Under the pieces are notes generated by a model, which was not told where the DNA came from, ran no database searches, and saw nothing but the letters and a program-made list of their open reading frames with translations. A stretch of 56,928 nucleotides of DNA, filler included, from Jimgerdemannia flammicorona (taxonomy: Eukaryota), in the NCBI GenBank assembly GCA_003990765.1. It is 2 parts of 2 records of this genome, joined end to end, with 100 filler letters (N's around TTAATTAATTAA, not from the genome) between each part and the next. Parts side by side here need not be neighbours in the genome. Positions count along the whole stretch, not along the records: positions 1 to 28,415 come from RBNJ01000562.1; 1 more part is not named here. One strand, written 5' to 3'. Position numbers and translations under genes: made by a program. How positions within the stretch are numbered: the first letter of the stretch is position 1; every line of letters begins with the position of its first letter. Positions 1 to 56,928 of the stretch are shown piece by piece.

Positions 1-1
1 A

Positions 2-2792
2 AAAGGCCGCACTGACAAGCCAGATGCAGCCAGGACTCACTGGTTTGCCCACCGATATATTCCTAAACGTCCTCCACCTGCCAAAGAAGTCAATCACAAC
101 ATCTCAGACAGCAACAATCCACAGGTCGGCCCAACTTCAACTGGTACCCCGGAATCCGCGAAATTTGTATATGGCAATATCATTATGGAAGAATCGGAAC
201 CACACATTCAACCCAATGAAGCTGAACCATATGTCTGGATTGTCAATGCCTTGGCCACGGAGATCATTCTTGAAATACCTTATGAAAATCTTATAAAAGT
301 TGGTATAATCGGCCGCGGTAACTACGGGACAGTGTATAAGGCTAGGTGTAAAGGACATGAATCGCCATTTGTTGCTGTCAAGGATTTTTTGGATTTGAGC
401 GACATGGTTCACGACATTCAAGTTTTTATCACATTGGGAAAGGACGACCACATTATCAAGCTTTATGGTATCACAAAGTAAGTTATCTTATTGTCATTTT
501 AGAAAGATATATATTGTTGATATCAATGATTAACATTTTGTTTATTCTGAATAGGAATCCTGAAACAAAGCAATATGAAATCGTTATGGAATACGCAGAG
601 AGGGGGAATATGCATGACTTCTGGGATGTAACAAAAAACATTTCGCTACCATGGTCAACGAGAATAAAAATGGCGTATGGTTTGGCATGTGGGTTGCAGC
701 ATATGCATGCCAAAGGAATCGTACATCGAGGTATTTGCATTTATGCTCTGGATGTATAGGGTAGTTCTTGTTCCCTTATATGTTATTGACAAAGTAGTAT
801 ATTTTATTAGGGTTGGATTGCGAGAATGTTCTCATCCGCAAAGATGGCTCGGTAGCACTGACTGGCTTCAGTCTGAGCGGACTCAGCAGCTCAACGACAA
901 ACGTTCGCATCCGGGAGCAGCTGGATTATATCGATGGAGTGCAAGTAGATTTCGAGAAGAGCGATATCTATAGCCTTGGAATTCTGTTGTGGGAGATTTT
1001 ATATGAGAAGCGTGCCTTCGAGGACAACTACAATCCAGACCTCCTCGAAAATATCATGAATGGCCTCCGACCAGGAATGGACACAGATACCGTATTACCG
1101 ATGAAAAATGTCCCACTTGATTACATTCGACTCTATGAGGTATGTTGGAATATCGACGTGTTTGTTTGGCCACCCGTAGATGCCGTGGTGTCCAGGTTGC
1201 GAAACTTGAAGTCTGCTGAAGAAGATCGTGAGTTCAACTGGGAACTATTGGAGAGCGTCTGGCTAGGCCTGGAAGACCAAGGAAAAACAGGTTCGTGTGA
1301 TGAGTTTATTCCATCATTTAATTTCTGCAGTTGGTTCGCATAGGTTGTTCAATATATTTTTGCTACATATCACAGGAATTGATATCAACAAAGAGCTGGA
1401 GAAATTAGGGTTGGACATCATCGCTTTTGAAAATCTGTTCTTCACTCAAAAGAATGCTTGCAGGGGTGGGTTTGCAGATATCCACATGGGTGTTTTGAGC
1501 ATCGAAAAAAGTATAAAAGTTGAGGTAGCTGTCAAAGCACAACTGAAACGTGCAACGGATATAATACAAGAAGTGCGCATTCTCAAAGTAGTGAATGGCC
1601 ATCCAAATATTGTCCAATTTTGTGGTATTACAAGGTAATTATATCTTGGTGAATTTTGTGTGATTAAAATCTGATATTACAAATATGAAAAAGTCTCTGA
1701 TGTTTTTTTTTTATTTTTTTATTTTTTTTTTAGAGATGCTGCTTTGAACGATTATATTGTCATGCGTATGGCTCGGTCATGTCTTCAGAAATATATTCAT
1801 TGTAACAAGGCGTTTTATGGAAAGCCATGGGCTGAAAAGGTCAAGATTGCATTGGATATTGCACAAGGGTTACAATTCCTTCACCAACACCACATTATTC
1901 ACTGTGACATGCATAGTGGTAATATCCTGATAGACAATGTAAGTGCATCACGAATATCTCATGTTCGATTACCTGTAATCGGATGTTCATTTTTTATTAC
2001 AAATTCGTACAGGATGGGTCTGCTCTTCTCACCGACTTTGGGCTGAGCCGAACATTCGAGGAGGCGCAGCACCCGGAATTCCGAATCAAGATCTACGGCC
2101 GACTTGCATACATCGCTCCTGAACTCTGGAGGAAACCACCACCGCCATACAACTACCGGCATGACATTTTTGGCTTTGGTGTCTTGTGTTGGGAGATTGC
2201 GTCATCAGAATTTCCAGGCAGCAATGACAGAGCAGTCAACCCTAACCGTTTGAAGCCTGTGCCACTGTGTCCCAGCCTTGAATACCAAAACCTGTACCGA
2301 CGTTGTGGATCAGCGCAGCCTAAGGAGCGACCTGAGATGGAAGAGATCACCGGCACTCTAAAATCGGTGCATGAACAGTTTCTACTGCATTCTACTCATG
2401 ACGTCTCCGTGGCCCCGGTGGACATTCCACGTATCAAAGAAGATGCGATTCCAGACAGTATGCGCCAGAATTTGGATGGTTTAGTTAGTATGTCTTCGTT
2501 GGTGTTGGAGACCTCACGTGTCCAATTAGCTGATCAAAATGACTTTTTGACAATGGTGAACGGGCGACATGTTATGGTTAGCGCTTCGAGCGGGACAAGA
2601 CCAGGAAGAGACCAGAATGTTCCTTTCGAAATATCAACTACAGTTAATCGTCGTCCTGTTGAGACCGGACACCCCGTTGGAACAGGGACGTCCCCTCGTC
2701 CCATCGGAACCGGGACGCCAGGTCGAGCTCCGCCCCCCCACCCTGTGACGGAGAATGAACACCTTTCCGAGAATAGGGAAATGATACCATAA
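2..2792 (+). CDS. Tandem protein kinase (TKL-like): N-terminal pseudokinase plus C-terminal kinase; 5'-partial; exons <2-477, 555-730, 811-1290, 1376-1634, 1734-1938, 2013-2792
   Basis: Five GT-AG introns (478-554, 731-810, 1291-1375, 1635-1733, 1939-2012) join the listed ORFs in frame. Domain 1: GRGNYG, VAVK, HRGLDCEN, LTGFS, SDIYSLG. Domain 2: VAVK, HCDMHSGN, DFG, APE, DIFGFG. The frame is open from base 2, so the start may lie upstream. CpG content is normal here. Confidence 0.9.
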
Positions 2793-3377
2793 TCTATGAA
2801 TATATAATAAATATATATCCTGATATCTAACATTTTCCTTAAAAGTCTAAAATGGCAAGGATAAGGGGTCTGTCTCAGAGGTTACTTTAGTTTTTTCCTT
2901 ACTCATTCCACTTTCCCTTCCCTCCTATTTTTCATTCACTCTCTTTACTTTTCCTTCTAGGAAATTAGGTTACAATTTGAGTTATATCATTCTTACTTCA
3001 ATTTCATTTTCGCCAATTGATGATCCATGAAAATTTGCCAAGCCTTGGTGTTGTATTATTGGATCATCAGAAGTTTCAGCCTAATAAACCTGGTTGGTTT
3101 TTGTGTGCTTACATTCATTTATCCAGCAGCGATATTCAGAAACCATCCCCGATGCCTTAGAAACCTAAACAAATGTTATTAAAATGATTTATTCATGTAT
3201 TTGGGTGAGTATGCAGTGACTGAAAACTGGTCGAATCACACCGAAGAAAAGGTGTGATAAATGCCTTAAAGTAAAATCGGGACACTTCTAAGAACAGCAT
3301 TCAGGGCTTTGATGTTCCCAACAATAGGGTTCTGAATTCATTGCTTCTTATCGGCGATGGTCCTGATGGCGAAGTCA

Positions 3378-6300
3378 ATGAGTGGGCTCGGTTGAAACCA
3401 CAGGTCAATGATTGCAGGAATGTCTTTGGCGCCAATGTCTTTGGCGCCAATGTCTTTGGCGCGTACGCCTTGTCTGTGTTTCTGTTTTGGGGCAGTGGCG
3501 GGATAATGTAATGTTTTAATTTGCATTGCGAGCGTATATTCCTATTTGGGTAATCTCTAACATTAGGTGCTTTACGCTAGTTCTATTCATCATTCTAAGC
3601 TCAATACATTACTCCCTATGCTCTATTTACATTCACCACATATACATTCACTCTCGCTTTCATCTAACTATACTCTTATAAGCTCCTCATGGTTCTCGCC
3701 ATCAACTCTTATCCCCTTTGCCAGCATGACCATTCAAATATATCAAAAGGGCAACATGAACTAGGGTCAGTAGTCTGTCCATTCTGCTACAATGTTCCAT
3801 TCATTGAACTTTCTTCAAGATGACCTCAATAAGAATAATCCTGACATCAGCTCATTGATTATGTACCTTGAGGACCTCTCTGATAATATTTCATTTACTT
3901 CTCTACAATGATCAATCTGTCTCTCTACTTATGTATTATTCAAAGCCCCTGTATATGCTACTACTTCTCTGCCATTATAGTTTACATCTGCCAGTATATC
4001 ATTCTCTCTTGACCACTCTGTTGAGGATAGTGTGACTTATCTTCCAGAATGAGTCATTGCTCAGGACTGCTATTTGATGAACTTCTCTATCTATTTTAGT
4101 CTTGTTCTTCCAGTGATAACCTCATACCATCTCTATCTATAGATGCTCTCTGACTCTCTGGTATCTCTGCTCTAGTTGTTGATTAAGTTGTCATTAATTA
4201 TGTTACCATTTTATTGTCAGCCACTATTGTAGTTACACTCATTCCTCTAGTAGCTATTTCTATCTTAACTCTCATAGATAGTTTTAACTATTAAACAACT
4301 CACAGAGTAAGTCCTTTTATATTCTTTATATCTTTCTTACCACTACTTTATACTATGATTTATAGTATCAATCTTTTGCTTAAATATACTTATATCAACT
4401 AATACTTACTAGCTATAGTCATCAATAACTCCTTCTTTATATTTTTCTCTATCTCTTTCTCAAGTACAATATCTCATCTCTGGGGCTCTCTTTGAGGCTC
4501 AATTTATTGAAATGGTCAATAATTTAGACTCAAGAGTCATCCTGCAGAAACCTCCAGCTATCTTAAAAGACCTATCTGATATTTCAGTATTTCTTATAGC
4601 TTTTCTCACCTACTTTAGCATCTTATACAATACATATCCTGGGCTTATTAAACTTACTCCATTCTTCATCTATACTACTGACTTTATCTTACTATCAATA
4701 TTATCTTTTTGATCTATACTACTTAACTATTATGTCTTCTTTTATATTAAGTAGATTGTTGAAATAGTGAGTAATGATATCAATTTAGTATAGTACTATC
4801 TCTGGGTATATCATATGTAACTCTGATCTGTTCATGGTTCTGAGCCTACACTAATAGTCCTATATATCTATTGTTACTTCTAATCCCTCAGAAAAGTCTA
4901 CAACTCTCCTCACCTCTCTTACTTAGCAGAGGTCTCTACTTTACAGACTTCTGAAGATACATTTAGTAGGCTTATATATCATGTCTACAACTATATCATA
5001 TTTAATAGTTTTTCTGCTAGAGGTCTTGACTGTTGATAGAAAAGCTACATGTATATCCATATCTGCATCTATTGTAGTAAAGACTACTGATAGCTATACT
5101 GCTTTTGTAACCCCTTATTTTATCTCTAGAAACATATCTCCTTTGAGTTTTCCTTCACTCTCTCTCCTCATCTCTAATGTCTAATTATATTATCTTCTGA
5201 TAATGCTACTCTAGTTAACTTATATTTTTTTTTACTACTTCTTTTCATTATTTGCTACTATATAGATGTGTGAACTACAATCCTACCCTAATCAGTCTGT
5301 ATCTCAGACTACTATTGATATTATTTCATTTAGCATTCTGCTCAATTTTGATAGCTCTAGATGTTATCTCCTCATCCATAACTATCACTCTACCTTAGAC
5401 TACTCTGATGCTATTATCTAGGATATTGTATAGAAAGTATCAGTAGGATATATCTGTGACTCATTCTTCTCTCTACCTTTTCTGAATTTCTGATTATCCC
5501 CTTTAGGCACTGTTGTAAAGAAGAACTCCAATACTATCTAGTATCACATTCATAATCTCTCCTAGCCTCACAAGTGTAGATTAGTGAATACTGATATTGA
5601 TCATGATATATTTCAGCTATTATATATTTATTTTGATAATGTTCTAGATCTAGTTTATCAGCTCATCTATGGGTGCCTTTTATTGAAGATTGATCTGACT
5701 GATGCATGTTATTACATTCTCATTCACTCTACTGACAGAGAGCTACTTGGTTTTAAATAGATAAGACAGTTCTACTTTGATCAGTTTATCTCTTTCAGTA
5801 CCTTTTCTCTTCAATTTTTTTGTAAAACTCCTTATATAGATGGCTCTTTAGTAGGGTCTTTGATCTTTCATTCACTATGTTGATAACTTCTTACTGGTCT
5901 CTACCTCTATTCTTAAGGTTGCCAACCAGAAGCTACAATCATTCCTATTACTTAGCTATAAGCTTTATTGGTCAACATAGAACTATAAGATGAAGGGGTC
6001 TACTATATCTCTAGTCTTCCTAGATATTGAACCTGATTCAGTCACTATGGAAGCTCATCTTCTTGCTGGAAAAATTGACATAATTATGAAATATTTGTAC
6101 TAATAGTCAATATACTCAATATATATAAGACCACAACTTCAATCTCTGATTGGTCTATTGGTATTCACAATCAATATTATCTCTCCCAGTCACCTATTCC
6201 TTTACCAATTCATCAATCACATTACTGACAACTCTGCCTTCTATATCTACTTATAGTTAACTTTTATGCTGATATATTATGATGACTTAAGTTTCTCCTA

Positions 6301-7472
6301 TGATAGAATAGCATCTCTATCATTTATTTAGTCAACTGGTCTCACTCTCTCAATTTCTAGCTCTGGACTAATATCAGTAGTAATTTTGGCTTTAGAGTAT
6401 ATTACGAGAACTCTTTGTTCTCTACCCTCTGGCCCCTCAATCTCTTTCCATATGATATTCAATTTAAGGAGCTATATATAGTCATCACTATTACTATAAC
6501 ATTACTGATCATTCAGTTGAATCTTACTTTATATAGAAAACAAAGTTATTATTGCTATTATCAATTCTGAAACCTCTCAGAATCCTCTTCTTCTTGAGCT
6601 ACTGTACTAGCTTTACTTTCTTATAGTATCTTATATATTTCAACTCTTTACTATATATATCTCTATGGTCAATAATAGTATTGCTAACACTCTATCTTAC
6701 TCTGACCTACTCTGATTTCACTGTCTTATTCTCTATATACAGATATTCTTAATACAGATTGGTTTTATCTATATACTGTATTTCTCTCTGTTATTGCCTT
6801 CTTTCTGTAGTTTAGCCTCACAAAATCAATATACCACTCATACTCATTGAGATAATACAGTTTCCTTTAGTTCTATACCCTCTATAATAGTAATTATAGA
6901 TCTGACTATACCAGTATCTATAATGCTCTCTCTATATCTGAGCTGGTATTAATATACTAAATATGCTCTTATACCTAATATTATTTGCAACTACCTATCA
7001 TCAAAAATTATCTCTTAACTATTTGATCTCTCCATATTAACTCTGACTTTACTGACTCATTTGTTAGCCTTCAATAGCTCACTCATATAATATATAATAT
7101 AAAATACTAGCTCAGACTGTACTTGTCTTACTCTTGATTATTAATTACAATTAACATTCTATACTATCTCCTCACTCTTCTATACTTATCTGATTTTAAT
7201 GATTTCAACTTTGTCTTGATAATATCTCTCACATATATTGGCTTTTTATGATCTAGTAAATTTAGGTGAAACCTTTCTTTCAATATATTTCACTATGTAG
7301 CTCAATGCTGTATCATCTTCTACCCTCATATCACAGATCCTATATATATTATTTTTACTCTAACAGCATTCAAAACAGATCTCTTTCAACAGAATTGCTC
7401 TCTGTTCATTGGCTGAATGGCCCCTGACATTTTCTACATTATCTCACTCTTATGCTTATTATTCCTTATATT
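3378..7472 (+). mobile_element. Heavily decayed tyrosine-recombinase retrotransposon (DIRS order, Ngaro-like), copy 1, 3'-truncated
   Basis: Colinear with copy 2: same 5' terminal motif (3378-3426), gag start MVLAINSYPLCQHDHSNISKGQH at 3689, RT HYVDNF (~5873), RNase H LWTNISS (~6361), YR GFL*SSKF (~7240) and FKTDLF (~7369). Many stops; ends where copy 2 begins. Confidence 0.8.
3419..3462. repeat. 15-bp tandem repeat AATGTCTTTGGCGCC x3
   Basis: Copies at 3419, 3434 and 3449, inside the 5' terminal region of YR copy 1. Confidence 0.95.
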
Positions 7473-7720
7473 ATGAGGGGGCTCGCTCGAGACCACAGGT
7501 CAATGAATGCAGGAATGTCTTGAGTGTATAGTGCCTAAAATGTTTCAACACTATTGTTTGTCTAAGGCATTTCTAAATCAGGCGTAGTCTTTCCTTTTTT
7601 GGTACTAACATGATATGCACATTACTTCTATATGTAATTCTACCATTTACCCAATATTACTTTATATGTACTTTACACTTACGCTTTTGCACTTTCATAC
7701 ATTCATATGTATTTCATTAT
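7473..7720 (+). repeat. Split direct repeat A1
   Basis: Direct repeat of 12663-12910 (offset 5190); differences are mostly transitions. Confidence 0.9.
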
Positions 7721-7726
7721 ATTACC

Positions 7727-9180
7727 ATGATTCTCTCTGCAAATTCCTGCCTTTTGTGTCAATATGACCCTTCCCATATATCAAAGGGCCAACATGACCT
7801 GGGCTCTGCCACCTGCTCTTTCCACTCAGACGTTAATTTCATCAAGCATATGCTCTGCTTTCTGTAAGATGACCTGGAATCTGATAGTGAGAACCCCAAT
7901 ATTGCTATCCTTGTGGATTATCTCACCACTCTCCCTAATCACTCTACTTCTGCACCCTGCTGAATCACGCATCTATCAGCACATGCTACATCCAAGGTTC
8001 CCACTAGTGATATGGCAGCTGGACTAGTTTTTTTCAGCACACCAGCCTCTGATGTTTTCCATCGAAGCCAGTATTGCTCAGCTCCAAGAGCATGCATCCA
8101 CACAAGACTGTCAGTTCAATGAACTTTTTCAGCTTTTATGCTCTCTCCCCGACATCATATCTTTGGCAGCACCAGCTAGTGCAGTTCCTGCCATTTCTGG
8201 TCAGGACGTATCTCTCATCATCGATCAAGCCTTTATCGATCATGCTACTGCCTCTCTTTTGGCAGTTCTCACATCCCCATCCTCATTCCAGCTCTTACTG
8301 ACTATCCCTTTGGTTCAGTCCACCAGCATTCACAGCCCTGCTAGTAATCCCCAGGGTGAGTCTATCCCTATACCTCCTTCTGTCATCTCTGCCCATACCA
8401 TTGTCCGAGGCATCAATCTCTCTTTAAAATATGCCCATGTTAATTAACGGCTGTTGGTCATGGTCATTGACAATTCATTCACCACTGTATTGCTTGGCCA
8501 TTTCTTGGAGCGAAACATTGTTTCTATCGATGGTCTTTCTGATGCTCAATTCATCGAAACATTTGACAAATTGAGTGCTCAGATCATTCTTTGAAAGCCA
8601 CCATCTCTTATCAAAGATCTTCCAGATGTCTCTGCTTTCCTCACTGCTCTGCTTATGTATTTCAGTATCTTTATGATGTATACCTGGGTCTCACCAATCC
8701 TACTCCATTCTTTTCATATGCCATGGATTTTATTTACTATCAACATCATCATATTGGTCTGTGCTTCTTGATTATCATGTCTCCTTTTACACAAAATGAC
8801 TGGCAGAGATCGCAAACGATAGTGATTCTTTGGTATGGTGCGAGCACTGGGCCCAGCATAACCCTGACCTCTTTATGATCCTTAGTCTACATCAACATCC
8901 GTGAACTTTGACCTCTACATCTAATCTGCTTAAGCCCTTCAAGTCTCGTAATGTACAATGGGGGCTACATCTTACTGATGGCTCCTCTGCTCTATCTACT
9001 GAGAACGCCTCTCAATGGTCTACTTGTCAGGCATACAATGGTATTCTATTTGATGGATCACCCATGAAGGATCCTGGATGCAACAGAAAAGAATGCCCTT
9101 ATGTGCATTCCTGTTCTCGCTACAATGGTGATCATCTATAGTATCGATGCTCCCACAATCCATTGTCTCACCCCTAGGAA
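7727..9180 (+). pseudogene. gag: gag-like ORF of YR element
   Basis: N-terminal CLLCQ..H..KGQH..G..C motif; C-terminal Cys/His finger CQAYNG...GCNRKECPYVHSCSRYNGDH; stops present; end approximate. Confidence 0.65.
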
Positions 9181-9299
9181 CTCACCCCCATTTATTCTTT
9201 ACACATACCCCCGGCTGCTCCAAATACCCTACTCTGTCGCCCATTTACCACTCCTCTTAATGAAGCTGCTCAAGACATTCTATGTTGTTTTCCTCTTCC

Positions 9300-10860
9300 T
9301 TCTTCCACTCTTCACTCTGTTGCATAGGTGCATGAGCTTCAGTTGTATCCTGACCCACAGGTAGCTCAGACTGTCATTGCCACTATTACTCAAGGTGCTC
9401 TTCTCAGCTTTGATTGACCTTGTCGACACCTGCTGTCCTACAATCATCACTCCACTCTTGACCACCTGAAAGCAATTATATCTGACATCAAGTGGGAAGT
9501 CGCTGCTGGTAGAATTTGTGGCCCATTCTCATCTCCTTCATTTGAATGCTTTTGCTCATCTCCTCTCAGTGCCATCACGAAGAAGAATTCTAATAGTATA
9601 TAGCATCATATTTATGACCTTTCTTGGCCCCATCATGGCAATTTGGTAAATGCCAGCATAGATACTGACACCTTTTCGCTCTCTTACATTAAGTTCAATG
9701 AGGCTTTGGACTTGGTTCATTGTTTTGGCCAGAGATATCTTCTATCGAAGGTCGACCTCACCAATGTATATTGTCATATTCTCATCTATCTTACAGATTG
9801 GGAGTCGCTGGGTTTTGAGTGGTTGGGGCCATTTTATTTCAATTGGTTCACTCCTTTTGGCTCATCCTCATCACTATTTCTTTTCAACCTTTTCGCAGAA
9901 CTTCTTGCATGGATCGCCCACCATCATGACATATGCATGCTCATCCACTACATCGATGATTTTCTCCTCGTTTCACCACTGTTTCAGCCGTTTGCCCTCT
10001 CTGACCTACATTTACTTGTTGCCATCTGTCATCATTTTGACTGGTCAATTTAAGAGTGCAAGGTCGAAGGCCTCACAATATCACTCATCTTTCTGGGTAT
10101 CGAATTGGATACAATAGCTATAGAAGCCCACCTGCCTCTCAGTAAGCTTGACACATTGCTCGCCACTCTTCAGCAGTAGCTATCATACACATTATGTACA
10201 TGCCCTCAACTGCAGTCTCTTATTAGTTCCTTGGCATTTTCCTGTAAAATCATTCTGCTGGGCCACCCATTTCTGCAGTGGTTTATTGACCTTCTTTCTG
10301 GCAATGCCTCATTCCATATCTCACTGAATGAGGAATTCTATGCCAATATTCATTGGTGGCTCAAATTCCTACCCCACTGGAATAGTATTTCCATTATATA
10401 TCTGGTGGCATGGTTCCATGAGCCTGATGCACAATTATAGACAGACACCAGTGGGATCCAAGGCTTTGGTGCACATTTCAATAGCAAATGGTTTTCCACT
10501 CCCTGGCCTCCCAATACAGCCTTATGCGACATTTAGTTCAAGGAACTTTATGCTGTGGTCGCTGCCGCTGCTACCTGGGGTGCTCAATGGTGTTTTCACC
10601 ATATATTGCTTCATTCTGATAATCAGGCAGTCATAACTATTATCAACTCAGGCTCTTCATACAACCCTCTTCTGCTGGAACTTCTCCACCAGCTCTATTT
10701 TCAAATGGTGCATCACACTTTTCAACTTTGTGCCATATTCATCTTGATGTCCAATAATGGCATTGCTGATGCTTTATTCCATACTGATCTTCCTCATTTC
10801 TGTCATCTTGCCACTTATGCTCAGATGCTCCTGACCACGATTGGTATCATTTGCATTCTG
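9300..10860 (+). pseudogene. Reverse transcriptase / RNase H of YR element
   Basis: LSKVDLTNVY, PFG, HYIDDF (~9946), FLGIELD, TDTSG, FKELYAV, HSDNQAV, NGIADAL; in-frame stops; start approximate. Confidence 0.85.
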
Positions 10861-11790
10861 CACTTCCACCCATCATTATCTTCTTTTTGTGGTTCAGACT
10901 GGCAAAATCAACATGCCACTCATACTCTTTGGGACAATGCAGCTTCCTCCAATTCTGCAATCTCTATGGTAGTAATCATACCTCTGGCGGACCTTTGCCT
11001 GCATCCGAACTAGTGCTATTGCAGTGGGTCTGTAGCTTGGCCTTGCAACAGCTTCAACCATCCATAATTAAACATTACCTCCCAGCCATTCATTCTCTAC
11101 ACATCGACTCCGGCTTTGCCAATCTGTTCATTGGTCTTCACCAACTTCTCTGAGTGATGCATGACATGAAGCAGTGGCTAGACATATACCCAACTGGACC
11201 TCAGCTTCCTATCATGCTCGGTATTCTTCACAGTCTTATCAGTCTGCTTCGGCTATCTGATTATGACAATCTGCATCTTGTGACTGTGATGTCACTTACA
11301 TATGTCGGTTTTCTTCGCTCTAGCAAATTTATGTGGGACGGGTCTTTCGATCCTATTTCCCAGCTGTTTCACAGCTCTGTGGTCCTTCAACCTAGCATTG
11401 CCAACCCCACTCATATTATGCTCACCCTGCTGGCCTCTAAAATAGACCCATTTCACCAGAGTGCATTACTTTTTATCACCAAAACAGATTCTGCTACACC
11501 ATACATTATATCTTTACTTCATCTTCTTTACTTAGTGCACCTAGCCCCACCTGACACCTCTCTGTTCCAGTATTCTGCAAATCAATTGTTCTCTCAGGCC
11601 TATCTCATTAGTGGTCTTTGCATGTTACTTCCATGGATTAGTCTGAATCTGCTTCTTTATGCTGAGTATAGTTTTTGAATTGGTGTAACATCTGATACCA
11701 CTGCAGCCGGTTTATCCAATTACAAGATTCAGATGTTGAGTCGGTGGGAGAGCATGGCGTTTGAAGGCTATATTCACATGTCTATTTCTC
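10851..11790 (+). pseudogene. Tyrosine recombinase of YR element
   Basis: N-terminal SAM-like region (STCHSYSLG..F, IKHYL.AI.S.H), GFLRSSKF, SKIDPF, EYSF*IG (decayed HSFRIG), LSRWES, FEGYI. Confidence 0.85.
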
Positions 11791-11880
11791 ACATTCTCCA
11801 CCTTTGGGCATTGTTAACTCATAATACTTGTTCTGCTACTCATATTACTTGTGGTTAACAATTTTCCGTTCCTCTTTTTC

Positions 11881-12250
11881 TACCACATAGCCCATGACAC
11901 CAGCTTATTCCAGGTCCTGCGCAGTACATGACACCAGCCTTTACCTCTCCTCATTGACCTTACATTACCATGCAGCTCATGATACCAGCCTTTAATCCAC
12001 CCACCTCAGTCTCTTGCTACCACATAGTTTATGATACTAATCTTTTCTGATATTGTATGGCTCATGACACCGGCCCTCCTTCTTTTCATTATCATGCAGC
12101 TCGCGACACCAGCCTACTTGGACCCCCACACAACTTGCGACACCAGTTCTATCCCTTGATCGCTGGGCTCATTAAATCAGCTTCTTGGCTTTTGCATGAT
12201 TTGCGACACCTGCCCTCAGTTTTAACTGTGTGGCTCGTGACACCAACCAT
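11881..12250 (+). repeat. Array of ~10 copies of a ~24-bp motif (inferred consensus ACCGCGCGGCTCGCGACACCAGCC) with non-repetitive spacers
   Basis: GACACC-type cores at 11896, 11930, 11981, 12033, 12066, 12105, 12139, (~12172 degenerate), 12205, 12239. Confidence 0.8.
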
Positions 12251-12428
12251 ATCATGGACATTGGGCATGGCCTTTCTATTAAACCTTCAGTGCCTTTCTA
12301 TCTTCTACTCTGCTTACATTTCCACATCCATAACCCCCTTTTTACTTCATTTGGGCCAAGTTCTTTCTTTTGGTGCTGCCAACTCACACCACTATACATC
12401 ATCATTCCACACATTTTACATATAATAT

Positions 12429-13176
12429 TTGGGCTGGTCTTTTATACTGTGTATTTCCACCCATATACAAAACAATCAATCATTTATTTGAGGTTTCTTT
12501 CCTAGGATTTCAGAGTGATGTATGTTCATTTCAGTGATATGGAGTTATTGGTATTTTATTACGAAGATTGACATCACATGAGCATAGCATAGTTGATATT
12601 ATGCAAAACGTAGTATAGTTATGCCTCCCTAGTATAGATCGATATTACGGCAAAAACATTGAATGAGAGAGCTCACTCGAGACTACAGGTCAATGAATGC
12701 AAGAAGGTCTTGGACATATAGCACCCAAAATGTTTCAATGCCATTGTTTATCTAAGGTGTTTCTAAATCAGGCATAGTTTTTCCTTTTTTGGTACTAGTG
12801 TGGTATGTACATTACTTCTATATATAATTCTACCATTCACCCAACATTACTTCATATGCACTTTATATTTATGCTTTTGCACTTCCATACATTCATATGC
12901 ATTTCATTATCACCCACCTCACCCTAAATATATATATATAATGGTTGGGCTGGTCTTTTATACTGTGTGTTTCCATCCAAATACAGAACAATCAATCATT
13001 TATTTGAGGTTTCTTTCCTAGGATTTCAGGGTGATACATGGTCATTTCGGTGACACAGGGTTATTGGTGTTTTATCATGAAGATTGACATCACATAAGCG
13101 TAGCATAGTTGATATTATGCAAAATGTAGTATAGTTATGCCTCCCTAGCATAGATTGATATTACAGCAAAAACATT
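12429..13176 (+). repeat. 3' split repeats B1 (12429-12660), A2 (12663-12910), B2 (12945-13176)
   Basis: B1/B2 offset 516, both end in CAAAAACATT; A2 matches A1. Confidence 0.9.
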
Positions 13177-14950
13177 AATTATAAAGATATAAAAAACAAA
13201 TAGAGAAGCAGCTAAAGGTTCTGCTAAAATTACAGATTTTTTTAAATATATAAATAGTAAAAATATTGAAAATGAAAATGAAATTGAAATTGAAATTGAA
13301 AATGGAATAGAAAATGAAATTGATATTGAATATTTATCTGATGAAGATATTAATTATCAAGTTGAGATTAAAAACATTAAAGAAAAATTAACAGAACTAA
13401 ATATTAATAATCAATTAAAAGTAAAATTAATGGTACTTATTCAATATTTAAGATTAAGACAAATTGGTTATAATATTACTAAAGCAAGTATAACTGTTAC
13501 TATTAGTTTAGGATGGAAAGCTTGGAGTATATATCATATTATAAGTTGGTCAAAAGAATTATTTAAAACTCAATAACTTTCTTTATCAAAATAAGGTAAA
13601 TATATAAAAATTAAATGTTTATTAACTCATAAAGATATTTATCTTAAAGTTTTACAATATCTTAGAGAATATAAATTTGATATTACACTATTATTACTTC
13701 AAAAATATATTAATGAAAATATTTTACCTTTATGTGGAATTTCAAAAACTATTCATGAACATACAGCTCAAAATTGGTTAGAAAAATTAGAATGGATTTT
13801 AAGTGAAGTTAAAAAAGGAATTTATTATAATGGACATGAAAGAGAAGATGTTTTAAAAAATAGAATAATATTTTTAAATCAAATGAGTATTTATGAAAAT
13901 TTTTTAATAACATTTGATGAAAATGTTATTGAAATATTATTTCATCCTGAGCTTGAAATTAATGAAAAACATCATGTTTTTATTACTCATGATGAATCAA
14001 TTTTTTTTTTCAAATAATAGTAAAAAATTAATTTGGTATCCTCAAGATGAAATGCCTTTAAGAAAAAAAGGAAAAGGATGTGTATTAGTGATAAGTGAAT
14101 TTTTAACTAAAACAATTGGATCTTTACATTTAAATAAAGAACAACAATTATTATTTTCTAATATACGTAATATATTTAAAGAAACTATTAGACCAGGAGT
14201 TAATGGAGATGGTTGGTAGACTGCTGAAGATATTGTCAAACAAGTAAAAAATAAAGCAATTCCTATTTTTGAAATTATATATCCTGGTTGTATTGCAGTT
14301 TTTACCTTTGATAATTCAATAGAACATCAAGCATTTATAGAAGATGCTTTAAATGTTAATAAAATGAATTTAAATTGGGGAGGAAAACAAAAAAATTAAG
14401 AAATACAATTTTAGAAAATGGTCAAATACAATTTATAAATTTTGAAGATAATTATTTTGAAGAAGAAAAAAGAGATCAACCAAAAGAAATAAAAATAATT
14501 TTATAAGAAAGAGGATTATGGAAAGATAATTTATTAAAAACTTGTCAACAATATATTAAAAATGAAGAAAAACATTTAAGAAATAATTGTTGTGCACAAA
14601 GAATTTTAGAATTACAACCTGACTTTCTTAATCAAAAATGTATGCTTGAGGAAATTATTACTAAAGCTGGATATAAAGTTATTTTTTATCTAAAATTTCA
14701 TTGTGAACTTAATTATATTGAGATGTATTGGAAAGCTGCAAAATTATTTACAAGAGAACATTGTGATTATACTTGGAATAGTTTAAATGAAACTGTACTC
14801 CAAGCTTTAGATAGTATTAAATTAGCAACTATTCATAAATATGCTAGAAAATCTTTTAGATATATGGATGTATATTATCAAGGATTAACTGGAAAAGCAG
14901 CAGAATATGCTGTAAAAAATATCATTCTCACCTTCACATTCCTAATATAG
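13177..14950 (+). pseudogene. DDE transposase (ITm-like, long D-to-E insertion)
   Basis: GHEREDV, THDES (D 13991), KKGKG..VISEF, DGW, FDNS (D 14310), CCAQR, KFHCELNYIEMYW (E 14720); frameshifts and stops. Confidence 0.8.
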
Positions 14951-15107
14951 AAATATAAATAAATATTCAATTATTTTATATCTTATATATCTCTTATTTA
15001 TTTTATATTTTATGTATCTCTTATTTATTTTATTTATCTACTTTATCTATCTTGTCTATCTTATTTGTCTTATATTTTGTCTTATTTATTTTATCTATCT
15101 TATATAT

Positions 15108-15777
15108 TATAATGTAGCAGATGCTTACTCTTGAAAGTACGTCGGATTTCTGTATCTTGAAAACTTGACTGTTCTGACTCTCGCAGAGTCTCTTGAAGCG
15201 GCAGGGGAGGTGGGTGAGTTTGAAGTGTATCTGCCCACAGGTTTACTAGTTCCTTTGCTATCTCTTTACTTTGAACTATTTCGATCTGAGGTTTATTTAC
15301 TTGAAGATACTGGGTTATTTATACAAGTTTGCTAGCTATTAGAGGGTGGCTAAGTAATAAATGAGTCATTTGGACTTTGTCGAAACATTTGGACAATGTC
15401 TAAATACTATACTAAATCGAGGTATTTGATTTGGATAATGTCTAAAATTTAGACAATGTCTAAGGATTTAGACAATGAAGCTGAGTCAAACTAAAGTTAC
15501 AGATCATGAAACTGAGTCAACTTGAAGTTACAGAATACAAAATATATAAAAATGAGACCTTACTAATTAGAACTGAAAGTATATATGTATACTAAATATA
15601 TTATATGTCAAAATAGAGAACTGCAACAAACTAAATAACAACCATAACTCTCAAATATATATTCAGCTAATGTCGAAATTGAGGACTGCTAACTATAAGG
15701 CTATACTACTTTGGGAATGGGTGCGATCAAGTGTCTATTCCCTATTTCCTTCTTCCTAATTCGGCTATACTGTCACA
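15108..15777 (-). repeat. 3' LTR of Gypsy-1 (~670 bp)
   Basis: Matches 21556-22030 except for 195 extra bases (15478-15672); preceded on the minus strand by PPT AGGAGGAAGT (15778-15787). Confidence 0.95.
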
Positions 15778-15814
15778 ACTTCCTCCTGAATGGATGGTCT
15801 CATCCCTGAGGCAT

Positions 15815-16276
15815 CTATTCAAACTCCCAGGCTTCAACGGTCTGTATGGTCTTATACTGTGCAATTTGCTGCATGACTGTCTCCCAATGATGTCTTCTCA
15901 CTTTCTCGAAGTTGGTAGGAGTTACTCCTCTCAGGTGGTCTATCGCTGCTTTATCTTCTCGGAATAACTTGTGGATCCTTTTGGCAATAGTGATCTGTGA
16001 GTGGGAGAGTTGACACTTGGCAATCCAGTCCTCCTTGGTCTTTACTGGATCCTGATTGAGCACCTGTCCAAGCTTGAAGTACTCTTGGAATTTTGCCCGA
16101 TATTGATAGGCTCTAAAGTGTGAGATCTGAGAGAGATGAGTCTGCACAATACTCTGAATATCCTCATAAAATGGCTCTATGGTCGGGGGCTCGGTGGTGT
16201 GCCATTGTCTTTTGATGGCTCTTTGGGCAGCACTAGTGATCTTGAGTGCCATCGCAGTACTTTTGTTACTGGCCAT
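15815..16276 (-). CDS. Accessory ORF3 of Gypsy-1, 153 aa, unknown function
   Basis: Intact ATG-to-stop ORF between integrase and PPT; ATG overlaps the integrase end (..KKYHGQ*); homologous to the 3' ORFs of Gypsy-2 and Gypsy-3. Confidence 0.75.
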   Translation of the reverse strand: MASNKSTAMALKITSAAQRAIKRQWHTTEPPTIEPFYEDIQSIVQTHLSQISHFRAYQYRAKFQEYFKLGQVLNQDPVKTKEDWIAKCQLSHSQITIAKRIHKLFREDKAAIDHLRGVTPTNFEKVRRHHWETVMQQIAQYKTIQTVEAWEFE

Positions 16277-17459
16277 GATATTTCTTGAGTCGGTTTCAGT
16301 GAATAGTGGTGGAGATTATTGTGCCTGAGGGTTTTCGTAGCCAAAAGGTGGTTCCTTTTATATCTTGCACAAGGTAAGGTCCTTCCCACTTGGGCTCCAG
16401 TTTTCATGACCATGAAGCTTCTACTATATTCCAATATACCAGGACCTTGTCTCCTATCTTGATAATCTCCAGGGGCTTGTGGGTCTTTTCCGCATTCCTC
16501 CATTGCAGTGTCTGTGCCTTGGTAATGTAATCCTCAGCCTTCTTCCTAATTTGGTGTAGTCTCCGTATTTCTATGTCCACATGTTTCCATACAGCATCTC
16601 CATTGGGTGATAGGGTTCCTTGAGAACATTCTTCTCCAAATAGCATTTCTCAAGGGGTAAAGTGGGTACTTTGTGATCAGATATCCCGGAGAGCAGATAA
16701 TGCTATTGGCAGATAGTGATCCCAGTTCTCGTAGTTATCACAGATCTTGGCGATAACATTCTTGAGGGTTTTGTTGGTCCTTTCTACTTATCCATTTCCT
16801 TGAGGGTGATATGCTGTGGTCTGAATATGCTGAATCTTATACTTCTTGTAGAGAACTTCGAAGAACTGGTTCACAAATTCTGTTCCTCTATCTGTGGTTA
16901 CTTGTGTTGGGGTCTTGAATCAGCAGATGATTTCCTTGTGGAAGAAATCGGTGATTGACTGTGTATTGGCTTCCTTGAGGGGTCCTGCTTCTATCCACTT
17001 CATAAAAAGGTCTACAATGATGATGATGTATCGGTTGCCAGTCAAAGTCAAGGGTAGAGGGCCAATTACATCCATTGCAATGTGAGCGAATGGTACTGGT
17101 TCTATGTGTGCTGACCCTGGAGCTTGATTTCGTTGGTCTTGTTTCTGTTTCTGGCATTTGTCGCATGTCCTGACAAATTGTCTGATATCTTCCTCTATCC
17201 CTGGCCACCATATTGTTCTTCTTGCCTTGTCATATGTATTCGTTCCTCCTAGATGGCCAAGTTCATGTACTGATTTCATTGCTTGCTCCTTCTTGTGTTC
17301 GGGTATAACTAGTAGTTTTCCTTTCTTCAGTGTTTCTCTGTCAGTTTTGAATTGTTTCCATGTCCTGTTGATAATCGTTTGTGTCCATTCTTCCAGATGT
17401 TGGGGCATCTTTCGCTGTCTCAGGTATGTGATGATTCCATAGTAGAGTTTCTTATTCAT
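16266..17459 (-). pseudogene. Integrase of Gypsy-1
   Basis: HELGH...CDKC zinc finger, IAMDVIGPL, VDLFMKW core, WEGPY C-terminal motif; in-frame stops. Confidence 0.9.
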
Positions 17460-20436
17460 AATTGCTTTGTTGGTTGGAGGTAGTTCGAGGTGTCTATGAG
17501 AGAGCATCTGCATTGGAATTTGTTCTTCCAGGGCGGTACACGATAGTTACATCATAGGCTTGTAACTTCATTATCCATCTGGCGTAGATTCTCTTGGGTT
17601 GTCCAGTTGTCAGTAGCCAGGTAAGAGCTGAGTGGTCCGTCTGGATGGTGAAGTGTCTTCCAGCCAAGTAGTAGTGGAACTTTTCTATAGCCCAGATGAC
17701 TGTGAGGCATTCCAACTCGTAGGATTCATATTCTTTTTCAGCTCCTCAGGTTCCGTGGCTAAGATATGCAATGACATACTCCTTTTTGTCTTCTTTTTGA
17801 GCTAGGACTGCTCCTAGTCTCTGTGCACTTACATCCGTCTGAAGGATTAATTCTTGGGTCCAATTGGGTCGTCTGAGGATAGGTGCCTGGGTCAGTCTAA
17901 CCTTGAGTTCGTCAAATGCTTTTTGTTGTCTGCCAGTCCACTGGAACTTGGTATCCTTCTTGTTGAGTTCATAGACTGGGCCTGCGATGTTGGAGAATCC
18001 TCTAATGAATCTGCGATAGTAGGAGGCGAGTCCCATGAAGGCTTGGGCTTCTGTAACAGTTGTGGGTCTTGGGTATGCTGCCACCACTTGTATCTTGAGG
18101 GGGTCCATGTGTGTTCCATCTTGATTGATAATATGGCCAAGATAGGAGATCTCAATTTCTGCAAACTTGTACTTCTTGGGTTTGATATGAAGGCCATGTT
18201 GTCTTAGTCTTTCCATTATCTGCTGTATGTGCTGCAGATGTTCCTTGGCTGTCTTGCTGTAGATGATTACGTCATCGACATAGACCATCATCCATCTTCC
18301 CATGTCATAGTGGAAGATTTTGTTCATCATTCGCTGAAAGCTTGCTGGTGCATTGCACATTCCAAATGGCATTTGTAGATAGATGTAGGTTCTGTCAGGG
18401 GTGATGAAGGCTGACTTTTCACTTGCCATTTCTGTGAGTCCGATTTGGTGGAATCCTGAGTATAAGTCCAAGGTGCTGTAGTACTGTGCTTCATCTCCCA
18501 GTATTATAAGAATGTCGCTGATGAGCAGCAGTGGTTGGCAATCCTTCTTGGTGACTGCATTGAGCTTTCTGTAGTCAACACAGAGCCTTGGGGCAAATTC
18601 TCCAGGTTTGGTTCCTTTTTTCGGGGCTAGTACAACTGGTGAAGACCAGGGGCTGCTGGCTTCCTTGATGATACCAGCTTCTTCCATCTGCTTGATTTCT
18701 TCTCTGAGCCACTCTCGGTAGGCTGGTGGGACAGGTCTTGCCTTCTGATAAATTGGTTCGGTGTCTCCAGTATCTACCTCATGATAGTAGTGTGGGGTCT
18801 TTCCCTTGATATCCTTGAAATCTGTGGCAAGGACATCCTCAAATTTGTGGAGTATTTTCTTGAGTTCCTCCTTGAGTGGGAATTCATCTCCAATGGTGTA
18901 ACTGTGCTTGCTCATGTTTTCCTCCTTCTTATGCTCGAGTTCGGTAATCTTGGTGCTGGTGAATATTCCTCTTCCTGTGGATCCGAATCCTTTCTTTCCT
19001 CTTTTCGTTTCCTCCAGATTCTTGACTTCTATGATCCTTGGCTGTATGATTGGGAAGATCAACATTTGTACCAATTGGTCCTTCTTCTTGACTAGGAATG
19101 GAATTGTAGGATTGTGGTTCCTAGCAATGAGTAGAATTTCTCCAGTATAGTCTGAATCAATGACTCCTCCTTCGATTGTGATTTCGCTTCTAGCCAGGCT
19201 GCTTCTTGTCTTGAGAATCCCGACATGATCCTTTGGGATGGTCATCTCTAGTCCAGTTGCGAGTAGGGTGGTTGTCTGGGGTTCGAGTACAGTTTCTTCT
19301 ACTGTAGCGATGTCTATTCCAGCTGCGTTTCCTGACTTGTATTCTGGCAAGACTGCATCAGGGTGGATCTTTTGAATCTTGACCTTGATTTCTTCATCAT
19401 CACTATCCTCCAGGAGGGCTGGTGGTTCATCATCTTCCTCCTTCTCTTCTTCTCTGATCCATTTTTCAAGAGCTTTCTGCCTTCTTTCCTGATAGATCTT
19501 CTTGGTTCCAATGGTGCACTGGTAGCAATCATTGACATGCTCCATACAGTACATCTTGATTCCATGAGGACAGACTCCTTGTAGGGTATAGCCTTCTGCT
19601 ATCTTCTTGCACCATTCTTCTTCACTCATCCATCCGACTTTCTTCTTCTTTGGAGTAGTCACCATATAAGCTTCCTCTTGCTTGCTCTTTTCTTCCTCCA
19701 TATCGGGCAGGACTCCTTTGTTGATATTGATGGGAATTTGTATCTTCTGTCCCCGGTAGGTAATCTGCATCTTCTGAGCATTGAGATCGATTACCACCTT
19801 GGCTTTGTGAAGCCATTGATTGCCGATGAGGATGTCATAGTTGGTGGCATTGGTTATGATTATATCTACTGGGATTATTACTCCTCCGATCTTGATGAGA
19901 ACATCTCAGATCTTTCTCAGAGGTGTGGCTCTTGTGCCATCGGCTGTGACAAATACTAGCTTAGTTGCTTCTTCCACATCCCAACCTAGGTGGTCTGCTG
20001 CCTTCTTACTGAGGAGACATCCTCCTGCTCCTGTGTCGATGATGGCTTCAAAGACTCGATCCTCAATTTGGCATGTTGCATAAGCAGAGGTTTTGCGATT
20101 GTCCTCACTTTCTTCTCCTGAGTCCTCTTGAACATTATTGGCCTTGGTTATCTTCCATCCTTGTTCCTTAGTTGTTTCGGCAAGTCCAAACCTCGTTTGC
20201 TGTCTGAATGTGGGGATTTCTGCGAGCTGACCAAAGGTTGCATTGACCTTTTGTTGACTGAGATCCTTGAAGATATCATACTTGAAGGTCTTGGTCTTGC
20301 AAAGTTTCTTTTCTTTTTCTCCTTTGCTGGCTGGAGTAGTTCCTCGGATGATATCTTGAACTGCTTGCTCCAGCTCGATATCCTGGTCCATCTCTTCAGC
20401 TTGGCTTTCTGTGTCAGTTTCCATCCACTTTTCCAC
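17452..20436 (-). pseudogene. pol: pol of Gypsy-1: aspartic protease, Cys/His module, dUTPase, RT, RNase H
   Basis: IIDTGAG; CPHG..DCYQC; dUTPase; RLCVDYRKLN, MPFGMCNAP, YVDD; QTDVS, ELECL, TDHSAL, NADALS. Confidence 0.95.
18973..19389 (-). other. dut: dUTPase domain inside Gypsy-1 pol
   Basis: All five trimeric dUTPase motifs: AGIDI, RSS, GVIDSDYTG, LVQ, RGKKGFGSTG. Confidence 0.92.
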
Positions 20437-20559
20437 TGGGTTCTTCTTGGGTCTTCCTGGCGGTCTCTTGTAGGGTTCTTTGCGAACATCCTTCTTGGTG
20501 GTCTGAGCAGGATAGGCCTCCCATTCCTCTTCATCGGATTCTCCAATTTCTTCAAAGGT

Positions 20560-21543
20560 GATTGTATTGGCCTGCTCCTTGTTTCATGTGGCATTGCTTG
20601 GTTGAGCCTTGCATTTGGTTTCACTCATACATTCATAGGAGTAGTGGCCTTCTTCTCTGCAACTGTAGTAGGTACCTTTCTTCTTGTCTGAGGTGGCGGC
20701 AAACTTCTGAACAGGGTGGCAATCTCTTCCTCGGATTTCTTTTACCACATCTCCCAGGTGGGTAGTCATTTCCGCAAACCTTTTGGTGAGTTCCTCCAGA
20801 GGGTCACTGTTCTTTTGCTGCTCTGTAGCTTTTGGCTGAGGTGTGTTTCAATTGATCATTGTGGTGGGGATCACACTGATTGCCTTGGGTGCCTCGATTC
20901 TGACTCCTGTAACTCTCTCCATTGTATGGTCTTGTGGGTGTCTGGCTATCCAGTATCGCTGAGCGTAGGTGACCTTCTGTGGCAGATCCAGAATCACTGG
21001 TGATGAGTGGATGGCCATGGCTATTTCTGGATGGACTCCTTTCATGAAGGTTACTTCAGCCACTTGATCTTGGATAGCAGCAGCATAATCTGCAAGGATT
21101 ATCTGATATCGAATTCTGGTATAGAATGTGTTTGGATCCTCGCTCATTTCTTGGTATGTTGTGTTGAGCTGATCCTTCAGGGCTTGCTTGATCTTGTCTG
21201 TGTAATATGTATTTCGGAGCCAGGTCTTCTGTGCTGTCAGTATAGCATCCGCATCATTTCCTGCATGGGTTGCAGCTGTGAATGCTGCTCTGGCAGGACC
21301 TCATAGGCTGAAGGGCATGAGGGCTACTTGCTATGCTGCTGTCAGGGTCCTTACAGTGGCATACTGCTCAAAATCATCAATGAAGGTGATGATTGATTCA
21401 TCTGAGGTATATCCATGGAATACTGGTGGTCTCATATCCATCTTGTCTGGGTATTGGGGCTCAGTTTGTATGGTTGTTTGGGTGGTGGCAGTTGTTCGTT
21501 GTTCAGCTTGAAAGTGAGGGATTTGTCTTGAATCATCAGCCAA
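20560..21543 (-). pseudogene. gag: gag of Gypsy-1
   Basis: PPVFHG..SIITFIDDFE capsid-like start, EDPNTFYTRI, FMKGV, zinc knuckle YYSCREEGHYSYEC (first Cys mutated); stops. Confidence 0.8.
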
Positions 21544-21552
21544 TGGGCACCA
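21541..21552 (-). promoter_or_regulatory. Primer-binding site TGGTGCCCATTG (resembles a C-to-T mutated tRNA-Lys-type TGGCGCCC)
   Basis: Immediately follows the 5' LTR on the minus strand; tRNA identity is inference. Confidence 0.6.
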
Positions 21553-21555
21553 AGT

Positions 21556-22030
21556 TATAATGTAGCAGACGCTTACTCTTGAAAGTATGTCGGATTTCTG
21601 TATCTTGAAAACTTGACTGTTCTGACTCTCACAGAGTCTCTTGAAGCGGCAGGGGAGGTGGGTGAGTTCAAAGTATATCTGCCCACAAACTTACTAGTTC
21701 CTTTGCTATCTCTTTGCTTTGAACTATTTCGATCTGAGGTTTATTCACTTGAAGATACTGGGTTATTTATACAAGTTTGCTAGCTATCAGAGGGTGGCTA
21801 AGTAATAAATGAGTCATTTGGACTTTGTCGAAACATTTGGACAATGTCTAAATACTATACTAAATTGGGGTATTCAATTTGGATAATGTCTAAAATTTAG
21901 ACAATGTCTAAGGATTTAGACAATGTCGAAATTGAGGACTGCTAACTATAAGGCTATACTACTTTGGGAATGGGTGCGATCAAGTGTCTATTCCCTATTT
22001 CCTTCTTCCAAATTTGGCTGTACCATCACA
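21556..22030 (-). repeat. 5' LTR of Gypsy-1 (~475 bp)
   Basis: Direct repeat of 15108-15777 with a 195-bp deletion; begins TGTGA on the minus strand. Confidence 0.95.
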
Positions 22031-22119
22031 TTATATAAAATATCCAAATAGTATAATTTTTACTATTAAAGACTGAGATGGACCTTTTGATCATATTTAT
22101 GCTCACTATAGGAACTATG

Positions 22120-24201
22120 ATCACTATTATACCTATTGTTACATAGTGGGTACTGAGTTCTTTAAATATATCAGATTTTTTTCAAGGTATATCTCTTAGA
22201 CTAACTATAAGTTTATTATAAGTAAGTTCTTATTGGAGTATCTTTCTAAAGTCTTATAGTTCTCAAACTTCTTATCTTTAAACTATCTTATTATCTCTTA
22301 GATTATTTATATAAAATTGAGTGTAAGTGAACTGAGGGAACTAACTTTATTTCAAAGAAAATAAGAGAGGTATTTATACAAAATATAATTCAATGATTGC
22401 TAAGATATAAAGCTAAATATAAATTTTAATAACTAAATAAAATACTGGAATATAGAAAACTTTAGTTGTAAGTACAAATTCAAGTATCTGTACAATAGTT
22501 ATATAAGTTCAAGATACTAGTAGATTTCAGTAATACAAGAAAAGAATATCAGAAGAATTTCTGAGTTATGCAAGCTAGATAGAGAGGAAGAGTTAGATTA
22601 GTTGAAAGGTCTTGATATCTCTGGTCAATAGAGAAGATATTAGTCTAGTAGACTTCTTGATTATCTTTAGGCTTAGTAGTTAAAGAGAACTATTGAGTTA
22701 TATAGAGATAAATAGGTACTTTTGATATAGAGGTTCTGAGAGATATAGTTCTCTTCTCAGAGATTCTCTGATCAGGATGCCAGAAGAATAACAGTTATAC
22801 AAAGAACTTAGAGCAGAATTTTCAGAATCCTGGAGACTTCATCTTTATCACTATCATCAAGATTAGAGATCAGAAATAGGATATCTTTGAAGAAAATAAG
22901 ATTAGTAAATATTTTATCTATCTCATATATTTCATATCTCTTTATCTATAGATAAGATCATCTTTTAAAATCATTTAGTAGACAAATTAAAGTTTGAAAA
23001 AAATGATTTTTTGAAATATTATTTTTCTGTTAAAAATATATCTCAATTTGTTTAAAAAAAAAAATTTTTTTTTTTATAAAATTTTTACTAAAGGTAGAAT
23101 TATTATATAAAATATTATTGGTAAATTTTTTTTTAAAAACTATTATGATTTTAAAAGTTATAAACTTTTAAAATCTTACCTCTAAATATAGGTACAAAAC
23201 AGTCAAAGGGATATGTTGTATATTTTATATACTTTATATATATTATCAATTAGTAGGATGATATTATATATTCAGCAGCAGCAGAGAGAGCAAGAAGATC
23301 AGGGGCTCTCTAATCTATAACATTCTCTTCTACAAAATAAGAAATAAATATAGGGTCTTAGAGAGATCTAACCTGGATGCTGGGGCCTTAGAATGCTGAG
23401 ATCAGTCTTTGTAGGAATTGATCTGAATTATCCTAGAGGATGGAATTCCAGAACTCTTCTATCTTATCACTATTGAGAGTAATGGTAGATTGGGCTTCTG
23501 TGGTGACTATGACTTCTAGTATATTGGTACAGTAGACTGACAATTTCTTGAAGTCTGAGACTCTAGTATACTCTAAATTGGAGATAGACTATAGTATATA
23601 TCTAAAGATCTGATGGATCTTTTTAACTGTTCTTATTTTATATACATCTATGAGAGTAGTATTTTGTATCTCTTGAGAACTGGCCTGAGAAAATTCCTAA
23701 CAGAGAAGGTTTTTTATTTCATACTCCTGCTATATCTAGAGATATTTGGTAATAATAGTGATCCTTGTTTTCATTTCATAGCAGTAGAGGATAAAGTAAT
23801 AAGAGTCACTAGTACTCAGATTGAGACTAGGAGTTCTTCTTGTATAGATTCTTATGACTCTTCTGATATCTTGAAACATTCTTTCTTAAACTGAGAATCC
23901 TTAGTAGTTCCTAGATCTTGAGGTTTGGTAAGTAGTAGGCATTTTATTTATAGTAAATCTTTGAGCTATTTTGGGATTTTATAAGTTCTGTTTGAGTTGC
24001 TACTGTTGTGGTTCCTTAGTCCTTCTTTTATATTTCTTAAGATATCTGTCTTATAGTTGTGATAACTCATGGTTGGTCATTATTGCTTATCTTGTAGCCT
24101 TAGTAAGTTATGCTATATAATCTTCTTATACTCTGATCTAGTAGCTTGTAAGAAAAGACTGTCTTCTGTGATGATGTCACTATTCTGAGATTACTGTTAC
24201 A
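22120..24201 (-). mobile_element. Highly degraded LTR-element relic(s)
   Basis: Minus-strand TATAAATA (~22371-22378) followed by AATAAA (~22347-22352), as in the other LTRs; gag-like composition at 23280-24100; TGTTACA ends at 22143 and 24201; no clean motif. Confidence 0.3.
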
Positions 24202-24875
24202 CTATATTAAAAGTACTCATACTTACTGTAGCTATGTTTAATATCTTGATATAGTATATATTTTTAGAGGATTATATATATTATAGCTACTTAGTACTAG
24301 TAGAGCTTATAACCTTTGTTGTAAATATAGAGTAGATATTAAAGAAAGAGAAAAGAAGAGTATGTTGTATTATTCTAGATAGTATATTAGAATTAGTAAT
24401 ATAATTAAAGATAATATAATTATATATAAGTTATATATAAACTATAAATTATCAAGATATAATAATTTTAATATATTAATTCTATCAGCATATAGTTTTA
24501 TTATAATTTGGTAGCAGTAGATATTACTTTCTACCTATAAGTAAACTCTTTTTAAGAATCTACTATAGAAAATCTAAACTAGTTAATATTGCCAACATTG
24601 TTAGCAATAGTCAGAAAGTATCTTCACTCTAGATACTTCTCAGACTCAAGCTGAAGAATCTAACAGAATTATCACTAAGTGGACCAAAACCCACACCAGC
24701 CAAGAGGAGTTTGATAAACTCAATAATAAAATTATCAAAGAAGTATTCAATACCTTTCTCACACTCAATAAAGAAGTCCCCTATACTATCAAACTTAAAG
24801 AGGAATTCAACAAGTTAATTAGCAGTCACTTTCACAAGAAACATACATAAGAATCCATTGAGGCTGCAAGTGAAC

Positions 24876-26066
24876 ATACCTTTCTCCACTACCTTACTGG
24901 TCACAAGGTTTGGTAGGCGACCTTCTGAGTCCCCTTTCCCCTAATATTACCCCCTCTACCTCGGGTTGGTTTGCTGTACCTGCAGGGGCATAGTGGGAGG
25001 AGGGCAATGGTGATGAGTTGCCCCTTTATCAGTGTCAGATCAGTGCTTCCTCTACTTTTTCGTGGATTCTGATGCCTTCAGCTGCATCTAGGGTGTATCC
25101 GTTTTGGTGCAGCACCTTCTTCCTTTTGCCATCGCCAACAAGGAGTTGTCTCGGTATGTCTCGGACTACGTAGGGAGTCGGCTGACCTTGGGTGTCAAGT
25201 GCTCAGTATAGGTTACCTACAGGTCCTCGGTACCTGTAGTGGAGCCCTCTGGCTTTGGCGAGCTTCCTAGTGAGCGCAGTTCTGGCATAGGTGACTGCTT
25301 TTCAGGTATTGTCAGGATGGGAGGGGAGATGGCCATCACAGATAGGCAGAAGGGCGATTACGGTGAACCAGTAGGGTGCTAGGCTGGGGGCGGTCATTGG
25401 GGCTGGGGCAGGTGCTGCTTCGGTGGGGCCTTTTGATTGGTGCGGCATAGTTAGGTGGTAGGTATCACTATCGGCTTCTTTTGGCAGTCAGCGGGGTTGG
25501 GCCCCAGTCATCAGGGGGGGTCAGGAGGCCTGAGGCTACCTATTTCAGGTGTCTTGGCTGCACTCAACTGAAACCAAGAGCTGACATGGTAATGTGATCA
25601 AGGCCCGCAGGCTTGAGTAGTGGGATATTGGGGGTTTCCTCCCGCCTCACGTATAAGTTCTTTACTCACCTCGACTGGGAGAACCAGGCCCTACCCACCA
25701 TGTTGTGCTTTGATGAGGGTTTTTTATTTGCCTGTCATTCTCTTTGGGGTGGCGGGGGCTATTCTATTTGGCTCAGGCATGGCCTTGTACATATGTTGGG
25801 TTCTCAGGCATGCACTTTCGGTTGTTGGCATATGGTTGGGTTTCCCCTGGTGGTAAGGAGAGCATGGTGCACAGAATGAGGTGCAGGCTTATTAGCCCTG
25901 CTGCACCTGGCATGGTTGAGCTGCTGGACAATAGCTAGCCTAGGTTAATGGGAGGGCAGTGCTTGGTGGGTGGTGGGGGAGGGTTTTGGCCTATATAGTC
26001 TAGGTTCCCTTCCAATAAAAATCCGTGGGACATGAGTCCATTAAACAAAAAAAAAAAAAAAAAAAA
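24876..26066 (+). mobile_element. 5'-truncated non-LTR retrotransposon (L1/Tx1-like 3' end) with poly(A) and 15-bp TSD
   Basis: AGGCTGCAAGTGAAC at 24861-24875 and 26067-26081; AATAAA then A-run ~26047-26067; decayed CLGC..ET..H and ALYICWVLRH resemble the ORF2 C-terminus. Confidence 0.85.
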
Positions 26067-26945
26067 AGGCTGCAAGTGAACCTCCTCTCTAATGATTGCT
26101 ATTAACACTTCTGTCAGGTATGATGGAATGGGATATGTTTGTATGTATATGTGATTGAGATGGGTTTCGCGCACAGTGCTGGTATGGGTCTTTTTAAGTG
26201 GATGACTAACATACAGGGCAAAGTTAGTTGGGGTCAAGTATACAATATAAGACAGAATAAAGTAATGTCCAAAAGACGAATGTTGATTATTGCATGGCTC
26301 TGACGCCATCGCTAATACACCGATCGATGTCATTTCCTGGCCAAGGAATTTGGCATCTTTCTTTTTGCTATATATATACCTCTGACAAAGGAATTGGCAC
26401 TTCAGTGTTCTGGCAGATGGTTGCCCACAAAAATTAACTCGAATGCAATGGTGGGCGAGGAGATTGTCATGATGCCTGACGAACGAAGGCACACGCTACT
26501 TCAAAGAGCCAGAACCCCGCCCCTAGGCTGAAGCCCAGCTGGGGCCATAGCAATCATTGAATCGTCGTGTAAAGAACGAACAGATAGATAAACTCACCCT
26601 CTGTCCTCTGACGAATGTTAAATATAAAATGCTCAGAATCTAAATGGATGTGCAAACATTCATCCCAGAAAAAAAAAAAAAACTCGCAACGGTGCTGTTC
26701 GCATTGAGTGAAGCTCGTTTATAGATGAGTCACTGGAACTCGCACATATCCCCTTCTCTGCCCAAATCATTCAAAAGCCCTTGCGTACAAAAAGATTTCA
26801 ATTCTCGGCGGCCGAAGCGATCCGTTCGCTGGAAGATCAAATCGCTCGAGATTCAGGTGGACGCAGGATTTTTGTGCACCTGTTCACCGCACAAAATGCC
26901 CTAAATGTAGATGTCTGTGCTGTTGCTAATCCCAATGCTCGTGTT

Positions 26946-26993
<48 letters not shown>

Positions 26994-27240
26994 TCCAGCT
27001 ATTCCGTCAATACTCTGTTAATAAAAATGGATTTATAATAGTCTAATATTTAATTATAGTATACCTGGTCCACCAGCTGGCTGCCGCGTGAAAAATTAGC
27101 CAAACGCGTCAACGCGTTGCCACATAAAAGTTTAGGCCAAACGCGTCAACTCTTCTAGGCTAGCTGCCACATAAAAAATTTAGACCAAACGCTACAGTGT
27201 CGTGGCTCTGAGTCAGGCTAAACTAAGAGCGTTAGTCTGA

Positions 27241-27323
27241 GTCTGTCTTGGGCGTTAGCCTGTCTTGGGCGTTAGTCTGTCTTGGGCGTTAGTCTGTCTT
27301 GGGCGTTAGTCTGTCTGGGCGTT
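27241..27323. repeat. 17-bp tandem repeat GGGCGTTAGTCTGTCTT, ~5 copies
   Basis: Units at 27250, 27267, 27284, 27301 plus partials. Confidence 0.95.
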
Positions 27324-27483
27324 TGTTTCAGGTGTCATACTTACTGGAGCTAGAACGTCACAACATTGCATTTAGCTCTACGCATTTTGTGCTTCGGCGA
27401 CATTTCTCTCTGTCAAATTATTATTATTTAAATTATTTAATGGGTTCCCTCGCTATATACTATGGCGATCGCGCTCTACTAAC

Positions 27484-28005
27484 CGTCGTCTCCATCCCCT
27501 ACCGTCGAATCCTTGCGCATGAATGGCGCTCGAACGCATGAATGGCGCTCGAATCCCTCGCTGTATGCAGGAATGGCGTCAGAATCATCACGCTCTACCA
27601 ACCCCTACGGTCGAATCCCTCGCTGTATGCAGGAATGGCGTCAGAATCATCACGCTCTACCAACCCCTACGGTCGAATCCCTCGCTGTATTACTGAAACG
27701 CAGGAATGGCGTCAGAATCATCACGCTCTACCAACCCCTACCGTCGAATCCCTCGCTGTATTCACTGAAACGCAGGAATGTCGTCAGAATCATCACGCTC
27801 TACCAACCCCTACCGTCGAATCCCTCGCTGTATTCACTGAAACGCAGGAATGTCGTCGAATCCCTCGCTGTATTCACTGAAACGCAGGAATGGCGTCAGA
27901 ATCATCACGCTCTACCAACCCCTACTGTCGAATCCCTCGCTGTATTCACTGAAACGCAGGAATGGCGTCAGAATCATCACGCTCTACCGTCGAATCCCTC
28001 GCTGA
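27484..28005. repeat. CpG-rich tandem array of 62-72-bp units (GCAGGAATGGCGTCAGAATCATCACGCTCTACCAACCCCTACCGTCGAATCCCTCGCTGTATTCACTGAAAC)
   Basis: Unit starts at 27567, 27629, 27700, 27772, 27844, 27884 and 27956; the 27844 unit is shortened to 40 bp. Confidence 0.95.
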
Positions 28006-28029
28006 ATCCACTGCTATATATACCCCCCC

Positions 28030-28295
28030 ATTCTTCCTTCGCTTTCTTCATCCTTTCTTCACCTCATCGTTTCTTCACTTCCTCCATCCCTTCACTCCCT
28101 CCCTTCACTCCCTCCCTTCACTCCCTCCCTTCGACCCTTCACTCTCTCACTCCCTTCGTCCCTTCTTCACTCCCTCACTCCCGTCGTCCCTAACTCCCTC
28201 CATCCCTTCTTCACTCCCTCCATCCCTTCAACCCCTTCATCCTTTTCGTCGTTTATACCCATCCTCTCTTTCGTCGTCGTCGTCGTCATCGTCGT
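28030..28295. repeat. Pyrimidine-rich low-complexity tract (CTTCACTCCCTCC-like) and (GTC)n
   Basis: Directly visible. Confidence 0.9.
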
Positions 28296-28415
28296 TACCA
28301 TTTAAAAGTTGAGTATAATGTCCTATTTGTTGCACACAAGAAAGCTTACTTATTTCGAAAGACGAACTTCCCTTCGGGGGTACCTCGGCCTAAATGTCCG
28401 TAGATGATGCCTTGG

Positions 28416-28515
28416 NNNNNNNNNNNNNNNNNNNNNNNNNNNNNNNNNNNNNNNNNNNNTTAATTAATTAANNNNNNNNNNNNNNNNNNNNNNNNNNNNN
28501 NNNNNNNNNNNNNNN
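28416..28515. other. Artificial assembly spacer 44N-TTAATTAATTAA-44N
   Basis: Exactly 100 bp with a central six-frame stop linker at 28460-28471. Confidence 0.97.
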
Positions 28516-28681
28516 AATAAATTTAATATTTTTAAATATCTCTAATATAAAACTATAATATATTATAATATAAAATATATTTATTTAGAGTATTTTTATT
28601 TAAATAATTAAAATATAAAATTTAATAAAACATTGGTTCAGTTTTGGAACATACTGTACATCGAGGTTATGAGGTAAGTTT

Positions 28682-28777
28682 GAAGCAGATATCAATGCCA
28701 AAGACAATGATAAATCAATGCTGTTGTTGATTGCTATGCAAATTGGTCACATCAATATTGTGAGGTTACTTGTAGTG
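28682..28777 (+). pseudogene. Decayed ankyrin repeat fragment
   Basis: EADINAKDNDKSMLLLIAMQIGHINIVRLLV fits the ankyrin consensus (TPL changed to MLL by C-to-T). Confidence 0.7.
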
Positions 28778-29827
28778 ATAGAAGTGCACTATTTGACCTC
28801 TCAATGGTCTATATCAGCCTGAACACTATCTGCTCAGTTGTGATTAATCCTGCCCATATGGGGCTTTATAATTTAAAATTTAAAAAATAATTTAGATATA
28901 CCTGAGTCTTCCACCAATAATCACTCCAATGTATTTCAGAATAAAGGTACTTTCCATTTGAACAAAATCTTTTTTCAGATACATAAATCATATCATCTTT
29001 AAAGAGAGGATTGCAAAAGAGGCTCTGGATAACCTCTAAAGGGTTTCTGTAATAGAGAGTATACTCTGCAGCCCATGTTTCATGATTTTAGAGAAGTGTA
29101 ATCTTTTTGCTAAAGAATTGCTGTAAAATAATTATATATATTCAAATTAATATGAATATGTCTCACTGCTAAATCCTTGTCAAAAGAGCTCAATAAAGTC
29201 ATTTTTCAGTATTTAAATAATACATACCAGTATATAGGTTACATTGTCTGCCTTTGCTAATATCTGCCATGATCTCAAGACATCCAGACCCTCTATAGCC
29301 ACATGACATTTCCTGATGGCATCCATAAATTCATCAGCTACTCCAATTGATATCTTTGCTTTGAAGAATAAGAAATTTGATAACCAAAGCTCATTCTCAC
29401 TAGCCCAGGGATAATATGGATTACTATAGAGTTAGTGGTTCTGTTCTTGAATTGTAAAAATGGTAGAGCTTTCTCCTTGAATATCATATATATGTCCAGC
29501 ATTAGGGTGAGAAAGAGTGTCTGCAAACTGAAGTATCTCAGAAAGTTGATCAGATTATTATAGATTTCAACTAAATTATCACTATTATCAATATTATCCA
29601 CCTCTTCACCAAATGATAGCCCAGACTCAGACTCAGACTCAGACTCATCACTGAAATATACTGGTAATTCTCCAAGAGATTGGCTGGTCAAAATGTCATT
29701 GTCCATCACAGTATCTTCCAGTACTTTTATGATATATGTTGGTTAGATATAATGGAAATAGTGGTATACTAGAAATAGGATACATATGTTAATGATGTTG
29801 TATCAATCCACCTTGAGACATGAATAC

Positions 29828-31294
29828 TGTAACATATCTGGCTCAATGGAGGCAAATTACAATGTTCAGGGTAGGTGTAGTTTGGCTTGAGCCCCCAGTT
29901 TCTTTGTTAAAAGCAACAAAATATTCTTGGTATTTAGTGATATAATAGTTAAAGCTAGATATCTGCAAGTGATTTGTATGTTGATTTCCTAATTGGGATG
30001 GTTCTCTGGATGTAGCAGTGATTTGTATATCTTTTCTTCTTGGGTCAACTGGGAATTGGTGGAATTTCATATATAGCATGACAGATTCCTTATATATGAT
30101 AATCTGGCAATTTAGCAGTTTCCTTCTTAGATGATGGTGATCTTCAAAAATATGCAATTTCTGGGTGATGGTCTTGATGTGATAATCTCTGTATAGTATA
30201 GTGATCTCTGTATAGTATGACAATTTCCAAAAGTATGTGATTTCTGGCAGATAACTCAATTTGGCACAGCTTCTTCTCACTGGGAATTATACTGATAGCA
30301 GATTCTTCTATATTGGCTCACTGGAAACAAATGAATAACTTAGTGGCAAGTAACTTAGATAACTCAAATATTATGGATTTTTCCTGAATCAGTGGGCTTC
30401 TGGAAATAATAACTCAGGTGGTGCAGATTCTTTCTAAATCAGCAGTTTTAACTGAGAATGCAGATAACTTGAAAATGGCAGATGATATGGATTCTTCTGA
30501 ATCAGTGACTTTCTGGAAAATAGCTCAGATGGTGCAGATTCTTCTTGAATCAGCAGACTTCTTCTTGAAGACAGCAGCTTCAACTGGTAATTAACTGGTG
30601 GCTTTGGAAAAGAGTCTCTTGGCAAAGTTGTATCAAAGACTGGCTTTGTATGTGCAAATGGATTACTGTAAAGTTGTGTCAGAAACTGGCTTCATTTGTG
30701 TAAATGGATCACTGTGAAGTTATGTTAGAAACTGGCTTGAGCAAGGTAGCTTTCACTTAGACTTTCTGGGAATATAGTGAATAACTTGAAAATGACAGCA
30801 AAGTTCTTTCTTGAACTTGGTGGCAAACTTCAGGCTTATCTGGCAAGTGAACCAAAAATGTAACAAATTCTTCTTTGTATCAAAAAGTAGACTAGAGTGA
30901 AAAGGAATGCTTTGCTCACAATCTCCTAGCAGTGGCTCTAGAGTTTCTCTCGAAGTATAGTAGGCAGACTTGACTTTTGCTTTGAATTCAATTCGGACTG
31001 AGGTTTATTCACTCTTGTCTCTGGGGTAATTTATACAATTGTGGTTGCTTTAGATTACTACATTGCTAATTATAGATTACTATCTATGGCAAGTATGCAG
31101 GTCTTGTATAGGTGTGCAGGTCTTACACGGATGTGCAGGTCTTGCACAGGTATGCAGGACTTGCACAGATATATCTTATCTGGTAGTCTGGCTATTTATA
31201 CAGCTTTCCACAGCAATGGTTGCTGGTTACTATGCTATGTATTTATATCATCTGGCTAAGTTATAATTCAGGTGGTATGTTTTGATTTGTTACA
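29828..31294 (-). repeat. 3' LTR of Gypsy-2 (~1.47 kb), with internal 19-bp and AAGAATCTGC-type repeats
   Basis: Direct repeat of 38895-40196 with indels. Confidence 0.9.
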
Positions 31295-31334
31295 TCAGCC
31301 CTCACTAAAGAATGGTCTGTCCTCAGGCTATCCT

Positions 31335-31913
31335 TTAGTCATTATCTCAGTGTAGATAAGCATCTTCTGCATCAATACCTGTTCCATTATCTTCATCATC
31401 TGTACCATGGTTACTCTATTCCAGGGGTTCTTCTTCTTCTTCTGAAAATAGGATTTCGATAGCATTGATGATGCTCAGGTAGGTGGCCAAGTTCATTCTT
31501 TGCATATCCCACCAGGAGAATTGTACTTATAACAAGGCTGCAGGATTATATTTGTAAAGAGTATAGAGTCTGTCTATAGCAGTGATATCTCTTCTTGATA
31601 GTCCTATAGTGCTTTGGATATATGTTTATTCTGGGACTGGGAGGTTCCACAATTGTTCTCCAATTACATAGTGGGCCTGAAGTTGGTGGATCTGTAGCAA
31701 TCATCTGGCCAGGACAAGATTCTCTTGATGAATCTGAATTTTTTGGAGGGTAGTCCCATTGATTTCTCGAAATTGGAGTAGAGGAACTAGCAGTGATTGA
31801 AATGAGCTAAGGACAAGAGTCTGGAGGTAGTTGTCAACTCTCTGATTCATGATGTAGGGGAAGATATATCTTGAGGTAATTTATGTATACTGGTGTCTTC
31901 AAAGTTCATCCAT
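31335..31913 (-). pseudogene. Accessory ORF3 of Gypsy-2 (193 codons, in-frame stops)
   Basis: Manual translation in a single frame: MDEL*RH...LQAHYVIGEQLWNLP...GLSRRDITAIDRLYTLYKYNPAALL*VQFSWWD...EEEEP; the stops look like single transitions from CGA/CAA/TGG. Confidence 0.75.
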
Positions 31914-31919
31914 CCATGC

Positions 31920-34900
31920 TTTTTAAATAGATGCTGGTTCCTCTGATATTGTATATAAGATAAGGTCCTTCCCATTTGGGTTCCAATTTGGCAGCAAAAT
32001 TTGTTTCAATCATGCTTCTCCAAACTAGTACTTGATCTCCAATCTTGATCTTCTGATCCTTCTGTTTCTGGTTATAATACTTCTTTTGTCTTTCTTGGGC
32101 TTTGATAATCTGACCTCAGGCTTGACTATGCAACTGTTCTGCCTTCTTGAGGAGGTCTCTGGGATTCTCATGGTCAGCAGTTCTGATTTTCTTAACAAAC
32201 ATCATTTCGAATGGCTTTTGTTTAGTAGAGGCAGTAGGAATGTTCCAAATTTCCCATAGGATCTCAGGTAGGCAGAGATCCTAATTGATAGGATTGACTT
32301 GGGCAAGTCTTTTCTTGATGGTCTGGTTCATTCTTTCTATCATGCCATTGGTCTGAGAGTGGTATGATGTAGTCTGTTTGAGGTGGATATTGTGAATTTG
32401 GACATAACTTGTGATTATATTGTTGATGAATTCTGTGCCTCAGTCAGAGATGAGTTCTTCTGGGAGTCCATATCTGAGTGTGAGTCCATAGAGAAGGTCT
32501 ACAATGGTTAAGGCATCTGCACTTTCCATTGGGAAAGCCTTGGGCCACTTGGTCAGATATTCTATAAATACAAGAATATATTTGTTTCTTCTTAGTGTAA
32601 CTGGTAGAGGTCCAATTACATCTATTTCCCATCTCTGAAAGATGTTGTCTGGTGGTGTGATTAGTTGTAATGATGCTTGATAGTTCTTCCTTCCTTAGTA
32701 CTTCTGGCAGATGTCATATTTCTTGAGTATGTCCCAGACTTGTATTCTGAGGTTGGGCTAATGTTGGTATGTTGTTTGCAGCTTCTCTTCTATATTTGCC
32801 TATCCCTGGTAGGCTTTCTGATGTTCTTTTTGGATGAGATCTTCTTGTGCCTTAATAGTCTAAGGAGCTTCCTTTAGGGTGTAGTTCCTTGGGACACCCT
32901 TCTTCTAGTTTATTAGGGCTGGCAGGAAAGTACATCAACATTGTTGTGAGCTTTTCCTGCTTTGTTGATGATAGTAATTTTGTAATCCTGAAGGATAAGG
33001 ATCCAGTGAGCTAGGATTCTGGTGGGTTCCTTGTGATTGAATAGTCATTTGAGGGCTATATGGTCTGTGATCAGAGTGAACCTTTTTCTGATGAGATAAT
33101 GCTTGAACAGAGTGACCACCTATATGACTGTAAGGCATTCCAGTTTAGTGCTACCATAGATCATCTGCTACTGATTGGTAGCTCTGCTTATATAAGTTAT
33201 CACATGGTATTATTGATTAGGTTCTTCTTGGGCTAGAACTGCTCTGAGGCCATCTTTATAAGTATCTGTATATAAGATAAATGGCTTCTGTATATTGGGG
33301 TGCACAAGGATTGGTACTGTAGTCATGTAGTTCTTGAGTTCTTTGAAGGCTTTTTCTTGTGATTCTGTCCATTTGAATGGCACTCCTTTCTTGAGAAGGA
33401 TTCAGATTGGAGTAGCAATTTGGATAAAATCCTTGATAAACCTTCTGTAGTAGGATACCAGTATCAGAAATGATAATATTTCCTTCAGGGTCTTGGGTAC
33501 TGGCCAATTGTTGATCTTTTCAGTTTTCTTTGGGTATATGAGTTCCTTCTTTTGAAACTATAAATCCAAGGAATTTGAGTTTCTGTTTTCCAAAGTAGTA
33601 TTTCTTTGCATTCAGTCTCAAGTGGTTCTTGTAGGTGAGCTTGAAGAATTCCTCTAGGTGGTGCAGGTGTTCTTTGAAATTTACTGAATAGATGTTGGAA
33701 TCGTCCATATATACAATTAGGCAGTAGTGGATCAAGGGGGTATAGACTGAATTCATCATCCTCTTAAAGGTGTGGGGTGCATTGCAAAGTCCAAAGAGTA
33801 TTCAGAGGTATTCAAACAATTTTCCTAGAGTGAGGAAGGCTGTCTTTTGAATGTCTTTGGAGTCTATGAGGATCTCATGGAATCCTGTTAAGAGGTCCAT
33901 ACTGCTGAAGTATCTGGTAACTTGTAACTGATCCAAAAGGTCATCAATTCTGGGCAAAGGATAGGCATCCTTTTTGGTGACTGAATTGAGTTTTCTGTAA
34001 TCCACACAGAGTCTCCATCCTCCTTTCTTTGGTACAATATGTATAGGGCTGGCCTAGAGGCTGGTAGAGGGTCGGATGACTCCATTGTCTAAGAGTTCTT
34101 GAATGTGGTCCTTTTCAAATATTTTCAAGTGATGGGGTATTCTATTAGATTTCTACCAGATGGGTGTTACATTTCCTGTATTTATGCTGTAGTAATATGA
34201 TGGGTTATATTGCAGATTGCCATAATCAGTAGTGAAGATATCTTGATATTTATTGAGAAGTTCTACTAGTTGTTACTGTTGTGGAGGTGTCAGTTCTTCT
34301 CCAATATTGGTGGAAGGCTTCACTGTCTCCTGGGTTACAGAGGGGCCTTTCCTTTCTTCTGGGACCTTTTGCTGTTTCCTGATAAGTTTAGTTCATAAAC
34401 TTCTCTATGAGTTTGACTGAGAAAAGGCACCAGATATCCTATAATGATTCCTTTCAGTAAGATAATAGTTTCCCAACTTTGGTTGGTTGCTCCAGAGTGT
34501 ACTGGATTTATCTTGTCAGAGAATGTGTGTCTCTCTATGTCTAGGTGGGGGATATCTTCCTTGGGTTCAAAGAAAAGGTTTCTGGGGTCAGGTGGTGCAA
34601 AGATTTCGAAAGTAGTTTGTTCTCCAGGCTCTAGGATGAGATTCTTGTACAGTTTGACTGGTTGGTAGTACACCTGCTGGGAGACATTCCTTTTGAGGTG
34701 GTTGACTTGAAGGAGATATACTTCCTTCTTATCTGAACTTCCAAATCCTTTGGCTTGTCTTGTCCCTTTAGTCAATTTGGAGACTTCTTATAATTGTGGA
34801 GTTCTGACCTTCAGGAAGACTGCTTGGGCAATCTTTTGTCCTCTAATATTTGGTACTATTCTGTACTACTATTGTGTAGAATGACCTTGATTTCACCTAT

Positions 34901-37100
34901 ATATCTTGGGTCAATTGTTCCTTCTTCTACAGTTATTCCTTGTCTAGCAAGTCCAGACCTTGAGGTCAGTTGGATGTAAGCTCCATGGAGTGGCTGTATG
35001 GCTAATCCAGTTCTAATCATAAAGGTTTTTCCAGGTTTGATAGATTCATCCTCCAGACTGTAAAGATCATATCCTACATTCTCTAGATGGGCTTTGGTCA
35101 GGGGTTTCACCTTGGGATGCAGCAGGGTATACTGGGCAATATCCTTACTGAGTTTGGGCTGACCTGAGGCTGAAGCTCCACTAGCAGAGAGCCTCTAAGC
35201 TCTAAGGTTGAGGTGTGGCCATCTGGCTCCAGTAGAGGGGTCTCAGAGATAGTTGATTCCTCTTCTTCCTGTAGGGTCTAGGGCTTCCATGAAGTTGGTG
35301 GCATCTTCTACCCATCCTTGGTGGGTTACATGTCTGATGAGAGCTAGGATGTCTTCTCCTAAATCATAGATCTTAAGAGTCCTTCTTTTGGGCTTTTTGG
35401 CTGGGCTTTTTCAGATCTGGCATTGGTTATCCCCTCTCTTCAAAGTGTAGATTGCAACATCATGACTGAGATTAATCTTCTGATACCTGCAGTCTTGGCA
35501 GTCTGAGTGTCTCCCATGATTACATTATCCCATTGCTTGGAAATGATGTTCCTGGTTATTGATCTCTTGTTGTCTTGGGAATCAGTATCCATCTTGATCA
35601 TAAGTTGGTAGAAGGATAGACAAGGGGTATACTTCTGTCTGGGTGAAGAGGCCTTATCCTCTGAATCAACTTTGCAACTTGGTAGTAACTTCTTGGAAGG
35701 TAGTTGACTGTATAACTATGTTTGGGGGTTCTGGTCTCTGGGGTATCTATCTCTCCTGTTGGTCTAGTAGGTGGCACTGATAGCAGTAGTCTTGGGGAGA
35801 GTGGAAGATCATTTGGTATGGACATCTTTCTAGCTAAAAGGCCTTCTCCTGGTGAGTTTCTTTCTTGGGAATAATGGTGATTATGCTGAGTCCTTCTTCC
35901 ATATTCCAAGGGTCATTGTCTTCAGGTGGTGTCTAGCAAGGGTCATCCCAGGAAATGAGTTCAGGGACTTCTTCCTCTTCAGGTACTTCTTGTTCAGGAA
36001 CTTCTTGGTCAAGAACTTCTTGGTCAGAAACATCTTCTTCCTCAGATGATTCTTGTCTCCAAATTGCTTGCACTTCTGCAGCTTTAGCTACAGGTGTTTC
36101 TGGAGTATGTATGCATTTATTCTTCTTCTTTCTGAACTCAGAGCAGGCTGTACCAGGCAAATTCCTTTTCCCAATAATCTTGGAGGAGTCCTCAGGGCAC
36201 TTGTATCTCTTGAGGCAGGTGGGGCATCCTTTGATTTCTCCTGCAATGGCTCTGATGGTAATAGGGATAGTGTTCTTGACCCATATATTGTCTTCTGGTC
36301 TATCATCTATTAGGTTAATTCAGGGGTTGAGTCTGGGATCATTTCTATCTTCAGATTCTTCTTCCTCCTCTGTGGTATACTCTTCACTACTGACATATTC
36401 TTCCTGAATAATGACCTTTTTTTTCTTCTTCAATTTCTCATAGCTAGTCACCTTAACTCTATACTTTTTGCCTCAATAGTCAAACTTGTGTACCTGTTGA
36501 CTGATGTCAACAACTGCATTCATTTCCTTCATCCAGTTGGTGCTAAGAATCATATCATAGATGACAGCTTCAGTGACAACAGCTTTTGAGATCAAGAACT
36601 GAATGTGTCTAAGAGAGAGAGTGATATTTCATACTTCTCCAAGGGGTTGAGTTTGGGCTCCATCTGCTACTATAATACTGAGATTGGATGGTCTATCAAT
36701 GGGTCATTGGAAGGTGTCCAGGAACTATTTGGCAATGACAAAGACAGCTACTCCTATGTCTATGAGGATTTTCACCTTTTGTCCTCTAATATCTCCATGT
36801 AGATAGATACTGACATGTCTTTTAGCTGCTTGGACAGGGATGGAAGCTGGTTCTTGCTGTGGGATTGGAACTCAGCCAGTGCTAGACCTGGTTGTTCTTA
36901 ACAATTTGTTTCAAACTCCAGCTGGTATCAGTTGCAGGAACTGTAGGAGAGGGACTTCCATCTTGGCTTCTTGAATCTTCTGCCAGGCTTCATTGTAAAT
37001 ATCTCTAGGTATAGTCTTTGGAGTGTACTTCTTCTTGGGCTTTGAAGTAGCAGATTCCCATTCTTTTTGTTCCATTTCTTCATCTTCTAGTAACAACTCA
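31920..37100 (-). pseudogene. pol: pol and integrase of Gypsy-2
   Basis: Protease LIDIG (decayed DTG), dUTPase 34733-35145 (VGYDL, RSG, GTIDPRYIG, IAQ, KGFGSS), RT DYRKLN / YPLPRIDD / YMDD, RH LECL / TDHIAL, IN IDVIGPL and WEGPY. Confidence 0.9.
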
Positions 37101-37279
37101 TTTGTCTCAGGAACAAAAGGTGAGGGGGTTTGGGGAGGTGTTTCTACCTACTCTTCTTCATGTTCTTTATCTTCTTTTTAGATGATTCTTCTGCTGATAT
37201 TCCTGGATGGCCTTCCTACAGATCTCTTCCTTTTCTCTGCTGAGTAGACTGTTTTTAAGGTAGTAACCTTAGTAGGGTA

Positions 37280-38860
37280 TAAGTCTAGGTCACTGTAGTC
37301 TTTACTATTGCTTGCTTCCTCGAAATCTTCAACAGGATGGGCTTCAATCTTATTGTACTGAGTGTCATTCCTTCAGTTTGGTGGTTCTGAGTCTCTTCAG
37401 TCACTTCTTTTGTTGTCACATTCAGTAGCATAGTGTCTGAATTATCCACAGTGGAAGCATTGGACTTGTGCTCCATCTCAGACAGGGTACCTTCTTTCTT
37501 CTTGCTAGTAGCTCCTATTATCTCTTGGTGGATAACCTTGGCTCCTCTGTGGTAGGTATCCTCTGTTGTAGATATCCTCTATTGTCTTGGTAGCTCCAAT
37601 TTTCATGTGTGGTGAGTTTTTCAATCTGTCCAACCAATCAGTCCAACTTGGAGCTGAGGTCTTGGATTTCACTTCTGTTCTTCTTTCCTTCTTTGGCTGG
37701 CCTTCTTTCTTCAGATATTTCTTATCCTTAAAGGAGTCCTTATAGGGTTTTGACCAGGATGTCTTCTTTATCTTCTTTCTTGTCATGATTGCTCCAGGTA
37801 GTTTCTTGTCTGATATCAAAGAATCCTTGAGCTACATCTACTTACTCTTCAGACCTTCTGATGCCTAGGGTGTGGACATGCTGAGCAATGTTTGGGGGAA
37901 TCCCATTCATGAAGGTCATTGGTCCTATGATGTCCTGGTTGGTGACATTGAATCTGGCAGTATGCATTCTCCTCTGGATTCTTGTGAAGAAGGCTCTGGG
38001 CAATTCTCCAAGATTCATCTTCATCCCTATGATAGATTCTTGGGCCTTGTGGCAGGTTTCGTTTCCTGCACACTTTTCAATGAGCCAGTGGACCATGGCT
38101 ACATATTCTAGCTCATAAGACATTGCTGCCTATATCTGTCTTGCCAGTTCTGAATTTGGGTCATTTACTGTTTAGTGAAAAATTCCTCTGACTTGTTCTC
38201 TGAGCTGAGCCTTGTAGATAGCGATTTTTCTTTTATCTGAGGGATTCCTCAGAGCTGCAATTCCTTCAATTCCATCAAGGAATTCTCTGGGGTCTTCCTC
38301 TGGGTATCCTGCAAAGGTTAGCAATGAGGTAGCCATTTCATCATCACTTTTTTCTGATTCTAGTTCTGGTTTGGATTCTGATTCTGATTCACTTTCTGAG
38401 CTATCACTGGAGATAAGGGTGCTTGGGTATCCTGAGGATGGTGTTCTTGACCTTGGATGAAGTAGAATGAGCCTAGGTATTCTTGTAGGAGCTATTTCTA
38501 ACTCTGTAAGGGCTTGTGGTAAAGGTTCTATTGGTGAGATTGATGAGACCAGTATGGGATGTCTGGCTGTAAGATCTCAGGCTTATGTAATAAGATCTTT
38601 TAGTTCTTGTGCAAGTTCTTCAAAATCTCCAACAGAGCTGCCTGTGTTGTCTGGTTGATCTGGTTGGAGATTTCGGGCTGTACTGCCTTCTGGTTCTGGT
38701 TGGGATCCTTCTGATGCTGGATAATTAGTAAGTCTTGATATGATTACTTCTCTTCTTGTCCAAATGCTGGTGATAACTGGTTCTCCTGTAGTGGCAGAGA
38801 TTGGTGTTGCATCAAATGTATCCAGTTTGACTGTGGGTTCTTAGGAGCTGAAAAGTCATG
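37280..38860 (-). pseudogene. gag: gag of Gypsy-2
   Basis: FAGYPEEDPREFLD, FMNGIP, zinc knuckle CFHCG*FRHYATEC; boundaries approximate. Confidence 0.8.
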
Positions 38861-38894
38861 TCGATTTTGAAATCTTCCCAGTTGAGCCCTCAAA

Positions 38895-40196
38895 TGTAAT
38901 ATGCCTGGCTCAATAGAGGCAAATTATAAGGTTGGGGGTAGGTGTAGTTTGGCTTGAGCCCTCAGTTACTTTGTTAAAAGCAACAAAATGTTCTTGGTAT
39001 TTATCAGTATAATAGTTAAAGCTGGATATCTGCAAGTGATTTATATGTCAATTTCCTAATTAGAATAGTTCTCTGGATGTAGCAGTGATTTGTATATCTT
39101 TTCTTCTTGGGTGAACTGGAAATTGGTGGAATTTTGTATGTAGCATGATAGGTTCCTTATATATATATAATGATCTGGCAATTTAGTGGTTTCCTTCTTG
39201 GGTAATAGTGATCTCCAAAAACATGCAATTTCTGATAGATAACTCAATTTGGCATGGCTTCTTCTCACTGGGAATTATTCTGGCAGCAGATTCTTCTATA
39301 TCAGCTCACTGGGAACAAATGAATAACTTTGTGGTGAATAACTCAGATAACTCAGATATTGTGGATTTTTCCTAAATCAGTAGGCTTCTGGGAATAATAA
39401 CTTAAGTGGCATGGATTCTTCCTAAATCAGCGGCTTCAACTGGGAATGTGAATAACTTGAAAATGGCAGATGATGCAGATTCTCCTGAATCAGTGGCTTT
39501 CTGAGAAATAGCTCAGATAGCACAGATTCTTCTTGAATCAGTGGGCTTCTTTTTGAAGATGGTGGCTTCAACTGAGAATTAACTGGTGGCTTTGGGAAAG
39601 AGTCTTTTGGCAAAGTTGCATCAAAGACTGGCTTCATTTGTGCAAATGGATCACTGTGAAGTTATATCAGAAACTGGCTTAAGCAAGACAGATTTTGCTT
39701 AGGCTTTCTGGGAATATGGTGAATAACTTGGAAATAGCAGCAAAGTTCTTCCTTGAACTTGGTGGCAAACTTCAGACTTATCTGGCAAGTGAACCAAAAA
39801 TGTAACAAATTCTTCTTTATATTGGAAAGTAGACCAGAGTGGAAAGGAATACTTTGCTCACAATCTCCTAGCAGTGGCTGTAGAGTTCCTCTCAAAGTGT
39901 GGTAAGCAGACTTGACTTTTACTTTGGATTCAATTCGGACTGAGGTTTATTCACTCTTATCTCTGGGGTAATTTATATAATTATAGTTGCTATGGGTTAC
40001 TATGTTACTAATTATAGTACTATCTATGGCAAGTGTGCAGGTCTTGAACAGGTGTGCAGGTCTTACACAGATATATCTTATCTGGTAGTCTGGCTATTTA
40101 TACAGCTTTCTGCAGTAATAGTTACTGATTACTATACTATATATTTATATTATCTGACTAAGTTATAATTCAGATGGTATGTTTTGGTTTGTCACA
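38895..40196 (-). repeat. 5' LTR of Gypsy-2 (~1.30 kb), followed by a tRNA-Pro-like PBS
   Basis: PBS TGAGGGCTCAACTGGGA on the minus strand (TGGGGGCTCAACTGGGA in Gypsy-3), similar to the Pro-type TGGGGGCTCGTCCGGGA. Confidence 0.9.
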
Positions 40197-40364
40197 ATAC
40201 CCATGGACATTCAGAGCAATGGTAGATAAGCTCTCTCTGATCTGACTTTAGGGTAAGAGACATGAGAGAAGAGAAGATCACTCTAAATATTGATCTGGTA
40301 AGAGTGGATGTCAGCAGAGGGGCAGGTTGATCTTAATAAGAGAGATATGAGAGATCTTGGTAAG

Positions 40365-41443
40365 GTACCTTGTTAATGAAATCTTAGTGATCAATATTAA
40401 TAAAGGAGTCTTGTTGATAAAAAGGTCTTCTCAATGGAAGGATCTTGTCAATAGAAGAGTTCTGTCAATAGAAGGATCTTATCAATAAAAGGGTCTTGTT
40501 AATGGAAAGGTCTTATCAATAGAAGAGTCTTGTCAATGAAAGGGTCTTGTTAATAGAAGGGTCTCATCAATGGAATGGTCTTATCAATGAATATCAATAG
40601 AAGTGTCTTATCATGAAAGGGTCTTATTGATGGAAGGGTCTCATTAATGGAAGGGTCTCAGATCTCATCAATAGAAGAGTATTAGGTCTTATCAATGGAA
40701 AGGTCTCATCAATGTGATATTTGTGCAGATGAGAGAGATGTTTAAGGAGAATAATACTGATCTCAAGGATATGGATAATAATGACAATGAGGAGGAGTTG
40801 ATAGAGAGGAAAATAGAAACAGAGGGTTGTGCTGATGATGGAGCCATAGAGCAGCCACTGAAATAGACTAGGAATATCTAGCAGTTCTCAATGGATAGTA
40901 AGAGAAAGAGTAGTATACCATTGTCTATTTAGCTATCACAATGATGATATCAGAAACTCTTCAAAATACTCTTCCAACATTGTGAATTTACTAAGAGTAA
41001 TCACAGCCCTGACAATTTTATCCAGCCTGATCACAAATACTATATCTTGATCAAAATTAATATTTATATCTTTGAGAGAGACCTATTCAAAGTAGTGATA
41101 ATCAACATATAAAGCAGATCTCCAAACTCCCAACTTCTTGCTTGATGAAATTGAGACCTGGGATAAAAACAGAGTCTTTGACCACTTTCAGCATCCTGCT
41201 CTCAGATTGCAATCACATATGTAATAATCTTGCTAAAACAGAAAGCCAATGAGAAAGCTCTTATCAGACTTATACTCAGATCTTGTCAATAGAAGAGTCT
41301 CATTAATGAATATTAATAGAAGGGTCTTATCAGTAAAAGGGTCTTATTGATAGAAGGTCTTGTTGATGGTAATGGAAGAATCTCATCAATAAAAGAGTCT
41401 CATCAATAGAAGGGTCTTGTCAATGGAAGGGTCTCATCAATGA
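40365..41443. repeat. Degenerate 17-bp tandem array TCTTGTCAATGGAAGGG, interrupted at ~40715-41278
   Basis: Many copies at 40365-40713 and 41279-41443. Confidence 0.85.
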
Positions 41444-42158
41444 GTTGAGCAAAAGACACCCTTCTATTTATTATATATACCAGATGAATGCTGGACATAA
41501 ATACTGAGCAGATGATCAGATTTGAAGCCAAAAATTAATGACAGAAGAACTTTAATTTACATGCAAGCAGGCATATGCCGAGATACAACTAGAAATTTCA
41601 AGAACTTTAATTTACATATAAATACTGTGATAATTCATAGATACTATGATTATTTGTGGGTAAGTCTCCTCTAAACTGAGGCTCAGAGGGGAATACATCA
41701 ATTTTGAGTATATATCCTTACAAACACACTTTACCACTTTGTTATATTTCCTTTTTTTCCTTTAAACTCCAACTTCTTCTCTCTTATTACTTCACAAGAC
41801 CTCTCCTTATACTTACTTCTATACTATGTATATTGGAGAATTACTGAACACTCATTCTCCACTAATAACAATATTATCTGACATATATACTTACAAATAG
41901 CTCTGTACACTATACATCAGTGGAGCTATCTCTAATTTTGATCCATATGTAAAACTGGTTCATAGTTTTTTCATATATATACTACATAATTAGTTCTACA
42001 TGTCTTGCACTTCTCACATATAGTTGGCTAAGCACATATGTTTCCTTCTCCTATATTACTCTTGGAATGATCTCAAGCATTATGCTAACTACTCTCTCTT
42101 TTACTATATATATCCTTGTAGAATTACTGGGTAAGCTCACAATGAATCTCTCTGACCT

Positions 42159-42272
42159 ACATAAATCTTGCCATCCTACACAAATCTTGTAAGCTTACAT
42201 AAATCTTGCCAACCCATACAAATCTCACCAGCTCTCACAAATCTCACCAGCTCACTCGAATCTCACTAGCCT
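42159..42272. repeat. 19-bp tandem repeat ACACAAATCTTGCCAGCCT, ~6 copies
   Basis: Directly visible. Confidence 0.8.
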
Positions 42273-42759
42273 ATATATAATAAACTGGTTCACCATCTCT
42301 CTACCAAGATTTCCACCTCCTAAACTGAATCTCTCCAGGAAGATCACCACTTCTTTCACTAAGAAAAGTTCTTGCTAAATAATAAGGTACATTTATTGAT
42401 TGAAAATTATGTGCATGGGGATATATAAGTGAAGCAAAGCAAGGGTGGGTGGATCAGGATATAGATGTTGTGAGTATGCTGGATGTCATGCTAAATTCTG
42501 TGTTAAGTTGAAATATTGATATCATATCAAAAGGGATAGCACTATATACTAAACAAACTACAACTCATTCAATATTTGGCCCCACAGCCTAACAATCATC
42601 TCAGGAAGTCAGAATACTTCATCAACTAAGCACCCTCTATAAGGACATTGAAGTATACTATCATGGCCCTCAAGATTAATACAGCAGTCAAGATCCGGCT
42701 GTCTGATCAGATATATCTGAGATTAATATAAGATATATGAGAGAAGTTATATATTTTAT

Positions 42760-43606
42760 TTAGGTTGGCAGAAGTCTCTGTGACTGAAGCCATATGAACA
42801 TTTTTTTATTTCATTTTGATTGGCAAACATCTTTGTGACTGAAGCCTTATGACCATTCTATTTATTATTTTATTTTTTATTTGGTCAGTGAATGTCTCTG
42901 TAACTGAAGCCATATAACCATTCTATTTATTTTATTTTATTTTATTATCTGGTCAGTGAATGTCTCTATAACTGAAACTTGATGACCATTCTATTTATTT
43001 TATTTTATTTTATTATCTGATCAGTGAATGTCTCTGTGACTAAAGCCTTATAACTATTCTATTTATTTCATTCTATTATGGTCAGCAAAAGTCTCTGTGA
43101 CTGAAGTCTTATGACTATTCTATTTATTTCATTCTATTATCTGATTGGTGAATATCTCTGTATCTGAAGCCTTATGATCATTTTATTTATTATCTGATTA
43201 GTGAATATCTCTATGACTGAAGCCTTATGACCATTCTATGTATTTATTTTATTTTATTTTATTATCTGGTTGGTGAATGTCTCTGTGACTGAAGCCTTAT
43301 AACCATTCTATTTATTTTATTTTATCTTATTATCTGGTCAGCAAATGTCTCTATGACTGAAGCTTGATGACCATTCTATTTATTTTATTATCTGGTTGGT
43401 GAATGTCTCTGTAACTGAAGCTTGATGACCATTCTATTTATTTTATTATCTGATTGGTGAATATCTCGGTAACTGAAGCCTTATAATCATTTTATTTATT
43501 TTATTTTATTATCTGGTTGGTAAATATCTCTATAACTGAAGCCTTATGACCATTCTATTGATTTTATTTTATTTTATTATCTGGTTGGTGAACATCTCTG
43601 TGACTC
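42760..43606. repeat. Minisatellite, 14 copies of a ~45-bp core (GGTGAATGTCTCTGTGACTGAAGCCTTATGACCATTC) separated by variable (TATTT)n
   Basis: 14 core copies counted between 42771 and 43605. Confidence 0.9.
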
Positions 43607-43689
43607 ACTGAAGAATTCCATCTTCCTCTCTGACACTGTCATTATACCACATATTAATAGTCCCCTGCTCTACTGATTAATAGGACATA

Positions 43690-44510
43690 TAACTCACTAT
43701 ATTTCACTTTCTATATTCCAATGACCCACTATATTCTGACATCCAATCCTCTATATTCTGATGGCCCACTATATTCTGATGACCTACTATATTCTAATGA
43801 CCAACTGTATTCTGACAACCCACTATATCCCAACAACCACCCTCTATATTCTGATGACCCACTATATTCCAACAATCTATCTTATTCTAACAACCAACTA
43901 TATTCTGATGACTCACTATATTCCGATGACCCACTATATTCTGATGACCCTCTATATTCTAATAGCCTACTGTATTCTGACAACCCAGTATATTCTGATG
44001 ACTCACTATATTCTAATAACTCACCATAATCTGACTTCCCATATTCTACCTTCTTGTATTCCAATAATCTACTATATTCTGATGACCCATCATATTCCCT
44101 CCTGATGACTCACTGTATTCTGACTTCTCATCTTTTGATGACTCACCATATTCAGCTATCTTCTGATGAACTGCTATATTTCAATAACCCATCATATTCT
44201 GAAGACCCACTATATTCTAATGACCCACTATATTCCAATAACCTACCATATTTCAACAATCCACCATATTCCAGCTTCTCATCTTCTGATGATCCACTAT
44301 ATTCTGGACTTTCTTTTCAACAACTCACCATATTCCAACTTCTCATCTTCTGATGACCCACTGTATTCTGATGACCCATAGTATTCCAGCTTCCCATCTT
44401 CCAATGACCCACTGTATTCTGATGACTCACTACCTATTATATTCTGGCTTTCTGTCTTCTGACAACTCACCATATTCCAACTTTTCATCTTTTGATAACT
44501 CGCCATAATC
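43690..44510. repeat. Degenerate 18-bp tandem array CCACTATATTCTGATGAC
   Basis: Directly visible; explains the PLYSDD repeat ORFs. Confidence 0.9.
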
Positions 44511-45409
44511 CAGTATCTAATAAGGTATATTTATTGGATCCATATATCTGATATATTATTGTAGTTGATATATTTCCGTTTTTGAGATCTGATATATTGT
44601 TATTCCTGTAATCCTTGCTCTGTCAGTTTCACAAAGATCTCAATGTACAATATATACTCACAGGCCCATTAACCCAGAGGTGAATCAAGATATTCAAAAG
44701 ATATCCAAGATGAAGAAAAACAATAACCAAGTCTCCACCAGCAAGCACTCTAAGTCCTCAAGCCACAGTAATAAGAACATTATTGAGCCATCTCTAGACA
44801 ATGAAAATCTCCCACCTGAGCACTCCAAGGAACCACTGATGGATTGCAGAAATCTCTCTAAGTTTTTTTCAAATAGCCATCTTTTAAAGATATTACTTCC
44901 CAAGCTATCAATTCCCAAATCATCACTCCCTAAACTATTACTCTCTAAGCTACTGCACCTTAAGCCCCCAAGCTGCTGCTCCTCAGATTTGGAAGAGATC
45001 TTGACAATGCTATAACTCCACCAACTAAAATTCTGACATACCATCCATATAATCATCACTCTCATCAAATTCAAGATGAGGATGAAAATGAGTTGAATAA
45101 GTTTGTATGTATAATTATAGATATATTTATAATATTTATAATATTTATAACATTATTATATTTAAATTTAATATGATTTATATCTCTGAATTATGTTACA
45201 GGTTATTGTGAATAATAACTTGAAAGATGCTAATTTGAAAGATAATAACTCATTATGTTGCCCAATAAGTTCACTGTATCATTTAAGTTAAAGTCTGCCA
45301 CATTGTTTAAGTCTACCACATTACTATGTCATTTGGATTCACTCAGACTTTCTGTAAAAGATAATAATTTTCTTCTCCAATATATTGATATGTAGAATTG
45401 AGCTGTAGT

Positions 45410-45530
45410 GGACTATTCAAATCCACTATATCTACATTATTTAAGTCTTCCATATCTATGTTATTCAAGTCCACCACATCTGTATCATTCAAGTCCACCA
45501 TGTCTGCATCATTCAAGTCCACTGTATAAT
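45410..45530. repeat. 24-bp tandem repeat ATTCAAGTCCACCATGTCTGCATC, ~5 copies
   Basis: Directly visible. Confidence 0.8.
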
Positions 45531-46140
45531 TCCGATCCACAACCAGAGCAATTTATGAGACCACAGAAAGTCTTGATGATAAATACCAATCTTGTAACCA
45601 AGATACCTGTCCTTCAGAAGTAATTATAATTTACTAACATTGATATCATATATTCTAAGGATTTCAACACAATATCTGGCATTAATTCAGATACTGATAC
45701 TTATCAATATGTCTATTTATAGTACTAAGATATACTATAGAAAAGTCAAAGTTGATGCCATACTTGTGAAACATAGATAGAGTGTTACTCTGTAGAAGTG
45801 AGCTGTACAATAAGTTCACAACTTCATCTTCTTAGAGAATGTCTGATCTGATATTATAGAGCAGAAAAATTTTAGCAAAAAAATTATCTCTCTAGTACCT
45901 CATGTTATTGGTAATGAGCAAGATCTGTATTCTCAGATAAGCATGTTTCATTTATATGTAGTGTTCTGATATTAAGTGGGGCAGAACCAGACCTGTTCTC
46001 AAATTTATTGAATATAGTTTGATTGATCAATTATTGTTTATTTAGAATACTATTTATTTCTTTTTCACTATATAGATCATCAGAGAGATATTGCAAACTT
46101 GGAGTAAAGCAAAAAAATATTATATCAGCTTCCTAAGTAC

Positions 46141-47525
46141 TGTAATGAGCAATAGGATTGTACTGCCAAAATCAAAAATTGGTCATATACTATATCTAGT
46201 GCACTAAGTAACCAAGACTGCTTTATTATACCAACTTGTATATTTAGCCAGAGATACTAGAAACAGTATGTTTACCTGTACCCTCAAGGTACACTATACT
46301 CTCAAGGTACACCATACCCTCAAGATACACTGTACTCTTAAGGAACATTTGTGATAATTAGCAATCTATAGTTAGCAACATAGTAACCCATAGCAACCAC
46401 AACTGTATAAATTACCCCAGAGACAAGAGTGAATAAACCTCAGTCTGAATTGAATCCAAAGCAAAAGTCAAGTCTGCTTACCACACTTCAAAAGGAACTC
46501 TACAGCTACTGCTAGAAGATTGTGAGCAAAGTATTCCTTTCCACTTCAGTCCACTTTCTGATATAAAGAAGAGTGTGTTATATTTTTGGTTTACTTGCCA
46601 GATAAGCCTGAAGAATCCAAGTTTGCTGCCCAAGTTCAAGGAAGAACTTCACCAGAATTTCTAAGTTATCTGCATTCCCAGAAAGCCTAAGAGAAAGCTG
46701 CCTTACTTAAGTCAGTTTCTGATACAACTTCACAGTGATCTGTCATACAAATGAAGCCAGTCTTTGATATAACTTTGCCAAGAGACCCTTTCTCAAAAGC
46801 TGCTGTTTTCAAGAAGTCTGCTAATTCAGGAAGAATCCACAACATCCAAGTTATCCAAGCCATCTAAGTTATTTCCCAGTTGAAGTGACTGATTCAGAAA
46901 GAATCTGCATCACCCGAGTAGTATTTCCAGAGAGCCTGCTGATTCAGAAAGAATCTGCAATATCCGAGTTACCCAAGTTACCAGAATTATATATATTATC
47001 CAAGTTATTTGTTTGTTCTCAGTGAGTCTGATTTAGAAGAATCTGCACCATCCACTATTTCCAGAAGAGACTGCTGCCAGCATAATTCCCAGAGAGCCAA
47101 TTCAGGAGAACCTGTGCCAAATCAAGTTATTTACTGAATCTGTATAAGGAACATTACCAAGATTATCATGCCATACAAGATCATCACCCAGAAATCGCAT
47201 ACTTTTGGACACAAGATTGTTATGCCAGAAATTACATACTTTTGGAGATTGTCATACTATATACGAAATTCTACCAATTCCCAGTTGACCCAAGAAGGAA
47301 ACTCATTCACAAATTGCTGCTATATCCAGAGAACCATCCCAATTAGAAAATCAATACACAAATTATTTACAGATATCTAGCTTTGACTATTATACCACTA
47401 AACACTAAGGATCTCAGGAATCTTAGAACCTTTTGTTGCTTTTTGACAAAGTAACTGAGGGCTCAAGCCAAACTACACCAACCCCCAACCTTGTAATTTG
47501 CCTCCATTGAGCCAGATACATTATA
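46141..47525 (+). repeat. 5' LTR of Gypsy-3
   Basis: Direct repeat of 52658-54005; contains 18-bp TACACTGTACCCTCAAGG repeats, TATAAAT and AATAAA. Confidence 0.9.
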
Positions 47526-50500
47526 TTTGGGGGCTCAACTGGGAAGATTTCAAAATCAATATAACTTTTCAGCTCACAAGAACCCACAGTCAAACTGAAT
47601 ACATTTGATACAACACCAATCTCTACCACTACAGAAGAACCAGTTATTACTTGTATTTGGACAGGAAGAGTAGTAATCACATCAAGACTTGCCAACTACC
47701 TAGTATCAGAAGGATCTCAACCAGAACCAGAAGCCAGTACAGCCCAAAAGCCCCAACCAGATCAACCAGATAACACAGGCGGCCCTGTTGGAGATTTTAA
47801 AGAACTTGCACAAAAACTAGAAGATCTTATTACACAAGCCCAAGATCTTATCACTAGATACCCCATACCACTCCCATCAATCTCACCAATAGAACCTTTA
47901 CCACAAGCCCTTGCAGAATTGGAAGTAGCTCCTATAAGAATACCTAGACTCATTCTACTTCACCCAAGGTCCAGAACCCTATCCCCAAGATATCTGAGCA
48001 CTCACATTTCCAGTGATAGTTCAGAAAGTGAATCTGAATCAGAATCTGGACCAGAATCAGAATCAGAAGAAAGTGATGACAAAATGGCCACCTATTCTAG
48101 CTCATAAGATGCTGCTGCTTATATCTGTCTTACTAGTTCTAAATTTGGGTTATTTGCTGTTTAGTGGAAAATTCCTCTGACTGGTTCTCTGAGCTGGGCC
48201 TTGTAGATGGTGATGTTTCTTTCATCTGAAATGTTTCTCAGGGCTGCAATTCCTTCAACTCCATCAAGGAATTCTCTGGGGTCTTCCTCTGGATATCTTG
48301 CAAAGGTTGACAATGATGTAGCTATGGTCCACTGGCTCATTAAAAAGTATGCAGGAAACAAAACCTGCCACAAAGCTCAAGAATTCATCATAGAGATGAA
48401 GATGAATCTTAGAGAATCACCCAGAGCCTTCTTCACAAGAATCCAGAAGAGAATGCATGCTACCAGGTTCAATACCACCAACCAGGACATCATAGGTCCA
48501 ATGATCTTTATGAATGGGATTCCCCAAACATTGCCCAGTATGTCTGCACTCTAGGTATCAGAAGATCCAAAGAGCAAGTAGATACAGCTCAAGGATTCTT
48601 TGATGTCAGACAAGGAACTACTTAGAGTGATCATGACAAGAAAGAAGATAAAGAAGACATCCTGGTCAAAGCCCTATAAGGACTCCTTCAAGGACAAGAA
48701 AGGTCTGAAGAAAGTAGGCCAGCCAAGGAAGGAAAGAAGGATAGAAGTGAAATCCAAGACCTCAGCTCCAAGTTAGACCAATTGGTTGGACAGATTGAAA
48801 ACTCACGACATGTAAAAATCAGAGTTACCAAGACAACAGAGGATTCCCACCACAGAGGAGCCAAGGTTATCCACTCAGAGATAACAGGAGCTATCAGCAA
48901 GAAGAAAGAAGATATCCTGTCTGAGACAGAGCCCAAGTTCAATGCTTCCACTATGGACAGTTCAGATACTATACCACTGAATGTAATAACAAAAGAAGTG
49001 ATCAAAGGAACTCAAAACCATCAAACTGAAGGAATGACACTCAGTACAAGAAGACTGAAGCCCATTCTGTTGAAGATTTCAAGGAAGTAAGTAACAGTGT
49101 AGACTACAGTGACCTAGACTTGTACTCTATCAAGGTTACCAATGAAAAACAGTCTATCTGGCAGAGAAAAGAAAGAGATCTGTAGGAAGACCCTCCAGGA
49201 ATATCAGCAGAAGAATCATCCAAGAAGAAGACAAAGAACATAAAGAGGAGTAGGTAGGAACATCTTCCTGAACCCCCTTGCCTTTTGTCTCTGAGACAAA
49301 TGAGCTACCACCAGAAGATGAAGAAATGGAATAAGAAAAATGGGAACCTGCTGCCCCAAAGCCCAAGAAGAAGTATACCCTGAAGACCATGCCTAGAGAC
49401 ATCTACAATGAAGCCTGGTAGAAGATTCAAGAAGCCAAGATGGAGGTCCTCCTTCTGCAGTTCCTACAACTGATATCAGCTGGAGTTCAAAATAAATTAC
49501 TAAGAATCACTAGGTCAAGCACTGGCTGAGTTCCAATCCTACAGCAAGAGTCCACTCCCACACCTATCCAGGCTGCAGAGAGAAATGTCAGCAACTACTT
49601 ACATGGAGACATTGGAGGACAAAAGGTGAAAATCCTCATAGACATAGGAGCAGCTGTCTGTATCATTGCTAAACAATTCCTGGATACCATCCAATGGCCC
49701 ATTGATGGACCATCCAACCTCAGCATCATAGTAGCAGATGGAGCCTGAACTCAACCCCTTGGAGAAGTACAAAACATCACTATCTCTCTTGGACACATTC
49801 AGTTCTCTATCTCAAAAGCTGTTGTCACCAAAGCTATCACCTATGACATGATCCTTGGCACCAACTGGATGAAGGAAATGAATGCAGTTGTTGATATTGG
49901 TTGACAAGTACTCAAGTTTGACTACTAAGGCAAGAAGTACAGAGTTAAGGTGACCAGCTATGAGCAATCAAAGAAGAAGAAGAAGGTCACTATCTAAGAA
50001 GAATATGTCAGTAGTGAGGAATCTACTACAGAAGAGGAAGAAGAATCTGAAGATGGAAATGATCCCAGACTCAACCCCTGAATTAACCTGGTGGATGACA
50101 GACCAGAATATAATTTATGGGTCAAGAACACTGTCCCTATTACTATCAGAGCCATTGCAGGAGAAATCAAAGGATACCCCACCTGCCTCAAGAGACACAA
50201 GTGCTCTGAGCACTCCTCCAAAATCATTGGGACAAAGAATTTGCCTGGCACAGCCTGCCCAGAGTGCAGAAGAAAGAAGAAGAAATGCAGATATGTTCCA
50301 GAAATACCTGCAGCCGAAGCTGCAGAAGTACAAGCAATTTGGGGCCAAGAATCATCTGAGGAAAAAGAAACTTCTAACCAAGAAGTTCCTGAACAAGAAG
50401 TATCTAAAGAAGAAGAGGTTCTCGAACTCATTCCCTGGGATGACCCTCACTGGACACTACCTGAAGATAATGACCCTTGGAATATGGAAGAAGGACCCAG

Positions 50501-52657
50501 TATAATCCCCATTATTCTCAAGAAAGAAACTCATCAAGAGAGAGCATTTCAGCTGAGAAGATGTCCACAAAAATGGTCTTCCACTCTCCCTGAGACTACT
50601 GCTATCAGTGTCATCTGTTGGACCAACAGGAGAGACAGAGACCCCAGAGACCAGAACCCCCAAATACAGTTGCACAGTCAACTACCTTCCAAGAGGTCAC
50701 CACCAAGTTGCAAAGTAGATTCAGAGGAAAAGGTCTCTTCACCTGAACAGAAGTCTATCTCTTGTCTACTCTTCTCCCAACTTATGATCAAGATGGATAC
50801 TGATTCCTAAGACAATAAGAAATCAACAACCAGGAACATCATTTCAGAGCAATGGGATATTGTAACCATGGAAGACACCCAGACTGCTGAGACTGCAGAT
50901 ATCAGAAGATTCACCTCAGTCATGATGTTGCAATCCATACTTTGAAGAGAGGAGACAACAGAGGCCAGATCCAAAAAAGCCAGACCAAGAAGCCAGGAAG
51001 AAGGACCCTTAAGATCTATGATTTAGGAGAAGACATCCTAGCTCTTATCAGATATGTAACCTGCTAAGGATGGGTAGAAGATGCCACCAACTTTATGGAA
51101 GCCCTAGACCCTACAGGAAGAAGAGGAATCAACTATCTCTGAGATCCCTCTACTGGAGCCAGATGGCCACACCTCAACCTCAGAGCCTGGAGGCTCTCTA
51201 CTAGTGGAGCTTCAGCCCTAGGACAGCCCAAACTCAGCAAGAATATTGCCCAGTATGCTCTGCTACACCCCAAGGCCAAATCCCCAACCAAAGCTCACCC
51301 AGAAGATATAGGATATGATCTTCACAGTCTGGAGGATGAATCCATCAAGCCTGAAAAGACATTCATGATCAGAACTGGACTAGCCATGCAGCCACCCTAA
51401 GGAGCTTATATCCAATTGACCTCAAGGTCTGGACTTGCCAGACAAGGAATAACCATAGAAGGAGGAACCATTGATCCAGGATATACAGGTAAAATCAAGA
51501 TCATCCTACACAACAGCAGCACAGAATAGCACTAAATTATTAGAGGACAGAAGATTGCCCAAGCAGCCTTCATGAAGGTCAAGACACCACAATTACAAGA
51601 AGTCTCTGAACTGACCAAAGGAACAAGACAAGCCAAAGGATTTAGAAGTTCAGACAAAGAAGGAAGTACATCTCCTTCAAGTCAACTATCTCAAGAGGAA
51701 TGTCCTCCAGCAAGTATACTGCCAACCAGTCAAACTACACAAGAACCTCATCCTGGAGCCTGGAGAACAAACCACCTTCGAAATCTTTGCACCACCCGAC
51801 CCCAGAAATCTCTTCTTTGAACCCAACAAAGATATCTCATACCTAGACATAGAAGGATACACATTCTCAGACAAAATGAACCCAGTGCATTCCTGAGCAA
51901 CCAACCAAAGTTGGGAAACCATCATCTTGCCAAATGGAACCATCATAGGACATCTGGTGTCTTTTCTCAGCCAAACTAATAGAGAAGTTTATGAACTAAA
52001 CTTATTAAGAAACAGCAAAAGATCCCAGAAGAAGAGAAAGGCCCCTCTGTAACCCAGGAGACAGTGAAGCCTTCCACCAACATTGGAGAAGAATTGATAC
52101 TCCAACAACAGCAACAACTGGTAGAACTTCTCAACAAATATCAAGATATCTTCACTATTGATTATGGCAACCTGCCATATAATCCATTATATCACTACAG
52201 TATAAATATAGAAAATGCAACATCCATCAAGAGAACCTCACCTTGGCCAGATATTTACTGCAAGTCCACCAGCTACAGGCCTACTATGCAATTGAAGAAC
52301 AGTTGCAGAACCTCCCAACAGCAGATCTGACCTATATCAGAAACTCCACTGGCCTCACTCAGAAAAATACCACTGCTGCAGACAGATTGTACACAATCTA
52401 CAAATAAAATATCCCAGTCTTGACACAAGCACAATTCCTTCTGAATGACATTTAGAACATAAACCCTGCCACCTACTGAAGTATCATCAACCATGTTGAA
52501 ATTCTGTTTCCAGAGGAAGAAGAAGAACCTGTTGAGTGGAGTGACTCTGATCCAAATGAAGACACCTGTTCAGGTATTGATGCTGAAGATGCTTATGTAC
52601 ACTGGGATGATTACTAAAGAATTGTCTGAGGACAGACCATCCTTTAGTGGGGGCTGA

Positions 52658-54005
52658 TGTAATGAGTAACAGGATTGTACTGCCGAAATCAAAAATTAGC
52701 CACATACTATATTTAGTACACTAAGCAACCAAGACTGCTTTACTGCACCAACTTGTATATTTAGCCAGAGATACTAGAAACAGTATGTTTACCTATACCC
52801 TCAAGGTACACTATATTCTAAAGATATACTATACCCTCAAGGTACACTGTACTCTTAAGAAACACTTGTCATAATTAGCAATCTATAGTTAGTAATATAG
52901 TAACCCATAGCAACCACAACTTTATAAATTACCCCAGAGACAAGAGTGAATAAACCTCAGTCCAAATTAAATCCAAAGCAAAAGTCAAGTCTGCCTACCA
53001 TACTTCAAGAGGAACTTTACAGCTACTGCTAGGAGATTGTAAGCAAAGCATTCCTTTCTACTCCAGTCCACTTTCTGATACAAAGAAGTGTTTGTTAAGT
53101 TTTTGGTTTGCTTGCCAGATAAGCCTGAAGAATCCAAGTTTGCCACCCAAGTTCAAGAAAGAACTTCACCACTGTTTCTAAGTTATCTGTATTCCCAGAA
53201 AGTCTAAGAGAAAGCTACCTTGCTCAAGCCAGTTTCTGATGCAACTTTGCAGTGATCCATTGTGCAAACAAAGCCAGTCTTTGATGCAACTTTGCCAAGA
53301 GACCCTTTCTCAAAAGCCACCATTTTCAAGAAGTCTGCTAATTTAAGAAGAATCCATAACATCCAAGTTATCCAAGCCATCTGAGTTATTTCCCAGTTGA
53401 AGCTGCTGATTTAGGAAGAATCCATGCTACCTAAGTAGTATTCCCAGAGAGCCTGCCAATTTAGGAAGAATCTACAACATCTGAGTTACCTAAGTTACCA
53501 GAATTATACACATCATCCAAGTTATTTATTTGTTCCCAGTGAGTCCAATTCAGAAGAATCCACACCATCTGCTATTTCCAGAAGAGACTACTGCCAGTAT
53601 AATTCCCAGAGAGCCAATTTAGGAGAACTTACACTAAACCAAGTTATCTGCCAAATCTGCATAAGGAATATTACCAAGATCATTGTGCTATATAAGATCA
53701 TCACCCAGAAATCACATACTTTTGGAGATTGTCACACTATACATGAAATTCTATCAATTCCCAGTTGACCCAAGAAGGAAACCCATTCACAAATTGCTAC
53801 TACACCCAGAGAACCATCCCAATTAGGAAATCAATATACAAATTGCTTGCAGATATCCAGCTTTAACTATTATATCACTAAACATCAAGAACCTTAGAAA
53901 TCTTAGAACATTTTGTTGCTTTTTGATAAAGTAACTAGAGGCTCAAGCCAAACTACACCAACCCCCAACCTTGTAATTTGCCTCCATTGATCCAGAAACA
54001 TTACA
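52658..54005 (+). repeat. 3' LTR of Gypsy-3
   Basis: TGTAATGAG...CATTACA. Confidence 0.9.
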
Positions 54006-55207
54006 GTATACTATTCTTGGACATCAACCTTCAGTTACCAAGTAATATACCTCTAAAAGATGCCAAAAAGCTTAAACAGAAGATATTGCAGCCTCTAGCT
54101 GGTCCAGAGGGTTGTCTAAATGTTCAATTCATTTATATACCACCAACATATAATATGGATGAAGAGAGAAACATTAGACATAATGATGATGGACATCCTA
54201 TTATTCTGGCACCAGTATGAGAACCTTTCTACTCTCCATATATTATCTCTGTCTTTCAGTTGTTGTAGTTTAGAGAAAAGCCCTGATTTAAGAATATATC
54301 ATTAGATATTACAGTATCTCAGATTACATTTGTCTGTGGTCTGGTAAGTTTTTTTAAGTTCTAATGCAATCTGATTTAATTACAGATTAGATAATAACTT
54401 TTATTTAAATTATATTTATAGTTAGAGCATCTGTGCACTAATAGTCTGATAGAGAAGTTTGAAGATAAGATGGAATTGCCTAGATACTACAAGTGGATAA
54501 AGCAAATTCAGAATATAGTTGACAAGAAGAAACTAGATCTTGAGGCTCTACAGATGCAAGTGGTTGCAGGATCTGAAACAAGTTCAAGAATAGATATGGC
54601 TGATAAATATTCAGAATCTGACATCTCAGATATATTAGATGACTGGATTTGAATTCAAGTAAGATATCATTTTCATTCTATTTGATGTTAAGTTACTGAA
54701 TTGTAGATTTAATGTATAGTTTAATAATTTTATATTCCTCATTATGCTATCTGTTATCTCACTATCTACATATCATCTCACCATCTGTCATCTCACTGTC
54801 TGCCATCTATCATCTTGCTGACTATCCATCATCTTGCCATCCATCATCTAGTTGTCCATTATCTTGCTGTTTGTCATTTCATACTCCATCATCTTGCAAT
54901 ATCTTTGTCTTGTAGTTTATTATCATTTTTCAGTCCATTATCATCATTTTGCAGTCTATTATTATCTTGCAGTTGAATTATCTTACATCCTGCAGTCCTT
55001 ATCCTGTGGTCTATCATCTGTTGTATTCTTGATAACAATTATTTCATACAATTGTAATATCTGTAATTGTAAAATATATATATATGAAGTATCTGTATTT
55101 TATCTGAGTAGGATTATGCAAAAACTAAAACAGAAAAATTAGCATATCTGGGTGTAATTTTGAGAGTCTAGGATAGTTTAAAAATCATAGTAAAATATTT
55201 TTTACAC

Positions 55208-55332
55208 AGATCCAGATATATTTTCAGATGTATATTCAGATATATATCCAGATATATATCCAGATGTATATCCAGATGTATATCCAGATATATATCCAGA
55301 TATATATTCAGAAGCTATTCTTGGTTATCACA
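55208..55332. repeat. 12-bp tandem repeat ATATCCAGATAT, possibly subterminal repeats ending at ...TATCACA
   Basis: ~8 copies; a role as transposon terminus is inference. Confidence 0.7.
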
Positions 55333-55343
55333 CTTAGTCTCTC

Positions 55344-55640
55344 TTTTTTTTTATAGTCACTTGGACTCTCTTCCTTTATTAATACCCATCTATCCCATAT
55401 AATTACAATGATCCCCCCCCTATCCAATCCCCCTAGGGGGGCCCTCCCCCTACTCCTTCTCTGTAAAAGACTACTTTGTCGAACACTATCCCTACCACAG
55501 ACATCTTTTCATGACAAGCAATACGTTTTCAAGTTTTCCCATCATCTATTCTGATATACAAGGTGCGGCAGGAGTCTAGCTACAGCATACATCAAGTCTC
55601 GTCTATTTTGGTAGAGTTTTTGTCAGATGGTGACCTAGGG
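55344..55640 (-). mobile_element. Short 3' end of a non-LTR element (poly(A) tail on the minus strand)
   Basis: Reverse complement reads CCCCTAGGGGGATTGG...TTAATAAAGGAAGAGAGTCCAAGTGACTAT(A)n, matching 56826-56928; 5' limit approximate. Confidence 0.75.
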
Positions 55641-55659
55641 TTCATCAAGCTCTGAGCGT

Positions 55660-56928
55660 TTGGAGAGAAGGAGGCCTGGTCTGGGTCTCCCCAAGAGCTT
55701 TGCGGTGACAGTTGGAGCAGGTGTAGGGGCAGGAGGAGTAGGTGGTCAGGGGAGGCAGGCTGGCATTGCAAGTTGGCACACAGTGATGGGGGGCAGAAGG
55801 GTGGCTACTAGGCCCATGGGGGTAGGGCAGGGGGGGCGTAGTGTTGACAGGGGTAGGAGTCAGGTGACCAGCCAGGTGATGGGTCAGGTGACTGGTCAGG
55901 TGCCTGCTAGGGGCCAGGGGTCCGGAAGTGGTGTGGCTGGGACTGGTATTCCTGGGGCTGGGCTGGTGGCTGGGGTGACTGCTGGAGTATTGGAGAACAA
56001 GAAGAAGGCAACAATGGCAGCTGGATATGGTGAACTGGTGGTGCGTCCCTTCTTCTACAAATCAGTGTCAATGTGGGCCATATCGGCGAATTTTTTGGGG
56101 CTGGGGATGTCGGTGAGGGTGGTCTTGCAGCTAGTTGGAGAGGAGATTGCAGGGGCGGAGTCGCTGAAGTTCATCCCATCAGCTGAGGTGGTTGAGATAG
56201 GATTCATCGAGGAGGAGGAGATGGTGAAGGCCTTGGAGAAAGGGCTGGTTGTCAAGAGCATCAAGGTTGGCATAGCGAGGTGCCTGAGGTGGGACCCGCA
56301 GGCAGTGCGACTGGTGATTGAAGGGCTGCCGACACTGGGGAGACAGGAGACCAAAGGAATGGTGGCAGAGGCACTGGGGGCATTTGGCGAGATGGTCGAC
56401 TTCGGGTTCATGTTTTGGGAGGGGACCAAGTTGAGGAATGGCAACTGCAAGGTGATGGTGAGGCTGAAAGGCAAGGAGGCTATGGGGCAAGGGAGGGACT
56501 GGCCAGAAGTAGTTTGCATCAGAGGGCAGGAGTGCAAAGTGTGGAGAAGGAAGGGCTCAGAACAGGAGGAGGAGGAATTGCTAGTCACCCTAGAGGAGAG
56601 AGAGGCTGCGAAGGAATTGTGGAAGAGGAAATGAGAGGAGTTTGCCAAGGATTGGATCTGGATTCCGACTGATGGGAAGAGGAAGAGGTGGTGAAGGGCA
56701 AACTGGGAGCATCTGCAGACAGTCCTCCAGGGCTCAAAAAGGGAGGAGGAGGAAAAAGTGGAGATGGCCAAAAGTCAAATGGAAGAGGTGGAGACGGCTG
56801 AGGAGAGAGGGGGGAGAGAGAGGAGCCCCTAGGGGAATTGGGTAGGGGTGGGACACTGTGTATTATATAGAAGCTAGATAGGTGTATTGGTTAATAAAGG
56901 ATGGAGTCCAAGTGACTATTAAAAAAAA
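55660..56928 (+). mobile_element. Non-LTR element encoding only an ORF1-like protein and ending in a poly(A) tail
   Basis: 324-aa ORF with RRM-like LINE-ORF1 patterns (VEIGF..EEE...AL..GL; LVIEGLP...ALGAFGEMVD...RNGN); frame continues through two TGA codons to ~56832; AATAAA and A-run at the window end. Confidence 0.65.

Follow-up and report, generated by a model that had tools for sequence, protein, structure and literature searches.

Three Ty3/Gypsy-type LTR retrotransposons were identified by their LTR direct repeats in the window, that is, the whole 56,928-nucleotide stretch of Jimgerdemannia flammicorona DNA that was analyzed. Gypsy-1 occupies positions 15107 to 22030 on the minus strand, where direct repeats and Pfam searches delimited gag, PR, dUTPase, RT, RNase H (RH), and integrase (IN) regions together with an additional gene, ORF3. 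Its two LTRs (15107 to 15777 and 21555 to 22030) share 95.6% identity. The Pfam domain order RVP/Asp_protease, dUTPase, RVT_1, RT_RNaseH, Integrase_H2C2, and rve, found in Gypsy-1 and also in a relative carried by the metagenome contig L001 (see below), assigns both elements to Ty3/Gypsy (Metaviridae), and Pfam detected no chromodomain in either. Gypsy-1 is a dead element, with ~13 stops in its ~1725 gag-pol codons. A premature TGA in the integrase frame (16296 to 16298, minus strand) falls inside the conserved C-terminal motif IH-x-NRLK-x-Y and is a private C-to-T change of Gypsy-1, the codon being CGA in L001. A near-palindromic 17-mer is repeated in the Gypsy-1 LTR, and TTAGACATTGTCYAAAT repeats are present in the LTR. 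Outside the element, tandem ORFs with protein kinase domains were found at 798 to 2792 of the window, and the nonrepeat DNA has a low GC content.

ORF3 of Gypsy-1 (15815 to 16276, minus strand) is intact, starting with ATG and extending over 153 codons plus a TAG stop, and represents what is here called family 1. It lies where it had been predicted, between the end of integrase and the PPT: a 37-nt purine-rich spacer (15778 to 15814, minus strand) with the purine tract AGGAGGAAG, partly conserved in L001, Gypsy-2, and Gypsy-3, separates its stop codon from the 3′ LTR. The integrase ORF upstream (16266 to 17459, minus strand) begins with ATG and is shifted by +1 with respect to the ORF that extends from gag to RNase H. 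At the RNase H/IN junction (17452 to 17459, minus strand; ATGAATAA), the gag-to-RNase H ORF ends in a TAA that overlaps with the ATG of integrase, and L001 has an identical eight-base sequence. A comparable arrangement was found at the other end of integrase, where the end of pol and the start of ORF3 overlap at 16266 to 16276 on the minus strand (ATGGCCAGTAA), with the ORF3 ATG at 16274 to 16276 and the pol stop TAA at 16266 to 16268. Here, ORF3 is read in frame +1 with respect to integrase, and its ATG has A at −3 and G at +4. Gypsy-1, L001, and Gypsy-2 are the loci for which DNA context is available, and in all of them ORF3 is located directly 3′ of integrase. Its ATG follows the conserved LK-x-Y integrase end motif by one to five codons in the +1 frame, A occupies position −3 in all three junctions, and the pol stop lies 11, 44, and 17 nt past the A of the ATG in Gypsy-1, L001, and Gypsy-2, respectively. 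The N-terminal extension of one database relative, P0017, corresponds to an alternative frame of an integrase GPY/F region. From the two overlaps it follows that three ORFs are chained in the element, each shifted by +1 against its predecessor.

The other two elements carry family 2 of ORF3. Gypsy-2 is located at 29828 to 40196 on the minus strand (LTRs 88.4% identical), and Gypsy-3, a deletion derivative of the Gypsy-2 family, is located at 46141 to 54003 on the plus strand (LTRs 88.6% identical). The original prediction had placed an ORF at the equivalent position in both; the position was correct, but both copies are decayed and the start in Gypsy-2 had to be moved. The interval first assigned to it, 31335 to 31913, is a single reading frame with eight in-frame stops, and homology with intact relatives beginning MNQR or MTQR sets the true start at 31850. 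The Gypsy-2 ORF3 (31335 to 31850, minus strand) is thus contained in one frame, with five in-frame stops within 171 codons and a terminal TAA, and is 78% identical to P0014, an intact protein of 171 aa. In Gypsy-3, an internal deletion extends from the start of RT through RNase H and integrase to about codon 35 of ORF3, leaving a remnant (52210 to 52617, plus strand) of codons ~36 to 170 with three internal stops, directly 5′ of the same PPT and LTR. When an ORF3-family profile was searched against the six-frame translation of the window, three sites were recovered (domain E values, 2e−50, 3e−42, and 7e−33; next best, 0.24); as the three window copies or close relatives sit in that profile, this result shows the absence of a fourth site only.

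The elements that harbor families 1 and 2 are very distant from one another, the family 1 and Gypsy-2 elements sharing ~38% identity in RT, 45% in RNase H, and 30 to 35% in integrase. Direct similarity between their ORF3s is weak. A TBLASTN search of the window with the Gypsy-1 ORF3 gave its best non-self match exactly at the Gypsy-2 site, with an E value of 0.51. Comparison of family 1 with the decayed family 2 copy using hhalign returned a P value of 0.015, and this improved to 0.0021 with a family 2 alignment consisting of four intact relatives of 137 to 172 aa and the decayed copy, in which stops were written as X. When 1.84 billion representative proteins were searched with a profile, only five matched at an E value of ≤0.001, in line with a restriction of ORF3 to these elements. 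One of the five, P0013 (165 aa; BLASTP E value of 8e−11 against the Gypsy-1 ORF3), seeded a third family of 11 sequences, represented by proteins only. P0012, a 455-aa repeat protein with an E value of 3.5e−8 in the representative search, was rejected as spurious, having a score summed over six repeats and weak matches to many unrelated Pfam models.

Family 3 bridges the other two. Using hhalign, it aligned with family 1 at an E value of 1.7e−11 (probability, 97%) and with family 2 at an E value of 4.4e−7 (probability, 93%; 97 columns), and all alignments among the three families share one register, which is also that of the alignment of families 1 and 2 made by eye in the original prediction. 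In column-shuffle controls (100 shuffles of the family 2 alignment), scores against family 3 averaged 12.7 with a maximum of 20.4, compared with the observed 48.3, and scores against family 1 averaged 12.4 with a maximum of 19.4, compared with 26.1; none of the 100 shuffles reached either observed score. The reversed family 2 alignment scored 13.7 against family 3 and 10.1 against family 1. Two independent AlphaFold models placed helices at residues 60 to 75, 81 to 88, 92 to 106, 109 to 115, 120 to 125, and 128 to 140 in family 1 and at 34 to 68, 72 to 81, 86 to 101, 103 to 109, 113 to 118, and 121 to 132 in family 2, and these six predicted helices coincide after the hhalign offset of six residues. 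In the ESM Atlas, families 1 and 2 both ranked the same unnamed 127-aa cluster first (0.95 and 0.93); further neighbors common to both (Translat_reg, DUF6192, and Closter_coat) were not informative. Given the bridging family, the shuffle controls, and the coinciding helices, the three ORF3 subfamilies are demonstrably homologous. The gene is therefore, as had been proposed, common to two deeply divergent families of dUTPase-bearing Gypsy elements.

To establish whether ORF3 is maintained as a coding sequence, copies were compared for selection. A word-indexed search identified seven close homologues of the Gypsy-1 ORF3 (55 to 80% identity), although such database homologues are gene calls and their intactness is biased by ascertainment. 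A scan of JGI metagenome contigs identified L001, a 6.5-kb contig with a nearly intact family 1 relative in which a single ORF of 1281 codons runs from gag to RNase H, the integrase ORF is interrupted by one stop, and ORF3 has 153 codons. The ORF3s of L001 and Gypsy-1 are 65% identical in protein and 66% identical in DNA sequence, with no indels. Differences at the first, second, and third codon positions number 38, 27, and 88 (pS, 0.82; pN, 0.21), giving a pN/pS of 0.26 in frame versus 1.1 and 1.5 in the two other frames. Between the same two elements, pN/pS was 0.23 for gag, 0.25 for PR-dUTPase-RT-RH, and 0.19 to 0.22 for integrase. Two decayed family 2 copies gave 0.43 in frame versus 0.68 and 0.91 out of frame. 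As the value for ORF3 is close to those for gag and pol, purifying selection has acted on ORF3 as a protein, about as strongly as on the essential genes of the element. This agrees with the original view of ORF3 as a maintained lineage-specific gene; a dN/dS near 1 had been named as the outcome that would speak against it, and the ratio, calculated as pN/pS, is not near 1.

It is exceedingly improbable that ORF3 is a chance ORF or a nonfunctional leftover. The openness of the Gypsy-1 copy taken alone is not significant, because at ~13 stops per ~1725 codons a stretch of 153 codons would stay open by chance with a probability of ~0.3, and stop-to-stop ORFs of at least 120 aa are common in the window (n = 46). 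Against this reading stand the frame-specific synonymous excess between copies that are 34% divergent in DNA and the existence of three homologous subfamilies with intact members; the frame-specific pN/pS of Gypsy-1 and L001 in itself refutes this reading. ORF3 is thus very likely a real, selected, element-encoded accessory protein.

Over nine members, the ORF3 protein is 153 to 172 aa long, and it is predicted to have a ~80-residue core of six helices between a poorly predicted N terminus and an acidic C-terminal tail. AlphaFold confidence was modest, with a mean pLDDT of 59 for family 1 and 54 for family 2 and values of 65 to 77 in the core. Conserved core positions include EFQ-x-Y-x-x-G...N, L-S/N-x-R-E/D-x-T-x-A-x-R-h-Y-x-L-F/Y, and A-L-x-H. 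In families 2 and 3, the net charge of the last third of the protein is −11 to −18, while the family 1 tail is short, with one tryptophan and, in its final 30 residues, a net charge of −1 to −2. A tryptophan occupies the third or fourth position from the end in every full-length member (phenylalanine in one sequence) and is flanked by acidic residues (EAWEFE, Y/HWDDD, and DEWDL/V). Families 2 and 3 share a second, upstream acidic-tryptophan motif (EEPLVWS and DEPLIWID, aligned by hhalign), located 20 to 28 residues from the first.

Several searches for membership in known families were negative. No membrane segment was found, the highest 19-residue Kyte-Doolittle mean in the nine members being 0.03 to 1.03; this hydropathy window, which also underlies the absence of a signal peptide, and the small size of the protein fit the earlier assertion that ORF3 is not env. 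The assertion that it is not a chromodomain likewise held, with the chromo model matched by none of 19 members. Pfam returned no family for the Gypsy-1 ORF3 at an E value of ≤10 and nothing consistent across the 19 members, and models for SGNH/GDSL or DEDD exonuclease domains had no match among them. Searches of PDB sequences using hmmsearch found no relative (best E value, 0.016, to a Helicobacter helical protein). The proposed Foldseek comparison gave no match at an E value of ≤0.001 in PDB or BFVD, and a structure search of the ESM Atlas with P0014 gave TM values of 0.37 or less. Prediction of a homodimer from two ORF3 copies scored 0.01 against a mark of 0.32.

The original prediction had also likened ORF3 to the DUF1016_N domain, the N-terminal domain of YhcG, on the strength of a pattern resemblance (Y-x-IG-x-x-L ... 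LS ... R ... Y), and distant membership in that family would account for the resemblance. However, PF17761 was matched by none of the 19 members at an E value of ≤10, whereas E. coli YhcG, the positive control, matched at 7.5e−38. Comparison of the 19-sequence profile with E. coli YhcG as a single-sequence template using hhalign gave a P value of 0.32 and a probability of 0.2% over 18 columns outside the motif. The likeness was therefore not upheld, and membership is very unlikely. A different lead came from structural searches, in which model 1 matched KorB, SopB, Spo0J, VirB, and P1 ParB at Z scores of 3.0 to 4.1 and model 2 matched SopB at 4.0 to 4.1, in a range (below 8 to 13) that VIA-align describes as common for helical models. 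The homologous core of both models aligned with the helix-turn-helix of SopB from residue 157 or 158, with Z scores of 3.8 and 4.1. The sequence-profile comparison with SopB (hhalign P value, 0.037; probability, 1.4%) took a register other than that of the fold match, pairing ORF3 residues 93 to 124 with SopB residues 163 to 194, whereas the fold alignment pairs residue 63 with residue 157. The resemblance of the predicted core to ParB/KorB/SopB is thus a lead and not a family membership.

Parts of the window were contained in nine sequencing-run entries from seven studies, mostly soil metagenomes, with shares of 0.05 to 0.23; none of the entries was an RNA data set. In the contigs of four such runs the ORF3 family was abundant, with 1920, 313, 92, and 65 pieces. 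Among the best-supported differences listed, one falls in ORF3 (16093 T>C) and changes K62 to E, the usual residue of the family. In viral contigs scanned with families 2 and 3, no member was confirmed. The occurrence in soil metagenomes, the tandem kinase-domain ORFs, and the low GC content of the nonrepeat DNA would suit a soil-dwelling fungal host whose kinase families have expanded.

Extra ORFs downstream of pol have been described in other dUTPase-bearing elements. As described by Rodriguez et al. (2017; PMC5408684), the Juno, Vesta, and TelKA LTR elements of bdelloid rotifers bear a dUTPase, are without a chromodomain, and carry diverse ORF3s, the products of which are fusion proteins resembling env, small proteins with transmembrane segments, GDSL esterases, or DEDDy exonucleases. 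By that description, they resemble the present elements in that the dUTPase lies between PR and RT, the integrase is of the GPY/F kind and lacks a chromodomain, and pol is followed by an extra ORF that differs from family to family, but the ORF3 described here has no membrane segment or Pfam match and is common to lineages whose RTs are ~38% identical. Some fungal Gypsy elements are drawn with an "additional ORF with unknown function" in the main text of Novikova et al. (2010; PMC2864245), where dUTPase domains are also reported in basidiomycete elements; the elements with the additional ORF differ from the present ones, by description, in bearing a chromodomain, and that main text offers no sequence, family, or selection analysis of the ORF, which might conceivably belong to the ORF3 family. 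Excerpts of Muszewska et al. (2011; PMC3248453) make no mention of such an ORF. A full-text literature search, in which the "add. ORF" of Novikova et al. was represented by its main-text description alone, found no account of the ORF3 protein family; the match to an already described Gypsy accessory protein that had been raised as a possibility did not emerge from the texts covered. On the texts covered, ORF3 is a previously undescribed protein family in a known type of slot, that of the extra LTR-retrotransposon ORF, with an unusual overlapping-ORF layout.

Taken together, the small size and solubility of the protein, its predicted helical core and acidic tail, its place before the 3′ LTR, its restriction to elements, and a constraint like that on gag and pol lead us to infer a trans-acting regulator or adaptor. 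Our preferred explanation is that ORF3 is an accessory gene of a chromodomain-less, dUTPase-bearing Ty3/Gypsy clade and encodes a soluble protein of 150 to 170 aa that acts as a trans-acting regulator, most likely one resembling a transactivator; we give this reading as a whole a probability of roughly 40%. The core would bind a component of the element, whether LTR DNA, genomic RNA, or an element protein, and the acidic, aromatic tail would recruit a host factor. In the transactivator-like form, which ranks first among the functional readings but is itself tentative, ORF3 would regulate element expression in trans through a DNA-binding core and an acidic activation tail. The foamy-virus transactivator, a small regulator that is neither enzymatic nor membrane bound, is encoded between pol/env and the 3′ LTR. 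ORF3 may be considered similar in position and logic, and its predicted helical core followed by an acidic C terminus would be compatible with a DNA-binding transactivator. Foldseek against PDB and BFVD and hmmsearch against PDB revealed no relationship, in sequence or in fold, between ORF3 and regulatory genes of complex retroviruses. The acidic aromatic tail and the near-palindromic 17-mer repeated in the Gypsy-1 LTR are compatible with a transactivator; conversely, ORF3 matched no DNA-binding family. The designation of the tail as an activation domain is weakest for the Gypsy-1 copy, owing to the short, weakly charged family 1 tail with its one tryptophan.

Other functions could be proposed for the same features, and either role suggested in the original prediction, a nucleic-acid-binding regulator or an anti-silencing factor, may apply. 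ORF3 might antagonize host defense: tryptophans exposed in its acidic, probably disordered tail would form a short linear motif through which a host protein is bound and RNAi or chromatin silencing of the element blunted. Accessory genes of complex retroviruses are often defense antagonists and Argonaute partners use tryptophan-binding pockets, and such a role would suit a gene that is under selection yet matches no enzymatic or structural family and that retains one or, in families 2 and 3, two acidic-tryptophan motifs. However, bulky hydrophobic residues surround the upstream tryptophan (PLIWID and PLVWS), which is not typical of glycine/serine-rich hooks, and family 1 has one tryptophan only, so that we consider an anti-silencing factor rather unlikely. 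Tryptophan-acidic C-terminal motifs are also used by cargo adaptors and actin-nucleation factors, and ORF3 is conserved together with gag and pol; a structural or trafficking cofactor that binds Gag, the particle, or the preintegration complex and links it to host transport or assembly through the tail would be in keeping with both. This is improbable given that the tails do not fit the motif patterns of kinesin light-chain binding and that ORF3 has no similarity to the Gag of its own element (hhalign of the 19-sequence profile against the 433-aa L001 Gag-PR; P value, 0.3 over 11 columns).

The overlapping layout raises a further alternative, namely, that programmed +1 frameshifting appends ORF3 to the C terminus of integrase, where it would serve as a targeting or tethering module in place of the missing chromodomain. 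Ty1 and Ty3 both use +1 frameshifting, and the elements described here are without a chromodomain. In Gypsy-1, Gypsy-2, and L001, the end of pol overlaps with ORF3, which is in the +1 frame, and in both family 1 copies integrase is shifted in the same way against RT/RNase H. Selection on integrase in this frame implies that these elements have some means of expressing a +1 ORF. Set against this, the ATG at the start of ORF3 is conserved in every family, with A at −3 in the junctions; an in-frame stop lies only 13 codons upstream of that ATG; and inspection by eye found no +1 shift site or shift-prone codon pair common to Gypsy-1 and L001 in either overlap. Expression as an integrase extension is accordingly held to be of low probability, in the same range as the trafficking role. 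For a free-standing ORF3, as the regulator reading supposes, the template could be a subgenomic or spliced RNA, or ribosomes could restart at the pol stop. In fungal RNA viruses, stop-restart gene junctions take the form AUGA or UAAUG. The present junctions, ATGAATAA and the overlaps of 11 to 44 nt at ORF3, would be alike in having an AUG that overlaps or abuts the upstream stop, but the ORF3 overlaps of 17 to 44 nt, deduced from DNA, exceed the classical tetra- or pentanucleotide in length.

On a broader and still speculative view, these may be "complex" LTR retrotransposons that possess a regulatory or counterdefense gene, with a helical core that would recognize the element and a tryptophan-acidic tail that would hijack the transcription machinery or a silencing protein. 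Integrase and ORF3 would then be produced from the +1-overlapping chain of ORFs (gag-to-RH, IN, and ORF3) by termination-coupled reinitiation or frameshifting, and ORF3 would be the first accessory regulator family for the retrotransposons of a probable soil fungus.

LTR retrotransposons are known to carry additional ORFs, the majority of which resemble env, encode enzymes, or lack an explanation; selection that spans deeply divergent families of elements has been demonstrated for few of them. That the ORF3 family has no relatives outside elements and is constrained like gag and pol indicates that the elements need it. The conserved junctions, in which an ATG lies over a stop, make their expression strategy directly testable. 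Should ORF3 prove to transactivate, to counteract silencing, or to act as a targeting module linked to integrase, it would reveal the way in which Gypsy elements lacking a chromodomain handle their host and would also supply a new protein fold or motif.

In Gypsy-1, an LTR retrotransposon at 15107-22030 (minus strand), and in its nearly intact relative on the 6.5-kb metagenome contig L001, the integrase was encoded as an ORF of its own in the +1 frame, an unusual split of pol. The TAA that closes the gag-to-RNase H ORF was overlapped by the integrase ATG within the sequence ATGAATAA (17452-17459, minus strand, in the window; 4597-4604 in L001). This overlap was kept in both elements, two copies only ∼70% identical, and selection acts on the integrase in its +1 frame. 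In the Gag of L001, an acidic stretch ending in EEWE (1518-1553, Gag residues ∼250 to 260) was located directly after the zinc knuckle; it resembled the acidic tail of ORF3, the accessory ORF between integrase and polypurine tract (PPT), by composition only.

Comparison of the window copy of Gypsy-1 (15100-21550) with family contigs from four metagenome runs identified differences that were overwhelmingly transitions. For run X1, these comprised 154 A>G, 163 G>A, 134 C>T, and 113 T>C changes, with 2 to 21 transversions per type. The stop codons interrupting ORF3 of Gypsy-2, a family 2 element, were TAA, TAG, or TGA and fell at positions occupied by Q, R, or W in intact relatives. Gypsy-3 (46141-54003), from the same family as Gypsy-2, was an internally deleted derivative that still carried gag, PR, and dUTPase. 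At its deletion junction the first RT residues were fused to codon ∼36 of ORF3, and therefore the 3′ part of ORF3 and the PPT were kept.

A further repeat-flanked unit on the plus strand (7473-12910) is probably a decayed retroelement different from the others. It carried 248-nt direct repeats lying 5,190 nt apart (85% identity), 244-nt repeats at 12417 and 12933, a weak RVT_1 match (9604-10053), and a strongly negative GC skew. The very AT-rich stretch at 13000-15000 (22% GC) held several ORFs of 100 to 147 amino acids without a Pfam match; one of them appeared, by eye, similar to the end of a DDE transposase. Two adjacent plus-strand ORFs (798-1343 and 1923-2792) each encoded the C-terminal half of a protein kinase domain (Pfam PK_Tyr_Ser-Thr, with E values of 1.7e−5 and 7.6e−11); they may be pseudogenes or a pair of kinase genes in tandem. 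Two long tandem arrays were also found, at 42747-43636 (period, ∼68 nt) and 43720-44307 (period, ∼18 nt).

The 3′ LTR of Gypsy-1 carried ∼195 extra bases (15473-15669; repeat offsets of 6448 versus 6253) relative to its own 5′ LTR and to one metagenome contig of the family, which skips this segment. Each Gypsy-1 LTR also contained 4 to 5 copies of a 17-nt near-palindromic motif, TTAGACATTGTCYAAAT (15368-15465 and 21816-21932). With both strands counted, 15 matches were identified against 0.78 expected, 14 of them within these two LTRs; the motif was absent from the LTR of L001, of which only part is present on that contig. TTAGACATTGTCYAAAT is a candidate site for binding of a dimeric factor.
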